A stretch of DNA of 64,000 nt from Planctomycetota bacterium (GCA_965223545.1 OZ245006.1:1376001-1440000); one strand, 5' to 3'; positions 1 through 64,000 are shown, counted from the first letter of the stretch. The notes: a model not told the origin generated them from the letters alone. A program made the numbers and translations.

Positions 1-1
1 G

Positions 2-751
2 GTTGCCGGCCACATCGTCGAGTGCGGGCCCCAATGCACTGGCGGAAACTTCACCGGTTGGCGCGAAGTCGAGGACCTGGCACGCGTCGGCTATCCGGTC
101 ATCGAAGCGCACCCCGATGGCACGTTCTACGTCACCAAACACGCCGGTACCGGCGGCCTGGTCGACCGGCGCACCGTCACCGCTCAGCTGCTGTACGAGA
201 TGGGCGATCCGGCGCGCTACCTGACACCCGACTGCACGGCCGCGTTCACCTCGATTCGGCTGGCGCAGGACGGCACCGATCGGGTCAAGGTCGACGGCAT
301 CGAGGGCGGCCCCCCCACCGACACCTACAAGGTGTCGATCAGCTACTTCAACGGCTACAAGACGCTCGGTCAGCTGACGGTGTCCGGGCCGGACGCGATC
401 GACAAGGCGCGGCTGTGCGAGCGCATCGTCTTCGACCGGCTGGCGCTCGACGGCGTCGAGTTCCGGCCGGAGCAGAAGACCTTCGAGATGGTCGGCGCGG
501 GGGTCTGCCTCGACGGCATTCTCACCACCGCCGACCCGCCGGAGGTCGTACTGCGCATCGGCGTCCGCGACGACGATCGCGACAAGGTCAACCGGTTCGG
601 CATGGAGATCGTGCCACTGGTGACCTCGGGACCGCCCGGGGTGACCGGTTTCGCCGGCGGCCGGCCGAAGGCGACCGAGATCATCGGCTACTGGCCAGCC
701 CTGCTCGGCAAGGACAAGGTGACGCCGCAGATCGCGGTCGAGGAAGTCTGA
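2..751 (+). CDS. Acyclic terpene utilization AtuA-family protein (DUF1446), 5'-truncated by window edge
   Basis: Frame from nt 2 reads VAGHIVECGPQCTGGNF, continuing to QLLYEMGDPARYLTPDCTA, motifs typical of AtuA/DUF1446. Confidence 0.85.
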   Translation, partial: VAGHIVECGPQCTGGNFTGWREVEDLARVGYPVIEAHPDGTFYVTKHAGTGGLVDRRTVTAQLLYEMGDPARYLTPDCTAAFTSIRLAQDGTDRVKVDGIEGGPPTDTYKVSISYFNGYKTLGQLTVSGPDAIDKARLCERIVFDRLALDGVEFRPEQKTFEMVGAGVCLDGILTTADPPEVVLRIGVRDDDRDKVNRFGMEIVPLVTSGPPGVTGFAGGRPKATEIIGYWPALLGKDKVTPQIAVEEV

Positions 752-764
752 ACGGAGGAACGGT

Positions 765-1079
765 ATGACCCGCGTCAAGCTCAGCGACATCGCGCACGCG
801 CGCTCTGGCGACAAGGGCGACGGCAGCAACATCGGCATCTTCGTCGACGATCCAGCGCACTACCCGGTGCTCGTCGAGCAGCTCACCGCCGAACGCGTCA
901 AGCAGCACTTCGCCGCGATCTGCCACGGCGACGTCGAACGCTTCGAGGCGGAGAATTTGGCGGCGCTCAACTTCATCCTGCACGACAGCCTCGGCGGCGG
1001 CGGCAGCGAGAGCCAGCGCACCGACGCGCAGGGCAAGGCGCACTGCCTGGGACTGCTGCAGATGGAGATCGAGCTCTGA
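765..1079 (+). CDS. AtuA-related small protein (ferredoxin-fold C-terminal module)
   Basis: [10 protein letters not shown] and GGGG...RTDAQGK motifs; GGAGGA SD upstream; follows the AtuA gene. Confidence 0.85.
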
Positions 1080-1984
1080 GCGCGATCCTCGACGGCGTCC
1101 TACAGCGCGCGCGCGCGGCGCGGCGGCGCGTCGCTCTACCCGAAGTCAAAGACCCCCGCGTGCAACAGGCGCGGGACCGCCTGCAGGCCGAAGGGATCGC
1201 CGACGTGGTCTGGGTCGAGGCGCCGGCGGAGCACCCACTCGCCGGCGCCGCGGCCGCGCATCTGTTCGAGCGGCGGCGACACAAGGGACTGAGCGAGGCC
1301 GAGGCCCGCGCCCTGGTCCGCGACCCGCTCTACTTCGCCGCCTGCCTCGTCGCTCTCGGCGAAGCCGACGCGAGCGTCGCCGGTAGCCTCGCGTCGACCC
1401 CGGATGTGATCCGCGCCGGCCTGCACTGCGTCGGCCTGGCGCCCGGCATCGACACCGTGTCGTCGATGTTCCTCATGCTGCGCGGCGACGAGGCACTCAG
1501 CTACGCCGATTGTGGAGTGCTGCCGGCGCCCGACGCGCGCCAGCTCGCGGACCTCGCCTGGCTCACAGCGGCACACCACCGCCGCTTCACCGGCGCCGAG
1601 CCGCGCGTCGCGTTCCTCTCGTTCTCGACCAAGGGGAGCGCGGAACACGAACGGGTGGATACCGTGCGCGACGCTGCGGCGCGGTTTCGCACCGCTCATC
1701 CCGACGTCATCGCCGATGGCGAGTTGCAGTTCGACGCGGCGTACGTGCCCGGCGTCGCCGCGCGCAAAGCGCCGGACAGCCCGCTCCAGGGCAGCGCCAA
1801 CACCCTGGTGTTTCCCAACCTCGACGCCGGCAATCTGGCCTACAAGATCACCGAGCGACTGGCCGGCTTCTCCGCGTTCGGGCCGCTGATCCAGGGCTTG
1901 GCCAAGCCCTGCTTGGATCTGTCGCGCGGCTGCTCGGCCGACGACATCGTGCACGTCGCGGCCCTGGCCGCGCTCATGTGCTGA
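1076..1984 (+). CDS. pta: Phosphate acetyltransferase / phosphotransacylase
   Basis: [38 protein letters not shown] motifs. Frame extends upstream of the ORF-track start through RRVALPE to a CTG at 1076 overlapping the upstream TGA. Confidence 0.85.
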
Positions 1985-2717
1985 ACCGATAGACCAAGCC
2001 ACCCAACCACTCGTGCAGCGCCCATGCGCTGTCGCGCAGCGCGACCCAAGAGGGCAGCCAACCGGTGCGCCAGGACGCGGGCAGGGGCCGAAAGGCGGTC
2101 GGCGCCGGCACAACCTGCAGACCGGCGCGTTCGAAGCTGCGCTGAGCGCGCGGCATGTGCCAGGCGTGCGTCACCAAGAACACGCGGCGCACGCCGGCGT
2201 CGGTCAGCATCTCGGCGCTGAACGTGGCGTTCTCCGCGGTGTTGGTCGAGCGCGCCTCCTCCCAGCGCACCGTCGCGCCAAACTCGCCCTCGAGGACCCC
2301 GCGCATCAGGGCGGCATGCGGAACGGTCGCGCCGGCGGCCGCACCACCGCTGACCAACACGGGTGCGCGCGTGGCGCGCTGCAGGGCGGCGGCGTAGCGC
2401 ACTCGCTGCAGGGCCAAGCCGCCCAGCGTCGGTCCGCCGCCGAAGTCCGGCGCGAGCCGGACGGTGTCGGCGCTGAGCACGACGATGGCTTCGGCACGGC
2501 CCGTTGCGGAAGCGAGGTCGAGTGCCGCGGTCCGCTGCAGCGGGGCCAACAACAGCGCCGCGCACCACGGCGTCGCCAGCAACCACAGCGCCACCACCGC
2601 TGACACCACCAAGAACCGGCCGGCGCGCGGCGCGCGACGCCACAGCAGGAGACCGGCGAGCAGCAGCACCAAGTTGCCGCCCGGCGGCAGGACCAGCGCC
2701 TTCAGCAGCCCGCGCAT
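1974..2717 (-). CDS. YdcF/ElyC (DUF218) family membrane protein
   Basis: N-terminal TM segments; [29 protein letters not shown] motifs. Confidence 0.9.
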
Positions 2718-2724
2718 CAAAGCG

Positions 2725-3765
2725 TCAGCGCAGGTGGTCGGCGGGCATCACGCCCTTCTTCGCTTTGCCGAAGCCGAACGGGGTCGGCGCGTACTCGACG
2801 CCCAGCGAGACGTCGCTGCGCTCGGGAATGCGTTCCTCGAGCCCGACCGCCCAGTAGCACGCATTCACCAACAAGCGCCGCAGCCCCTCGCTTTCGAAGT
2901 CGGTGGCGGCCCCCATCGTCGTGCAGAACACGCGGTTGCGGGTGCCATCGGCGTGCTCGTAGTCACGCACCCAAGCCAGCGGCATCATCGGCGCGTTCTT
3001 CGCCCCGTCCACCGGCGGATCGTCGGGCTGCATGCCGGCGACCACCTCGCCGCGGAGCAACACGGTGACATCTTCGGGCGGCCGCGCCGTGTAGACGTCG
3101 GTCGGGCCGAAAACGCCCTCGACGCCGCGCAGGATGGGGTGATCGGCGTTGGCCTCCTCGACGATGCCGCGCGTCGCCTCGCGGCCGTGGTGGCCGTGGT
3201 GCGCGACCCAGGTCTCGCCCAAGACCTGCCGGCCGAAACCGCCGGGCCACTCCTTGCTGCGAAAGTCGTAGTGCGCGAACTCGCTGTCGGGGTCGCGCGA
3301 GTAGTGGAACGCGTGGGTCGCGGTGCGCAGCCCGAGGATCGGCTTGCCCGCCGCCAGGAACTCGTCGAAGTGGCGCATCTCGGCGTCGGGCAGCTCGCGG
3401 AAGCGAAAGAACACCACCGCGGCGTCGGCGTCGCGCAGCACCGACAGGCCGGTGACGTTGGTCTGGTTGTCGGGGTCGATCGCGCCGCTCTCCGGGTCGG
3501 TGGCGAACAGCACCGTGCAGCGAAACCCATGTCGCTCCGCCAACAAGCGGGCCAGCATCGGGCACGCCTCCTCGGATCGGTACTCCTCGTCGCCGCTGAG
3601 GAAGACGATGTGCCTGCCTGCGCCGGGGCCACCCTCGCCCTCGAAGGTGATCGACGCCGCAGGAGCGTCGGCCGGAGCTCGTGCCGGCGGCTCGGACTCG
3701 TCCTGTCCGCGCGCGGTAGCGATGGTCGTGACAGCGACGGCGAGGAAGAGAAGGAGGTGGCGCAT
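2725..3765 (-). CDS. Secreted ThuA-like (class I glutamine amidotransferase-fold) protein
   Basis: Signal peptide MRHLLLFLAVAV; SGDEEYRSEE, GLRTATHAF, RVFCTTMG motifs; start moved downstream of the intergenic repeat. Confidence 0.8.
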   Translation of the reverse strand: MRHLLLFLAVAVTTIATARGQDESEPPARAPADAPAASITFEGEGGPGAGRHIVFLSGDEEYRSEEACPMLARLLAERHGFRCTVLFATDPESGAIDPDNQTNVTGLSVLRDADAAVVFFRFRELPDAEMRHFDEFLAAGKPILGLRTATHAFHYSRDPDSEFAHYDFRSKEWPGGFGRQVLGETWVAHHGHHGREATRGIVEEANADHPILRGVEGVFGPTDVYTARPPEDVTVLLRGEVVAGMQPDDPPVDGAKNAPMMPLAWVRDYEHADGTRNRVFCTTMGAATDFESEGLRRLLVNACYWAVGLEERIPERSDVSLGVEYAPTPFGFGKAKKGVMPADHLR

Positions 3766-3787
3766 GGCCGAGAGCCTACGCCGGTAC

Positions 3788-4221
3788 GCCTCCGGTGCCA
3801 CGAATCGTCGTTGGCCGTGCTGAGCCTCGGGGGCCGAGAATGTTCGAGCGGCAACAACCTTTCGGAAGGCCCGTCGTCGCCGGGACTTCGACAACGCAGC
3901 TCCCGGAGGCTCGAAGACAACACTGGCCTCTGGGATCAGCGCGGCCGCCGGCGACCGCGGGACCCGCGACCGACGCTCGGGTCGCGGAATGCTCCGTGTT
4001 TGTTTGCGGCCTCGGCCGCGCTGAGCCTCCGGCGCCACGAATCGTCGAGCTTCGACAGCATTCTCGAGGCAACGCCGCTGCCATGGCGACAACGCCGCCG
4101 CGCCGGAGGCTCGGAGAGACAGTGCCTCCTGGCTCAGCGCGGCGGCGGATGGCTCGGACCTTCCAAGCCGCTCCGGCAAAAGCGGCATCCGAGTTTGGTT
4201 GCGGCCGTGGCCGCGCTGAGC
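3788..4221 (+). repeat. Modular intergenic repeat, locus 1 (truncated B, module A, linker, module B, linker)
   Basis: Direct alignment by eye with 37590-37982 and the reverse complement of 39531-39740; modules bounded by GCTGAGC/GCTCAGC-like motifs. Confidence 0.9.
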
Positions 4222-4242
4222 TCCAGACCAACGCGGGGACGA

Positions 4243-4809
4243 TCAGCCGGCGGCCTCGGCGCTCGCGTAGAGGTCGTCGGGCTCCTCGATCGGCACCCAC
4301 GGGATGGTCTCGAGCTCGACCTTCCAGTGCCAACCCTCGGGCCGGCGGTGGGCGCCGGCCAGCGGCACCTCCACCTCGTCGGTGTACATCATCCACGGGC
4401 CGAGCGGCAGGCCCCAAGGATGCTGCATCCGCAGCCGCCCCGCGCTGACCGGGTTGCCCTCGGCGTCGAGGACCGCCAGCACGACTTTGACCCGATCGAT
4501 GGGCTCACCGGTCGTGTTGCGGAACATCACGCGCGCGCGCACCGACTCCCAGCCGGGCCCCCCCTCCAGCGCCCAGCGCCGGACGGTCAGCTCACCGCGA
4601 TCGCCGAAGTCGAACACGATCGGATCGTCGTGGTCCCAGCGCAGCTCGGCCTTGAGCTGCTTCAGCTGGTCCCACTCGTGTTGCCGCTGCTCGCCGAATC
4701 GCATCAGCTCCGCCCGCGACTCGGGGCCGTCCGCCCAGCCATGGGACTGGCACGCGCCGGCGAGTCCGACCAGGGTGAGGAGAGCGATCCGCGCAGAAGT
4801 CAGGGTCAT
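4243..4809 (-). CDS. Hypothetical lipoprotein
   Basis: MTLTSARIALLTLVGLAGAC lipobox-like signal; beta-rich C-terminal part. Confidence 0.65.
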   Translation of the reverse strand: MTLTSARIALLTLVGLAGACQSHGWADGPESRAELMRFGEQRQHEWDQLKQLKAELRWDHDDPIVFDFGDRGELTVRRWALEGGPGWESVRARVMFRNTTGEPIDRVKVVLAVLDAEGNPVSAGRLRMQHPWGLPLGPWMMYTDEVEVPLAGAHRRPEGWHWKVELETIPWVPIEEPDDLYASAEAAG

Positions 4810-5078
4810 CGGTTCGAGGTTCCTACGAGAAGCTGCATTGTGCGTTGCACGAAGCCGCGCGCCGAGGAGAACTGCAAGAAGCGGGCCAAACGCCCTACCC
4901 TTGCCAACGACGGATCGGCGGCGGCCAAGACCCCGCCCGACGGCCCCGGAGTGTCCTCGCCAAAGGACGCCGGGGTCGCCCCCTGGCGACGCCCCGGCGT
5001 GGTACTCTTGGCAGTGCGGGCGCGATCCGTCCGGAGGGTCTCGCTCGGCAGAATTCGACACACCGAAACCCGCGACCA

Positions 5079-7748
5079 ATGCCCCGCCTCCTCCTGCTCA
5101 CCGCCGCGGTGCTCGCCGGCGCAGCACTGTCCGTGCACGACGCCCTTTTGCGACCGCTGTCGAGCGCGCCCGGCAACGACAGCGCCGACCATGCGACGGC
5201 GCGCTTTGCCGCCTTCGACCGCCTGGTCGACGAGAGGCCGACCGAGCCCGCCGGCTTCATCGCCAACCGCGGGCAATGGGATCACCCCGCGGCGTTCGTC
5301 ACCCACCACGGAGCGGTGACCGGATTCGTCGAAGCCGGTGGATGGGTGCTCGACTTGGCGGTCTCGCCCGCACGCGAAGCGAAGCGCCGAGTGGCCCTGC
5401 GGATCCAGTTCGAGGATGCCGCGCCCGCCCAGTGGCGCGGCCACCGTGCACTGCCCGGCAAGCTGCACTACTTCGTCGGCGATCCCGAGCGGTGGCGCAC
5501 CGACGTTCGGCGCTACGCCGCGGTCCGCGCCGAGGGTCTCTACCCGGGCGTCGCCGCACAGCTGCGCTCCGACGACGGTCACCTCGCGTACGACCTGCTG
5601 CTCGCTCCGCGCGCCGCGCTCGACTCCATCGTCCTGCGCGTCGACGGCGCCGATCGCATCACGCTGGACCCCGACGGCGCCCTGCTGGTGCACACCCCGC
5701 TCGGTGTGCTCCGCCAGCAGCCGCCGACCACTTGGCAGATCGACGACGCGGGCGCGCACCACGCCCTGCCGTCGATGTTCGTGCAGCGCGGACCGCGGCG
5801 CTTCGGCTTCCAAGTGCCCGACCGCGACGCCGACGCTGCGCTGTTGATCGACCCCGGCTTGCAGTGGTCGACGGTGCTCCCGGGCGCACCGATCACCAGC
5901 GCGGCGTCGAGCGAGATCCTCGCTGTGGACGTCGCCCCCAACGGCGTCACCACCGTCTGCGGCGGCACCCGGGAGACGGCCTACCCGACCACGCTGGGCG
6001 TCTACAGCACGACGCACTTGGGCCAATCGGACGCCTTCGTCAGCCAGCTCGACCCCCGCCAAACGGGCGCCGCGCAGCTGATCTTCTCGACCTTCGTCGG
6101 CGGCAACCTCGGTGAGCGCGCGCTCAACGTGGTGGTCGGATCCGACGGTGCGATCACCATCGCCGGACAGACCGCCTCGACCGAGTTCCCGACCACGATC
6201 GGCGCCTACGACCGCACCCACAACGGCAACGGCGACATGTTCGTGACCCAGCTCGATCCGGCGCAGACCGGTCGCGCCCAGCTGCGCTACTCCACGCTGG
6301 TGGGCGGCCTGCTCGGCGAGTTCAACACCGCGCTTTGGGTCGACGACAACGGCGTCATCACCGCGACCGGAGACACCTCGTCGCCGAACTTCCCGATCAC
6401 GCCCGGCGCCTACGACCCGATCTTCAAGGGGGGGCCGGTCGGCGCCGGCTTCGACGTCTGCGTGATTCGCCTCGACCCCGCCCTGCCCACCGCGCAGCAG
6501 CTGACCTACTCGACGTTCTTGGGCAGCGGCTTCACCGATTCTTCCGACGCGCTCTTCGTCGATCAGAACGGCATCATCACCTGCGCCGGCGAGACGCACT
6601 CGCCGGAGTTTCCGAAGACCGCCGACGCGTTCGACGCGACCTTCAACGGCAAGATCGACGCGTGGATCTCGGTGCTGGATCCGACGCGCGTCGGCAAAGC
6701 GCAGCTGCTGTACGGCACGCTGCTCGGAGGCGCGAAGGAGGACATGATCAACGCGCTCTGGGTCGACGCCAACGGCGTGATCACCGTCGGCGGTGACACG
6801 CTGTCGTCCGACTTCCCGGTCACCGCCAACGCGTTCGACGCGACCATCGGCCTGGATTCGTTCGACTTCTTCTTCACCACCATCGACCGGCGCCAGCCAC
6901 CGGCGAACCAGCTGCTGTACTCGACGTTCATGGGCGGCATCGGCAACGAGAACCTCGCCGAGATGGTGGTCGACGAGAGCGGCGCGATCGCGTTTGCCGG
7001 CGAATCCGTCTCGATCGACTTCCCGACGACCGCCGGCGCCTGGGACCCGACCTACAACCATCCCAGCAACAACGGCCCGCCCGACGTGATCTTCGGCCGC
7101 CTGCGGCCGTCGCGCACCGGAGCTGCCCAGCTCGAGTACGCCAGCTACTTCGGCGGCACCGGGCCGCGCGGCCCCGAGGGCCCGGGCTGGGAGCTCGTGC
7201 ACGACGCGGACACCGACGCACTGGGCCAGCTGACCGCGGCCGGTGCGACCTACTCCGACGACTTCCCCACCACCGCCGGCGCGTTTGCCAACCGGGGCAC
7301 GGGCGGTTTCCGCGACGGCTTCGCCGCGCGGATGGATCTGTTGCCCCGCGGTGCCAGCTTCGTCGGCAACGCTTCGGCCGGCTGCGCCGGCGATCCGCGC
7401 ATCAGCGTCGTCGGCCCACTCACACCCGGCAGCCAGGCGCTGCTGACCTCGACCAACGGGCCGCCCACCGCACCGGGCGTGCTGCTGCTCGGCGCGGCCG
7501 CCACCGCGGTGCCGATCCCGCTGCTCGGCGTCGAGGTCTGGGTCGACCTGCTGGCGCCCAACGCCACCGTTCCCTCGGCCAGTGACGGAGTGACCTTCGC
7601 CGAGGTCGCGCTCGGCATCCCACCCCAACCGCAGCTGGTCGGCAACAGTGTGTTCGCCCAGTTCTTGTGGCTCGGGCCGAGCGCACCGGCGCCGTGTCCG
7701 GCCACGGGCCTGTCGGCGACCCCCGCGCTGCAGCTCACCGTACAATGA
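5079..7748 (+). CDS. Secreted SBBP-repeat (beta-propeller) protein with C-terminal shared domain
   Basis: Signal peptide; FIANRGQW and GLYPGV N-domain; repeated GxTxSxDFPTTxGAYD...YSTxLGG units. Confidence 0.85.
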   Translation: MPRLLLLTAAVLAGAALSVHDALLRPLSSAPGNDSADHATARFAAFDRLVDERPTEPAGFIANRGQWDHPAAFVTHHGAVTGFVEAGGWVLDLAVSPAREAKRRVALRIQFEDAAPAQWRGHRALPGKLHYFVGDPERWRTDVRRYAAVRAEGLYPGVAAQLRSDDGHLAYDLLLAPRAALDSIVLRVDGADRITLDPDGALLVHTPLGVLRQQPPTTWQIDDAGAHHALPSMFVQRGPRRFGFQVPDRDADAALLIDPGLQWSTVLPGAPITSAASSEILAVDVAPNGVTTVCGGTRETAYPTTLGVYSTTHLGQSDAFVSQLDPRQTGAAQLIFSTFVGGNLGERALNVVVGSDGAITIAGQTASTEFPTTIGAYDRTHNGNGDMFVTQLDPAQTGRAQLRYSTLVGGLLGEFNTALWVDDNGVITATGDTSSPNFPITPGAYDPIFKGGPVGAGFDVCVIRLDPALPTAQQLTYSTFLGSGFTDSSDALFVDQNGIITCAGETHSPEFPKTADAFDATFNGKIDAWISVLDPTRVGKAQLLYGTLLGGAKEDMINALWVDANGVITVGGDTLSSDFPVTANAFDATIGLDSFDFFFTTIDRRQPPANQLLYSTFMGGIGNENLAEMVVDESGAIAFAGESVSIDFPTTAGAWDPTYNHPSNNGPPDVIFGRLRPSRTGAAQLEYASYFGGTGPRGPEGPGWELVHDADTDALGQLTAAGATYSDDFPTTAGAFANRGTGGFRDGFAARMDLLPRGASFVGNASAGCAGDPRISVVGPLTPGSQALLTSTNGPPTAPGVLLLGAAATAVPIPLLGVEVWVDLLAPNATVPSASDGVTFAEVALGIPPQPQLVGNSVFAQFLWLGPSAPAPCPATGLSATPALQLTVQ

Positions 7749-7785
7749 CCGCCGGTGTGCGGCGCGCAAGCCACACGGACGCCAC

Positions 7786-8475
7786 TCAGAACTCGCGCGA
7801 GTAGGTCAGCAGCAGCTGCACACCGTCCACGGTGCGCTCGCCGACGCCGGCGTCGAAGTCGAGGTCGGCGGTCATCGCGCGCGCGCTGAGGCCGAGCATC
7901 GATTGGCGCGACACCTCCCACTCGATCCCCACCCGCGCCGCCGCCCCGAGCGCGAACTCGGTGTCGTCGCGCTGCACGTCGAGATCCTCCACGCGCAGCC
8001 GCGCGGCGACCAAGTCGGGCCCGGCGCCGGCGTAGACGCGCAGCCGCGGCAGCGGGTTGATGCTGCCGTACAGACCGAAGAACACCTCGAACATCGCGAA
8101 CGAGAGCTCCGCGCGCACCGTCGCCGGCCCACCCGGCGCGCGCACCTCGCTGGCATCGCGCCGGTGGCTCCACAAGAAGCCGGCGTCGAAGCCCCAGTGC
8201 GCGCTCTCGGTGCGGCCGAAAGGCCGGTGGCCGGCGATGCCCAGCGTCAGCTGGGTCGAGGCGTCGGCGGTGACCTGCTCGCCGGTGCTGGAGGTGCGCT
8301 CCGCGCGCAAGTCTCCGCCGAAGATGCCGACGCCGCCGAGCGCTTGCACCACGGTACCGGGCGCCACGGTGGGCAGCAGCTGCGGGCGCGACGCGGTGCA
8401 CCCCGATGGCAGCGTCGCCACCGCGCCAGCCGCGGCGCTGAGAATCGCTCGGACTACGGGTCGCCAAGTCGACAT
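7786..8475 (-). CDS. Putative outer-membrane beta-barrel protein
   Basis: Alternating amphipathic strands, RVYAGAGP motif, terminal Phe (YSREF). Confidence 0.65.
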   Translation of the reverse strand: MSTWRPVVRAILSAAAGAVATLPSGCTASRPQLLPTVAPGTVVQALGGVGIFGGDLRAERTSSTGEQVTADASTQLTLGIAGHRPFGRTESAHWGFDAGFLWSHRRDASEVRAPGGPATVRAELSFAMFEVFFGLYGSINPLPRLRVYAGAGPDLVAARLRVEDLDVQRDDTEFALGAAARVGIEWEVSRQSMLGLSARAMTADLDFDAGVGERTVDGVQLLLTYSREF

Positions 8476-8533
8476 GCTCGACCAATGATGACGCCAACGC
8501 ACGCCGGGCGGTATCCTCGGGCGCGCACTGCCC

Positions 8534-10528
8534 ATGCACACGATCCGAATCGGCGCCGCCGTCCTCAACCAGACTCCGATGGCGTGGGAGTCGAACCAGC
8601 GCAACATCAGCGACGCCATCGATGCGGCCCGCGAGCAGGGCGTGGCGATCCTCTGCCTGCCCGAGCTGTGCATCACCGGCTACGGCTGCGAGGACGCGTT
8701 CCTGTCGCGCGACCTGCAAGCGACCGCCTGGCAGATCCTGACCGAGCTCGCGCCGCAAACCGACGGCATGGCGGTGGCGATCAGCCTGCCGGTGTTCGTG
8801 CAAAGCGGCATCTTCGACGCCGCCGCCATGGTCATCGACGGCCGCATCCGCGGCCTGGTCGCCAAGCAGTACCTGCCGGCTGACGGCCTGCACTACGAGC
8901 CGCGTTGGTTTCGCGCCTGGCCCGCCGGCCAGCAGACGACCATCACCCGCGGTGGGCGCGAGATTCCATTCGGTGACCTGCTGTTCGACTGCCGCGGTGT
9001 CCGCATCGGGGTCGAGATCTGCGAGGACGCCTGGGTCGCGTCGCGGCCGGGCTTGGCGCAGGCGCGCGAGGGGGTCGATGTGATCCTCAACCCCAGCGCG
9101 AGCCACTTCGCGTTCGGCAAGCACAGAATCCGCAAGCGCTTCGTGCTGGAGGGTTCGCGCTTCTTCGGGGTCGGCTACGCCTTCGCCAACCTGCTCGGCA
9201 ACGAGGCCGGCCGCGCGATCTACGACGGCGACGCCTTGGTCGCCGCCGGCGGCGAGCTGCTGGCCACGGTGCCGCGCTTTTCCTTTGCCGACCTGCAGCT
9301 GACCGCGGCGCAAGTGGACCTCGACCGGTGCCGACTGCTGCGCACGCGGGCAGGCGGCATCCAGCCGGCCACCGGCGCGCCGCGCCCCGGGCTGGTGCGC
9401 TGCGACGCGCGGTTGCCCACCGAGGCACCCGCGGTGAGCCCGCCGGTCGGCGGCGACCCCTGGCCGGACAGCAAGGAAGAGGAGTTCACTCGCGCGACTG
9501 CGCTCGGGCTGCGCGACTACATCGCCAAGACGCACAGCAACGGGGCCGTCGTCTCGCTGAGCGGCGGGGCCGACTCGGCCGCCGTGGCGTGCCTGCTGGC
9601 GCTCATGACCGAGCTCGCGATCGCCGAGCTCGGCCGCGAGGGCTTCGCCGCGAAGCTCCCCGCCGTGCGCGGCCTGGCGGCCGCCACCGACAACCGCGCG
9701 GCGGTCGGCGCCCTGCTCACGACCGTGTATCAAGCCACCGCCAACAGCTCGGAGACCACTCGTGCCGCGGCACGCCAGCTGGCGGAAGCGCTGGGCACGC
9801 GCCATCTCGAGCTCGACGTCGAAGGGCTGGTCCGTGGCTACGTCGAACGCATCGAGGCCGCCACCGGCCGCTCGCTCGACTGGCAGCACGACGACCTCGC
9901 CCTGCAGAACATCCAGGCGCGGGTCCGGGCACCCTCGGTCTGGCTGCTCGCCAATCTCGAGTCCGCTCTGTTGTTGGCCACCAGCAACCGGTCGGAAGTC
10001 GCGGTCGGCTACGCGACCATGGACGGCGATACCTGCGGCGGGCTCAGCCCGATCGCCGGGATCGACAAGACCTCGCTGCGGGAGTGGTTGCGATGGCTGG
10101 AGCAGGACGGCCCGCACGGGCTCGACAAGCTACCGGCGCTGGCCGCGATCAACTGCCAGCAGCCGACCGCCGAGCTGCGGCCGGCGGACCGAAGCCAGAC
10201 CGACGAGGCCGACCTGATGCCATACCCCGTGCTCGACGCAATCGAGCGCGCCGCGATCCGGGACAAGCAGAGCCCGGTGGAGGTCCTCGCCCGACTGACG
10301 GCGCGGTTCGGCGAGCACGATCGGACTCGGCTGGCCGAATGGGTCGAGCGCTTCTTCAGGCTGTGGGCCCGCAATCAGTGGAAGCGCGAGCGCTACGCCC
10401 CCTCGTTCCACCTCGACGACGAGAACCTGGACCCCAAGACCTGGTGCCGGTTCCCGATCCTGTCCGGTGGCTACGAACGCGAGATCACAGCCCTGCGCGC
10501 CGCGATCGAAGCGGACGCCGGCGGCTGA
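8534..10528 (+). CDS. nadE: Glutamine-dependent NAD+ synthetase
   Basis: Nitrilase domain (LPELC, AKQYL, EICEDAW) fused to synthetase domain (SLSGGADS, QNIQARVR, TSNRSE). Confidence 0.95.
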   Translation: MHTIRIGAAVLNQTPMAWESNQRNISDAIDAAREQGVAILCLPELCITGYGCEDAFLSRDLQATAWQILTELAPQTDGMAVAISLPVFVQSGIFDAAAMVIDGRIRGLVAKQYLPADGLHYEPRWFRAWPAGQQTTITRGGREIPFGDLLFDCRGVRIGVEICEDAWVASRPGLAQAREGVDVILNPSASHFAFGKHRIRKRFVLEGSRFFGVGYAFANLLGNEAGRAIYDGDALVAAGGELLATVPRFSFADLQLTAAQVDLDRCRLLRTRAGGIQPATGAPRPGLVRCDARLPTEAPAVSPPVGGDPWPDSKEEEFTRATALGLRDYIAKTHSNGAVVSLSGGADSAAVACLLALMTELAIAELGREGFAAKLPAVRGLAAATDNRAAVGALLTTVYQATANSSETTRAAARQLAEALGTRHLELDVEGLVRGYVERIEAATGRSLDWQHDDLALQNIQARVRAPSVWLLANLESALLLATSNRSEVAVGYATMDGDTCGGLSPIAGIDKTSLREWLRWLEQDGPHGLDKLPALAAINCQQPTAELRPADRSQTDEADLMPYPVLDAIERAAIRDKQSPVEVLARLTARFGEHDRTRLAEWVERFFRLWARNQWKRERYAPSFHLDDENLDPKTWCRFPILSGGYEREITALRAAIEADAGG

Positions 10529-10537
10529 CCGCGCGGC

Positions 10538-10882
10538 TCAACCGCCGTACAGCGCCTCGGCTTTGGCGGCGAAGACGAAGTCGCTCTCGGTCAGGCCGTC
10601 GATCTTGTGGGTCTAAACGTCGACCCGAACCACGCCCCACGCCAAGTACAGATCGGGGTGGTGCCCCTGCTCCTCGGCCATCGCGCCGACGCGGTTGGTG
10701 TAGGCCAGCGCGGCCGCAAAGTCCTCGAAGCGGAAGGTCTTGCTCAGGTGGTGGCCATCGACTACCTGCCATTCGGCGCCCAGTCGCTGCAACAGCGCGG
10801 CCCGGGCATCCGCCGCCAGTGGTGGCACACCACCGCGGCACGGCACGCAGCTCTGGTCGGCGAGAGGCTCGATGTCGGCCAT
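10538..10882 (-). pseudogene. phhB: Pterin-4-alpha-carbinolamine dehydratase with in-frame TAG at 10613-10615
   Basis: CVPCRGG, GHHPDL motifs; after TAG the frame continues THKIDGLTESDFVFAAKAEALYGG to TGA at 10538. Confidence 0.8.
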
Positions 10883-10917
10883 TGGGGTCTGATGGGTTGG
10901 TCGCGCGGCAAGAGGGG

Positions 10918-10993
10918 TGGTGAGGGCGGAAGGACTCGAACCTTCGACCAGCGGCTTAAAAGGCCGATGCTCTACCAACTGAGCTACGCCCCC
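10918..10993 (-). tRNA. tRNA-Lys (anticodon TTT)
   Basis: 76-nt cloverleaf GGGGGCGTAGCTCAGTTGGTAGAGCATCGGCCTTTTAAGCCGCTGGTCGAAGGTTCGAGTCCTTCCGCCCTCACCA with encoded CCA. Confidence 0.97.
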
Positions 10994-11124
10994 GAGATCG
11001 TCGGGACGCACGCCATGAGAGGCGCCCGCGACCGGGCTTCGCAGAGTCAAGCGCGCGCGGCGGGGATTCGCAAGCCGACCGCCGTCGTTTTCGCGACCGC
11101 GGCGGGCCGCGCGGAGTGCGGCGG

Positions 11125-11691
11125 TCAGTCCTCCATGATCTCGGAGGACTTCTTCTTCAACACTTCGTCGACGCGCGCTTCGCCGCGCTTCAACGCCTCC
11201 TGCACCGAGTCGTGCAGGTCCCGGTTGAGGTCCTCCGACAGCTGGCCGTCTTTCAGGGCCTGGTCGGCGTGTTTGTTGGCGTCGCGCCGCTCGTTGCGCA
11301 GCGCGACCCGACACCCCTCGGACAGCTCCTTGACCTTCGCCACCAGCTTCACGCGCTGCTCCTCCGACAGCGGCGGCATGGTCAGCCGCAGAACCTTGCC
11401 GTCGGAGCTCGGCGTCAGGCCGAGGTCGGACTTGAGGATCGCCCGCTCCATCTCCTTGAGCGCGCTCTGATCGAACGGCTTGAGCAGCAGCTGGCGGGGC
11501 TCCGGCACCGAGATGTGGGCCAGTTGCTGGAGCGGAGTCGGCGAGCCGTAGTAGTCGACCTTGATCGTGTCGACCAACGCCGGCGACGCCCGCCCGGTGC
11601 GGATGGTGCGCAACTGCTCGATCAAGTGTTGGATCGACTTCTCGATCTTTTCCTCGAGCTGGCTGAGGATCTGTTTCGAGGTCTCTTCCAT
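11125..11691 (-). CDS. frr: Ribosome recycling factor
   Basis: IRTGRASP, VDYYGSPTPL, PPLSEEQR, LRNERRDAN; canonical position after pyrH. Confidence 0.97.
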   Translation of the reverse strand: MEETSKQILSQLEEKIEKSIQHLIEQLRTIRTGRASPALVDTIKVDYYGSPTPLQQLAHISVPEPRQLLLKPFDQSALKEMERAILKSDLGLTPSSDGKVLRLTMPPLSEEQRVKLVAKVKELSEGCRVALRNERRDANKHADQALKDGQLSEDLNRDLHDSVQEALKRGEARVDEVLKKKSSEIMED

Positions 11692-11722
11692 AGCTGACGC
11701 CGTTATACCGGACCGGCGCAGG

Positions 11723-12448
11723 TCAGTCGTCGGGAATCACCCACGTACCGATCGACTCGCCGCGCACCGCCCGCTCGACGTTGCCGTCGACGAACATGTC
11801 GAACACCATGATCGGCATTCGGTTCTCCATGCACAGCGTGAACGCCGTGCGATCCATGACGCGCAGGTCTTGGTCGAGCGCCGACTTGAACGTGATCCGG
11901 TCGATCTTGGTCGCGCTCGGGTCGAGCACCGGGTCGGCGGTGTAGACGCCGTCCACCTTGGTCGCCTTGAGCAGCAGATCGACCTCGAGCTCGGTGGCGC
12001 GCAGCGCCGCGGCAGTGTCGGTGGTGAAGTACGGGTTGCCGGTGCCGCCGGCGAGAATGACCACGCGGTCCTTCTCGAGGTGCCGTATCGCCCGCCGGCG
12101 GATGTAGGGCTCCATGAAGGTCTTCATCTCCATGGCCGACGCGGCGCGGGTCTCGATCCCACGCCGCTCGAGAGCATCTTGCAGGGCGAGGCAGTTGATC
12201 GCGGTCGCCAGCATTCCCATCTGGTCGGCGGTCGCCCGGCCCGTGCCGTGACGGGCGAACTCGGCACCGCGCACGAGATTGCCGGCGCCGCAGACCACCG
12301 CGATCTGCACCCCGGCGGCCCGCGCCCGACCGATCTGTTCGGCGACGCCGGCGACGACTTCGGGTGACAACCCGGCCGCACCGGGCTCCGCCAAGCTCTC
12401 CCCGCTGATTTTGAGCAGGACCCGGCGGATCTGCTGGGGGCGGCCCAC
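11723..12448 (-). CDS. pyrH: UMP kinase
   Basis: RVLLKISGE, ADQMGMLAT, GTGNPYFTTDTAAALRA. Confidence 0.97.
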   Translation of the reverse strand: MGRPQQIRRVLLKISGESLAEPGAAGLSPEVVAGVAEQIGRARAAGVQIAVVCGAGNLVRGAEFARHGTGRATADQMGMLATAINCLALQDALERRGIETRAASAMEMKTFMEPYIRRRAIRHLEKDRVVILAGGTGNPYFTTDTAAALRATELEVDLLLKATKVDGVYTADPVLDPSATKIDRITFKSALDQDLRVMDRTAFTLCMENRMPIMVFDMFVDGNVERAVRGESIGTWVIPDD

Positions 12449-12454
12449 CGCGGA

Positions 12455-13063
12455 TCAGTCCCCGCCCAGTTCGAACCGGGCAAACCGACTGATCTGGATG
12501 TTCTCGCCGATCTTGGCCACCAGCTGCTGGCGCATCTGGTCGACCGTGATCTTGTCGTCCTTGACCCAGGGCTGATCCATCAGGCAACGCTCGGCGAAGA
12601 ACTTCTCCATCCGGCCGGCGACCGCCTTGTCGATCACCTCCTGCGGCTTGCCCTGCATGTTCTCTTGCGCTTGCTCGACGAGGATGCGCCGCTCGTCCTC
12701 CACCGCCGCGTCCGGAATGTCGTCACGGCGCAGACCGAGCGGGTTGGCAAAGGCGATGTGCAGGCAGAGATCCTTGCCGAACTGCTGGAAGTCCTCGTTG
12801 CGCGCGACGAAGTCGGTCTCGCACGACACCGCTGCCATCACGCCCAGCCGGCCGGGCGGATGCACGTAGGTGAACACGAGCCCCTCGGCGGCCTCGCGGC
12901 CGGCCTTCTTGGCCGCGGTCTGCAGGCCCTTCTTGCGCAGGATCTCGGCGGCCCGGTCCATGTCGCCCTCGGCCTCCTTGAGGGCGGCCTTGCAGTCCAT
13001 CATCGGGGCGCCGGTCTGCTTGCGCAGCGCCATCACCGTCTTGGCATCGATCTCGACCATCAT
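12455..13063 (-). CDS. tsf: Elongation factor Ts (short form)
   Basis: LRKQTGAPMMDCKAAL, CETDFVARN; ~200 aa; GGAG SD upstream. Confidence 0.95.
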   Translation of the reverse strand: MMVEIDAKTVMALRKQTGAPMMDCKAALKEAEGDMDRAAEILRKKGLQTAAKKAGREAAEGLVFTYVHPPGRLGVMAAVSCETDFVARNEDFQQFGKDLCLHIAFANPLGLRRDDIPDAAVEDERRILVEQAQENMQGKPQEVIDKAVAGRMEKFFAERCLMDQPWVKDDKITVDQMRQQLVAKIGENIQISRFARFELGGD

Positions 13064-13183
13064 TTCATTCTCCTGGAGGCGGGACAGCCCGCCGCCCTCG
13101 TGCAAAGTACGCTCGTAGCATCGGCGCGAATCCAGCGCCGCACCGCCGCGGCGCGGAGAGCTGGATCCTCGATCGCGACGCGG

Positions 13184-14335
13184 TCACTCTTGCGGCTTGC
13201 TCTCGCCACCCTCGGGCGCGGCGCTCTCGGTGGCCGGCGCCGCCTGTGTCGGCTCCGCGGGCGCGGGCGTCTCAGGCGCCTCTGCCGGGGACGCCTCTGC
13301 AGCGGGCGCCTCTGCCGGGGGCGCCGCCGCAGCTTCCGCGCCGGGCGCTGCCTCGACCGCCGGGGCCGGAGCCGGAGCCGCTTCGCTCGCAGCCGGTGGT
13401 GCCTGCTCGCCAGCGGCACCGACCCGCTCGCCAGCGCCACCCACCGACACCGAATCGGCGTGGCCGCCGTGGCGATCGGCGAACCGGCCGGTCGACTGGC
13501 GCGACGGCCGGCCACCGCCGGCACCCGGACGCCCACCACCGGAGCGGCGCGGCGGCCGCCCGCCGGGCTGCTGCTGGCGGCGCCCCGGAGCGGCGCGCGC
13601 ACGCAGATCGTCCTGCGCCGCCTGCTGCGCCTGGGCCGCCGCCTGCTCGTCCATGTTGGCCCGCCCCTCGATCACGGCATCCGCCAGCCGCGACATCAGG
13701 AGCTTGACCGAGCTCATGGCGTCGTCGTTGCCGGGAATCACGATGTCGGCGCGGTCGGGGTCACAGTCCGTGTCGAGGATGCAGATGACCGGCACGTTCA
13801 TGCGCTCGGCCTCGCGCACACAGTTGTCCTCGCGGCGCGGATCGATGACGACGATGGCGCCGGGCAATCCGTGCAGATCGCGCACCCCCTCGAGGTTGCG
13901 GCTGATCTTGCGCATCTCGCGACGCAGCGTCGCCTGGTCCTTCTTCTTGTAGCGCGCCATCGAGCCGTCGGCCTCCATCGCCTCGAGCTCTTCGAGCCGC
14001 GCCAACCGCTCGCGCACGGTGTTGAAGTTGGTCAGGGTGCCGCCGATCCAACGCTCGGTCACCGCGGGCATGCCGCAGCGCTTGGCCTCGGCCTCCACCA
14101 CGCTGCGAATCTGCCGCTTGGTGCCCAGGAACATCACCTGCGCACCGGACGAAGCGAGCCGCCGGACGAAGTGGCACGCCTGGTACAAGCCGCGGATCGT
14201 CTCCTGGAGGTTGATGGTATGGATCTTGTGCCGCTTGCCGTAGATGTACGGACGCATCTTCGGGTTCCAGCGGGCGGCCTGGTGTCCGAAGTGGACGCCG
14301 GCTTCGATCAATTCCTGAACGGTGACGATCGGCAC
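13184..14335 (-). CDS. rpsB: 30S ribosomal protein S2 with long low-complexity C-terminal extension
   Basis: EAGVHFGH, WNPKM, RWIGGTLTNF, IPGNDDA. Confidence 0.97.
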   Translation of the reverse strand: MPIVTVQELIEAGVHFGHQAARWNPKMRPYIYGKRHKIHTINLQETIRGLYQACHFVRRLASSGAQVMFLGTKRQIRSVVEAEAKRCGMPAVTERWIGGTLTNFNTVRERLARLEELEAMEADGSMARYKKKDQATLRREMRKISRNLEGVRDLHGLPGAIVVIDPRREDNCVREAERMNVPVICILDTDCDPDRADIVIPGNDDAMSSVKLLMSRLADAVIEGRANMDEQAAAQAQQAAQDDLRARAAPGRRQQQPGGRPPRRSGGGRPGAGGGRPSRQSTGRFADRHGGHADSVSVGGAGERVGAAGEQAPPAASEAAPAPAPAVEAAPGAEAAAAPPAEAPAAEASPAEAPETPAPAEPTQAAPATESAAPEGGESKPQE

Positions 14336-14609
14336 GTGAATCTGCCTTGGCGATGAGGCTAGGAGGGGAAATGAGGGCGAAACATCCTATGCCGGGCAGG
14401 GTAGCGGTCAAGACCGGGCTTTTCAGTTCCGCGGGCCCCGTTAGACTGGGGGCCCAACCGGTCACCGACGGCCAGGGTCGCCCCCGCGTCACGGGAGGGG
14501 GGCGTGCGCTCGAACCCGTGTGGTCCGCCGCCACACGCTTCCTCGACGGGGCTCGCGACCAGTGATCAAGACCGACACCTTCAGATCGACCGCATCCCCC
14601 GTCCCGCGC

Positions 14610-15638
14610 ATGTCCGCCCAGCCGCCGACGCCCACTCCGCCCGGCCGCGGTGCGCCCGTGCTGGTCCTCAACCACCAGCGCGAGGCCTGCGAGGCCCTGC
14701 TCACCGAGCTCGAGCGGGCCGGCTTCGAAACCCGGCTCAGCAGCTCGATCGCGGCCACCAAGGAGCTCTTGGAGTCCGGCGCGCTGCGCGGCGATGGCCG
14801 CCCCGGGGTCGCCCTCCTGCGGCCGGTCGCGCTGGTCCCCGGCGGCGCCGAGACCTCCCTCCTCAACCGGCTGCTGCAGGATGTGCCGGGGCTGCCGGTG
14901 ATCTTCGTCGTCGACAACGTCGCCGACCTCGACCTGGCGCAGGCGCTGCACCTGCCGTTCTGCGACTTCGTGCTGCGGCCGCACTCGGCCTCGGAGCTGG
15001 TGCGGCGGGTCGAGCGCGCGCGCCGCGACCAACGCGAGGTGATGCGCCTGCAGCAGCTGGCGCGCGACCTCGAAGGTCAGGTGAGCGTCGACTTCAAGAC
15101 CGGCCTGCTCAGCGAGCGCCACCTCGGCAGCGTGCTGCAGGCCGAGTGCAACCGCGCGCAGCGGCATCACTTGCCACTGTCGCTGCTGCTGGTCGACGTC
15201 GACAACTTCAAGGGAATCAACGACACCACGGAGTACGCGTTCGGCGACGTGGTCTTGGCCGAGGTCGCGCGGGTGCTCAAGGAGAACACCCGTGAGAGCG
15301 ACTACGCGGCCCGCTTCGGCGGCGACGAGTTCGTCCTCGTGCTGCCGCACACGACTTCGGCCGAGGCGGTGAAGACCGCGGTCCGCATCCGCACCAAGAT
15401 CGCCGCCCTGGTCGTGCGCAACGGCAGCTACAGCCACCGCCCGACGGTGTCGATCGGCATCGACACCTTCGACGGCCAGGGCACCACCACCCCGACCGAG
15501 CTGCGCCGCCGCGCCAACAAGGCGCTGCACGAAGCCAAACGCCGCGGCAAGGATCAGGTGTGGCTGTTCTCCGGCGACGACCGGGGCGCCGCGCCGCGCG
15601 GCGAGGAGTCCGCGGCGGAAGCCGCCGGCGACAGCTGA
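14610..15638 (+). CDS. Diguanylate cyclase with degenerate receiver domain (start uncertain, 14562 or 14610)
   Basis: DVDNFKGIND, RESD I-site, ARFGGDEF. Confidence 0.88.
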   Translation: MSAQPPTPTPPGRGAPVLVLNHQREACEALLTELERAGFETRLSSSIAATKELLESGALRGDGRPGVALLRPVALVPGGAETSLLNRLLQDVPGLPVIFVVDNVADLDLAQALHLPFCDFVLRPHSASELVRRVERARRDQREVMRLQQLARDLEGQVSVDFKTGLLSERHLGSVLQAECNRAQRHHLPLSLLLVDVDNFKGINDTTEYAFGDVVLAEVARVLKENTRESDYAARFGGDEFVLVLPHTTSAEAVKTAVRIRTKIAALVVRNGSYSHRPTVSIGIDTFDGQGTTTPTELRRRANKALHEAKRRGKDQVWLFSGDDRGAAPRGEESAAEAAGDS

Positions 15639-15661
15639 CGCCCGAGGACCGCCCCCCGGAG

Positions 15662-16633
15662 ATGACCGACGCCACCGAGTCGACGGATTGGCTGCAGGCC
15701 GTGCACGAGGCAGCAACGCGGATCGCCGACTGCGTGCGCGAGACGCCCTGCGAGTCGTCCCCGTCGCTGAGCGCCGCCGGCGGCGGTCGCGTGCAGCTCA
15801 AGCTCGAGAACCAACAGCGCACCGGCTCGTTCAAGCTGCGCGGCGCCAGCAACAAGATTCTCGGCCTACCGCCGGCGGCACGCGCGCGCGGCGTGATCGC
15901 CGCCTCCTCCGGCAACCACGGTCTCGGTGTCGCCGACGCCGCGGCCCGCGCCGACGCCACAGCGCTCGTGTTCGTTCCCGACGCCACGCCGGCCTACAAG
16001 TGCGAGGCCATCGCGGCGCGCGGCGCCACGGTGCGCCGCGCCGGCACCGACTGCGTCGAGACCGAGGCGATCGCGCGCCGTCACGCCGAGGCCGAAGGTG
16101 CCACCTACGTCTCGCCATACAACGATCGCGCGGTGATCGCCGGCCAGGGCACGGTCGGCCTCGAGCTGCACCGTCAACTGCAGCGGCTCGACGCGGTGTT
16201 CGTCGCGCTCGGGGGCGGCGGCCTGATCTCCGGCATCGGCATCGCCCTGCGCGCGCTGCGCCCCGACTGCGACATCATCGCCTGCTCGCCAGCCGCTTCG
16301 CCGGTGATGCACGCCTCCCTGACCGCCGGCCACATCATCGAAATGCCGACCGATGCCACCCTGTCCGACTCCACCGCCGGCGGCGTCGAGCCGGGCTCGA
16401 TCACCTTCGACCTCTGCCGCAAGGTCATCCACCGCAGCGTGACCGTCGACGAGGACCAGATCGCCACCGCGATGCGCTGGATGATCGAACGCGACCACCA
16501 GCTGGTCGAGGGCGCCGCGGGCGTCGCCGTCGCCGGCTACCAATCCCTGGCGGACGAGTACCGCGACGCCGACGTCGCCATCGTTCTCTGCGGCGCCAAC
16601 ATCGGCCTCGACGCCCTCCGCCAAGTCCTCTAG
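15662..16633 (+). CDS. Threonine/serine dehydratase (PLP-dependent, no regulatory domain)
   Basis: KLENQQRTGSFKLRGA, SSGNHG, GGGGLISG. Confidence 0.9.
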   Translation: MTDATESTDWLQAVHEAATRIADCVRETPCESSPSLSAAGGGRVQLKLENQQRTGSFKLRGASNKILGLPPAARARGVIAASSGNHGLGVADAAARADATALVFVPDATPAYKCEAIAARGATVRRAGTDCVETEAIARRHAEAEGATYVSPYNDRAVIAGQGTVGLELHRQLQRLDAVFVALGGGGLISGIGIALRALRPDCDIIACSPAASPVMHASLTAGHIIEMPTDATLSDSTAGGVEPGSITFDLCRKVIHRSVTVDEDQIATAMRWMIERDHQLVEGAAGVAVAGYQSLADEYRDADVAIVLCGANIGLDALRQVL

Positions 16634-16660
16634 AAAGTACCGAGTCAGGCTCGATTTTCT
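16632..16660. repeat. Single REP-like hairpin
   Basis: AGAAAGTACCGAGTCAGGCTCGATTTTCT; same GTAC-stem-A-stem core as the arms of the 28823-28919 palindrome. Confidence 0.45.
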
Positions 16661-16742
16661 CGCTTCCGCGCACCGCCCACCCGTCGTCCCGCTGATCGGC
16701 TCGCCTTCCGCGGCGCAGTCTTCTAGTGTTCGCGGCAACGGC

Positions 16743-18001
16743 ATGCAAACGGCACCCACGGACCACTGGATCAACGACCTGGTCAACTGGCTCGGGCTGG
16801 GCACCTGGGCGACGCAGGCGCTCGCCGTCAGCGTGCTGCTGGCGGCGTGTGCGCTGTGCGCGGCGCTGTCGCGCTTCGTGGCGTTCGCTCTCGTGCGACG
16901 GGCCATCCGCCGGACTCAGTTCCGCTGGGACGACGCTTTCGTCGATCACGGTTTCCTGCGCTGGCTGTCCTGGGTGCCCGCGGCCCTGGTCGCGCAATCG
17001 GTGGCCGCCGCGTTGCCGCAGATCGAGGGGGTCACCCTCGATGTCATCGATCGCACCGCATCCGCGTTCTTGGTGTTCGCCTGCATGATGACGCTGAGCG
17101 CACTGCTCACCGCGCTGCACGCGATCTACCAAGAGCTCGAAGTCGCCCGCTCGAGACCGCTCAAGGGCTACGTACAGATCGGCAAGATCCTCGTGCACGT
17201 CATCGGCACGGTCGTCCTGATCTCGGCGGTGATGCGCGAAGACCCGTGGCAGATGCTGACCGGCATCGGCGCGATGACGGCGGTCCTGCTGCTGATCTTC
17301 AAGGACACGATCCTGTCGCTGGTCGCCTCGATCCAGCTCAGCTCGACCGACATGGTGCGCGTCGGCGATTGGGTCGAGCTGCCGCAGTTCGGCGCGGACG
17401 GCGATGTCATCGACATCTCGCTGCACACCGTCAAGATCCAGAACTGGGACAAGACGATCACCACGTGCCGACCTACAGCCTGGTGTCCGGCAGCTTCAAG
17501 AACTGGCGCGGCATGCAGGAGAGCGGCGGCCGCCGCATCAAGCGCTCGCTGCACGTCGACGTCGCGTCGGTGCGCTTCCTCGATGAGGACGACGTCGAAC
17601 GGTTCTCGCAGTTCCGACTGCTGCAGGGCTACATCGCCGGCAAGCGGGCGGCGCTGGCCGAGTCCGCGCAGAACCAGGGTGAAGCCGCCGAAATCCCGGC
17701 CAACAAACGACGACTGACCAACCTCGGCACGTTTCGCGCCTACATCATCGCGTATCTGCGCAACCACCCCGAGGTGCATCCGTACATGACGTTTCTCGTG
17801 CGGCAGCTCGAGCCGGGGCCGCAAGGGGTGCCGTTGGAGATCTACGTGTTCAGCAAAGTCACGCGCTGGGTCGACTACGAGGCGATCCAGGCCGACATCT
17901 TCGATCACCTCCTGGCGATCGCACCCGAGTTCGAGCTGCGCGTATTCCAGTCCCCGTCGAGCGGCGACCTCGCCGCGCTGGCGCGGGAGCAGCCGGCGTG
18001 A
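16743..18001 (+). pseudogene. ybdG: MscS-family mechanosensitive channel (YbdG-like), frameshifted near 17465
   Basis: FKDTILSLVASIQL and TVKIQNWDKTITT in one frame; PTYSLVSGSFKNWRGMQESGGRRIKRS and TNLGTFRAY in another; one G missing at ACC ACG (G)TG CCG. Confidence 0.85.
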
Positions 18002-18747
18002 ACCTGATCTTGCTGCGCGCCGACGAACTCGGCGGCGACGGCTTGGTCCAGCTGTCCGGTGCGCGCGCCGATCACGTGCGCGACGTCCTGCGCGCCCGCC
18101 CCGGGGACTACCTGCGCATCGGCGTCGAGGACGGAGCGCTGGGCGACGCCGAAGTCGCGGCCATCGACGGCAGCGACATCACCTTGCGCTGCACGCTGCA
18201 CGACACGCCACCGCGACCGCGCGATGTGCTCTTGCTGGCGATCCCGCGACCCCGCGTCCTGACGCGCTGCCTCGAACACGCCGCCGCCCTCGGCTTTGGG
18301 CGGATCATCCTGTTCCGCAGCTGGCGGGTCGACAAGAGCCACGTGCTGGCCAGTGCACTCGGGAACGAGGCTTGTTCGGCGGCTCTGCGCCGCGGGCTCA
18401 GCCAGGCGCGGCGCACGCACTTGCCGGCAGTCGCCCGCTATGACCGCTTCAAACCGTTCGTCGAGGACGAGCTCGACCAGCTGCTGCCGGCCGACAACCG
18501 CTTCGTCGCCGACCCCGGCGCCACGGTCGCGGCAGGCGAAGCCAACGTCACCGAAAACCCACTGGCCCTGGTGATCGGCCCCGAGCGCGGCTTGCTCGAC
18601 TACGAGGTCTCACTCCTCGCGCAGCACGGCTTCGCCCCCGTGCACGCGGGCCCGCATCCCCAACGCGTGGAGGTCGCGGTCCCGCTCGTCTACGGCCAGC
18701 TCTCGCTGCGCCGCACCGGCGCCCCTGCTACTGGGCGCCGATCGTGA
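17998..18747 (+). CDS. rsmE: RsmE-family 16S rRNA (uracil-N3)-methyltransferase
   Basis: HVRDVLR, LLAIPRP, LVIGPERG SPOUT motifs; GTGA overlap with upstream stop. Confidence 0.8.
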   Translation: MNLILLRADELGGDGLVQLSGARADHVRDVLRARPGDYLRIGVEDGALGDAEVAAIDGSDITLRCTLHDTPPRPRDVLLLAIPRPRVLTRCLEHAAALGFGRIILFRSWRVDKSHVLASALGNEACSAALRRGLSQARRTHLPAVARYDRFKPFVEDELDQLLPADNRFVADPGATVAAGEANVTENPLALVIGPERGLLDYEVSLLAQHGFAPVHAGPHPQRVEVAVPLVYGQLSLRRTGAPATGRRS

Positions 18748-21628
18748 TGCGCGCGCCGTTGGAGGCGATGAAGCCCAGCGGGTTGGCAGCGTTGGCAATC
18801 CCCCACTGCACGAACAACGCGCCGCCCACCAACGACGGATTGTTCGGCACCGGAGACGGCAGACTGGCCTTGCCGTTCGCGTCGGTGAGCGCCGCCAACG
18901 TCGCCAGCGGCAAGGTCGTCGCCACGCAACCCGGCGCGCCCAAGACGGCCAGCGGCAAGTTGGCGTGGGTGCCACCGACCATCCAAAACGCCGGCGCAAC
19001 CGGCGGTGCCGTGCGCAACGTCGTGTCGAACACCTGACCGATGGCGGGAGTTCCGGTGGTACCGATCCGCGGCAGGGAGCCGGCCACCGAAGCACACGCC
19101 GGACCGAGCAGATGCACCATCCCGGTGTCGGCTCCGCGCTGCGTCAAGTACACGTGCGCGAGCCCTTCCTGGGTCGCAAACGGCTCGAAGTCACTCGACA
19201 CCAGCACGTCGGACAAGCCGTCACCGTTCAGGTCACCCAGGCCCACGCAGCCGCGCCGCTGCTCCTGCGCGGCTGACCCGTCGAAGGTCTGCAGCACGCG
19301 GCCGTCGTAGCCGGAAAACAGGGTGACGCGGCCGGCGAGGAAAACTCCACTGGCGAAGTACTGCGGGGAGCCGACCATGAAGTCGTCGAAGCCGTCGCCG
19401 TTCACATCGCCGGCTCCGGCGACCCGGTTGCCGAACAGCTCACTCGCTTGGCTGCCGGCGAGCTCGTACAGCAGGCCACCCGTCGCACCCGAGAACACCC
19501 GGACCATTCCAGCATCGACCAAACCGAGCGGGTCGGCCTGGTAGGCACCGACGATGATGTCGTTGGTCCCATCGCCGTTGACGTCACCGGCCACCGCGAG
19601 CGATTCGCCGAACAGGTCGTCGCTCAGTGTCGGCAGAGACCAGGTGTAGATCGGGGTCCAGGTCGTCGTGTCGTAGACCTCGACCTTGCCGCTGTTGCTC
19701 GGCACCGCCCCGGACGGCGAGCCGATCGCCAGCTCGGAGATGCCATCTCCATTGAGATCACCGGTAGCGACGGCCGACCAACCGAACCACTGGAACGGCA
19801 CCGTGCCGCCGAGGGTGCGCAGCTCGGTCAGCGTCGCGCCCGAGTACACCCGCAGCGCGCCGGCCTCGCCGTTGACGATGCCCAAACCGATGAAGAAATC
19901 GGGGACGGAGTCGCCGTTGATGTCGCCGAGGCCACCGACCGAGCTCCCCATGTGGGCACGGAACTGGTTGGAAGTGAACACACCCAGGCTCTGCGCGTCC
20001 GCGCCCGAGAACAGCTCGGCCCGCCCGCTGTCCTGCACGCCCGACTCGTCCCAGTGCCACGACCCGATCAGGAGGTCGCCGACGCCATCGCCGGTGATGT
20101 CACCGATGTCGGCGATCCGATTGCCGAACCAAGTGTCGGCCTGTGCCGGTCCGCGGATGGTGTGGATCACCGTCTGCGTGGCACCCGAGTAGACCCGCAC
20201 GGTGCCCTGCTTGCCCGGGTCCTCGAACGGTGCGCCGATGGCGTAGTCCTTGACTCCATCGCCATCCAGATCGGAGAGCGACGCCAGGCCCAGGCCGAAG
20301 CGCGCCCCCGCCACGCTGGAGGTGAACGGCAAGCCCGCGGCCACTCCGTCCGCCGGCCGCTCGCGATAGACCGAGGCGGCGCCCGCGTCGGCGGCGGCGA
20401 CATCATCGCCGGGCGCACCGAACAACACGTCGGCGTAGCCGTCCAGGTCGCTGTCGCCGCCACTGGCGACCGCTGTCCCGGCGGCGTCGCCCGCCGCGGC
20501 ACCGAGGTCGACGCGCAGTGCAGCACCATCCGTGCCGCGCAGCGTCAGCACGGCACCGGCATCCACACCGGCGACGTCGTCGCCGGGTACGCCGACGACG
20601 ACGTCGGGTTCCGCATCCGCATCGTGTTTGCCGCCGGCAGAGACCGCGGTGCCAAGGGCGTCGCCAGCGGCGCGCCCCTCGCGAGTCCACAGCACGGTAC
20701 CGGTGGCGCCGGAGATAGCGACCACCGAGCCGGCGTCGAGCGCCTTCGTGTCGTCACCGGGGGCACCGACAACGCCGTCGGAAACGCCATCGCCATCCAG
20801 GTCACCCGCGCCAGCGACTGCCGTGCCGAGAGCGTCGCCACCCGCGAGCCCGTCGAACGACTGCAGCACCGCTCCCGTGGCCACCGACAGTGCGATCGCG
20901 CGGCCGGCGTCCACCGCTCCATTGTCAGCACCGGGAGCACCGACCCAGACATCGTCGAAGCAGTCGCCGTCGAGATCGCCCGCACCGGACACGCTCGCGC
21001 CGAACGCATCGCCATCCGCGGAGCCCAACAGCGTTCGCAGCACGGTGCCATCCGCTCCGGAGTAGACGCGCACTGCACCGCCGTCCGTCGCCGCCAGGTC
21101 CGACCCCGGTGCGCCGGCCGCGCAGTCGTCGTAGCCATCACCGTTGGCATCGCCGACGCCCGCCACGGCGGAACCCATTCCATCGCCGGCAGCGTCACCG
21201 TCGACGTGTTGCAGCACGGCACCCGTCGCGCCCGAATACACCGTGAAGCTCCCCGCAGCCGCGCCGGCAGTGGAGTCGCCGGGCGCGCCCACGATCACGT
21301 CCGGGGTGCCGTCGCCATCGACGTCACCGGCGGCCGCCACCGCGGCACCGTGGAGGTCACCGGCAGCAGCGCCGAGCGTCGTGCGCAACACGGACCCGGT
21401 CGCGCCGGAGTGCCAGCGCACCGCACCGGCGTCGACACCGTTGGTCGCCTCGAGTGGCGCACCGACCACGAAGTCGTCGGCAAAGTCCCCGTCGAGGTCA
21501 CCGACGAAGGCGACGGCGGAACCCGCGGCCTCGCCGCCGGCAACACCGCGGACGACGAGGGGGGACTGCGCGAGAACGGGGACGGAGAGACAGACGAAGA
21601 TGGAAAGGCAGGCGTGGGGGCGGCCCAT
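18728..21628 (-). CDS. Secreted FG-GAP/integrin-alpha repeat protein with C-terminal shared domain
   Basis: Signal peptide; many GDxxGDGxxDxxVGAP...AGxVxVYSG repeats, about two propellers' worth. Confidence 0.92.
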   Translation of the reverse strand: MGRPHACLSIFVCLSVPVLAQSPLVVRGVAGGEAAGSAVAFVGDLDGDFADDFVVGAPLEATNGVDAGAVRWHSGATGSVLRTTLGAAAGDLHGAAVAAAGDVDGDGTPDVIVGAPGDSTAGAAAGSFTVYSGATGAVLQHVDGDAAGDGMGSAVAGVGDANGDGYDDCAAGAPGSDLAATDGGAVRVYSGADGTVLRTLLGSADGDAFGASVSGAGDLDGDCFDDVWVGAPGADNGAVDAGRAIALSVATGAVLQSFDGLAGGDALGTAVAGAGDLDGDGVSDGVVGAPGDDTKALDAGSVVAISGATGTVLWTREGRAAGDALGTAVSAGGKHDADAEPDVVVGVPGDDVAGVDAGAVLTLRGTDGAALRVDLGAAAGDAAGTAVASGGDSDLDGYADVLFGAPGDDVAAADAGAASVYRERPADGVAAGLPFTSSVAGARFGLGLASLSDLDGDGVKDYAIGAPFEDPGKQGTVRVYSGATQTVIHTIRGPAQADTWFGNRIADIGDITGDGVGDLLIGSWHWDESGVQDSGRAELFSGADAQSLGVFTSNQFRAHMGSSVGGLGDINGDSVPDFFIGLGIVNGEAGALRVYSGATLTELRTLGGTVPFQWFGWSAVATGDLNGDGISELAIGSPSGAVPSNSGKVEVYDTTTWTPIYTWSLPTLSDDLFGESLAVAGDVNGDGTNDIIVGAYQADPLGLVDAGMVRVFSGATGGLLYELAGSQASELFGNRVAGAGDVNGDGFDDFMVGSPQYFASGVFLAGRVTLFSGYDGRVLQTFDGSAAQEQRRGCVGLGDLNGDGLSDVLVSSDFEPFATQEGLAHVYLTQRGADTGMVHLLGPACASVAGSLPRIGTTGTPAIGQVFDTTLRTAPPVAPAFWMVGGTHANLPLAVLGAPGCVATTLPLATLAALTDANGKASLPSPVPNNPSLVGGALFVQWGIANAANPLGFIASNGARITIGAQ

Positions 21629-21901
21629 TCAGGGTCTCCAAGACGTGATGTGGCTCTGGCAGGGGTGTCGGTGTGCTTCGCGAACGACTCACCGACTGCC
21701 TGGGAATCATAGATGCCCGCCGCGGTCGAGGGGATCCCTCCGGTGTGGTCTCGAGCGCGGACCGCCCCCCGGCACCACCGCGAACGACGGCGGTTCTCCC
21801 CATCCCATCGCCACCTGCGCACGCCGGCGCAGCAGGCACCCCCGGGAAGCCCCCACATCCGAGGCGGGAACCGACCGCGGCGACGGTGGCAGTCGGCCCC
21901 G

Positions 21902-21930
21902 TTGTCGAGTTGCCGAACCGGCCGTACAAT
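21902..21930 (+). promoter_or_regulatory. Putative sigma70-type promoter
   Basis: TTGTCG-N17-TACAAT upstream of 22091. Confidence 0.45.
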
Positions 21931-22090
21931 TGGAGTTTCGCGGCCAGTGCACTCAGGGGCGAGCCGCCCCACGATGCGGCCGCCCCCACACACCAACTCA
22001 GGCCGGGATGCCCTTGCGCGCAATTCGTCGCCGCGCGGCGGTCGCGTACGGGCCACAATTATGCACCGGGCCACAACCCCTCTTCGGGTC

Positions 22091-23212
22091 ATGAATCACC
22101 ATCTACGCCTCGCTCTCGCGACCGGATCGGCCATGCTCGCCGGCGGCTACCTCGCCGGTCATGGCAACTACGTCAAGGCCGTGTTCAACGTCCACGAGTC
22201 GCCCGGAGCAACGGCGCCGCGCTGGATCTCGCCGATGTCCAACGGCTCGACCCGCGGCTCCGAGACCACGCAGCAGACGACTCTCTACATGATGGACCCG
22301 CCGCTAAACCACACCGGTGAGCTCGACGCGCAGGGCTGGCGCATCGTCGCCCAGGACGAGGAGGGCTCGACCCTCGATGGCCAGTTCGAGATGCGCTACG
22401 TCAAGTACGCCAGCAACGGGATCGATCCCGACCCCACCGGGGTGCTGCACTCCTACCAGTTCTGGTTCTTCTTCGGCGGCGCGGCGGGCCAGCAGGCGAT
22501 GGAGTTCGAGATCACCTTCGGTGTGCCACTCACGATCAGAGAACCCACGCACGGCATCGCCGTGGTCCTGCCGGCCGCGCCGTCCTGGCCGAGCGACGGC
22601 ATCTCCGTGCATGGCCAGTTCAACATCCCCAACGACCCGCTGCGCCCGCGCGTGCCCGCGCCCTACGACCAGCAAGTGTGGGCGTTCGACGCACCACCGC
22701 CCTTCGGCACGCCGGTGCCCCTCGGCGGGCGCACTCTCGACACGCTGCAGTTCGGCACGTTGTGGGCGATCGATCCGGTGCTGCAAACCTACGTGCAGTC
22801 GAATGCGTATGGAACCACGCAGGATCTGTTCGGTCCCGAGAGCTTGCACCCCGATACCAGCCGCGGCGACAAGCTCGGCTTCTTCGTGCAGGCCAGCAAC
22901 GACGGCGTCAACGGCAACGCCTACGTTTTCGCTTCGCCTGGACTGCTGCCGACGCCCTTCAAGTTCGCTCCGGCGTCCGGCAACAACCCGTTCGTCCTGC
23001 TGGCGGTCGCCCCGCCGTTCCCGATCCTGCTGAACGCGGGCGCAATCAACCCGGCCAACAGCCAACTCAAGCTACCGCCGATCGACTTCAACCTGTTCCC
23101 GCCGTGCTGCCGCAACTTCTGGTTCCAGGCGCTGCTGCACTTTCCGTCGCCGGTCCCCTCCATTCCCGATCTGGTACAGCTGACCGACGCAACGGGCGTG
23201 CAGGGACTGTAG
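22091..23212 (+). CDS. Secreted hypothetical protein, tandem paralog 1
   Basis: Signal-like N-terminus; collinear similarity to the next gene. Confidence 0.8.
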   Translation: MNHHLRLALATGSAMLAGGYLAGHGNYVKAVFNVHESPGATAPRWISPMSNGSTRGSETTQQTTLYMMDPPLNHTGELDAQGWRIVAQDEEGSTLDGQFEMRYVKYASNGIDPDPTGVLHSYQFWFFFGGAAGQQAMEFEITFGVPLTIREPTHGIAVVLPAAPSWPSDGISVHGQFNIPNDPLRPRVPAPYDQQVWAFDAPPPFGTPVPLGGRTLDTLQFGTLWAIDPVLQTYVQSNAYGTTQDLFGPESLHPDTSRGDKLGFFVQASNDGVNGNAYVFASPGLLPTPFKFAPASGNNPFVLLAVAPPFPILLNAGAINPANSQLKLPPIDFNLFPPCCRNFWFQALLHFPSPVPSIPDLVQLTDATGVQGL

Positions 23213-23220
23213 GGGGTCGA

Positions 23221-24366
23221 GTGACGGCCAGGGTCCCCGCGCAACCCCGATTCCAACACCTGCGCCTCGCCCTCGCGACCGGCGCGGCCATGCTTGCCGG
23301 CGGCTACCTCGCGGGCCACGCCACCTACACCAAGCCGCTGTTCAACCTCTCTCCATCCCCCGGATTCGCCGCTCCGCGGTGGACCAGCGCGATGGTCAAT
23401 GGCACGACGCGCGGCTCCGCGACCGTGCAGCAGACGACGCTGTACATGATGGATCCGCCGCTCAATCACACCGGCATGCTGACCGCGCAGGGCTGGCGCA
23501 TCGTGGTGCAGGACGAGGATGCCTCGACCCTGGATGGCCGCTTCACGATGCACTACGTCAAGTACGCCAGTAACGGCGTGGATCCCGACCCCAGCGGAGT
23601 GCTGCACTCCTTCATGTTCTGGTTCTTCTTCGGTGGCGCGACAGGCCAGCAGGCGATGGAGTTCATCATCATCACCCTGGCACGGCAGCTGAGGGAGCCC
23701 AACCACGGCATCGCAGTGGAGCTGCGCGCCGCACCGTCGTGGCCCAACGATGGAATCTCGGTGCACGGGCAGTTCAATCTGCCCAACGATCCACTGCGCC
23801 CGCGAGTGCCAGCGCCGTACAATCAGCAGGTGTGGGCTTTCGACGCACCGCCGTCGAGCAGTACACCGGTGCCACTCGGCGGACGCGTGCTCGACACTCT
23901 GCTGTTTGCCACGGTTTGGACTGTTGATCCGGTCTTGCAGACCTACGTGCAGTCGGCCGCCTACGGGACGACGATGGACCTGTTCGGCCCTGAGAGCATG
24001 CACCCGGACGCCAACCGGGGTGACAAACTCGGCTTCTTCGTGCAGTCCACCAACAACGGGCTGAACGGCAATGCCTACGTCTTCGCGGCACCGAGGCTCT
24101 CGCCCACGCCCTTGCGGCTCTCCTCGGCGTCGGGCAGCAACCCGTTCGTCCTGCTCGACGTCGCCCCTCCGTTTCCGGTGTGCCTGAGCGCGGGGCCGAT
24201 CAACCCGGCCAACGGCCAGCTCAAGCTACCGGCGATCGACTTCAACCTGTTCCCGCCGTGCTGCCGCAACTTCTGGTTCCAGGCACTGCTGCACTTCCAA
24301 TCACCGTTCCCCTCCTTCCCCGATCCGGTGGAGCTGACGGACGCCACCGGCGTGCGGGGACTGTAG
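23221..24366 (+). CDS. Secreted hypothetical protein, tandem paralog 2
   Basis: Paralog of 22091-23212; GTG start inferred. Confidence 0.8.
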   Translation: MTARVPAQPRFQHLRLALATGAAMLAGGYLAGHATYTKPLFNLSPSPGFAAPRWTSAMVNGTTRGSATVQQTTLYMMDPPLNHTGMLTAQGWRIVVQDEDASTLDGRFTMHYVKYASNGVDPDPSGVLHSFMFWFFFGGATGQQAMEFIIITLARQLREPNHGIAVELRAAPSWPNDGISVHGQFNLPNDPLRPRVPAPYNQQVWAFDAPPSSSTPVPLGGRVLDTLLFATVWTVDPVLQTYVQSAAYGTTMDLFGPESMHPDANRGDKLGFFVQSTNNGLNGNAYVFAAPRLSPTPLRLSSASGSNPFVLLDVAPPFPVCLSAGPINPANGQLKLPAIDFNLFPPCCRNFWFQALLHFQSPFPSFPDPVELTDATGVRGL

Positions 24367-24876
24367 TCAGTCGCGCACCGGCAACGCGCGCGTCGGCCGA
24401 CCGACCACCCACCCCGGCTCCATCGTCACCGCGCCGGTCTGTCCGTCGCGATGCTCCATCATCTGCACGCTCGACACCTGGCCATCGGCGTGGATGAACC
24501 ACTCGATCCCGCTGGTCGGTTCGCGATGGACGCGGATCACCGGCGCGTAACCGTCGCCGATCAAACCGGGAAACGGCGGTGGATTGCGCACCCCGTTCGG
24601 CGCCGGTAGCCAGGTGCCGTCGGGGAACTGCACCGCCCCCGAGGGCGGCACCCCGAGGTTGCCGATCGCGCCGGAGCGGACCTCGGGCGGAGGACCCTGG
24701 AGGACCCCACTGTCGCGCAGCACCGCGTCGACCTGGCTCTCCGGCAACTGCTCGACCCGCGCGCCGGCGGGCGGCGCCTGCGCTTCAGCTCCCCGCCATG
24801 CCCCGACCGCAAAATACGTCAGCGCGCCGGCGGCCAGCGCGATCAATACCACCCGTGGCGTCGACAGCTCAGCCAT
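24367..24876 (-). CDS. Hypothetical membrane-anchored protein
   Basis: N-terminal TM helix; fills the gap between convergent and divergent neighbours. Confidence 0.65.
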   Translation of the reverse strand: MAELSTPRVVLIALAAGALTYFAVGAWRGAEAQAPPAGARVEQLPESQVDAVLRDSGVLQGPPPEVRSGAIGNLGVPPSGAVQFPDGTWLPAPNGVRNPPPFPGLIGDGYAPVIRVHREPTSGIEWFIHADGQVSSVQMMEHRDGQTGAVTMEPGWVVGRPTRALPVRD

Positions 24877-25041
24877 CCACAAGTTATACCACGCGCGACC
24901 CTCCGCCCCGCTCGCCGAACGCCCTCAACTCCATCTGCAAAACGCGTTTACGACAAGCCACCGGACCGCGCTTGCCGACGAAGCATGGTAGCCTGGACGG
25001 GCTGCCCGCCGGCGCACTGCTTTCTGCAACGGACCTCCCGC

Positions 25042-25920
25042 ATGGCACCACGCTCGAGTTGGAAGGGCTTCCTCAAGCTCAGTCTCGTCTCGGTTCCGGT
25101 GAAGGCCTACACCGCGAACGCCACCACCGCCGAGATTCGCCTCAACCAGCTGCACGCGGACTGCAACAACCGCATCCGCTACAAGAAGACCTGCCCCGAG
25201 CACGGCGAGGTCGACAACGACGCCATCGTCAGCGGCTATGAGCTCGGCAAGGGACAGTACGTCGTCATCGACGTCGAAGAGATCCAGAAGCTGCGCACCG
25301 AGTCGGACAAGTCCGTCAACATCAAGGGCTTCATTGCGCCGGACGCGCTCGACCCGCGCTACCACGCCGGCCGCACCTACTACCTGCTGCCCGATGGCGC
25401 GGTCGGCCAGAAGCCGTACGCACTACTGCGGCAGTCGATGGTGGACAACGGCGTGCACGCGCTCGCCCAGGTCGTGATCGCCGGCCGTGAGCAGCTCGTG
25501 CTGCTGCGGCCGATGGACGAGCTGCTGGCGATGACCGTGCTCAGCCACGAGGCCAAGGTGAAGGCGCCGGGATCGTTCTACGACGAGCTGAATCAACAAG
25601 AGCTGGGTTCCGACGAGCTGGCGCTGACCAAGACGCTGATCGACGCATCGCGCCTGGCAGACTTCGACTACGCCGCCTACAAGGACGAGTACGTCGAGAA
25701 GCTCACGCAGCTGATCCAGGCCAAGGTCGACGGCCAGGAGCTCGTCGCGGTGCCCGACCACGAGGAGCCGAAGATCCTCAATTTGATGGAGGCGCTCAAG
25801 CAGAGCGTCGCCGCAGCACAAGCCAGCGCGCCGGCCGAGCCCGCCACCAGCAAGGGCAAGAAGAAGATGGCGCCGAGCAAGGCGCGCAAACGCGCGGCCA
25901 AGAGCAAGAAGACCGGCTGA
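25042..25920 (+). CDS. ku: NHEJ DNA end-binding protein Ku
   Basis: WKGFLKLSLVSVPVKAY, RIRYKKTC, GYELGKGQYV, LNLMEALKQS and basic C-terminal tail. Confidence 0.95.
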   Translation: MAPRSSWKGFLKLSLVSVPVKAYTANATTAEIRLNQLHADCNNRIRYKKTCPEHGEVDNDAIVSGYELGKGQYVVIDVEEIQKLRTESDKSVNIKGFIAPDALDPRYHAGRTYYLLPDGAVGQKPYALLRQSMVDNGVHALAQVVIAGREQLVLLRPMDELLAMTVLSHEAKVKAPGSFYDELNQQELGSDELALTKTLIDASRLADFDYAAYKDEYVEKLTQLIQAKVDGQELVAVPDHEEPKILNLMEALKQSVAAAQASAPAEPATSKGKKKMAPSKARKRAAKSKKTG

Positions 25921-25940
25921 AGCAACGCGCGCCAAAGCCC

Positions 25941-26867
25941 ATGCCGCCCTCCGCGCAGGCTCCCGAACCCGCGCTGCCCGAGTTCATTCCGCCGATGCTG
26001 GCCGGCGTCGCCGAGCCGTTCGATGCCGACACCCACCTGTTCGAGGTCAAGTGGGACGGCATGCGCACGCTGGCCTACCGCGACCGCGGCGGGGTGCGGC
26101 TGGTGAACCGTCACCACCACGACGTCACCGGCCACTTCCCCGAACTCACCGACCTGCAGGCGCTGCCGGTCGGCGTCGTGCTCGACGGCGAGCTGGTGGT
26201 GACGATCGACGGCCGCCCCGACTTCCAGCGGGTCATGGGCCGCCGGCACGCGCGGTCGGCGGCGACCGTGCGCCGCCTCGCCGCCGAGCAGCCGGCGACG
26301 TTCGTCGCCTTCGATCTGCTCTACGCCGAGTTCTGCTGCGTGCAGGACGAGCCGCTCGAGGGGCGCCGCGACCGCCTGGCCGCGGCGCTGAAGGATCGGG
26401 TCACGCCGCACTTGGCCCTGTCCGAGGGCATCGTCGGCCAGGGCCGCATGCTGTTCGAGCACGCCTGCGCGCAGCAGCTGGAGGGCGTCGTCGCCAAGAA
26501 GCTGGGTAGCCCCTACCTGCCGGGACGACGCTCGGAAGCCTGGCTCAAGATCAAGCGGCAACAGACCGCACTGTGCGCGATCCTCGGCTTCCTGCCGGAC
26601 GGTGAACGGGACTTCAAGAGCCTCGCGGTCGCCATCGAGGACGGCGGCGCCCTTCGCTACGTCGGCCAAGTCGGCTCGGGCTTCGACGCCAAACAGCGCG
26701 ACGCGCTCAACGCCGCCCTGCGCGCCCGCGTGGTCGACGCGCCACTGGTGCCCTGCCCCATCACCGCGACCTGGGTCGAATCCGGCCTGTACTGCCGCGT
26801 CACCTACCTCGAGATGACCTCGCACGGGCACCTCCGAGCCCCGGTGTTCGCCGGCATGATCGACTGA
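25941..26867 (+). CDS. Stand-alone ATP-dependent DNA ligase (LigD-ligase/LigC type)
   Basis: Motif I EVKWDGMR, III LDGELV, IIIa FVAFDLL, IV EGVVAK, V WLKIK; OB domain with GQVGSGF and LRAPVF. Confidence 0.93.
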   Translation: MPPSAQAPEPALPEFIPPMLAGVAEPFDADTHLFEVKWDGMRTLAYRDRGGVRLVNRHHHDVTGHFPELTDLQALPVGVVLDGELVVTIDGRPDFQRVMGRRHARSAATVRRLAAEQPATFVAFDLLYAEFCCVQDEPLEGRRDRLAAALKDRVTPHLALSEGIVGQGRMLFEHACAQQLEGVVAKKLGSPYLPGRRSEAWLKIKRQQTALCAILGFLPDGERDFKSLAVAIEDGGALRYVGQVGSGFDAKQRDALNAALRARVVDAPLVPCPITATWVESGLYCRVTYLEMTSHGHLRAPVFAGMID

Positions 26868-26888
26868 CGCCCCCGAGGCGAGCCGAAC

Positions 26889-27494
26889 CTACGCGTCTTC
26901 GCGGCCGACGCCGTCGTACGCCATGACGCGCTCCTCCCAGTCGCGCAACGCCTCGGCAGCTGCCGGCAACTCGAACAAGGCGGCGTTGCGCACGCGCCGC
27001 ATCACCGGCGCCGCGGTCACATCGGCACCGGTCATCGCCTCGCCCACCAGCCATTGCCGACCGCGCAGCGCGGCCGCCAGACGCTCGACCGCCGCGTCGA
27101 ACGCGCGCTGGCTGCGGGCGACGACGGCCTCATCGACGTGGCCCGCGGTGCGCCGGGTATGCACCACATCCATCATCGGGCGGGCCAGCTCGGCGCGCGC
27201 GAACAGCTCCCAGTCCTCCACCTGCCACGCCTCCGCCACCGTGCCGGCGAACAGCGGCGGAGTCGCGCGGAAGTTCGCATCCAGATAGCGCAGGATCGCC
27301 GCCGAGTCGAACAACACGACCTCGCCGTGGACCAGCACCGGCGTCAGGCTCTGGCCGGAGATCCGCTGCAACTCGGCGCGTTGGTCCAAATCGACCTCGA
27401 CGAAACGGTAATGGATGCCCTTGTAGCCCAGCGCGACCCGCACCTTCATGTTGTTGGACGTGTCGAACCCATAGAGTGTGATCGAGGCCGCCAT
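26889..27494 (-). CDS. Glutathione S-transferase family protein
   Basis: KVRVALGYKGI, TPVL, LFDSAAILRYL, WLVGEAMTGADV. Confidence 0.9.
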   Translation of the reverse strand: MAASITLYGFDTSNNMKVRVALGYKGIHYRFVEVDLDQRAELQRISGQSLTPVLVHGEVVLFDSAAILRYLDANFRATPPLFAGTVAEAWQVEDWELFARAELARPMMDVVHTRRTAGHVDEAVVARSQRAFDAAVERLAAALRGRQWLVGEAMTGADVTAAPVMRRVRNAALFELPAAAEALRDWEERVMAYDGVGREDA

Positions 27495-27585
27495 CCTTCG
27501 CAGGCTACCACCGCGCGCCGGCGAGCGCCCGCTCTCGCGTTGCCGCGGCGGCACCGCCTATGCTCGTGTCGTTCTCAGAAGCGCG

Positions 27586-28821
27586 ATGAGCTCCGAACCG
27601 CCACCCCCACCACCGCCCTCCGGCCAGCCCGACGACGCCCCCGCGACAACCGGCCGCTCGCGCAGCGCGCTCGGCGGTCTCGAGGTCGTGGTCACCGGCC
27701 GGCTGCAGAGCATGACCAAGGAAGAGGCGCTCGCCGCGCTGCGCAAGGCCGGCGCGCGATGCCGCGACCTGCCGACGGAGACCACCGCGCTCCTGGTGTT
27801 GGGCGATGGCGGGTGCCCGCTGCGCGCCGACGGCCGCCCCACGCGCGCACTGCAACGCGCCGAGCAGCTGCGCGCCAATGGCGCCCAGCTACGCACGATC
27901 GACGAAGCCGAGCTGCTGGCCCAGCTCGACCCGGAACACGCCGCGCGCCTGGCCCCACTGCACACGACAGCGCGCCTGGCGCGCATGCTCGACGTCCCGG
28001 GGGCGCGCGTGCGCGAGTGGACCAGGGCCGGCCTGCTGCGGGCGACGCACTCGATCCGCAAGCTGCACTACTTCGACTTTCGCGAGGTCGCCCGCGCCCG
28101 CCAGCTCCTCGAGCTGACCAGCGCCGGAGTCACCGTGGCCCGCATCAAGAAGAGCCTGCGCCAGCTGCGCACCTGGCTGCCCGGCGCCGATCGATCGCTG
28201 CATCAGCTGGAGGCCCTGTCCCGTCGCTCGGTCGTGGTGCGGCTCGCCGACGGCCGCGCGGTCGAGCCGAGCGGACAGCTGCGGCTCGAGTTCGCCCAAC
28301 CGCCCGCACCGGCGCCATCGGCTGCGGCGCGGCCGCTGCCGCAGGTGTCGCCCGCCGACGCCGACGGCTGGTGCGCGGTGGCCGAGCGCGCCGAGGCCGA
28401 CCAGCGGTTCGAAGATGCCGCCGAGGCCTACCACCAGGCATTGATGGCGGCCGGCCCCGACGCCGAGCTCGCCTTCAATCTTGGCAATGTGCTGCACGCG
28501 CTCGACCGCACCGGCGAAGCCCTGCAGCGCTACTTGCAAGCCGTCGAGCTGGAGCCGGCCTACGCGGAGGCGTGGAACAACGCCGGCAACGCGATGGCCG
28601 AGCTGGCGCGCCACGAACGCGCGACGCAGGCCTACCAGCGCGCTCTACAGCACGCTCCCGACTACGCCGACGTGCACTACAACCTTGCGGAGTCGCTGCT
28701 CGCGCTGGGCGACACCACCGGCGCCTGCACTCACTGGCGCCAGTACCTGCACGGCGAACAAGACGGTCCCTGGGCCACCCACGCCCGACAACAGCTCGCC
28801 CGACACGAGCCTGCCGATTGA
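27586..28821 (+). CDS. BRCT - MerR-type HTH - TPR protein
   Basis: BRCT-like VVVTGRLQSMTKEEA...GA...LLVLG; MerR-like LARMLDV...VREWTRAGLL...YFDFREV; TPRs AFNLGNVL, AWNNAGNA, VHYNLAE. Confidence 0.85.
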   Translation: MSSEPPPPPPPSGQPDDAPATTGRSRSALGGLEVVVTGRLQSMTKEEALAALRKAGARCRDLPTETTALLVLGDGGCPLRADGRPTRALQRAEQLRANGAQLRTIDEAELLAQLDPEHAARLAPLHTTARLARMLDVPGARVREWTRAGLLRATHSIRKLHYFDFREVARARQLLELTSAGVTVARIKKSLRQLRTWLPGADRSLHQLEALSRRSVVVRLADGRAVEPSGQLRLEFAQPPAPAPSAAARPLPQVSPADADGWCAVAERAEADQRFEDAAEAYHQALMAAGPDAELAFNLGNVLHALDRTGEALQRYLQAVELEPAYAEAWNNAGNAMAELARHERATQAYQRALQHAPDYADVHYNLAESLLALGDTTGACTHWRQYLHGEQDGPWATHARQQLARHEPAD

Positions 28822-28822
28822 A

Positions 28823-28919
28823 GTGAACGTACGGAGCCAGGCTCCCGTTCATCACCTCGCGGTCCGGCCGTCGGCCGGACCGCGAGGTGATGAACGGGAG
28901 CCTGGCTCCGTACGTTCAC
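28823..28919. repeat. Perfect inverted repeat, 48-bp arms with 1-nt centre (REPIN-like)
   Basis: 28823-28870 is the exact reverse complement of 28872-28919; lies between convergent genes. Confidence 0.97.
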
Positions 28920-28926
28920 CGTTCCT

Positions 28927-29475
28927 TCAATCGTCGTTGGCGTCTGAGTTGGCGGCCAGCTTGCGGTAGAGCCACGCGCGCGCGAAGGCCCACTCGCGGC
29001 GCACGGTCCGCTCCGAAAGGTCCATGGCCTTGGCGACCTCGGTCTCCTCCAAGCCGGCGAGAAAGCGCAGCCGCACGACCTCCGCCGCGCGCGGACTCAC
29101 CACCGCGAGCCCGCGGATGGCCTCGTCGATCGCCAGCACCTGATCGAGATTGGCAGTGCTGGCGACGTCGACCACGTCGAGGGAAAGCCGCGACAGGTCG
29201 CCGCCCCGCTTCTTGGCATTCTGCTTGCGCGCGTGGTCGATGAGGATCCGGCGCATCGACTCGGCGGCGGCGAGGTAGAACCGGCGCGGGCTCTCCCGCG
29301 CTTCGGTGACCTGGTCGCGCAGCGCGATCCACGCCTCGTTGACCAGGGCGGTCGCCTGCAGGGTGTGGCCCTTGCGTTCGGCGGCCATCTGCCGGTCGGC
29401 GATGCGCCGCAGCTGGGCGTGCACGCTGGCCACCAAGTCGACGCTGGGTTGATCGGTCGGTTGTCGGTCGCTCAT
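28927..29475 (-). CDS. ECF-type sigma factor (TIGR02999-like)
   Basis: HTLQATALVNEAW, MRRILIDHAR, KRGG, VVRLRFLAGL, SERTVRREWAFARAWL. Confidence 0.92.
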   Translation of the reverse strand: MSDRQPTDQPSVDLVASVHAQLRRIADRQMAAERKGHTLQATALVNEAWIALRDQVTEARESPRRFYLAAAESMRRILIDHARKQNAKKRGGDLSRLSLDVVDVASTANLDQVLAIDEAIRGLAVVSPRAAEVVRLRFLAGLEETEVAKAMDLSERTVRREWAFARAWLYRKLAANSDANDD

Positions 29476-29652
29476 CGTGCCGCTGCGCATCGGTGGGTTT
29501 CGCCTCCGCCGACCAATTCGCCGGCTTTGGACAAGAGCGCGAGCAACGCGCCGCCACCGGCCATGATTCTCGCCAAAACCACCGGCTCCGCACGCCCCGA
29601 CTGTCTACATTTGCGGCGCAACGCGAATGCAGCCCGACGCCCGGCAAGCCCT

Positions 29653-31722
29653 CTACCCGCCGCGCAACACGCGCTGCAATGCCTCGATCGCCGGCATGAG
29701 ATCCTGCCGATCCTCGAGCAACGGACGAAAGAGATCGCCGTGTTGCGCGACGCGGTCTGGCACCGTCAACAGAGTCCAGTCCGACAGTGCGAGATCGGAC
29801 GACAGCTCGTCCCAGTGCAGAGGGGTCGACACGGTCCCACCCCGCACCGGCCGCACGGTGTACGGCGGCACGATGGTCTGGCCGCGGCGGTTCTGCATGA
29901 AGTCGAGGTACACCCGACGCCCCCGGGCAGCCATGCTGCGCTCGACCGTGGCGATGTCCTTGTGCTCGGACGCGACCACCCGACAGACGCCCTCACAGAA
30001 CATGCGCGCCTGGTCATAGCTGTAGCCATCGACCAGCGGCACGTACACGTGCAACCCGGTACTGCCCGACGTCTTGACCAACGGCCGCAGCCCGATCCCG
30101 CGCAGCAGCTTGCCCGTCTCGCGCGCCAGCTTGACGACGTCCTGGAACGGGGCGGCCTTGGGATCGAAGTCGATCACCGCGTAGTCCGGCGACTCCAGCG
30201 CGCTGCGCCGCGACATCCACGGGTGCAGGTCGATGCTGCCGAGATTGATCAGGTACAGCAGCGTATCGCGGTCGTTGCAGACCATGTGCCGCACTGGTTC
30301 CTCCTTGTGGCGGCGCTGGATCCACTCGGTGGCGACCCAATCCGGACAGCCGTCGGGGGCGTTCTGCTGGTAGAAGTTCTTGCCCTCGATGCCGTCGGGC
30401 CAGCGATAGAGGTGGATGGGCCGCTCGTGCAGGTACGGCAGCACGACGTCGGCAACCTCCTCGTAGTACGCCAAGAGATCGCCCTTGGTGTAGCCCTCGG
30501 CGGGCCAGTAGACCTTGTCGAGGTTGGACAGCTCGACCCGCGCCGGCCGTCGCCGTGCCCCGGCGGTCTGCCGCCGCAGGGCCTGCTGCACGTCCTCGGC
30601 GGGCGCCGCGCTCGCGCTGGACAGGTCGAACCTACGCCAGTCTTGCGACGATCCGCCGCTGTACGCGCTACCGCTGCGCTTGGCGACGACGCCGGGCAAG
30701 CCCGCCGCTTTGACCGATTGCGCCAGCTCGACGCCGCGGCCGGTGACGTGGTCTACGTACAACAGGCTCTTCTGTCGCCCACCGAGGACGGCGACCAGCG
30801 CGGCCTTGCGATCCAACAGCGGCAGCGGTCGCAGATCCCAGCGATCGTAGTGCAGCAGGTCGAACGCGTAGAACGCAACGGTCGCCTCTGCGCCGCCCGC
30901 CAACACGCGCTCGAGCAACGCGCCATCGGGACGCCCGGTCGCGTCCATCGCCACCAGCACGCCATCGATGTACGCATCATCGGCGCGCACCTTGCCGAGC
31001 TCGTCGACCAGCGACGCGGCCGCCTCGGCGACCCCCCTACCCGCGGCGCCGGCAAACCCGACCTGACCGTCTCGTACGCGGGCCATCAGGCGGCGACCGG
31101 CAAACAGCATCTCGAACACCCAACCCGGGTCGGAGAACGGCTCCACCGTCGGCCCGGCGGTCATCGGCCTCGGGGCGCGCGCCGGCATCTCTCGAGTGTG
31201 CGCGGCGTCGAGGTTCATCGACAACGGCAGCACGCCCTCGGCACGAGCGTGGCGGTCGCGCGCCTTGAACAACAGCCAATTCTCCTTGGTGCGCACGCAG
31301 TGCCACTCGCCGCGCAGCCGCTTGCCGTAGCAGACGATCTCGAACTTGCCGGTCTCCACCTGTGCCGCCCAATCACCTTCGGTCAGCATCCGGTAGTGAC
31401 CGTGATCCCAGATGGTCATCGTCCCCGCGCCGTACTCGCCCTTGGGGATCATGCCCTCGAAGGTCTCGTACTCGATCGGGTGATCCTCGGTGCGCACCGC
31501 GAGGTGCTTGTCCGCGGGGTCGTAGGAGAAGCCCTTCGGCACCGCCCACGACTTCAGCACGCCATCCATCTCCAACCGTAGGTCGTAGTGCAGCCGGCGC
31601 GCCTCGTGCCGGTGGATGACGAACACGGCCTCGCCGGGGCGCGGCCGCGCCGGGGCGGGCGCCGGCTCCGGAGTTCGGCCGAAGTCGCGCTTGGCTGCGT
31701 ACTCGTCGAGGCCTCCGGACAT
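29653..31722 (-). CDS. ligD: LigD-like protein: phosphoesterase - degenerate ligase - polymerase
   Basis: PE: HEARRLHYDLRLE, SWAVPKG. POL: LSNLDKVYWP, IDFDP, KTSGSTGLHVYVP, YLDFMQN. Central ligase-like region lacks KxDG. Confidence 0.92.
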   Translation of the reverse strand: MSGGLDEYAAKRDFGRTPEPAPAPARPRPGEAVFVIHRHEARRLHYDLRLEMDGVLKSWAVPKGFSYDPADKHLAVRTEDHPIEYETFEGMIPKGEYGAGTMTIWDHGHYRMLTEGDWAAQVETGKFEIVCYGKRLRGEWHCVRTKENWLLFKARDRHARAEGVLPLSMNLDAAHTREMPARAPRPMTAGPTVEPFSDPGWVFEMLFAGRRLMARVRDGQVGFAGAAGRGVAEAAASLVDELGKVRADDAYIDGVLVAMDATGRPDGALLERVLAGGAEATVAFYAFDLLHYDRWDLRPLPLLDRKAALVAVLGGRQKSLLYVDHVTGRGVELAQSVKAAGLPGVVAKRSGSAYSGGSSQDWRRFDLSSASAAPAEDVQQALRRQTAGARRRPARVELSNLDKVYWPAEGYTKGDLLAYYEEVADVVLPYLHERPIHLYRWPDGIEGKNFYQQNAPDGCPDWVATEWIQRRHKEEPVRHMVCNDRDTLLYLINLGSIDLHPWMSRRSALESPDYAVIDFDPKAAPFQDVVKLARETGKLLRGIGLRPLVKTSGSTGLHVYVPLVDGYSYDQARMFCEGVCRVVASEHKDIATVERSMAARGRRVYLDFMQNRRGQTIVPPYTVRPVRGGTVSTPLHWDELSSDLALSDWTLLTVPDRVAQHGDLFRPLLEDRQDLMPAIEALQRVLRGG

Positions 31723-31816
31723 CGCATCCACGATAGGCGCGGCAACGGGGGGCAGCGAGCCCGGACATTGTCCCGACTGGCTTCCCGTCGCAACGCCGGC
31801 ACCGTACCAGGTCGTC

Positions 31817-32755
31817 ATGAGACGATCGCCGCCTCCGTACACGCCCACCCTCTTGGTCTCACTGCTGCTCACCGCCATCGGGGCCGCGCAGACCACCACC
31901 CGCCCCGCGCCGGTGACCTCGGTCGCGGGCGGCGCCGCGCAGCCGCCGCAGGGCCCGGTGTGGCGCAGCCCGGGCCTCGACGCGGACCTGCTGCGGATCG
32001 AGGCCGGCGCGCGCTCCGCGCCGCGCACCGCCCAGGGCGACACGCTGCTGCACGTTCTCGAAGGAGGCGGCACGGTCGCGATCGACGGCGGCAGCCACGC
32101 AGTCGAAGCCGGCAGCCTGGTGCGCATCGGCGCCGGGGCGCGCTGGTCCCTCGACGCAGAGACCGCGTTGCGCTGCTTGAGCGTGCGCTCGAACGCCGTC
32201 GCCCACTCGGGCGGGATGGCCGCCGGGCCCCGGCCCACCGAGCAGACGCCGTATCCCGAGACCAGCCCGCGCGGCTCGGCGCGCATCTTCTACTGGTACG
32301 GACCCGGGTCCGCGGGCCAGGTCGACCTGGACTACGGCCGGCCGCGCTGGCAACCGAAGTTCGAGCAGTTCGTCGGCGGCAAGGGTGCCGCGCGCTGGCG
32401 GCTGGGCCAGAACTTCTGGACGCGACTCGACACCAACATCGGGCTGCGATTCGGCGCGGTCGAGCTCGCACCCGGGACCCACTATCTGGTGTTGGCGCGC
32501 GCCGCGGACGGCGAGCTCGCCCTGGTGGCGCTCGATCCCGCCGCGGTCCGCGCAGAGCGACTCGATGCATGGCACGCGCCGAAGACGCAAGGCGGCCAAC
32601 GCATTCCGCTCGACCACTCCCGCACAGAGGACCGCGCGGAGTTCCTGCTCTGCGCGCTCGCGGTGGACCGCGAGCGCCGCGATCGCGCGCGCCTCGACAT
32701 CTTCTTCGGTCCACATCACCTGCAGACCGACTTCGACATGCTCGCGCAGCGCTGA
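31817..32755 (+). CDS. Secreted cupin + DUF2911-like protein
   Basis: Signal peptide; cupin-like LHVLEGGGTVAIDG; SPRGSA, LDYGRP, WRLGQN, LAPGTHYL resemble DUF2911. Confidence 0.7.
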   Translation: MRRSPPPYTPTLLVSLLLTAIGAAQTTTRPAPVTSVAGGAAQPPQGPVWRSPGLDADLLRIEAGARSAPRTAQGDTLLHVLEGGGTVAIDGGSHAVEAGSLVRIGAGARWSLDAETALRCLSVRSNAVAHSGGMAAGPRPTEQTPYPETSPRGSARIFYWYGPGSAGQVDLDYGRPRWQPKFEQFVGGKGAARWRLGQNFWTRLDTNIGLRFGAVELAPGTHYLVLARAADGELALVALDPAAVRAERLDAWHAPKTQGGQRIPLDHSRTEDRAEFLLCALAVDRERRDRARLDIFFGPHHLQTDFDMLAQR

Positions 32756-32776
32756 CGCTGCCGGCAGAATGCGGCG

Positions 32777-33406
32777 ATGCCCGCCACCCTCGAAACCCTG
32801 CGCCGAGCCCGCTGCTCGGCGATCCTGCGCACTCAACACGCCGACGCCGTCGCGCCGGCAATGCAGGCCGCCGTCGACGGCGGATTCAGGGTGGTGGAGT
32901 TCACCCTCAACACACCGAACGCGCTGCAGCACATCGAGACGTTTGCCGGCGACGAGCACCTGCTGGTCGGCGCCGGCACCGTGCTGAGCACCGACGATGC
33001 CCGCGCCGCGCGGGACGCCGGCGCGCGCTTCTTGGTCTCGCCGGTGGTCGACGAGGCGGTGATCGACTACGCGGTGCAGCACGACCTGGTCGCGATTCCC
33101 GGCTGCGCCACGCCCACCGAGATGCTCCGCGCCCACCGCTCCGGCGCGCAGATCATCAAGCTGTTCCCGTCGCCGGCGGACGGCCCCGCGACGGTGCAGT
33201 CGATCCTCGGGCCCATGCCGTTCTTGCGCATCTTCCCCACCAGCGGGGTCACCCTCGAGAACGTCACCGCCTACTTCGCCGCCGGCGCGTTCGGCGTGGG
33301 CTTCGTCACCTCACTGTTCGCCGCCGGGGACGTCGCGGCGGGCCGGTTCGACGCCATCCGCGAACGCGCGGCGGCGATGACCGCCGCCGTCGCCGGCGCC
33401 CCCTGA
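32777..33406 (+). CDS. eda: KDPG/KHG aldolase
   Basis: VEFTL, VGAGTVL, FLVSP, PGCATPTE, KLFP, PTSGV. Confidence 0.9.
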   Translation: MPATLETLRRARCSAILRTQHADAVAPAMQAAVDGGFRVVEFTLNTPNALQHIETFAGDEHLLVGAGTVLSTDDARAARDAGARFLVSPVVDEAVIDYAVQHDLVAIPGCATPTEMLRAHRSGAQIIKLFPSPADGPATVQSILGPMPFLRIFPTSGVTLENVTAYFAAGAFGVGFVTSLFAAGDVAAGRFDAIRERAAAMTAAVAGAP

Positions 33407-33414
33407 CCGCAGCC

Positions 33415-34746
33415 TCACTTCGGCGCCGGAGGCGGCTCGCGCTGCTGCAGCGCGCTCCACAGCCGGCGCTCCGCGCGCCGGAACAGCAGCGCGACCCGGT
33501 CGGCGTCGGTGACGCCGTCCGCCGCGGGACCAGCCTCGCCCCGGTGCGCGCGTTCATACAGATCCTGCAGCTGCGCGGCAGCATCCGCGGCGGACTGAAG
33601 CCGCGGCGGCTGCGGCACCGCCAGCGCCGACAACCGCGCGCCGTCGTCCAACAACTCGGCCAAGGCGCGCGCGTCGCCCGGCGCGAACCACGCGCAACTG
33701 CCCTCGGCACCGTGCTCTCGATAGGCGGGCAGGTCGGAAGCCAAAACCGGCAGCCCCAACAGCAACGCCTCGTCGAGGATCAGTCCGTAGGACTCGTGAC
33801 AGCACGACGCCAGCACCGCGTAATCGGCATCGGATCCAGCCAGATCCTCCGTGGTGAACCCACCGCGAAACTCGACCCGCAATCCCGCGGCCGCGGCGTG
33901 CAGCTGCTCGCGATAGGCCGCGTCGTGGGCCTCGCCCCAGACCTCGAGGCTCCACTCGTCTGCTGCGCGCCGCATCGCCGCCAGCACCACTTCCAGCCCC
34001 TTCTCGGGGTAGAGCGCACCCCACACCAAGAGCCGCCGCCCGCGCGGCGCCGGCTGTGGGGGGCGACGCGGTGGCGACCGCAGCAGCGGCGGCGGCGTCA
34101 CCGCGACCTCCCCGAGCGCCCCCTCGGAGAGCTCCGCGAGGCCGCGCGCATGCGCGCCACTCGGCGCGCACAGCAGGTGCGCCGCCGCCAACTCCGCCGC
34201 GAAGTCACGGCGGTGGAAGGCGAACGCCTCGGCGCGCTCCGCGGCCCCGACGTAGGCCGGCACCTCGGGCGGCTCGGCCCGCGTGGCACCGATGCGCCGC
34301 ACCGGCGTCGCCAGCACCGAGTAGTAGTCGTGCAGCGTCACCGCGGTGAGCGCCCCGGCCCGACGCGCGATCCGCGCCAGGTCCGAGGTCAACCGCACCC
34401 AATGGTGCACGTGCACGACATCGGGCCGCTCGGCCGCCAGCAGCTCGGCGAACCGCGCCGACACCGCCGGCGCGTGCGCCTTGATCCAGCCATCGTGGTA
34501 CAGGTCGTCGCGCGCCAGCCGACAGACGGACAGCCCGTCGACGACGTCGCGCGTCAAGGCGACGGCCTCCGAAACCGCGAGCACGCCGGCCACCACGACG
34601 ACTTCATGGCCGGCGGCCAAGAAGGCGCGCGCCAGGGCCTCGACGGTGTTCTCCGTGCCGCCGCGCAGCTCGGGGGGGAAGCCGTGCACGCAGAGCAGGA
34701 TCTTCATCGCGCGCGGCAGCTTAGGCGCAGGCGCATCCCGGGTCAC
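33415..34746 (-). CDS. GT4 (GT-B fold) glycosyltransferase
   Basis: HGFPPELRGGTE, PDVVHVHH, ESYGLILDEA. Confidence 0.9.
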   Translation of the reverse strand: MTRDAPAPKLPRAMKILLCVHGFPPELRGGTENTVEALARAFLAAGHEVVVVAGVLAVSEAVALTRDVVDGLSVCRLARDDLYHDGWIKAHAPAVSARFAELLAAERPDVVHVHHWVRLTSDLARIARRAGALTAVTLHDYYSVLATPVRRIGATRAEPPEVPAYVGAAERAEAFAFHRRDFAAELAAAHLLCAPSGAHARGLAELSEGALGEVAVTPPPLLRSPPRRPPQPAPRGRRLLVWGALYPEKGLEVVLAAMRRAADEWSLEVWGEAHDAAYREQLHAAAAGLRVEFRGGFTTEDLAGSDADYAVLASCCHESYGLILDEALLLGLPVLASDLPAYREHGAEGSCAWFAPGDARALAELLDDGARLSALAVPQPPRLQSAADAAAQLQDLYERAHRGEAGPAADGVTDADRVALLFRRAERRLWSALQQREPPPAPK

Positions 34747-35666
34747 TCGCTTCGCACGCCTCGCCCGAGGTAACGCTCGACGTCACGGGCCGTGACCCGC
34801 TGCCCGCGAATGCCGGCGAGGATGCCGCGCGCCTTCGCCATCATCGCCGCCCAACCGGTACCCCCCACCCAGGTCAACGGCCATAGAACGACCTCGAACA
34901 CTGCAAAGGCCAACCAATCGCGCGGCCGGCCGTGGCGCCGCAAGTAGTGCACCGAGTTGACTCCCGACATGTACTTGCGCATCGGCGACCGTCCGCCGCC
35001 CGACGAAGCGCTGGATGCGTGCACGACACGCACCCATGGCAACCACAAGACCGTCCATCCGCGATCGCGCAACCGTTGCCCGAGATCGACGTCCTCCCAG
35101 TACATGAAGTAGCTCTCGTCGAGGTCGCCGACGTCGGCCAGCGCGCTCAGCCGATACAGCGCACACGCGCCCGGCATGAAGTCCACCGCCTCTGGCCCGG
35201 CGTCGAGCGGCGCGGGCTCCTCGCCGAGTCCGCGCAAGCGCAGCATGTTGGGGTGGAACGCCAGCGCACCGCCCTGACACCAGGCGCGCCCGTCGGTGCG
35301 CAGCATGGTCGGGCCGACGCAAGCGATCCCGGGATCGTTGCGCAGCACCCGCACCATCGGCGCCAAGAAACCGGGCTGCAGTCGCAGGTCGTTGTTCAGC
35401 AGCAGCACGAACTCGGCGTCGCGCTCGCGCGCCCAGGCCAGGCCCCGGTTGATCGCGGCGCAGTAGCCCACGTTGGACTCCAAGGACAACAGCGTGAAGT
35501 CACCGGGCCCAGCAGCCAGGCGAGCGCTCGATCCATCGCCGGAACCGTTGTCGATCACCAAGAGACTCAGTGCGGCCTCGCCACAGTCGGCGATGTCGGT
35601 CATGCACTGCAACGTCAACTCCGGCTGGCGCCAGTTGAGCAAGACCCCGACCACGGTGGGCGGCAT
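34743..35666 (-). CDS. GT2 glycosyltransferase
   Basis: LNW, IDNGSGD, LLNND, YFMYWEDVD. Confidence 0.92.
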   Translation of the reverse strand: MPPTVVGVLLNWRQPELTLQCMTDIADCGEAALSLLVIDNGSGDGSSARLAAGPGDFTLLSLESNVGYCAAINRGLAWARERDAEFVLLLNNDLRLQPGFLAPMVRVLRNDPGIACVGPTMLRTDGRAWCQGGALAFHPNMLRLRGLGEEPAPLDAGPEAVDFMPGACALYRLSALADVGDLDESYFMYWEDVDLGQRLRDRGWTVLWLPWVRVVHASSASSGGGRSPMRKYMSGVNSVHYLRRHGRPRDWLAFAVFEVVLWPLTWVGGTGWAAMMAKARGILAGIRGQRVTARDVERYLGRGVRSE

Positions 35667-35748
35667 CCATCGGATCGTCGCCGACCCGGTCGCCCTCCGC
35701 GAGCACTTCTCCGCGCGCCGAGCTGGCGGTCGGTGGCCCCGACCCCGC

Positions 35749-36390
35749 TCACTCGGCGGCGAACGCGAGGGTCGGCTCCCGCTCGACGCTCGCCCCGCTT
35801 GCCACTGGCGGATCGCCGCTCTCCAACGCCGGCTCGCCCACCGGGCCGGCAGTGCGCAGCAGGCCGAGGCCGATGCCCGCCGCCGCGACCAGGGCCCACA
35901 ACATCGTCCTCGCCGCGGCCCCCCCGCGCGCTTCGTCGGTAGGGCCGCCCCCCGACCGCATCAAGCGGGTCATGGTCTCGACCGGCAGCGCGCCGCGCAC
36001 GCCGAACGACATCGTCGCCGGCAACGCCGCCATCAGACGCGCGCGATCGGCGCCCGTCATGCCGGCCAGCAGCTGCTCGCGCAGCAGCGTCTGGAGGCAG
36101 CTGCCCAGCTGCGACCGCCCGGCCAGCGGCGCGTCACGCGACCCGCCCTCATGAGTCTCGTCGCACAGGCGGGTCAGGGCCTCGCTCATCGCGCGCTCCA
36201 CCCGGCGCTCGACATCACCCACTGCCAGCTGGGTCAGCGCGCGCACCGCCGCCGCCCATGCCGCTCCGCCGTAGCGCAGCAAGAGCACTGCACGCGCTTC
36301 ACCGCGACCGGCACGCATCTGCTCGACCACCTCCTGGTCGAGCATGATCGGGCCAGCGGCGCTGGCCACGAGGGGGAGAGAGGCACTCAT
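35749..36390 (-). CDS. Hypothetical protein with degenerate ECF sigma region-2-like N-terminus and C-terminal TM helix
   Basis: DQEVVEQMRAGRGEARAVLLLRY...GRSQLGSCL pattern; hydrophobic MLWALVAAAGIGLGLL. Confidence 0.45.
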   Translation of the reverse strand: MSASLPLVASAAGPIMLDQEVVEQMRAGRGEARAVLLLRYGGAAWAAAVRALTQLAVGDVERRVERAMSEALTRLCDETHEGGSRDAPLAGRSQLGSCLQTLLREQLLAGMTGADRARLMAALPATMSFGVRGALPVETMTRLMRSGGGPTDEARGGAAARTMLWALVAAAGIGLGLLRTAGPVGEPALESGDPPVASGASVEREPTLAFAAE

Positions 36391-36512
36391 CGTCGGACAG
36401 GCTTGGATTGGACTCCGGGGGCATCTTCCCAAACGCTGGAATGACGGTCCACGGCCGTGGTTTCCGACAAAAACCGAGACACCGAGTCAGATCTCCGCAC
36501 CGCAGAGCACGG

Positions 36513-37565
36513 TCAACCGCACCATCGACGGATCAAGCGCCAGTAGCCGCCGTAGATCGCGTCCAGACCACGCCGCACGACAGCGGAGAATCCCTGATCG
36601 GCAATCCCCGGGTGCAAGGTCAGCGGAGCAGCAACCAGCAGCTCGCGGTCGGAAACCGTGCGGGCCGCCTGCACTCTCGCCCGCGCACGCGCGAGGCTCG
36701 GCAGCAGCCGCAACAGCGAGAGCTTGCCGCGCAACCACGCGATCCCGTGCCCCTTCCCCAACGCGAACGCGAAGTGCGAGGCCGTGTAAAGAGATTGTAT
36801 CGGGAGCAGCAGGAGCAGCGAACGCCAGTGCAGGCAGGTGAGCAGGATCGCCCAGCGGTTGCGGCTGTGAAAGTAGGTGCGCGCCGGGTGCAGCTGACCT
36901 CCGGCACGGTGCGACAGACCGGCGGTGCCGCCGCGGTGTCGCACCACGGCGCGCGGTTCCAGCCACAGCCGCGCCCCGGTCAGCCGCAGCCGCCAGGCGA
37001 AGTCGGTGTCCTCGAAGTAGAAGAACAGCGACTCGCGAAAGCCGCCGACTGCATCGAAAGCGGAACGGCGCACCAGGATGCAGAGACCGACTACGCCGCC
37101 GATCTCCACCGCCTCGTCATCGGCGTCCGCCAGCGGACCGAAGAAGTTCGCCAGCAGAAGAAGACCCAAGACATGTAGCCGCGACGCGTCGTAGTGGATG
37201 GTGTCGGGGCGATCGGCACACAGCGCACGCGCCTGCACGACCGCCGCGCCGGCCTCTTCGAGCCGCGCGCACAGCGCGGCCAGTGCGCCCGGCTCGAGGA
37301 CCACGTCGTTGTCGACCAGCAAGACCCGCTCGTGGGAGGCCGCGCGGACGCCGGCGTTGCGCGCCGCGCCGGGGCCACCGTTGCGCCCGGTGTCGATGAC
37401 CTTGGCGCGGGGAAAATGCTGAGCGACCCACTCGCGCGAGCCGTCCTCTGAGTGGTTGTCGACCACCAACACCTCCCCCGGCGGCGGATCCTGTGCGAAC
37501 AGCGACTCGAGGCAAGCGCGCAAGTAGTGCTTGCCATTCCAATTGACGACGACCGCGGAGACCAC
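36513..37565 (-). CDS. GT2 glycosyltransferase
   Basis: VVVNWNG, VDNHSED, VDND, FFYFEDTD; start set at GTG 37565 because the longer ORF begins inside the repeat. Confidence 0.9.
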   Translation of the reverse strand: MVSAVVVNWNGKHYLRACLESLFAQDPPPGEVLVVDNHSEDGSREWVAQHFPRAKVIDTGRNGGPGAARNAGVRAASHERVLLVDNDVVLEPGALAALCARLEEAGAAVVQARALCADRPDTIHYDASRLHVLGLLLLANFFGPLADADDEAVEIGGVVGLCILVRRSAFDAVGGFRESLFFYFEDTDFAWRLRLTGARLWLEPRAVVRHRGGTAGLSHRAGGQLHPARTYFHSRNRWAILLTCLHWRSLLLLLPIQSLYTASHFAFALGKGHGIAWLRGKLSLLRLLPSLARARARVQAARTVSDRELLVAAPLTLHPGIADQGFSAVVRRGLDAIYGGYWRLIRRWCG

Positions 37566-37589
37566 GCCGGAAGCCGGCGACTGTAGCTG

Positions 37590-37982
37590 GATGAGCCTCC
37601 GGCGCCTCGAATCTTCGAGCGTCGACAACATTCTCGAGGCGACGTCGCCGCCTTGGCAGCGACGCTGCCGCGCCGGAGGCTCGGAGAGACAGTGCCTCCT
37701 GGCTCAGCGCGGCGGCGGATGTGTCCGGTCTTCCAAGCCGCTCCGGGAAAAGCGGCATCCGAGTTTGGTTGCGGCCGTGGCCGCGCTGAGCCTCCGGGGC
37801 CGAGAGTCTTCGCGCGGCGACAACACTTCCGAAGGCCGGTCGTCGTCGGGACTTCCGTACCGCAACTCCCGGCCGCTCGAAAGTAACACGGGCGTCTGCG
37901 GTCAGCGCGGCGGCGGATGTGTCAAGCCTTCCAAGCCGTTCCGGCGGCATCCGAGTTTGGTTGCGGCCGGGCCGCCCTGAGC
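37590..37982 (+). repeat. Modular intergenic repeat, locus 2 (module B, linker, module A, linker)
   Basis: Near-identical blocks to 4020-4221 and 3819-3940. Confidence 0.9.
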
Positions 37983-38050
37983 CGACCGATCCGCCCCCGG
38001 AGGTCGGCGCCAACGACGCGACTCTTGCGGAATCGCCGCTGGCGGCGACG

Positions 38051-39073
38051 ATGCGGTCACCAGTGGGCGAGCCGACCTTGGATCTCACCGCCGCGGCGGC
38101 CGCCGGCGCCGCCGACGACGAGCTCGCCAGCGCCTGGCGCGCGACGTTCGCCGAAGCCTGCCGGGAGCACGACATCCACGGCCGTCTCGACGGGCCCGCC
38201 GACGGCATGACCGTCGCCTTCGATGGGCAGGAAGGCGCTGCCAGCCCGTTGATCCTGGCCGCCTTCGTCGACGAGCTCGGCAAGCGCGGGGTCCGCGGCG
38301 GTCCGGTGCTGGTGGCCCGCGCGGCGCTCGACTCCGCGCAGCGCCGCCGCGCGAGCGCGGCGCTGGCGCACGCGATCGGCCGGCTGCGCACGCTGCTCGT
38401 CGAGTACAACTCCTACCTGAGCGGCGGATTGCCCTGGGTGTTCACCGATCCCGGCCAGCCGGCCGCCGCCCGGGGCCTGGCGATCTACCGATTTCCGGCA
38501 CGTGCCGCGGTCGACGTCGAAGCCGACGGCGATGCGGTGCGCATCCACGTGCACGCCGGCGATCTCGGTGAAGTGACGTCGTCGGGCTTCTGGGTGCCAA
38601 CGCTGCTGCGGGGCGACCTCGACATCCGGATTCGCTACCGCCTGCCGCGGTGGCAACCCGGCGCCGCGGCGAGCAACTTCGCCCTGTTCTTGCAGGACGA
38701 ACCGTCCGAGCAGCGCTACTACGCGCAACGGCGCGCCGCCGGCGACGGCACCCACGAGGTCCTCGGCAACTTCCACAACGACTCGTTCACCCGCACCGTC
38801 GCGGTGCACGGGGCCGCGGGTGGGTTGCGGCTGACGCGGAGCGGCGGGCAGGTCACTGCCTGGCACCGGACGCCCGACGCCGACTGGATCGAGCTCGGCA
38901 GCCGCGACGACGGCGATCCGCGCGACGTTCTACCCGGCGTGAAGATCTGGTCGAGCGGCGCGTGCGGAGCGCTGATCGCCGAGCTGCACGACCTGCAGCT
39001 GCGAGCCACCCTCCCCCCGGAGAATGCACAATTGGCCGCCGTGCCGATCCGACCCGACCCGCGCCACGGGTGA
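38051..39073 (+). CDS. Hypothetical protein, C-terminal beta-sandwich (ConA/lectin-like) region
   Basis: Long ORF; LRGDLDIRIRY and LRLTRSGGQVTAW...W motifs resemble ConA-like domains; start uncertain. Confidence 0.6.
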   Translation: MRSPVGEPTLDLTAAAAAGAADDELASAWRATFAEACREHDIHGRLDGPADGMTVAFDGQEGAASPLILAAFVDELGKRGVRGGPVLVARAALDSAQRRRASAALAHAIGRLRTLLVEYNSYLSGGLPWVFTDPGQPAAARGLAIYRFPARAAVDVEADGDAVRIHVHAGDLGEVTSSGFWVPTLLRGDLDIRIRYRLPRWQPGAAASNFALFLQDEPSEQRYYAQRRAAGDGTHEVLGNFHNDSFTRTVAVHGAAGGLRLTRSGGQVTAWHRTPDADWIELGSRDDGDPRDVLPGVKIWSSGACGALIAELHDLQLRATLPPENAQLAAVPIRPDPRHG

Positions 39074-39082
39074 GACAGGCTC

Positions 39083-39493
39083 CTACGGCCCGCGCAGCAG
39101 GGCGGCGCGGAACTCGTCGGAGATCGGCAGACGATCACCGGTGCGGTAGTCGAGCATGACGAGCACGGCGACGCCGCGGGCGTAGACGACGGCTCGATCG
39201 TCGGCGGCCCACGCGGCGTAGTGCATCTCGAAGCTGGTGTTGCCGACCCGCTCGGTGCGCGCGCCGATGCACACCTCTGTCGGCCAGTGCACCGGTGCGG
39301 CGAAATCACACTCGGCGCGCGCCAGGATCGGCCCCGCCGCCGGCGTGCCACCCGCTGCGACGCCGAGCGCCGCCAGGTAGCGCATGCGCGCTGCTTCGAA
39401 CCAGGTCAGGTAGCGGGCGTTGTTGACGTGGCCAAAGGCGTCTTGATCCCCCCAGAGCACGGGGATCCTCATCTCGAAAGGAAAATCGGTCAT
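39083..39493 (-). CDS. Acyl-CoA thioesterase (4HBT/YbgC family)
   Basis: DQDAFGHVNNARYLTWFEAAR. Confidence 0.92.
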   Translation of the reverse strand: MTDFPFEMRIPVLWGDQDAFGHVNNARYLTWFEAARMRYLAALGVAAGGTPAAGPILARAECDFAAPVHWPTEVCIGARTERVGNTSFEMHYAAWAADDRAVVYARGVAVLVMLDYRTGDRLPISDEFRAALLRGP

Positions 39494-39530
39494 TCGGCCG
39501 CCGCCAGAGCGCCCGCCCACGATACGCGAA

Positions 39531-39740
39531 GCTCAGCGCGGCCGGGGCCGCAACCAAGAACCGAGCGCACCGCGACAGTAGCGGAGCCCGCGAACCCAGC
39601 GGTGCCGGACCGCCACGCTGAGCGCAGACGCCAGTGTTGTCGTCGAGCCTCCGGGAGTTGCGGTATCGAAGTCCCGGCGACGACGTGCCTTCCGAAAGGT
39701 TGTTGCCGCTCGAACATTCTCGGACCCCGAGGCTCAGCGC
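39531..39740 (-). repeat. Modular intergenic repeat, locus 3 (module A, linker), inverted orientation
   Basis: Reverse complement of 39617-39738 matches 3819-3940; conserved TTGGTTGCGGCCNNGGCCGCGCTGAGC end. Confidence 0.9.
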
Positions 39741-39790
39741 GACCGTGGGACTTGCGTTGCCAGCGCGACTGATCTATCACCGCGCTGGCC

Positions 39791-40471
39791 TTGGTGCTTC
39801 CCTCTCCCAGCTACTGCCGCCGCGAAGCCTTCGACCTCTTCGTCGAGGCGCTTGCGGAACTCGAGAGCAGCGCGGGCCTGCTGGTGGCGGCCCTCGCCAT
39901 CGCCATGAACGAGCAACCCGACGTCGACGTCGAGGCGACCGACGCACAGCTCAGCCAGTGGGCACAGGCCGTGCGCAAGCGGGTCATCAGTGACTCACCG
40001 ACGGCTCTGCTGGCACACGCCCACGCCCTGCTGTTCGACGAGCTCGGCTTCTCCGGCAGCGCGCACGTCTTCGACGAACCTCGCTCCAGCTACTTGCCCG
40101 ACGTGCTGCGCCGCCGCACCGGGCTGCCGATTGCCATTTGTTTGGTCTACAAGCTCGTGCTCGAGCGCGTCGGCTTGACGGTCACCGGCATCAACGCTCC
40201 GGGCCACTTCATCGCGGCCGTCGACGACGGGCGCGGCCAGCTGCTGATCGATCCGTTCGCCGGCGGCCGGCTGGTCAGTCGCGACGACGCGATCGCCCGC
40301 GCCCGAGGGATGACACGAAGCCCGCGCCCCGCCGACGACATGCTGCTGCGGCCGGCCAGCCACCGCGAGTGGCTGCGGCGCATGCTGCGCAACCTCCACG
40401 CCCTGTTTTCACAGCGCGGCGACCGCGCGCAGCTGGGCGCCATGCTCGAGTTGAGCCACACACTCGACTGA
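39791..40471 (+). CDS. SirB1/transglutaminase-like core protein
   Basis: LGFSG, SYLPDVLRRRTGLPI, GINAPGHF, IDPFAGG, RMLRNL. Confidence 0.88.
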   Translation: MVLPSPSYCRREAFDLFVEALAELESSAGLLVAALAIAMNEQPDVDVEATDAQLSQWAQAVRKRVISDSPTALLAHAHALLFDELGFSGSAHVFDEPRSSYLPDVLRRRTGLPIAICLVYKLVLERVGLTVTGINAPGHFIAAVDDGRGQLLIDPFAGGRLVSRDDAIARARGMTRSPRPADDMLLRPASHREWLRRMLRNLHALFSQRGDRAQLGAMLELSHTLD

Positions 40472-40490
40472 ACGAGTCGGCGACGCCGCG

Positions 40491-41417
40491 CTACTTGAGG
40501 GGCAGCTCGAAGTCCGGGGCGCGGCACACCTGCCGATTGCGCAGGCAGTGCGGCAGCTTGAACAGAGCCGCCAGCGTCGCCTTGATGCAGACCCAGTAGC
40601 CACCGGGCACCGCGCGGATCGAATCGAACACGCCGATGGTGCCGACCGCGTCGGCGACGACTTCACCCGATGCACCCCCGGTCCGCCCGCGGCCGAGCCC
40701 CTTGCGCAGGAAGACGAACGGGAACGACAGCACCTTGCTCCACGGCACGTACTTGAAGGCGTAGATCCAGAAGTTGCGCACGTGGTAGTAGAGGCTGCGG
40801 CGGCCGTGCCGCATGCCGAACGGCGCCTTGTGGTGCACCACGACCGACGGCACCATCTTGACGCGATAGCCCAGGTTGAGCAGCCGCGCCGTCAGGTCGC
40901 GCTCGTTGCCGAAGATGAACAGCTCGACGTCGTAGTAGCCGGCTTTGCGCAGCGCCTCGTGCCGTGCCATGCTCGCACAGCCGCGGAACGTCGCCATGTA
41001 GCGCGGCCGGTTGTATGCCTCGGAATCGGCGAACCAGTCCGGCATCTCCGGCTCGAGCACTTTGGGCGACAACACGGCGGTGGTCTCCGGCTCGGCGGCA
41101 AACTCGGCCAGCATGCGCTCGACGTAGTCCTCGGCGAGGACCACGTCGTCGTCGAGGATGCCGACGAACTCCCCGACGGCGCTGGAGAACCCGATGTTGA
41201 ACGTCTCGCAAGCGCCGTATCGCGAGTGCGGCATACGGATCAGCTGCACCTCGGGAAACTCGGCGGTGACCATCTCCGGTGTCCCGTCGGTGCTGTCGTT
41301 GTCGACGACGATCACTTGCCGCGGCGCGCGAGTCTGCGCGCGGATCGCCGCGAGGTTCTCGCGCAGGTCGTCGATGCGGTTCCACACCGAGATCACCAGG
41401 GACACGTCGGCAGTCAC
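40491..41417 (-). CDS. GT2 glycosyltransferase
   Basis: VVDNDSTDGT, ILDDD, FIFGNERD. Confidence 0.9.
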   Translation of the reverse strand: MTADVSLVISVWNRIDDLRENLAAIRAQTRAPRQVIVVDNDSTDGTPEMVTAEFPEVQLIRMPHSRYGACETFNIGFSSAVGEFVGILDDDVVLAEDYVERMLAEFAAEPETTAVLSPKVLEPEMPDWFADSEAYNRPRYMATFRGCASMARHEALRKAGYYDVELFIFGNERDLTARLLNLGYRVKMVPSVVVHHKAPFGMRHGRRSLYYHVRNFWIYAFKYVPWSKVLSFPFVFLRKGLGRGRTGGASGEVVADAVGTIGVFDSIRAVPGGYWVCIKATLAALFKLPHCLRNRQVCRAPDFELPLK

Positions 41418-42157
41418 GCCAGCTCCTCGGTGTCGCGCAGCAAGTAGCGGTAGGTTCTCTCGACCGCCCGACGGACGGCGGTCAGCTCCGCCGGCCGCAG
41501 ATCGGCGAACAGCTCCGCGTAGCGGACCGCGGGGTCCTCGACGTTGACCGTGGCCGCATTGTCACGGTGCAGGATCTTCTGGGCGAAATCGTTGTAGGCG
41601 AGCTGGCTCTCGTAGGCGGCCAGCGCGTGCTGCTTGACCTCGGCTTGCTCGGTCACGTCGAACATCGTGCCGCCCATCACCACCTGGTTGACGCCGAACA
41701 ACAGCACCCGACACTCCGGCGGCAGCAGGTCGGCGGCTTCGGCGACGGCCGCCGCCACCGCGCGGTGATCGCGGTGGGCCTCCGAGAAGAAGAAGCTGTA
41801 CAGCGTGCGCGGCGCGCACTCGGATACCACCGCGCGCACGTGCTCGGCGAGCGAGGCGGCGTGCTCGGGCAGCGCGCCGTCGGGCAACCCGAAGCTGCGC
41901 ACGTCGTCGACGCCGAGGCGGGCCAACGCTTCGCGGCCCTCGCGGCGGCGGACCGCGGCAATGTCGTCATAGCGCCCGCCCGGATCGCCCGCCGCGCCGT
42001 CGGTAGCGTGCACGACGGTCACCGCGTGGCCCTGGTGACGATGCCAGGCCAGCGTTGCTCCGGCGGCGATCACCTCGTCGTCGGGATGGGCCACCACCAC
42101 CAGCACCGGCGGCGCCAGCTCCTCGCGCGATCGCAGCGGCGGAAACAAGTGGTTCAT
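41414..42157 (-). CDS. PIG-L/LmbE family deacetylase
   Basis: VAHPDDE, RRREG, HRDH, YESQ. Confidence 0.92.
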   Translation of the reverse strand: MNHLFPPLRSREELAPPVLVVVAHPDDEVIAAGATLAWHRHQGHAVTVVHATDGAAGDPGGRYDDIAAVRRREGREALARLGVDDVRSFGLPDGALPEHAASLAEHVRAVVSECAPRTLYSFFFSEAHRDHRAVAAAVAEAADLLPPECRVLLFGVNQVVMGGTMFDVTEQAEVKQHALAAYESQLAYNDFAQKILHRDNAATVNVEDPAVRYAELFADLRPAELTAVRRAVERTYRYLLRDTEELA

Positions 42158-43380
42158 CGGCAGACCTCGCGCGCGGCAGCATAGAGCGCTTGGTAGCGTT
42201 CCGCCGCATCCTCGATCGATGGGAACTTCGACGGGATCGCCGTCGCCAGCCGTGCCCGCCGCGCCGGTTCGCACAGCGAGGCCAGGGCGTTGCGCAGCGC
42301 ATCGGCGTCGCCCGCCGGCACGACCTCACCGCCGCCGCCGGCCACCCGTTCCGGCAACGCACCGGCGTCGGACACGACCGCTGGCACGCCGCGCGCCAGG
42401 GCCTCGTCGACGACCAGGCCGTAGGTCTCCTCGCACAGCGAGGGGAAGACGGCCAGATCGAGTGCGGTCGCCGGATGCTCACCGCCGACTTCGAAGGCGC
42501 CGTGGTCGATGACCCGCACCCCCAGCTCCGCGGCGCGTGCCAGCGTCGCACTGCGAAAGTCCCGGTCGAGAAAGCCCCCCGCGAGATGCAGCTCGGCGCC
42601 GTCCAGCCCGCGCATCGCCTCGACCAGCACCGACACCCCCTTGTCGGCGACCAGGTGACCGAAGGTGCCGATCCGCACCGGTGAGCCCTCGGCCGGCGCC
42701 GCTGCGCGCCGCTCGATGCGCTCCAACAGACCGTGCGGCACGACTTCGACCGCGACCGGCCACGGCAACAGCTGCGCCAAGCGGCGGGCGCAGGTCGCGC
42801 TCGGCGCGGTGACCGCCGCGGCAGCGCGCAGCTCACCGGCGACCTCACGGTCGCGGTTCGCGACCCCGAGCCGCAGCTTCCACAACGGCTCGCGCTCGAA
42901 CGATCGCTGCACGCAGGGGCCACACGCCTGGCGGTCGGTGCCCTCGGGACATGCCAGACCGTCCGGCGCGCGGCGAAAGAACCGCCCGCACGTCACCCAC
43001 AGATCGTGCAGCGTCGCCACCGTGGCCCGCCCTTCGGCCGAAGCGCGCCGCAGCAGACTGCTACTCAGGTTGGCCCAGTGATGGACGTGCACCAGCTCGA
43101 TGTCCCGCTCTCGCCACAGCCCGCTGATCACCGCCAACACACGCGGCCGCTCGATCTCCAGGCCGTAGCTCTCGTCGGCCTGGCGGGGCACGACCAAGAC
43201 CGGGATGCCGTCGACCTCGTGCCGGGTCACGTCCTCGCCCTGGTGCGGGCGCTCGCTGCCGGCGATGACGCAGACGTCGTGCCCCGCGGCCCGCAGCGCC
43301 CGAGCCAACGCGGCGACCACGCGCTCGGTGCCACCGCGAAACTCGGGCGGGAAGACGTTGCACATCAGCGCCACTCTCAT
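42154..43380 (-). CDS. GT4 glycosyltransferase
   Basis: FPPEFRGGTE, VHVHH, ETYGLVVDEA; ATGA coupling; similar to 33415-34746. Confidence 0.9.
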   Translation of the reverse strand: MRVALMCNVFPPEFRGGTERVVAALARALRAAGHDVCVIAGSERPHQGEDVTRHEVDGIPVLVVPRQADESYGLEIERPRVLAVISGLWRERDIELVHVHHWANLSSSLLRRASAEGRATVATLHDLWVTCGRFFRRAPDGLACPEGTDRQACGPCVQRSFEREPLWKLRLGVANRDREVAGELRAAAAVTAPSATCARRLAQLLPWPVAVEVVPHGLLERIERRAAAPAEGSPVRIGTFGHLVADKGVSVLVEAMRGLDGAELHLAGGFLDRDFRSATLARAAELGVRVIDHGAFEVGGEHPATALDLAVFPSLCEETYGLVVDEALARGVPAVVSDAGALPERVAGGGGEVVPAGDADALRNALASLCEPARRARLATAIPSKFPSIEDAAERYQALYAAAREVCR

Positions 43381-44294
43381 GGCGCCAGGATCTCCCGGAC
43401 GAACTGGCGCAGCTCGGCCCGCGCCGCGCGCCGGTGCTCCGGATCGCGATGACGCCGGCCCAGTGCGATCCACTCCTCACACGCCCGCCAACGCGCCACC
43501 AGCCGCAGCAGCGGCACCGACCACCGCCCGTAGTGCTTGCGATAGTACGCGATCCGGTTGCGGAACCAGGTGACGACGAAGCTGCGGTAGCCCTTGGTCG
43601 ACGCGCCGCCGTGGTGCGTGACCTCAGCCGCCGCCAGGTAGTGGATCCGGCGCCCGCGCTGCCAAAGTCGCTTGCACAGGTCGACGTCGTTGAAGAACAG
43701 GAACAGCTCCTCATCGAGCCCGCCCATCGCCAGGTACTCAGCGCGTGCCATGGCGAAACAGGCTCCCGGCGGCTGGTCGACATCACGGCTCGACTGGTGG
43801 TCGAAGTCGCGCATGTGGTAGCGGTCGTCGACCCACGAGCCAGGCCAGAACCGGGCCAAGAACGTGTCGTAGCAGAGTGCGGTCAAGAGCCCCGGAAAGC
43901 GCATGCAGGCACGCTGGACGGTGCCGTCTAGGTTGACCAGTTTGGGCGCCACCGCCCCGTGGCTCTCGTTGTCGATGAGGAAGTCGACCAAGCGATCCAA
44001 GGCGCCCGGATGCACATCGGTGTCGGAGTTGAGCAGGCAGACGTACTCACCGTTCGCGGCCTCCGCGCCCTGGTTGTTGCCGCCGGCGTAGCCGCGGTTC
44101 TTGTCGTTGCGCAGCAGGCGGACGCCGTCCAGGGCAGCGATCGCGTCGGCCGACCCGTCCTCGCTGGCGTTGTCCACGACGACGATCTCCCGCGCGTGGC
44201 GCGGCCGCTCGCGCAGCAGCGACCCCAGACATGCCAGGGTCAGCTCCCGCGTGTTCCACGACAGCACGACGACCGACAGCCGAACACTGCTCAC
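43377..44294 (-). CDS. GT2 glycosyltransferase (WbbL-like)
   Basis: VDNASEDGS, LLNSD, FLFFNDVDLC. Confidence 0.92.
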   Translation of the reverse strand: MSSVRLSVVVLSWNTRELTLACLGSLLRERPRHAREIVVVDNASEDGSADAIAALDGVRLLRNDKNRGYAGGNNQGAEAANGEYVCLLNSDTDVHPGALDRLVDFLIDNESHGAVAPKLVNLDGTVQRACMRFPGLLTALCYDTFLARFWPGSWVDDRYHMRDFDHQSSRDVDQPPGACFAMARAEYLAMGGLDEELFLFFNDVDLCKRLWQRGRRIHYLAAAEVTHHGGASTKGYRSFVVTWFRNRIAYYRKHYGRWSVPLLRLVARWRACEEWIALGRRHRDPEHRRAARAELRQFVREILAP

Positions 44295-45526
44295 CGGGGT
44301 CCGGTCTCCTGTGGCTGCGGTGACGCTCCCGAGCCACGGGCAGCGCCGTCCGGCGGTGGCGGCAGCCGCTCGAACTCGTAGACCCCGAGCTCTTCGGGCT
44401 CCCCGCCAGCGATGTCACACACGCGGAAGTAGAAGGTCGTCACGCCGAAGTTGTCGAACAGCTCATCGGACGGCGTCCAGCGATCGCCGCTGCCGAAGCA
44501 GCCGGCCGCCAGGTAGAAGCGCTGGTCGAGTGAGATCTCGACGACGAACCGCGCGGCCGGGCGCGGCAGCTCGAGCGTCGGCTTGCCGGTGCTCGGCGCC
44601 ACCCGACGCAAGCCGGGCTGCGGTGCGCGCGCCGCGCGCCGCTGACCCCACGCGCTCTCCAGCACTCCACGACTCAACCGTTGCAGCCAATCGCCCAAAC
44701 GCCCGTACCACTTGCGGTAGTAGAGCGCCCGGCTGGTCCAGTAGCGCGCCATCGCCTCGTCGGCGTTGGTCTGCCCCGAGCGGTTGTACAGGTGCACGAG
44801 CCGCGCGCCGGCGACCTGGACGATGCGCTTGCCCGCGCGGCGAATGCGGACCGACAGGTCGGTGTCCTCGTAGTACAGCGGGAAGCGTTCGTCGAAGCGA
44901 CCAACCTCCTCGAAGAACGCCGTCCGCATCAGGAAGCAGCAGCCCGACAGCATGTCGAGCTCGATCGGCTCGGATGCGGTCCACACCCGCACTGCCTCTC
45001 TCGTGCGCCGCTGTGAGTAGCGCCGCACTCCGGCGGCCCCCAAGCCGGCGCGCGTCACGCCCCAGAGATCGGCCAGCGTCGGCAGGATGTTGGGCGGCAG
45101 CCGGCAATCGAGGCCGCGATCCCAGAAGCCCTCCGGCGCCGCCGCTCCACAGTCCTCGCGCGCCTCCATGTAGCGCAGCAGCCGGTCGACACAGCCCTCG
45201 AGGAACACCACGTCCGGGTTGCTGATCAGCGTCCATCGCGTGCCGCGCGCGTGCCGGTGCGCCAGGTTCATGCCGGTCGAGTAGCCGCCGTTCTCGCCGT
45301 GCAGGACGAGCGTGCCACCGATGCGCGTAACGAAGCGCGTCGCTCGCTCGCGATGCTCCGGATCGTCCTGCGGGCTGGCGTTGTCGACGACCACGACCTC
45401 ATGCGGCATCACCGTGCCATCCGCGCGCCGCGGTGGATGGCGCAGCAGCGACTCCAGCGCCAGCGCGCAGACCCGCCAACTGTTGTAGTTGACGATCAGC
45501 ACCGAGAGCTCGGGAGCGGCAGTCAC
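44291..45526 (-). CDS. GT2 glycosyltransferase with C-terminal extension
   Basis: IVNYNS, VDNAS, SNPD, FDERFPLYYEDTD. Confidence 0.9.
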   Translation of the reverse strand: MTAAPELSVLIVNYNSWRVCALALESLLRHPPRRADGTVMPHEVVVVDNASPQDDPEHRERATRFVTRIGGTLVLHGENGGYSTGMNLAHRHARGTRWTLISNPDVVFLEGCVDRLLRYMEAREDCGAAAPEGFWDRGLDCRLPPNILPTLADLWGVTRAGLGAAGVRRYSQRRTREAVRVWTASEPIELDMLSGCCFLMRTAFFEEVGRFDERFPLYYEDTDLSVRIRRAGKRIVQVAGARLVHLYNRSGQTNADEAMARYWTSRALYYRKWYGRLGDWLQRLSRGVLESAWGQRRAARAPQPGLRRVAPSTGKPTLELPRPAARFVVEISLDQRFYLAAGCFGSGDRWTPSDELFDNFGVTTFYFRVCDIAGGEPEELGVYEFERLPPPPDGAARGSGASPQPQETGPR

Positions 45527-45586
45527 TGGAGGTTCATCGGATGGTGCAACGCACCGGGCTGAACCCGGCTCGGCCGCCCTCCCGGC

Positions 45587-46117
45587 TCACGAGCCGAGTC
45601 GGTTGCGGGTCTGCTCGAAGCTCCGCCGGTCCGCCTCCGTCTCCGGCCGCAACCGACCGAAGAAGCGCAGCTGCAACTTGGCCATCAGGTGGTTCTCCAT
45701 GTCCACATCCTGGCCATCGGGCTCCCAATCGTCCTCTTTCGGTTCGAACCCACCGGCCATGTTCTCGACAATCTGCCGCTCGACCTGCAGCCGAACTCGC
45801 CAGCCGGCTGCTTCTTCGTGCTCGAATTCGGCGTGCACGCGGCGCCGCACGCTGCCGCGGAACGGCATGGCCCGCGTGCGCCAGCGGGTCTTCAGCTGGC
45901 GCAGCCCGCGATCACTGGCAACCGGGTCGACGGCCATGCCATCGACCTCGACGATGTCGACCACCGCGCCCCACACGTCTTCGAACAGCAGCTCGCCAGC
46001 CGGCATCTCGCGCCACTCGACCTCACGCCACGGCGTGCAGGCACTCATCGCGAGCGCGGCGACGGCACACGACGCGATGCGGAGCAGGACTGCACCTTGA
46101 TGGCCGGCGATGGACAT
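45587..46117 (-). CDS. Hypothetical lipoprotein
   Basis: AVAALAMSAC lipobox-like signal; protein-like composition. Confidence 0.6.
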   Translation of the reverse strand: MSIAGHQGAVLLRIASCAVAALAMSACTPWREVEWREMPAGELLFEDVWGAVVDIVEVDGMAVDPVASDRGLRQLKTRWRTRAMPFRGSVRRRVHAEFEHEEAAGWRVRLQVERQIVENMAGGFEPKEDDWEPDGQDVDMENHLMAKLQLRFFGRLRPETEADRRSFEQTRNRLGS

Positions 46118-46199
46118 GGACGACTCCAGAATGCGCGGCGCCGGTCCAGTGTCAAGGCTGGCGCGGCGCGGGAGCTGCGCCGACAGTGGCGGCGAGCCG

Positions 46200-46880
46200 A
46201 TGCCTCCCCCCACCGACCTGCCGCTGCCCCGCGCGATGCTGTTCGACCTCGACGGCACGCTGGTCGACAGCCTGCCCGATCTGGCGACGAGCACCAACCA
46301 CCTGCGACGGGCGTTCGACCTGCCGCCGGTGACCGACAGCACGGTCCGCGGCTGGATCGGCGACGGGGCCCTGTGGCTGATGCGGCGCGCCCTGGCCGAG
46401 CGTGGAGACTTCGCGCCGCTCGCCGAGCGTGCCACGGCGGTGTTCGCAAACCACCACGCGAAGCAGTGCACGCAGCTAGTTCGACCCTACCCCGGAGTCG
46501 AGCGCTGCCTCGACCGGTGGCGCGCCGCCGGCTGCCGGCTCGGCTGCGTCACCAACAAGCCGGGGCGGTTCGCAACGGCCATTCTCGACCACCTCGGGCT
46601 GGCCCCACGCCTCTCCACCGCCGTGTTCGGTGACACTCTGCCAACCAAGAAGCCCGACGCCGCGCCGGTGCGGCACGCGCTCGCCGAGCTGGAGGTCGAT
46701 GCCGCGGACGCCCTCCTGGTCGGGGATGGGGTGCAGGACCTGCGCGCCGGCCGGGCCGCCGGTGTTCGCACCGCGGCGGTGCTGTTCGGCTTCGGCGACG
46801 CCGACCGGCTGCGCGCGGAGGGCGCCGACGAGTTCTGGCCCGCCTTCGGCGACCGCCGGCGGCCGAGCGGCGGCGACTGA
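46200..46880 (+). CDS. gph: Phosphoglycolate phosphatase (HAD)
   Basis: FDLDGTLVDS, VTNK, KKPD, VGDGVQD. Confidence 0.88.
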   Translation: MPPPTDLPLPRAMLFDLDGTLVDSLPDLATSTNHLRRAFDLPPVTDSTVRGWIGDGALWLMRRALAERGDFAPLAERATAVFANHHAKQCTQLVRPYPGVERCLDRWRAAGCRLGCVTNKPGRFATAILDHLGLAPRLSTAVFGDTLPTKKPDAAPVRHALAELEVDAADALLVGDGVQDLRAGRAAGVRTAAVLFGFGDADRLRAEGADEFWPAFGDRRRPSGGD

Positions 46881-46948
46881 GGCGAACCGGCTACCGCGCC
46901 GACCCGGTGTTGGTGTGGTCCGCCGAAGCGGCTACGGTTTGGCCCGCG

Positions 46949-48529
46949 ATGAACTTGGCGGCGGTGGCGCGCATGCTGGCGGGCTTCGCCCTCTTCTTCT
47001 CGTTGGCGCAGGCGATCCCCCTGGTGCTGGCGCTGGTCGAGGACGAGGGTCACGAATTCGACGCGCGGGCTGCGTTCACCGGAAGCCTCGCCGCCGGCGC
47101 CGTGCTCGCGTTCGCGCTGTGGCTGCTCGGCCGCCGCTGCACCGCCGAGTTCTACCGGCGCGAGGGACTCGCGGTCGTCGGCCTCGCCTGGATCGGCGCC
47201 GCCGCCCTCGGCGCTGTGCCGTTCGTGTGGGCGGGAGCACTGGCACCGGTCGACGCGTGGTTCGAGTCGGTCAGCGGCCTGACCACGACTGGTGCTTCGA
47301 TCCTGGGCGCGGCCGGCATCACTCCCGCGATCGAGGCGTTGCCGGACAGCCTGCTGCTCTGGCGCGCGATGCTGCAGTGGTTCGGCGGCATGGGCATCAT
47401 CCTGGTGTTCTTGGTGCTGCTGCCGGCGATGGGAGTCACCGGCAAGAACCTGCTGTCCTCCGAGCAGATCGGCATCGCCGACTCGAGCCAACGACCACGC
47501 CTGCAGGAGCAGGCACGCGCGCTGTTCACGGTCTACGTCGTCCTCACCGCGACCGAGGCGGTGCTGCTGCGCGCGGTCGGCATGGAGCGGTGGTTCGACT
47601 GCATCTGCCACGCGTTCACGACGATGGCGTCGGGCGGCTTCTCCACCCGCAACGCATCGATCGCCGCGTTCGACAGCGTGGCGATCGAGCTGGTCATCGT
47701 CTTCTTCATGTTCTTGGCCGGCACCAGCTTCGCGCTGCTGCTCGCGCTGGCCAAGAGCCGCTTCCGCGACTACGGCTCGCTGTGGGGCAGCCCGGAGTTT
47801 CGGCTGTACCTCGGTTTGACCGTCGGCCTGATCATCGCCAACACCCTGATCCTGTTCAGCTGGGGCGAGCCGATGCACGACGCGGCATCGGGGGGGATGA
47901 AGGACTACGGCGACTTCGGCACCTGCTTGCGCGACGCCACCTTCTCCGTGGTCAGCCTGCTGACCTCGACCGGCTACGGCAGCTCCGACTACCAGAACTG
48001 GCCGCACCCCGCGATCCTGCTGATGATGATGAGCATGTTCATCGGCGGCTGCTCCGGCTCGACCGCCGGTGGGGTCAAGGTCGTGCGCGCGCTCGTGGTG
48101 TGCAAGCTGATCGGCTACACCGTGCGCCACTACTTGCGGCCGAAGAGCGTCGAGAAGGTCAAGGTCGGCAGCACGGTCGTACCGAACGGCGTCATCAGTT
48201 CGATCGTCACGCTCGTGTTGATGGCGGGCATCTCGATCCTGGTCGGCGCGTTCGTGCTGGCGTTCGATTCCCGCCTCGACTTCACCTCCGCGCTGACGTC
48301 GAGCCTGAGCATGATCGGCTGCACCGGCCCGGCGCTGACCGACGTCCACCCCATCGGGGACGGCGCGTTCGAAGTGGTCAACCGCGTCGGCATCAACGTC
48401 GGGCCCTGCGGCACGTTCGGCACGATGACGGCGTTGTCGAAGATCACGATGACCTGCCTGATGCTGCTCGGCCGACTCGAGCTGCTGGCGCTGATCGTGC
48501 TCGTTCTCCCCGGGCTGTGGCGCCGCTGA
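46949..48529 (+). CDS. trkH: Trk potassium uptake membrane protein
   Basis: FESVSGLTTTG, QWFGGMG, TMASGGFS, FIGGCSGSTAGGVK, MLLGRLE. Confidence 0.93.
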   Translation: MNLAAVARMLAGFALFFSLAQAIPLVLALVEDEGHEFDARAAFTGSLAAGAVLAFALWLLGRRCTAEFYRREGLAVVGLAWIGAAALGAVPFVWAGALAPVDAWFESVSGLTTTGASILGAAGITPAIEALPDSLLLWRAMLQWFGGMGIILVFLVLLPAMGVTGKNLLSSEQIGIADSSQRPRLQEQARALFTVYVVLTATEAVLLRAVGMERWFDCICHAFTTMASGGFSTRNASIAAFDSVAIELVIVFFMFLAGTSFALLLALAKSRFRDYGSLWGSPEFRLYLGLTVGLIIANTLILFSWGEPMHDAASGGMKDYGDFGTCLRDATFSVVSLLTSTGYGSSDYQNWPHPAILLMMMSMFIGGCSGSTAGGVKVVRALVVCKLIGYTVRHYLRPKSVEKVKVGSTVVPNGVISSIVTLVLMAGISILVGAFVLAFDSRLDFTSALTSSLSMIGCTGPALTDVHPIGDGAFEVVNRVGINVGPCGTFGTMTALSKITMTCLMLLGRLELLALIVLVLPGLWRR

Positions 48530-48542
48530 ACGGAGCAACACG

Positions 48543-49577
48543 ATGCAAACCCGACGCTGGCAGCTGCACGACTTCGGCGAAAGCCACCTCCGGCTGGAGA
48601 CGGCTGCAATGCCGGAGCCCGGGCCGGGCGAGGTGCGCATCGCGGTGCGCGCCCTGAGCCTGAACTACCGCGACCTGCTCGTCATCCGCGGCCAGTACAA
48701 CCCTCACTTCGCCCTGCCGGCGACGCCGATCAGCGACGCCGCCGGGGTCATCGACGCGGTCGGCGAGGGAGTGGACCGCGACCGCTTGGGCGAGCGCGTG
48801 GCGACCCTGTTCGTCTCCGGCTGGCAGGACGGCCCGTTCTCGGCCTCACACCTCGCCACCACGCTCGGCCTGCCCGGACCGGGGGTGGCGGCCGAGCATG
48901 TCGTGCTGCCGGCGACGGCGGCGGTGCCGATCCCCAACGCGATCGATGACGGCGCGGCGTCGACCCTGCCCATCGCCGGCCTGACCGCGTGGACGGCGCT
49001 GTCGCAGCTGCCCACCGATACCGGAGACCCCACACCATTGCGCGGACGCACGGTCCTGACGCTGGGCACGGGCGGAGTGTCGGTGTTCGCCATCCAGCTC
49101 GGCACGGCGCTCGGCGCCCGCGTCTTGGTCACCAGCAGCAGCGATGCCAAGCTCGAACGGGCGCGGTCGCTCGGCGCAGAGCAGGGCTTCAACTACGCGC
49201 GCGAGCCGCGCTGGGACAAGGCCGTGCTCGCCGCCACCGGCGGCCACGGCGTCGACTTGGTGGTCGAGAACGGAGGAGCCGGCACGCTGAGCACCTCGCT
49301 GCGGTGCGCCCGCGCCGGCGGGCACATCGCCCTGCTCGGCGCGCTGACCGGGCTGCGCGCCGAGATCGACATCGCCCCCCTGGTGATGAAGCAGCTCTGT
49401 GTGCGCGGTGTCATGGTCAACCACCGGGCCGCGTTCGAGCGATTGATCGCTGTGGTGGCCGAGCGCGCGATCGCACCCGTGATCGAGACACGCTACTCGT
49501 TCGACGCGCTCCCGGCGGCGCTCGAGCACATTTCCAGCGGCCGCCACCTCGGCAAAATCGTCATCGACGTGGGCTGA
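48543..49577 (+). CDS. MDR-family NAD(P)-dependent alcohol dehydrogenase-like protein
   Basis: SLNYRD, PISDAAG, LGTGGVSVFA, HLGKIVI. Confidence 0.9.
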   Translation: MQTRRWQLHDFGESHLRLETAAMPEPGPGEVRIAVRALSLNYRDLLVIRGQYNPHFALPATPISDAAGVIDAVGEGVDRDRLGERVATLFVSGWQDGPFSASHLATTLGLPGPGVAAEHVVLPATAAVPIPNAIDDGAASTLPIAGLTAWTALSQLPTDTGDPTPLRGRTVLTLGTGGVSVFAIQLGTALGARVLVTSSSDAKLERARSLGAEQGFNYAREPRWDKAVLAATGGHGVDLVVENGGAGTLSTSLRCARAGGHIALLGALTGLRAEIDIAPLVMKQLCVRGVMVNHRAAFERLIAVVAERAIAPVIETRYSFDALPAALEHISSGRHLGKIVIDVG

Positions 49578-49706
49578 CGCAGGGCCGCGCGGACGATCCG
49601 ACAAAACTGGCACGCCGGGTGTTGATTCGAGTTCCTTCCTGCCGTGATCCCTCTCGGCAGGTCGACGGCACGCGCGCTGCGAGCTTGGCCTGCTCTCCGT
49701 CTCCCC

Positions 49707-51845
49707 ATGCTCTCCATCTGTCGTTCCTGGGTCGCGGTCGCCATCGTCGCGGCCGCCGCCCACGCCCAATCGTTCGTCACCCAGCCAGACACAGCCCCCC
49801 GCGGTGCGAGTGTGGGTGCGTACGATCCGATCCGGGCACGCGCTGTGGTTTGCAATCCACGCAACCCCAGCACCAAAGCGCAAACGTGGGAGTGGGATGG
49901 GGCCTGGTTGCCCCGGACCTACCAAGACCCCGGCGGCAGGGCGACGTTCGATCCGCTGGCTCGACACATCGTCGCCTTCAGTGGCACATACACTCTGATC
50001 TGGCAAGGCGAGCGGTGGAAGGGCGCCACTGCGCTGCAATCACCTTCGCCGAGGTCCGGGTTCGGGCTCTGTTTCGACCCCGTCCGCGGTCGGGTGATCC
50101 TGTTCGGCGGTAGCCGACGCGGCGGCGGCGCGATGTGGGAGTGGTACGGCAACACTTGGCTCGAAATCCAACCCTCGCTCACGCCGCGCACCCAGGTCGA
50201 CGTTTCGCTGGTTTGGGACGAGGCCCGCAACCGCGCCGTGCTGGTCGGCGGCGAGGCGGTCTCTCCAACCGAGGGGACCTGGGAGTGGGATGGCACCAAC
50301 TGGCGCCAGGCGTCGTGGTCCCGGCCGACCGCTGAGTACGGAGTGACCGCTTGGTTCGACCCCGTGCGGCGCCGCGTGATGGCCTACGGCGGCCGTTCGC
50401 CGTCGGCCGGAACGGTGGCAGGCTTGTCCGAGTGGACCGGGTCGACCTGGCGTCCGGTCGCGGGATCCATCGGTCCCCGAGACTCGATGGTGGCGATCCC
50501 AATCCCGGGCCAGCGGCGCACACTGTTGGTTGGCGGTGGCAGCGGGGTCGCGCCCAACCGCACCGAGTTCCACGACGTTTGGCAGTACGACGGCACGGCT
50601 TTCCGCAAGCTGAACGACCAGCCGCACTCGATGCCCCATTTGCAAGCTGTGTACGACGCATCGCGCGACGAGTCCATCGTCTTCGGCGTCGACGACAGCT
50701 CGAGCTCACAGAGCTCAGCGACCTGGCTTTGGGACGGCACTTGGCGGCGCAGTCGCAGCCCGGGCCCCAGCCTTCGCGCCCACCCCGGTCTCGCACACGA
50801 CCCGCTCCGGCGCACGACCGTGCTGTTCGGCGGGGAGCTGCCCAACTCGGGCGGCACCACGGTGTTCGCCGACACGTGGGAGTGGGGCGGGTTGGGGTGG
50901 CGGAAGTTCAGCCCGGCGACCTCGCCAAGCCCGCGCGCGGGCGCAGGCATGGTGTTCGACCAAACCCGGGGCCGCGTCATCCTGTACGGAGGCTACACCT
51001 GGTATGGCGCGGTCGCCAACGACACCTGGGAATGGGACGGGACCAACTGGCAACAGCTGGCCACGACCGGTCCGCTGCCACGCTCTGGGTCGTCCATGGC
51101 GTACGACCCGGTGCGCCGTCGGGCGGTGCTGTTCGGCAGCCGGAGAGGAATGACCGACACGTGGGAGTGGGACGGAACGCAGTGGCTGCAACGCATGCCG
51201 GCGACCACTCCCCCGGCCCTTACGTTTCCCCCGATGACCTACGACGCCGTCCTCGGCAAGGTCGTCATGGTCGGAGGAGGTCCCCTGAACGACATCTGGT
51301 ACTGGGACGGCTTCGACTGGTCGCCCGGCGGTCGAGTGGGATCGCGCTCCGTTCTCTTGTCGCCCTCGTCGCTCGTGCACGACCGCCGCCGCAGCCTCAC
51401 TTATCTGCTCGACCCCTCGCCCTACACAGGGTCGGCCCCGACGGTCTCCGTCCTCGGTAGCCCCGCCGCGAGCACGGCGGCGATGTCGGTGTGCGCTCTC
51501 CCGGGACCGCGCTTGGTCCCCATCGACCAACCACGCGTTTCGGGCAGTCGGATCACGCTCGATCTGTACGGCGGCCTCGCCAACGCGCCCGCTGTGATGG
51601 TGTTCTCCGGTGCACGCGCCAGCCTGCCGTGGGGCAACTGTTCGATCGCCATCGATTGGACCGGCCGCTTTGCGGATGCGTTGATCGGCCTGGGGCAAAC
51701 TGGCTTCGGCACACTGCCGCTGCGGATCCCGCGCGCCCCGACACTTGCCGGCGCAGCCGTGCACGTGCAGGGCTTCAGCTGGGACCCCGCCGCGCCGTTC
51801 TCGATCCAACCCAGCGGTGTCGTCGATCTGAATTTCGGCTACTGA
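49707..51845 (+). CDS. Secreted kelch-like beta-propeller protein with C-terminal shared domain
   Basis: Signal peptide; repeated YDxxRxxxxLFGG...TWEWDG units. Confidence 0.85.
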   Translation: MLSICRSWVAVAIVAAAAHAQSFVTQPDTAPRGASVGAYDPIRARAVVCNPRNPSTKAQTWEWDGAWLPRTYQDPGGRATFDPLARHIVAFSGTYTLIWQGERWKGATALQSPSPRSGFGLCFDPVRGRVILFGGSRRGGGAMWEWYGNTWLEIQPSLTPRTQVDVSLVWDEARNRAVLVGGEAVSPTEGTWEWDGTNWRQASWSRPTAEYGVTAWFDPVRRRVMAYGGRSPSAGTVAGLSEWTGSTWRPVAGSIGPRDSMVAIPIPGQRRTLLVGGGSGVAPNRTEFHDVWQYDGTAFRKLNDQPHSMPHLQAVYDASRDESIVFGVDDSSSSQSSATWLWDGTWRRSRSPGPSLRAHPGLAHDPLRRTTVLFGGELPNSGGTTVFADTWEWGGLGWRKFSPATSPSPRAGAGMVFDQTRGRVILYGGYTWYGAVANDTWEWDGTNWQQLATTGPLPRSGSSMAYDPVRRRAVLFGSRRGMTDTWEWDGTQWLQRMPATTPPALTFPPMTYDAVLGKVVMVGGGPLNDIWYWDGFDWSPGGRVGSRSVLLSPSSLVHDRRRSLTYLLDPSPYTGSAPTVSVLGSPAASTAAMSVCALPGPRLVPIDQPRVSGSRITLDLYGGLANAPAVMVFSGARASLPWGNCSIAIDWTGRFADALIGLGQTGFGTLPLRIPRAPTLAGAAVHVQGFSWDPAAPFSIQPSGVVDLNFGY

Positions 51846-51873
51846 ACGCGCCCCGCGGTGGTCGCCGCTGGGC

Positions 51874-53157
51874 TCAGCCTGCGGGTCCGCGGCGGGAACC
51901 GCCATCGCCGACGCCGGATGGCTCCGGGGCCTCGGCTTCGACCTCGTCGTCGTCGTCGCGTCCCTCGGCCGGCTTGGCGCTGGCGGGCTCGCGGGCGGTG
52001 CGCACCCACTCGCTGTCTCCACCGGCAGCGCGCAGCACACCGCCGATCATGCGCAGCTTCCACAGCATGTAGAGCGGTGCCGCGGCCACGGCGCGCAGGT
52101 CGCCCCAACCGCCGCCGCCCACCGCGATCGAGACGCCGACGTGCAGGGCGACCACCGCGAGGCCGATCAGCGCGTAGACCTGGGTGGCGAAGAACGGCAC
52201 CAACAACGCCAGCAGGAGCAAGCCGACATGCAACGCCAACGGTGGCAGCAGCAGGTCGGCCGTGGGCTCGAGCAGGTGCCACTTTTTGGCGCGCAGATCG
52301 GCGAGCAGACCCGGCAGCTGCGCCCGCGCCACTGCCAACCGGCCCCCTTCCCAACGCGCGCGCTGGCTGCTGGCAGCCGCGACCGAGGCCGGCATCTCGC
52401 TGCGTACCGCGGTTTCGTCGACGAACCGCACCCGCCGGCCGGCGCGCACCAGCCGCAGATGGTACTCGAGGTCCTCGACGATCGAGCGGGCGCCGTACGG
52501 AACTTCGCGCAGGATCGCGCGGCTCAGGGCAAAGCCGTTGCCCAGCACGCCAGCCGACAATCCGAGCCGGTCGCGGCCGCGCGGGCGGACCACGTTCATG
52601 CCGGCGAACGCGACCCGCATCAGCCGCGTGCGCAGGCTGCGGTCGCCGTCGGCGGTGAGGTAACGCACCTGCGCGGCCTCGGCACCGCTGGCGAACGCCC
52701 GCCGCAGCGCCTCGAAGAAGTCGATCTCCACCACGGTGTCGGCATCGACGACGACGTAGATGTCGTGGCTCTCGCGCCAGATCTCGCGGAAGGCGTAGTC
52801 GAGGGCGTAGCCCTTGCCGCGCCGCTCTGGATCGTCGCGCACCAAGACCCGGGCGCCAGCGCGCTCGGCCTCCGCGGCGGTCTCGTCGGTGCAGTTGTCG
52901 GCGACGACGACGATGTCGACGCCTTCGGCGGCGCCGTCACAGGTGATCAGGCTCTGCACCGTGCGCGCGATGCCACCGGCCTCGTCGTGCGCGGGCACGA
53001 CCACGGCCAGCCGCAGCTTGCGCGGGTCGCGCGGCACCGCCGACACCACGCGCGGCGCCGCACGCCATCCCGCGACCGTCAGGATCCACAGCTCGACCGT
53101 GCCGACCACGGTCAGCAGCAGCAGCCCCACCCCCAACAACGCCCAGATCACCGCCAC
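51874..53157 (-). CDS. Membrane GT2 glycosyltransferase
   Basis: VPAHDE, ADNCTD, GKGYAL, VDAD, EDLE, QRARW. Confidence 0.9.
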   Translation of the reverse strand: MAVIWALLGVGLLLLTVVGTVELWILTVAGWRAAPRVVSAVPRDPRKLRLAVVVPAHDEAGGIARTVQSLITCDGAAEGVDIVVVADNCTDETAAEAERAGARVLVRDDPERRGKGYALDYAFREIWRESHDIYVVVDADTVVEIDFFEALRRAFASGAEAAQVRYLTADGDRSLRTRLMRVAFAGMNVVRPRGRDRLGLSAGVLGNGFALSRAILREVPYGARSIVEDLEYHLRLVRAGRRVRFVDETAVRSEMPASVAAASSQRARWEGGRLAVARAQLPGLLADLRAKKWHLLEPTADLLLPPLALHVGLLLLALLVPFFATQVYALIGLAVVALHVGVSIAVGGGGWGDLRAVAAAPLYMLWKLRMIGGVLRAAGGDSEWVRTAREPASAKPAEGRDDDDEVEAEAPEPSGVGDGGSRRGPAG

Positions 53158-53287
53158 AGCTACCCGCTTCCCCCTCTTGGTTTCGACCGTTCGGCCCCGG
53201 TTTCCTCACCCCGACCGCGCACGACCGCCGCGGTCCGCCAAACCCCCGGCCGCACCGGCGCCAGCGCGCTGCTGCAGCGGCGCGCGT

Positions 53288-53869
53288 TCACACCGCTTCT
53301 CCATCGATCCAGCGCGGGACCCGCCGCGGGCGCGACGCGCACATCGCGTCGAGCAAGGGCCCGGGCTCCGCGTCGCGCAGCAACAGCGCTCGATGCGCGG
53401 AGGCGACGAACCCCTGCGCCGCGGCCTGGTCCAGAAGCTGCACCAGCGGTGCCCAGTAGCCGGCGACGTCGAGCAGCGCACACGGCTTGCCGTGCATGCC
53501 GAGCTGCGCCCAGGTCAGCACCTCGAGAATCTCCTCGAACGTGCCGAGCCCTCCGGGCATCGCCACGAAGCCGTCGGCGAGGTCGAACATCATCTTCTTG
53601 CGCGCGTGCATGCTGTGCACCACGTGCAGCTCGGTGAGGCCGTCGTGCGCCACCTCGAGAGCCGCCAGCTGCTCGGGAATCACGCCGATCGCTTCACCGC
53701 CGGCGGCCAGCACGGCGTCGGCAACGGCCCCCATCAACCCGATGTCGCCACCGCCGTACACCAAGCCCAGGTCGCGGGCGACGAGCTCCGCCGCCAGACC
53801 GCGGGCACCGGCGAGGTAGACCGGATCCGTCCCGGGGCTCGAGCCGCAGAACACACATACGCGCCGCAT
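53288..53869 (-). CDS. LOG-family nucleotide phosphoribohydrolase (TIGR00730)
   Basis: VFCGSSPG, VYGGG..GLMG, PGGLGTFEE. Confidence 0.93.
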   Translation of the reverse strand: MRRVCVFCGSSPGTDPVYLAGARGLAAELVARDLGLVYGGGDIGLMGAVADAVLAAGGEAIGVIPEQLAALEVAHDGLTELHVVHSMHARKKMMFDLADGFVAMPGGLGTFEEILEVLTWAQLGMHGKPCALLDVAGYWAPLVQLLDQAAAQGFVASAHRALLLRDAEPGPLLDAMCASRPRRVPRWIDGEAV

Positions 53870-53924
53870 CACGGCACCGCATTCTACGGTGGCGCGGGAC
53901 GAGGATCACCATTGAGCGCCCGAC

Positions 53925-54401
53925 TCAGCCGGAGGCGGCAGCGTCTTCCAACCGCGCCCGCGCCCACCCCTCGCTGGGCATCCGCAGCAGGATCAGCAGC
54001 ACCGCGAGGCCAGCGGCACCCGCACCGACGACGTGGCCGGTGAGCAAGTGCGTCAGCGCGCCGAGCAACCCGAAGCCCTCGAACATGGCCGCGCCGACCA
54101 GTGGTCCGGCGAACAGCTCGCTGGGCAGCTGGCCGGCATCCAGCTCGGCCTGGGCCGCCTCGCGCCGGCCGGCGACGCGGCGCGCGATCACGCCCGGCAG
54201 CACCAGGCCGGCGGGGATCGTCACGAACGCCGCGGCGGCCAACACCCAGAGCATCTGCCGGCGCAGCCCGTCGCTTCGTTCCAACGGCACGATCCCGCTC
54301 AAGGAGACCGCCAGCAGAAGGCCGACACCGGCGGCCAACGCGCAGAACACGATCCTCACCGCAGTCCAGGGGATCGCCGTCGGCGAGCGCTGGCCATTCA
54401 T
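53925..54401 (-). CDS. Hypothetical 4-TM membrane protein
   Basis: Four hydrophobic segments; directly downstream of the ECF sigma. Confidence 0.65.
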   Translation of the reverse strand: MNGQRSPTAIPWTAVRIVFCALAAGVGLLLAVSLSGIVPLERSDGLRRQMLWVLAAAAFVTIPAGLVLPGVIARRVAGRREAAQAELDAGQLPSELFAGPLVGAAMFEGFGLLGALTHLLTGHVVGAGAAGLAVLLILLRMPSEGWARARLEDAAASG

Positions 54402-54412
54402 GACCGCCACAG

Positions 54413-55030
54413 TTAGCGCTCCGGCTCGCTCGGATCCAGCGGCTCGCGCGCGCCTTGTTGTCGCATGCCGTCGAGGATCGTCTCCAGCCGCACCAGGCCC
54501 CGGCGCAGCAGCTGCCGGCAGTTGGCCTCGCTGAGACCGAGCTGGGTCGCGATGTCCTTGTGCGGCAAGCCGACGATGCGCGCCAGAGTGATCACCTCGC
54601 GCTGCTGCTCCGGCAGCCGCTCGAACGCCGCCTCGATCCGCGCCATCTCCTCCGCCGACGCCGCGTGCACGCTCGGCGTGGTCACCGTCGCGTACAGATC
54701 CACCACGGCCGCGGCCGAATCGGCGCCGGCCTGCATCCGCACTTCGCGCGCGACGTCGCGCGCCTGCGCGCGGTGATACCGGTCGCGCTCGGTCAGCTTG
54801 CGCAACGCCGCGGTGTAGAGCCAGTTGCGGAACTGGGCCTCGCCCTGGTAGTCGAACCGGGCCTCGCCCTCGAGCAGCTCGCGGCAGATCGACTGCAGCA
54901 AGTCCGACTGCGACTCCCGATCCCGAATGGCCTTGGCCGTGCGCAGCCGCACGAACGCCCGCAGCGCGGGCAGGTGGCGCTCCAGCAGCGCTTCGATTGC
55001 CGGGGGAGGGTCGGCTGACGGATCGGTCAT
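54413..55030 (-). CDS. ECF sigma factor
   Basis: LRAFVRLR, SDLLQS, FRNWL, LPEQQREVITL...GL...IA..LG.SEANCRQLLRRG. Confidence 0.9.
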   Translation of the reverse strand: MTDPSADPPPAIEALLERHLPALRAFVRLRTAKAIRDRESQSDLLQSICRELLEGEARFDYQGEAQFRNWLYTAALRKLTERDRYHRAQARDVAREVRMQAGADSAAAVVDLYATVTTPSVHAASAEEMARIEAAFERLPEQQREVITLARIVGLPHKDIATQLGLSEANCRQLLRRGLVRLETILDGMRQQGAREPLDPSEPER

Positions 55031-55141
55031 GGCGGGGGCGCCGCCGACGGCGGCCAAAGGAGATTCTAACCGGTGCGCTCGCTCCCCCGCGACGGCGGCC
55101 TATCTTGGCAGCGACTCGCCAACCGTTCGAAACGACGCACC

Positions 55142-56995
55142 ATGCTCGATGCTGCTGCTCCACGGCCCTCGGCCGCAGTTCTTCTCCCCGCCATCGCCGG
55201 CGTCGCGCTCGCGGCGGCGCTTGCCGGCCAAGACAAGGCCGCCCCGGTGTTCGTCGAGGGCCAGGCACAGGTGGTGCCCGCGTTCTCCGACCGCGACCAG
55301 TGGATCCGGCACGATCTCTGGGTGGAGACGGAGTTCGACAGTGACGGCGACCGGCGCCCCGACCGCATGCACGTCTGCGTCACGCGCCAAGCGCAGACCG
55401 ACAGCGAGGGGTTGCGCGTGCCGGTGATCTACGAGACCAGCCCCTACTTCTCCGGCGTCGGCAGCACCGACTCGCAGTACTTCTGGAACCCGCGGCACGA
55501 GCTCGGGGAGAAGCCGCCGGCGCGCGGCAAGATGCCGCCGGTACCGTTCACGGAGCGCCGGCCCGTGATCTCCAACTCGCTGGTCCGCACTTGGGTGCCG
55601 CGCGGCTTCGCGGTCGTGCACTCCGCGTCACCCGGCACCGGCCTGTCGCAGGGCTGCCCGACGGTCGGCGGCGACAACGAGTCGCTGGCGCCCAAGGCGG
55701 TGATCGACTGGCTCAACGGCCGCGCCAAGGGCTTCACCAAACCGCGCGGCGGCAAGCCCGTCGAAGCCTACTGGTGCACCGGCAAGGTCGGTATGGCCGG
55801 GACCTCCTACAACGGCACGCTGCCGATCGCCGCCGCGACCACCGGCGTCGACGGCCTCGAGGCGATCATCCCGGTCGCCCCCAACACCTCGTACTACCAC
55901 TACTACCGCTCCCACGGCTTGGTGCGCCATCCCGGCGGCTACATGGGCGAGGACATCGACGTCCTCTACGACTTCATCAACAGCGGCGACCCCAAGCGGC
56001 GCAAGCACTGCAATCAGAAGGTGCGCGACGACGAGCTGCGGGCGCAGCAGGACCGGCTGACCGGCGACTACAACGAGTTCTGGGCCGGCCGCGACTACAA
56101 GAACAAGCTGGGCCGCTACAAAGCGGCCACGTTGATGGCACACGCGTTCAACGACTGGAACGTGATGCCCGAGCACAGTGTGCGCATCTACGCCGCCCTG
56201 AAGGCCAACGACGTGCCGGTGATGGCGTATTTCCACCAGCGCGACCACGGCGGCGACCCGCCGCTTTCGCTGATGAACCGCTGGTTCACGCGCTACCTCT
56301 ACGGCATCGAGAACGGCGTCGAGAACGACCCGCGCGGCTGGATCGTGCGCGAGTACGACCGCGGCAGTCAGCCCACCGCGTACCCGGACTATCCGCATCC
56401 GGACGCCGAGGACGTCATCTTGTACCCGGGAGCCGGCGGCGCGGCGCGCGGCACGCTCACCTCCGAGCGCGCGGCCGGCCAGGGCACCGAGAGCCTCACC
56501 GACGACGTGTCCATCGACGGCGCGCGGCTGGCGCAGGCCGAGCGCAGCGAGCACCGCTTGCTGTACGCGACGGCGCCGCTCGAGCAACCGCTGCACATCT
56601 CGGGCACACCGCGCCTCACCCTGCGCCTCTCCGCCGACCGGCCGGCGGTCAACCTGTCGGTGTGGCTGGTGTCGCTGCCGTGGGCGGAGAGACCGCGCCG
56701 GATCACCGAGAACGTCATCACGCGCGGCTGGGCAGATCCGCAAAACCACGCGGGGCTGGAGCAGAGCGAACGCCTGGTGCCGGGCGAGTTCTACGAGCTG
56801 ACGTTCGACCTGCAGCCGGACGACCAGATCATCCAACCGGGCCAGCGCATCGGCCTGATGGTGTTCTCGAGCGACCGCGACTTCACGCTGTGGCCCGATC
56901 CGGGCGCCGTGTTGACCATCGATCTGGAGCACACCGCGCTTTCCCTGCCGGTGGTCGGCGGCGCGGATGCGTGGGCCGGCGCGTTCGGACGTTGA
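55142..56995 (+). CDS. Xaa-Pro dipeptidyl-peptidase (S15/CocE-NonD family), secreted
   Basis: Nucleophile motif GTSYNG; SPYF, KAVIDWLNGRA, DWNV; C-terminal TRGWADP. Confidence 0.9.
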   Translation: MLDAAAPRPSAAVLLPAIAGVALAAALAGQDKAAPVFVEGQAQVVPAFSDRDQWIRHDLWVETEFDSDGDRRPDRMHVCVTRQAQTDSEGLRVPVIYETSPYFSGVGSTDSQYFWNPRHELGEKPPARGKMPPVPFTERRPVISNSLVRTWVPRGFAVVHSASPGTGLSQGCPTVGGDNESLAPKAVIDWLNGRAKGFTKPRGGKPVEAYWCTGKVGMAGTSYNGTLPIAAATTGVDGLEAIIPVAPNTSYYHYYRSHGLVRHPGGYMGEDIDVLYDFINSGDPKRRKHCNQKVRDDELRAQQDRLTGDYNEFWAGRDYKNKLGRYKAATLMAHAFNDWNVMPEHSVRIYAALKANDVPVMAYFHQRDHGGDPPLSLMNRWFTRYLYGIENGVENDPRGWIVREYDRGSQPTAYPDYPHPDAEDVILYPGAGGAARGTLTSERAAGQGTESLTDDVSIDGARLAQAERSEHRLLYATAPLEQPLHISGTPRLTLRLSADRPAVNLSVWLVSLPWAERPRRITENVITRGWADPQNHAGLEQSERLVPGEFYELTFDLQPDDQIIQPGQRIGLMVFSSDRDFTLWPDPGAVLTIDLEHTALSLPVVGGADAWAGAFGR

Positions 56996-57017
56996 TTCCC
57001 GCGGGACGCCGGCCGCG

Positions 57018-57947
57018 TCAGGGCGCCAGGAACAGCACCGCCGCGCCGGCGACCGCCAGTACCGTGCCGCCGACCGCGGCGACCCCGAGCCGCGCGCCGT
57101 GGTAGCGCCAGGCGATGGGCAGCATGAAGATCGGCGGCAGCGACATCAGCGCGGCCGCGACGCCGGCTGCCGCGTGCTGCACCGCGACGAGCGACAGCCA
57201 CACACCGAGAGTCGGCCCGAACAGGACGCCGACCAGCGTCGCGCTCATCGCGCGGCGATCGCGCAGGGCGCCGCCGACGACGCGCGCGCGGCGGGCGCCG
57301 ACGACCAGCAGCGCGGCGCCGACTCCCGCAGCCGCCATGCGCACCAGCGTGGCCTGTAGCGGCGTCGACGCTGCGTCGGCGGCACCGTCGGGCAACCCAC
57401 GCATCGCCAGCTTGGCCAGCACCAGCCCGCTGGCTTGACCGACGGCGCCGAGCAGACCCGCGGCGACGGCCCAGCGCAGTGCCCGCGCTTCGATCGGCGG
57501 TCCCCAGCCCCGGTCGCGTTGGCCGCGCATCAACACCAGGGCGACGCCGCCCAGCACCATCGCCATGCCGAGCAGCGCGCCGGGCCCGAGCCCTTCCCCC
57601 AGCACCGGCCACGCCAGCAGGGCACACGGCACCGGCCACGTCGCCATCAACAGCGTGCCGAGGCGGGGACCGAGCGTGCCGATGCAATGGAAGTAGCACC
57701 AGTCGCCCAAGGTGAGGCCGAGCAGGCCGGACGCCACCAACAGCCCGTGCGCCTCGCCGCCGAAGGCGGGCCACCACACGCCGGCAAACACGCGATGCGC
57801 GACGAGCAAGACCGCGACGGCGGCGACGATGCGAATCTGGTTGACCGCGAGTGCGCCGACCCGCCGCGTCGCCGCGGCGAAGCCGAGGCTGCAGAGCGTC
57901 CACGACAGCGACGTCGACACCGCTGCCAGCTCGCCGAGGTGGTTCAT
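57018..57947 (-). CDS. DMT/EamA family transporter
   Basis: About ten TM helices in two EamA-like halves; ATGA coupling to upstream gene. Confidence 0.88.
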   Translation of the reverse strand: MNHLGELAAVSTSLSWTLCSLGFAAATRRVGALAVNQIRIVAAVAVLLVAHRVFAGVWWPAFGGEAHGLLVASGLLGLTLGDWCYFHCIGTLGPRLGTLLMATWPVPCALLAWPVLGEGLGPGALLGMAMVLGGVALVLMRGQRDRGWGPPIEARALRWAVAAGLLGAVGQASGLVLAKLAMRGLPDGAADAASTPLQATLVRMAAAGVGAALLVVGARRARVVGGALRDRRAMSATLVGVLFGPTLGVWLSLVAVQHAAAGVAAALMSLPPIFMLPIAWRYHGARLGVAAVGGTVLAVAGAAVLFLAP

Positions 57948-60106
57948 CGCAGCACGACCCAGTCGACGTCCGAGCGGGCTGCCAAGACAGCGGCTCCGTT
58001 GGGGACGGCCTCGAAGTAGAACGCGCACCGACACTCGCTCGCCAACCGCACCGCGTACCGCAACAGATGGGCCTGCTCTGCACCGAGATGCACGGGCTCG
58101 CCCGGCGTGACCCGCTGCACGATGCCGGTCGCGGGCGCCAGCAACACCAACCGCAGATCCCCGCGGCCATTCCAGGTCGGCGCCCGCAGCTGCGTCCCGA
58201 GGGCTTCGATCGCCACGGTGCGCCCCGCCAGGCGCTGGGGCAGCGCCAGGACCGGGAGTCGTCCCCGCACCGCCGCGGCGCGCACCGCGCCGCCGGCGTC
58301 GAGCTCGACCTCGAGCCCGACGACGTCGGAACCGGCGAGGGCACCCGACATCAGCTCGAGCGAGTGGCTCGCGTCGATCTCGTAGCGCGTGGTCCCGCCA
58401 ACGCTCGCTCCCGCGGCGAACCCGACCCACGGACTTTCGCCGGCCTCGAACAGCCAGCGCAGACGCCCGCCCGCTGGCCCGTCGAGCCCCTCGATCTCGA
58501 GCTGGAGGGCTTCGAGGTGCCAAGGGCTGCGCGCTGTCCGCAGCAGCCATCGCCCTCCTTCAGGGCCCGTTCGAGTGAGCGCTTCCGGCACCGCATCGAG
58601 TGCCGCCGGAGCGGACTCCGGTACCGGCATCGGCTGCCACGCACCCACCCACGACAGCAAGTCCACGCCCTCCCGGCGCAGCGCCCGCATCGGCGCCGCG
58701 TCTTGGTGCAACGCCATCGACACCGACAGCGGCGCGACGACGAACCCGAGACCGAGCACGGGTTGCGCGGGGGGCCGCCCCGGCGCCTCGAACACCGTGC
58801 TCCACGCCGTCGGGTGGGCGGGCCCCGGCACCCCGAATCCCTCCGGCATACTCAAGATCGCGCTCGGCCGTTGGCTCCCCTCCTGCCAAGCCGCCAGTCG
58901 ATCGCGCGCCTTCTGCTGCGCGCCCCACGCCACCTCGTACCGGCTGAGAATCAGGCTGCGCGCCGGTGCCCAAACCAACGGCAACGCCAGCGGCAACGCG
59001 ATGCCGACCGCCCGCCACCACCGCGCCCGCGGCGCGAGCCCCAAAGCGCACGCCGACAGCGCGAGCCACGGCACCGCCCCGTACACCATCCGCGCCCCGA
59101 CCCACCCGGCATCGATGGACGCTGCGAACGAGGGCGCAAAGTGCGCGCCGATCCCCAGCACCGCCACGCCGAGCACGAGGCGGGCACGGCGCGGAGCCGA
59201 CACCACCGCGAGAACAAAGAGCACGCCGAGACCGAGCGCCGGGCCGAGCACGAGGACCGCGCTCTGGCCGGCGGACGCGATCGGCGCCACCAGGAACGCC
59301 GCCTTGTCCATCGCCGCGGCACCCCAAGCGGAGGGATCGTCGGCCTGCAGGCCGAACGCGGGCCCGACGAAGCTACCGAGCAGCCAAACGCGCCACGCCG
59401 CGTAGCCGACCCAGAGCGGCACGAACGGCAAGTGCAACCGCAGCCGCGCCCGCCAAGGCCGCCGCGGTGCGTCGAGCACGTCGACCAAGAGCATGAGCAC
59501 GGGTATGCAGAACGCCGACTCCTTGCTGGCGAGCGCTGCTGCCGCGCACCCCGCGGTGGCGACCGACCACGCCTTCTGCCCGGTGCGCAGCCGCGCGGCG
59601 AAGCACAGGAGCGCGGCCATGCGGAACATCACTTCGAGACTGCTGACGCGCGCGGAGAGCCACGCCACTGGCTCGACCGCCGCCGGGTGCAAGGCGAACA
59701 ACAACCCGCCGATGAGCGCCGCCCACGCCGGCCGCCAAGGACACAGCCGTGCACAGAACAGACCGACCAGCCCAGTGATGATCGCGTGCACGCCGACGCT
59801 CACCGCGTAGAACGCCGCACTTCCCCCATCGGAAATCGCGTAGCACAGCGCCAACGCCAAGCTCACCAGCGGGCGCCAGTAGCGCGCCTCGCCCAACCAC
59901 GGCCGGTAGAACTCCTCGCCCACCCGCGCCCAGTCGACCCGCACGCCGTCGTTCTGGCCCGGCACCAACAGCTGTCGGAACAGCAGATCATCGGCGTAGA
60001 ACTCGCCGGCGCCGACCACCGGCGCGTAGATCACCGCAGCGACGACCGCGGTCAGAGCCGAGATCAGCAACGGCCCGGTGGCGGTGCTTGGTGTGGGTCG
60101 GCGCAC
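57944..60106 (-). CDS. Polytopic membrane protein, GT-C (PMT/ArnT-like) glycosyltransferase candidate
   Basis: FYADD, YWRPL, LFALHPAAVEPVAW, ALASKESA motifs. Confidence 0.75.
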   Translation of the reverse strand: MRRPTPSTATGPLLISALTAVVAAVIYAPVVGAGEFYADDLLFRQLLVPGQNDGVRVDWARVGEEFYRPWLGEARYWRPLVSLALALCYAISDGGSAAFYAVSVGVHAIITGLVGLFCARLCPWRPAWAALIGGLLFALHPAAVEPVAWLSARVSSLEVMFRMAALLCFAARLRTGQKAWSVATAGCAAAALASKESAFCIPVLMLLVDVLDAPRRPWRARLRLHLPFVPLWVGYAAWRVWLLGSFVGPAFGLQADDPSAWGAAAMDKAAFLVAPIASAGQSAVLVLGPALGLGVLFVLAVVSAPRRARLVLGVAVLGIGAHFAPSFAASIDAGWVGARMVYGAVPWLALSACALGLAPRARWWRAVGIALPLALPLVWAPARSLILSRYEVAWGAQQKARDRLAAWQEGSQRPSAILSMPEGFGVPGPAHPTAWSTVFEAPGRPPAQPVLGLGFVVAPLSVSMALHQDAAPMRALRREGVDLLSWVGAWQPMPVPESAPAALDAVPEALTRTGPEGGRWLLRTARSPWHLEALQLEIEGLDGPAGGRLRWLFEAGESPWVGFAAGASVGGTTRYEIDASHSLELMSGALAGSDVVGLEVELDAGGAVRAAAVRGRLPVLALPQRLAGRTVAIEALGTQLRAPTWNGRGDLRLVLLAPATGIVQRVTPGEPVHLGAEQAHLLRYAVRLASECRCAFYFEAVPNGAAVLAARSDVDWVVLR

Positions 60107-60225
60107 GGGATCGAGACCCTAGCGGGTGCTCCCCCTCTCGCCCGCTCTGGTCTGCCGCAATTCGACCCGGAGAAAAAACCGAGGTCTTTGGCCGCTGACA
60201 GCACCGCCCCTGCGCATTCGACGAC

Positions 60226-61605
60226 ATGTCATCCCAGCGCGCTCTCACCGTCGTCCTGCTCGCGGCCTCCGCGACCGCCCAGGAGTGGCAGCAACTCCAG
60301 CCCAATGCGAGCCCGCCTCCGCGCGAGCAACACTCCACGGCGTGGGATGAAGGCCGCCAGTGCGTCGTCCTGTTCGGCGGCTTCGACTGGAGCCCCAACC
60401 TCTACTACGGCGATCACTGGGAGTTCGACGGGGCAACGTGGAAACAGCGGCCCCTGACCGTGGCCCCGTCTCCGCGCAGCCGGGCCGCCATGTGCTACGA
60501 CAGCCGCCGCGGCGTCACGGTCCTGTTCGGCGGCACCTTCCAGGGCTCGATCTTCGGCAACCCGGTCTACTACGCCGACACCTGGGAGTTCGACGGCCAG
60601 AGCTGGCGGCCGATCCCGATCGCCGGCCCCTCGGCGCGGATCACCAGCATGGTCTACGACGAGGCGCGGGGGGTCGTCGTGATGATGGGCGGCAACGGCG
60701 GCGGGCCGATGCTCGCCGATACGTGGGAGTACGACGGCGTGGCTTGGACGCGGCGCGCACCCGCGCTGAACCCGCCGGCACGCCCCGACTACAGCTTGGC
60801 GTACGACGCGCGCCGCCGTTGCGTGGTCGCCCAGCCCGGCTGGATCTGGGGGCACTCGACGGTGATGGAGACGTGGGAGTGGAACGGCCAGACGTGGGCG
60901 CGCAGCGCGGCGCAGACGCTGCCGCCTCCGTTCACGCAGCCGGCGATGACCTACGACCGGCGCCGTGGCGTGACGGTGTTGGTCGGCGCAACCGCGATGA
61001 TACCGGCGCAGACCTGGGAGTACGACGGCGTCGACTGGCAACACGTCCCGACGGCGACCGTTCCGTCCAACAGCCTGACCGGCCACTCCCTCACCGAGGA
61101 CCGCCGCCGCGGCACGCTGATTCGCTTCGGTGGTGACCAGGTCGAGGGGCCGTTCTTGGTCAGCAGCGATGAGACCTGGGAGTACACGGTGCTGGCGCGC
61201 TACGACAAGTTCGGCACCGGCTGTGGCCCGACCACGCGCACCCCGGCGCTCGCCGCCGCCGCCGGCAGCGCCCCGGCGCTCGGCGCGGTGTTCACCGCCG
61301 AGCTGACCGACCTGCCCAACAACAGCCAGGCTCTGTTACTGCTCGGGGGCAGCCGAACGGCGTGGCACGGCCTGCCGCTGCCCGCCTCCCTGGCGCCGGC
61401 GGGGTTGCCGGGCTGTGAACTGCTAGTTGCCGCCGACCTGGTGACACCACTGGCGACGGCAGGCGGGCGCGCACAGTGGTCGGTCCCGATCCCGTCCGCG
61501 CCAAGTCTGTTGGGTGCCCGCTTCTACAACCAGGGGTTGGCCGTCGACAACGGGCTACAGTTGGTGGCCGTGACCAACGGCGCGGCAGCGACGGTAGGCC
61601 ACTGA
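60226..61605 (+). CDS. Secreted kelch-like beta-propeller protein with C-terminal shared domain
   Basis: Signal peptide; six YDxRRxxxVLFGG...DTWEYDG-type repeats. Confidence 0.88.
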   Translation: MSSQRALTVVLLAASATAQEWQQLQPNASPPPREQHSTAWDEGRQCVVLFGGFDWSPNLYYGDHWEFDGATWKQRPLTVAPSPRSRAAMCYDSRRGVTVLFGGTFQGSIFGNPVYYADTWEFDGQSWRPIPIAGPSARITSMVYDEARGVVVMMGGNGGGPMLADTWEYDGVAWTRRAPALNPPARPDYSLAYDARRRCVVAQPGWIWGHSTVMETWEWNGQTWARSAAQTLPPPFTQPAMTYDRRRGVTVLVGATAMIPAQTWEYDGVDWQHVPTATVPSNSLTGHSLTEDRRRGTLIRFGGDQVEGPFLVSSDETWEYTVLARYDKFGTGCGPTTRTPALAAAAGSAPALGAVFTAELTDLPNNSQALLLLGGSRTAWHGLPLPASLAPAGLPGCELLVAADLVTPLATAGGRAQWSVPIPSAPSLLGARFYNQGLAVDNGLQLVAVTNGAAATVGH

Positions 61606-61677
61606 CGACACCAAGGCCGGTCCTCGGCGGCGCGGGAGCACTTCGGCACCGGATGCCAGGGTGGCCCGTGTCGCTTC

Positions 61678-62106
61678 TCAGCGCGCGCCGACCGCGCGCG
61701 TGAACACCCACAGGGGCCCCACCAGCAGGTGCTCGACGTTGCGGTGAAACGCCGGTTGGTTGCGCTCGAACACCAGGTGCCCGGCGTACTGCAGCACCCA
61801 ACCGACCGCGAACGCCACCGCGAGCAGCAGCGACGGCAACCAACCTCCCAGCGCGCGCAGGCCCAGGGCGATGAGCGCCAGCGGCAGTCCGAGCCGCCAG
61901 TCGAGGCGCACGTAGTAGTAGCCGGCGGCGAGCGCCGCGACGGTGCCGAGATCGAGTCCGAGCGGCAATGGCACGCGCCCGAGAAGGCCGAGGATCGACA
62001 CCGCCAACAACGGGATCCCGATCGCGTGCGTGGTCTTGTTGGCCCGCACGCGATGGTCCGCTTCGTAGTCCTCGAGCCGCGCTCGCGCCGCCGGCGAAAC
62101 CGCCAT
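61678..62106 (-). CDS. DUF962/Mpo1-like membrane protein
   Basis: YEADH...N...HAIGIP, GWVLQYAGH..FERNQPAF. Confidence 0.9.
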   Translation of the reverse strand: MAVSPAARARLEDYEADHRVRANKTTHAIGIPLLAVSILGLLGRVPLPLGLDLGTVAALAAGYYYVRLDWRLGLPLALIALGLRALGGWLPSLLLAVAFAVGWVLQYAGHLVFERNQPAFHRNVEHLLVGPLWVFTRAVGAR

Positions 62107-62207
62107 TCCAGCATGCTACGCGCAACGCCGGGTCGGGAGAACTGGGTGTACACAACAGGCGCCGGAGCTGCGACGATGGGCCGCACCGTCCGTCTGAGAC
62201 CCCGCCA

Positions 62208-62489
62208 ATGAAGCTGACCGCCCCCTCCCGTCTCGCGGCGACCGCCGCCCTGTTGGCCTGCTCGGCAGGCTGCGTCTGCGACCCGCCGCACCGCCGCACC
62301 GCGCCGATGCACTCCCCCACCCCGCCCCGGGCCGACGTGCGCGCCGCGGCCGAGGCCATCGACCGCGCCGACCACCTCCTGAAGGACGGCTTGCGGCGCT
62401 TGGAGCAAGCGACGCGCGCACTGCGCGCGATGAGTGCCGAATGCGCGTCCCCGGCGGCTGCGACGCGCGGCCGTTGGGTCGACGCCTGA
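62208..62489 (+). CDS. Small hypothetical lipoprotein
   Basis: MKLTAPSRLAATAALLACSAGC signal, then an amphipathic helix. Confidence 0.45.
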   Translation: MKLTAPSRLAATAALLACSAGCVCDPPHRRTAPMHSPTPPRADVRAAAEAIDRADHLLKDGLRRLEQATRALRAMSAECASPAAATRGRWVDA

Positions 62490-62606
62490 CACGCCGGCCG
62501 CGCGCGGCAACGCGGTACGAGTCTTTGTCGCGGATTTGATCGACCATCGCCGAGCCGCCAGACGGGTTCCTTCCATCGCCTTGCTCCAAGGAAACAGGAA
62601 CCCCAG

Positions 62607-64000
62607 ATGATGAAGCTCCTCCGCGGGGCGGGCTGGGCGGCGGCCGCAATCGCGCTCGCCGCCACCGCTCCCGCACAGGGCCGCGACAAAGCCGCCCACA
62701 TCCTGCGTCGCATCACGTTCGGGCCGACGCCCGCACTGGTCGAGCAACTCGCGGCCAGCCAGTCCGCGGTCGACGCGTATTTGAACGCGCAGCTGAATCC
62801 GCAGCCCGAGAACCAGGTCACCACCAACCTGCTTGCCCTCGTCCCCACACCCCCGACGAACCTGCAGGAGTTGCGACAGCACCAGGTGATTCGGGCGACG
62901 TTCAGCGACAACCAGCTGCGCGAGGTCATGACCTACTTCTGGGAGCGGCACCTCAACACCAACTACCTCAGCGTCAACTCGACCGTCAACTCGACGGTGT
63001 TCGGCGGTACCGAAGCCGACACGGCACGGATCGAGTGGGAAGAGCACGACCTGCTGCGCAACGAGGCGCTGGGCACCTTCTATCAGCTGCTGCGCATCAG
63101 CGCGGGCTACGACACGGGGGCTGCGTTCTGGGTCGGCGGTTCCTCGATGCGGATCTACCTGAACCTGTGGAACAGCCGGTGTCCGAACAACTCCGGGACA
63201 CCGAACGAGGACTACGCGCGCGAGCTCCTCGAGCTCCACACCGTAGGTCCGGTCGATCTCGAGAACCAACCCAACTACGTCCACAGCGACATCGAGGCCG
63301 TCGCGGACATCTTCTCCGGGTGGACCGTCGACTACTCGGACCCGATGAACGCAGCGACGTTCCTCAAGTCGTACTTCGACGCAGCCAACCACTGCACGAA
63401 CTCGCCGACCTTCACCGGCACCGCAGTGCAGAGCATCTCGATCACATCGTCGGGAGCCGCGCAGGGTGACGATCTGCTGTGGCAGTTGTCCAACCTCGAC
63501 GCCACCAAGCTGTTCGTCTGCCGCAAGCTGATCAACTTCTTCCTGCGCGAAGACGCCGATCGGCAGTTCATCGACTTCACGGTGAGCCCGCCGGTGCCCA
63601 AGCCGGGCCAGATGCTCGACAACTGCATCCAGGCGTGGGGTAGCAGCGGCGGCGACATCACCGCCGTGCTGAGCGCGATCTTCGCCGACAACTCGTTCCA
63701 AAACAGCGACGACTACCGCTGGTCGGGCATCAAGATGCCGATCGAGCTCGTCGTCGGCCAGGTGCGCGCGACCTACATCGACGACGACCTGTCATTCCCC
63801 CGCGGTGGCGCCTCGGGAACACCGGACAGCGATGCCGAACGCCTTGACGGCGTCGACGCGATGATCACGTCGATCGATCGCTTGGGTCAGGACCTGTTCA
63901 CGTATCCGGCTCCGGACGGCTACTCCGCCGCCGCCTTGGACCAGCCCGGCAGCCAGAAGTACATCGACGTGATCGACGACGTCCTCGGACTCTACGAGGA
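62607..64000 (+). CDS. DUF1800-family secreted protein, 3'-truncated by window edge (missing from the ORF track)
   Basis: AAHILRRITFGP, QLREVMTYFWERH, PNEDYARELLELHTVG; signal peptide; AGGA SD. Confidence 0.88.
   Translation, partial: MMKLLRGAGWAAAAIALAATAPAQGRDKAAHILRRITFGPTPALVEQLAASQSAVDAYLNAQLNPQPENQVTTNLLALVPTPPTNLQELRQHQVIRATFSDNQLREVMTYFWERHLNTNYLSVNSTVNSTVFGGTEADTARIEWEEHDLLRNEALGTFYQLLRISAGYDTGAAFWVGGSSMRIYLNLWNSRCPNNSGTPNEDYARELLELHTVGPVDLENQPNYVHSDIEAVADIFSGWTVDYSDPMNAATFLKSYFDAANHCTNSPTFTGTAVQSISITSSGAAQGDDLLWQLSNLDATKLFVCRKLINFFLREDADRQFIDFTVSPPVPKPGQMLDNCIQAWGSSGGDITAVLSAIFADNSFQNSDDYRWSGIKMPIELVVGQVRATYIDDDLSFPRGGASGTPDSDAERLDGVDAMITSIDRLGQDLFTYPAPDGYSAAALDQPGSQKYIDVIDDVLGLYE

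Follow-up and report, generated by a model that had tools for sequence, protein, structure and literature searches.

Four genes of a planctomycete genome, encoding Ku, a stand-alone ATP-dependent DNA ligase, a (BRCT)-MerR-TPR protein and a LigD with a dead ligase domain (PE-deadLIG-POL), form a conserved module. They probably constitute a split form of non-homologous end joining (NHEJ), with outsourced sealing and a DNA-bound adaptor that may be linked to the sliding clamp. Bacterial NHEJ is usually described as a two-protein system of Ku and LigD, and the arrangement presented here was not described in anything found by literature searches covering NHEJ and neighbouring subjects; those on Myxococcus NHEJ found nothing relevant. 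The locus occupies 25042..31722 of the window, i.e. the whole 64,000-nucleotide stretch of DNA that was analysed, and the six genes recorded there by an earlier note on this DNA are all present according to ORF calls and profile searches. Its features are as follows.

24986..24994, + strand: candidate extended -10 promoter element TGnTAnnnT, 5' of ku (sequence pattern; putative function)
25042..25920, + strand: Ku, 292 aa, consisting of the core, a minimal C-terminal helix and a basic tail (TIGR02772, PF02735)
25864..25878, + strand: KMAPS motif in the Ku tail, residues 275-279, a candidate docking site (pattern K[MLVA][AS][PKA]S)
25941..26867, + strand: stand-alone ATP-dependent DNA ligase, 308 aa, NTase and OB domains, K37 intact (PF01068 and PF04679)
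26889..27494, - strand: glutathione S-transferase (GST), an antisense insertion, non-member (ORF; Pfam GST_N/GST_C)
27586..28821, + strand: protein of 411 aa with BRCT, MerR-like winged HTH, small beta region and TPR, product of the Ku-linked accessory gene (domains, AF2 model, linkage)
28276..28293, + strand: clamp-binding-like hexapeptide QLRLEF, residues 231-236, then a variable linker (motif pattern)
28823..28919, no strand: perfect 48-bp inverted repeat between convergent genes, from a dispersed repeat family, non-member (sequence repeat)
28927..29490, - strand: ECF sigma factor, TIGR02999 family, alternative start 29475, a passenger (TIGR02999)
29653..31722, - strand: LigD-like protein, 689 aa, with PE, degenerate ligase NTase and POL domains and no OB domain (profiles, alignments)
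30625..31167, - strand: dead ligase (NTase) domain, residues 186-366, with L206 (31105-31107) at the motif I lysine position (orthologue alignment)

The GST and ECF sigma factor genes had also been proposed as parts of the system, but were rejected as members because neither is conserved across 68 related loci: GST was found in 0/28 family and 0/40 phylum loci, and a homologue of the sigma factor in 1/68, on the far side of ku. Both are local passengers. Since the four-gene core is conserved and these two genes are not, the core goes beyond chance, and the multi-component NHEJ variant suggested earlier stands as a conserved module of four of the six genes.

When the genome is divided into 300-bp bins, relatives of the inverted repeat turn up in about 50 of them. 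An Rfam scan of 20000-36000 gave no match, a sigma-70 promoter scan returned 0 promoters and none of the phage records matched P0001. Counted against the four-gene reading were the antisense GST gene, which splits the ligase from the accessory gene here, the presence in the same genome of a further ATP-dependent ligase as well as a BRCT gene of LigA-like type, and a second, intact LigD in genome G003.

The LigD-like protein passed the PE (TIGR02777) and POL (TIGR02778) models and contains the PE motifs HRH, HYDLR and EDH and the POL motifs DFD and KTSG..GxH, whose residues presumably have the roles assigned to them in LigD. Five of the motif patterns match 27-29 of 30 orthologues and a narrow DxD pattern matches 21/30. 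Ku, PE, POL, the domain order and the clustering are common to this locus and canonical NHEJ (Ku and PE-LIG-POL LigD of the Pseudomonas/Agrobacterium type; TIGR02772, NF004628, TIGR02776), but here the ku unit holds a separate ligase and a MerR-TPR gene, and LigD lacks the active ligase domain of the canonical system. Alignment of the LIG part to Mtb LigD (1vs0) upholds the earlier description of the protein as ligase-dead: the K and D of motif I are replaced by L206 and A208, the E of motif III by V255 and the E of motif IV by P343, both motif V lysines are gone and the OB domain is absent. Across the dead codons the window is identical to public contigs from two samples that belong to a single study, and the codons are therefore not an assembly error. 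The protein still passes PF01068 (34.4 bits, cut-off 26.2), so domain-only surveys are likely to miscount ligase-dead LigDs as conventional.

The motif I lysine is absent from the dead domain in 30/30 orthologues and in G318, and the L173 LigD fails the motif I pattern. The locus could in principle be a chance cluster, or its LigD could be decaying with the ligase domain on the way out; the GST, ECF sigma and repeat element are indeed chance insertions here and decayed loci do exist (G020, G013). Against this, 31 genomes from several families all keep the dead domain in frame, and its mean pairwise identity is 48.5%, compared with 21-33% in the flanking linkers. It forms one clade that is always paired with a stand-alone ligase: 31/31 ligase-dead LigDs have one in the same genome, and in the 9 ku operons without a stand-alone ligase LigD is intact. 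A decaying LigD was rejected as contradicted by these conservation data, and chance or decay retains next to no probability as an explanation. On balance, the dead NTase domain was likely kept as a docking surface for Ku or DNA; in Mtb, Ku contacts the ligase domain of LigD, according to the available part of one report (PMC13717202).

Sealing is very likely outsourced to the ku-linked ligase, as had been proposed, because neither the catalytic residues nor the OB domain remain in the ligase part of LigD. The ku-linked ligase was correctly described as an intact ATP ligase, having the NTase and OB domains and motifs I, III, IIIa, IV and V of an ATP-dependent DNA ligase (EVKWDGMR with K37, LDGE, FDLL, EGVVAK and WLKIK, all intact), and its motif I lysine is found in 30/30 orthologues. 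In the PDB it matches the ligase domain of LigD best (6nhx/1vs0), and the protein scores below the cut-offs of the NHEJ-ligase model TIGR02779 (217.8 vs 227.75) and the LigC-type model NF006078 (153 vs 296). Stand-alone ligases form one clade and dead LigD domains another (SH-aLRT 100) in a quick tree built without the truncated rows L025 and L051. A ligase of about 300 aa with NTase and OB domains on its own polypeptide is shared with split or 'non-conventional' NHEJ, as far as it is covered by the available parts of work on the stand-alone LigC/LigD/PolK/PolR of Streptomyces (PMC5124664), the categories of Sharda et al. (bioRxiv 869602) and the mycobacterial LigC back-up. Unlike in those systems, LigD here retains a conserved pseudo-ligase domain instead of losing it, and no TPR partner appears in the portions of text that were searched.

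Homologues of the accessory gene at 27586-28821 are strongly tied to ku, and the lack of linkage that the earlier note named as a point against its proposal was not found. In the family sample the gene is present in 28/60 relatives, and all 18 that also have ku show the order ku-ligase-gene on one strand, with LigD convergent within 6 kb in 13/18. In the phylum sample Ku is found in 24/42 gene-positive and 18/258 gene-negative genomes, with the gene linked to ku within 4 kb in 22/24. Across GTDB, ku lies upstream on the same strand in 73/80 loci from seven phyla; the phyla in which the gene comes directly after ku are the Planctomycetota, Acidobacteriota, Gemmatimonadota, Myxococcota and Pseudomonadota, together with two candidate phyla. 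In all these samples related genomes do not count as independent. It follows ku in 6/6 Burkholderiales plasmids inspected, with a 4-nt overlap in 3, and in 104/115 linked loci 150 nt or less separate it from the ku or ligase gene that precedes it; none of 20 control ku loci has an accessory gene. Furthermore, two separate Ku clades match two accessory-gene clades in FastTree trees, in which roughly one row in three or one in four of the wide clade was kept. As no tree was rooted, no order of events is claimed.

The accessory protein combines a BRCT domain, a MerR_1 HTH (PF13411, 35.4 bits, cut-off 21.6) and TPR repeats. The BRCT domain has no Pfam match but was recognised by NF004844 (E 1e-8) and by comparison with the ligase BRCT 1l7b (E 1e-4), and in the AF2 model residues 31-120 have a pLDDT of 81-97 in blocks. 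It is like ligase-type BRCTs (LigA C-terminus, PDB 1l7b and 2owo; Pol III epsilon-like NF004844) both in sequence and in predicted fold, down to the TG motif with the helix after it, and differs from them in lying N-terminal to a MerR HTH and in an insert with a P-x-x-x-D-G pattern. BRCT is optional in the family, being present in 19/35 ku-linked planctomycete genes, 0/80 wide-clade loci and 27/30 copies without adjacent ku; the conserved core is the MerR-like HTH, the hexapeptide motif and the TPR. The analogy once drawn with eukaryotic BRCT scaffolds is weakened accordingly, as the protein has a single ligase-type domain rather than tandem phosphopeptide-binding repeats, and many Ku-linked members lack even that. 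The first homologue search returned 4 proteins, a protein-representative profile search and a full-length Foldseek search were flooded by generic TPR proteins, and the middle region, searched against PDB and Pfam, gave nothing specific.

The main rival explanation accepts the ligase split and makes the MerR-TPR protein a sequence-specific regulator of ku and other repair genes, which would use its TPR (and BRCT) to detect DNA damage or a protein signal and would never act at the break. The HTH does have sequence-specific regulators (TnrA, GlnR, TipAL) as its top structural matches, with VIA Z scores of 9.0-9.9 for TipAL, TnrA, GlnR, CbpM and RacA (9.9 for 2vz4, rmsd 1.9 over 69 residues), in a comparison that barely covered model residues past 86. 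The winged-HTH fold is common to these minimal MerR-like proteins (TnrA, GlnR, TipAL N-domain, RacA, CbpM, Rv2018), but here a beta region, the clamp-like motif and TPR replace the coiled coil and effector domain. In the models a pair of short helices comes after the HTH, then a small beta region, a linker and the TPR, with neither an effector domain nor the long MerR dimerisation helix, and the predicted absence of the latter would speak against a regulator. The window protein reached none of the NCBIfam regulator family cut-offs. McdR presumably resembles the HTH-plus-beta module, and a search for stand-alone proteins of this type gave MerR-TPR proteins and shorter MerR-only entries as the best 120. 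McdR is a stand-alone MerR-family regulator that controls mycobacterial repair genes, according to the available part of PMC9040748, and was counted in favour of regulation.

Promoter sequences bear on the same question. TGnTAnnnT lies within 80 nt of the start of 14/35 planctomycete-clade ku genes (0.47 expected from shuffles) and upstream of 0/23 unlinked ku genes, and the resemblance of ku promoters to extended -10 types would suit a regulator. The palindrome TGCACA-N6-TGTGCA, with up to 3 mismatches, occurs upstream of ku in 21/76 wide-clade loci vs 3.6 expected. Most of these loci are from Thermoanaerobaculia, in which an MGMT-like gene points the other way; however, only related genomes have the palindrome, and its target could be that divergent gene. 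No dyad is common to the 35 planctomycete ku upstream regions (top count 4; mean shuffle maximum 5.0). A regulator with other targets would outlive the loss of ku, but the gene is last in its unit and often tightly coupled to ku, and a plain regulator would not be expected to carry a clamp-like motif that hardly varies. Overall, regulation is judged unlikely, at somewhat over one chance in four.

The accessory gene does persist beyond NHEJ loci. In the phylum sample 18/42 gene-positive genomes, many of them 99-100% complete, have no detected Ku or LigD POL domain, and in the family sample ku is absent from 10/28. The tree places the origin of ku-less copies at many separate points, with 9 label changes (the ku-less copies G126 and G324 were left out of the fetched set). 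The protein is therefore not only a Ku scaffold, and could instead have a separate DNA-maintenance task, e.g. at stalled forks or damaged bases, and simply be co-expressed with ku in a repair island. The intact copies in those 18 genomes, including a 16-member ku-less clade, fit such a task, as do the linked and unlinked copies within G241, the intact gene beside ligase remnants in G020 and G013, and the presence of DUF72 within 4.5 kb in 30 loci and of MGMT-like genes in 14. Nevertheless, direct adjacency to ku is kept across two deep Ku clades and seven phyla, and the pairing survived insertion of a ligase gene between the two. The linked Ku proteins also carry tail motifs: K[MLVA][AS][PKA]S is found in 28/29 split-ligase Ku, 4/6 other linked planctomycete Ku and 0/28 unlinked Ku (1.4 in shuffled tails), for a pattern derived from the linked set itself, whose Ku proteins are kin. 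A separate task is thus considered very improbable.

The preferred reading remains the four-gene end-joining module. Ku, a bacterial Ku homologue (TIGR02772, 240 bits, cut-off 150; PF02735 match), would hold the broken ends, LigD would trim and fill them with its PE and POL domains, the stand-alone ligase would seal them and the (BRCT)-MerR-TPR protein would be a DNA-bound adaptor in the same repair process. QLRLEF may be the route to the clamp. It fits the beta-clamp pattern Q-phi-x-[L/M]-x-[F/L] and the published consensus QLxLxF (PMC11139829), with Q in 72/72 and the final F in 67/72 aligned rows; across the family the relaxed pattern is found in 150/151 and the strict pattern in 40/151, against a background of 0.06 per 411 aa in ORFs of the same genome. 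The clamp motifs of Pol IV (QLVLGL), Hda (QLSLPL) and E. coli Pol III (QVELEF, which it resembles) have in common with the window protein Q1, an aliphatic residue 2, L4 and F6, then a variable linker. Unlike these, most family members have F at position 4, a change whose cost, measured in a pentapeptide, is just 1.5-3-fold (bioRxiv 2026.05.27.728225). In ku-less copies position 2 is often R. Part of the motif is drawn as a short strand in the AF2 model and Rv2018 (5af3) aligns weakly with the protein over 126 columns (E 0.009), so it may be structural; as a candidate clamp-binding site it is a lead. Ku's own QLVLL match sits within its Pfam core domain.

A tentative mechanism, given somewhat less than even odds, is that the winged HTH (with BRCT where present) grips DNA, QLxLxF docks on the beta clamp and the TPR holds a peptide such as the Ku-tail motif. 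In this way the protein would permit end joining, or hold it back, where DNA carries a loaded clamp, and a clamp- or DNA-directed role would also explain survival of the gene without Ku and LigD. Complex prediction for a Ku dimer with accessory residues 120-411 scored 0.10 (mark 0.32), which speaks neither for nor against binding.

The accessory gene is a concrete candidate for a missing NHEJ component or a dedicated regulator, and bears on the choice between end joining and recombination and its relation to replication. Nature has provided, in the ligase-dead LigD, a separation-of-function variant that lets the non-catalytic role of LIG be tested. Cultured, non-pathogenic Cupriavidus strains carry ligD-ku-gene units, making the question directly testable. 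In its broadest form, which is rather unlikely at present, the proposal is that at least seven phyla possess a dedicated third NHEJ core factor, MerR-TPR, that ties Ku to the replication sliding clamp and decides when ends broken at forks become joined, to which part of the Planctomycetota adds a pseudo-enzyme LigD scaffold and a separate ligase. If true, this would be a four-protein division of labour, which has more in common with the NHEJ of eukaryotes than with the textbook pair of proteins.

The window (70% G+C) comes from a genome of 8.1 Mb that is inferred to belong to the Planctomycetota, as do most Atlas neighbours of the accessory protein. It carries all six genes at the positions assigned to them by the earlier note, in the following order:

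25042-25920 (+), ku
25941-26867 (+), stand-alone ligase
26889-27494 (-), GST
27586-28821 (+), accessory BRCT-MerR-TPR gene (411 aa)
28927-29490 (-), ECF sigma factor
29653-31722 (-), LigD (PE, dead ligase domain at residues 186-366, POL)

The multi-component NHEJ variant proposed in that note holds as a conserved four-gene core, but the GST and ECF sigma genes are not members. GST is absent from all 68 related loci inspected (0/28 in the family sample and 0/40 further loci from the phylum), and an ECF sigma homologue occurs in 1 of these 28 + 40 loci, beyond ku. The system therefore comprises four genes, interrupted in the window genome by the antisense GST. The accessory and ECF genes are separated by a 48-bp inverted repeat (28823-28919) whose two arms match perfectly around a 1-nt loop; it is a dispersed genomic repeat, REP- or MITE-like, and about 50 of the genome's 300-bp bins contain sequences related to it. 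Divergent from ku is a 171-aa ORF (24367-24882, -) with a hydrophobic stretch at its N-terminus, which has no Pfam or NCBIfam match and was not found beside related loci. Two similar tandem genes (21713-23212 and about 23221-24366, +) have long near-identical stretches in common and no Pfam match, and a 966-aa protein (18728-21628, -) presumably contains many FG-GAP-like repeats, judged by eye.

MerR-TPR homologues (E below 1e-40) are present in 28 of 60 relatives in the family sample, and all 18 that also have ku show the order ku, ligase, MerR-TPR on one strand, with LigD convergent within 6 kb in 13, elsewhere in three and on another contig in two. In the other 10 of the 28 no ku was found; ligase remnants are kept in two of them (G020 and G013). 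The loci concerned, L025 (G020:C8) and L027 (G013:C233), are decayed NHEJ loci beside an intact BRCT-MerR-TPR gene, with either a frameshifted ligase and a PE fragment or a ligase C-terminal remnant alone. Across 300 genomes of the phylum, the accessory gene and Ku are each found in 42 and together in 24, where they are linked within 4 kb on one strand in 22. A BRCT-less branch proved widespread in a GTDB scan, which revealed at least 571 relatives. The wide-clade counts rest on the best 80 of these loci, 73 of which have ku upstream on the same strand; among the other seven, the upstream sequence is shorter than 300 bases in four, and the remaining three are true misses. These loci belong to the Acidobacteriota, Gemmatimonadota, Myxococcota, Planctomycetota, Pseudomonadota, Binatota and Eiseniibacteriota, and the motif I pattern is matched in 44 of the 45 that have a ligase domain. 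The accessory gene also matches 41 Burkholderiales plasmid records, with ku immediately upstream in all six plasmids inspected (a 4-nt overlap in three), and is absent from 20 control ku loci, some of them shortened by contig ends. Linkage of accessory homologues to ku, for which the earlier note suggested a check, is seen in three samples (18/18, 22/24 and 73/80), although these counts include related genomes and, since kin are not independent, are patterns and not p-values. The linked Ku proteins form two separate well-supported clades that mirror two accessory-gene clades.

Other arrangements were also observed. Two tandem BRCT-MerR-TPR genes occur without ku in one genome (G129:C4, locus L097), and in another (G241) one copy is linked to ku and a second is not. 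In 30 loci from both clades (e.g. L109:2118-2831), including those of the ku-less genomes G021 and G257, a DUF72 (PF01904) gene is found no more than 4.5 kb from the MerR-TPR gene; the window genome has three DUF72 genes, all away from its MerR-TPR gene.

In the stand-alone ligase, both the NTase and the OB domain are present, along with the full motif set. LigD's middle domain can be aligned to the ligase domain of Mtb LigD (E 1e-12) and has L206 at the catalytic lysine, A208, V255 and P343 at conserved acids and neither motif V lysine; POL begins 29 residues later with no OB domain between (the roles of the catalytic lysine and OB domain are as given in PMC8656161). Runs X1 and X4, which represent two samples of one study, yield contigs without any difference at the dead-domain codons; X1 may be the source. 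The motif I lysine and OB domain are missing from 30 LigD ligase domains, with that of G318 one more, and a stand-alone ligase lies beside ku or ligD in all 31 genomes with a dead LigD, counting that of G026, which is cut by a contig end; all 30 complete stand-alone ligases keep the motif I lysine. Where a ku-MerR-TPR operon lacks a stand-alone ligase, LigD is intact in nine cases, being encoded in the locus itself in seven and on a different contig in two; in G100, which has the same operon type, no LigD was found, and G003 carries one dead and one intact LigD. A quick, unrooted tree places dead domains and stand-alone ligases in two distinct groups (SH-aLRT 100 each). Because the window genome also encodes a further ATP-dependent ligase and has a LigA-like BRCT gene, outsourcing of sealing to the ku-linked ligase, as the earlier note envisaged, is very likely rather than certain. 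Mean identity across 20 LigD proteins is 48.5% for the dead domain, 66.7% for PE, 64.4% for POL and 21-33% for the linkers; comparison with the linkers therefore indicates that the dead domain is maintained. According to PMC13717202, Ku of Mtb makes contact with LigD at its POL domain as well as at its ligase domain, which makes a docking role for the dead domain plausible. Separately, the profile search of a plasmid LigD (L181:8684-10579) whose annotation reads polymerase/phosphoesterase modules gave matches to POL and to a ligase domain that retains its lysine, and none to PE.

BRCT is found in 19/35 ku-linked planctomycete accessory genes, 27/30 copies without ku alongside and 0/80 wide loci. 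Unlike eukaryotic BRCT scaffolds, the accessory protein has one BRCT, matching ligase BRCTs, and often none; this makes the analogy with such scaffolds drawn earlier a weak one and leaves the HTH, beta region and TPR as the conserved unit. In the AF2 model (mean pLDDT 87, pTM 0.48), the BRCT, winged-HTH and TPR domains are predicted with confidence and the linkers are loose; invariant Asn and Trp residues are kept in the TPR. The main rival to an adaptor role is that the protein is a dedicated transcription regulator. Its HTH structurally matches TipAL, TnrA, GlnR, CbpM and RacA (Z 9.0-9.9), and the long dimerisation helix is missing from the model. In 18 of the 42 gene-positive phylum-sample genomes, many 99-100% complete, no Ku and no POL domain of LigD was found, and the accessory-gene tree has 9 changes of the ku-less label; both results argue against a protein that serves purely as a Ku scaffold.

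As regards a putative adaptor, an alignment of 72 rows over the HTH and middle region has a single invariant residue, Q231. It belongs to a Q-x-x-[FLIM]-x-F motif, after which the planctomycete proteins have a 7-107-residue linker. The window version, QLRLEF, fits the high-affinity beta-clamp-binding hexamer QLxLxF and resembles Pol III QVELEF, as given in PMC11139829 and bioRxiv 2026.05.27.728225, respectively. Across the family, 40/151 proteins fit the clamp-motif consensus strictly and 150/151 under relaxed terms, though a structural strand is an alternative reading of the motif. In the otherwise variable Ku tail, K[MLVA][AS][PKA]S occurs in 28/29 split-ligase Ku and 4/6 other linked planctomycete Ku, and a different motif in 49/78 wide-clade Ku; both are absent from 28 unlinked Ku, but the patterns were derived from the linked sets themselves and may be clade signatures. 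The clamp and Ku tail are leads, from sequence, to candidate adaptor partners.

The window genome (G000) has a second ku (G000:C1:6248193-6248987; L060:6194-6988, minus; see also L058), whose 264-aa product stops directly behind the minimal C-terminal helix and lacks both the basic tail and the KMAPS motif. No NHEJ neighbours lie beside it, and it is sister to a similar second ku, likewise tailless, from G009. Several same-phylum genomes carry divergent ku paralogues as close pairs without a MerR-TPR gene (L198, L199, L201, L202 and L203), possibly encoding heterodimeric Ku. Upstream of planctomycete ku genes there is no shared dyad, and an extended -10 pattern is enriched (14/35). A Thermoanaerobaculia subset has a palindrome upstream of ku; the imperfect palindrome TGCACA-N6-TGTGCA, within the region upstream of both ku and a divergent MGMT-like gene, is a possible, so far unknown repair operator. 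In 14 loci (L132:5645-6043 and related Thermoanaerobaculia loci), ku and the MGMT-like gene for a DNA-binding protein (PF01035) are divergently oriented.

Split NHEJ as such is already known (PMC5124664 and bioRxiv 869602). In the accessible PMC open-licence and bioRxiv literature, as distinct from subscription papers and the supplementary tables of two NHEJ surveys that could list such architectures, no description was found of a Ku-linked MerR-TPR protein or of a LigD whose dead ligase domain is conserved, and the available parts of PMC11936186, bioRxiv 869602, PMC13717202 and PMC5124664 contain no mention of TPR. Overall, the earlier observation is confirmed and its interpretation supported in part. 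The four-gene module as a whole and the outsourcing of sealing are well supported; the module would perform a split form of end joining in which the ku-linked ligase seals and the accessory protein acts as an adaptor.
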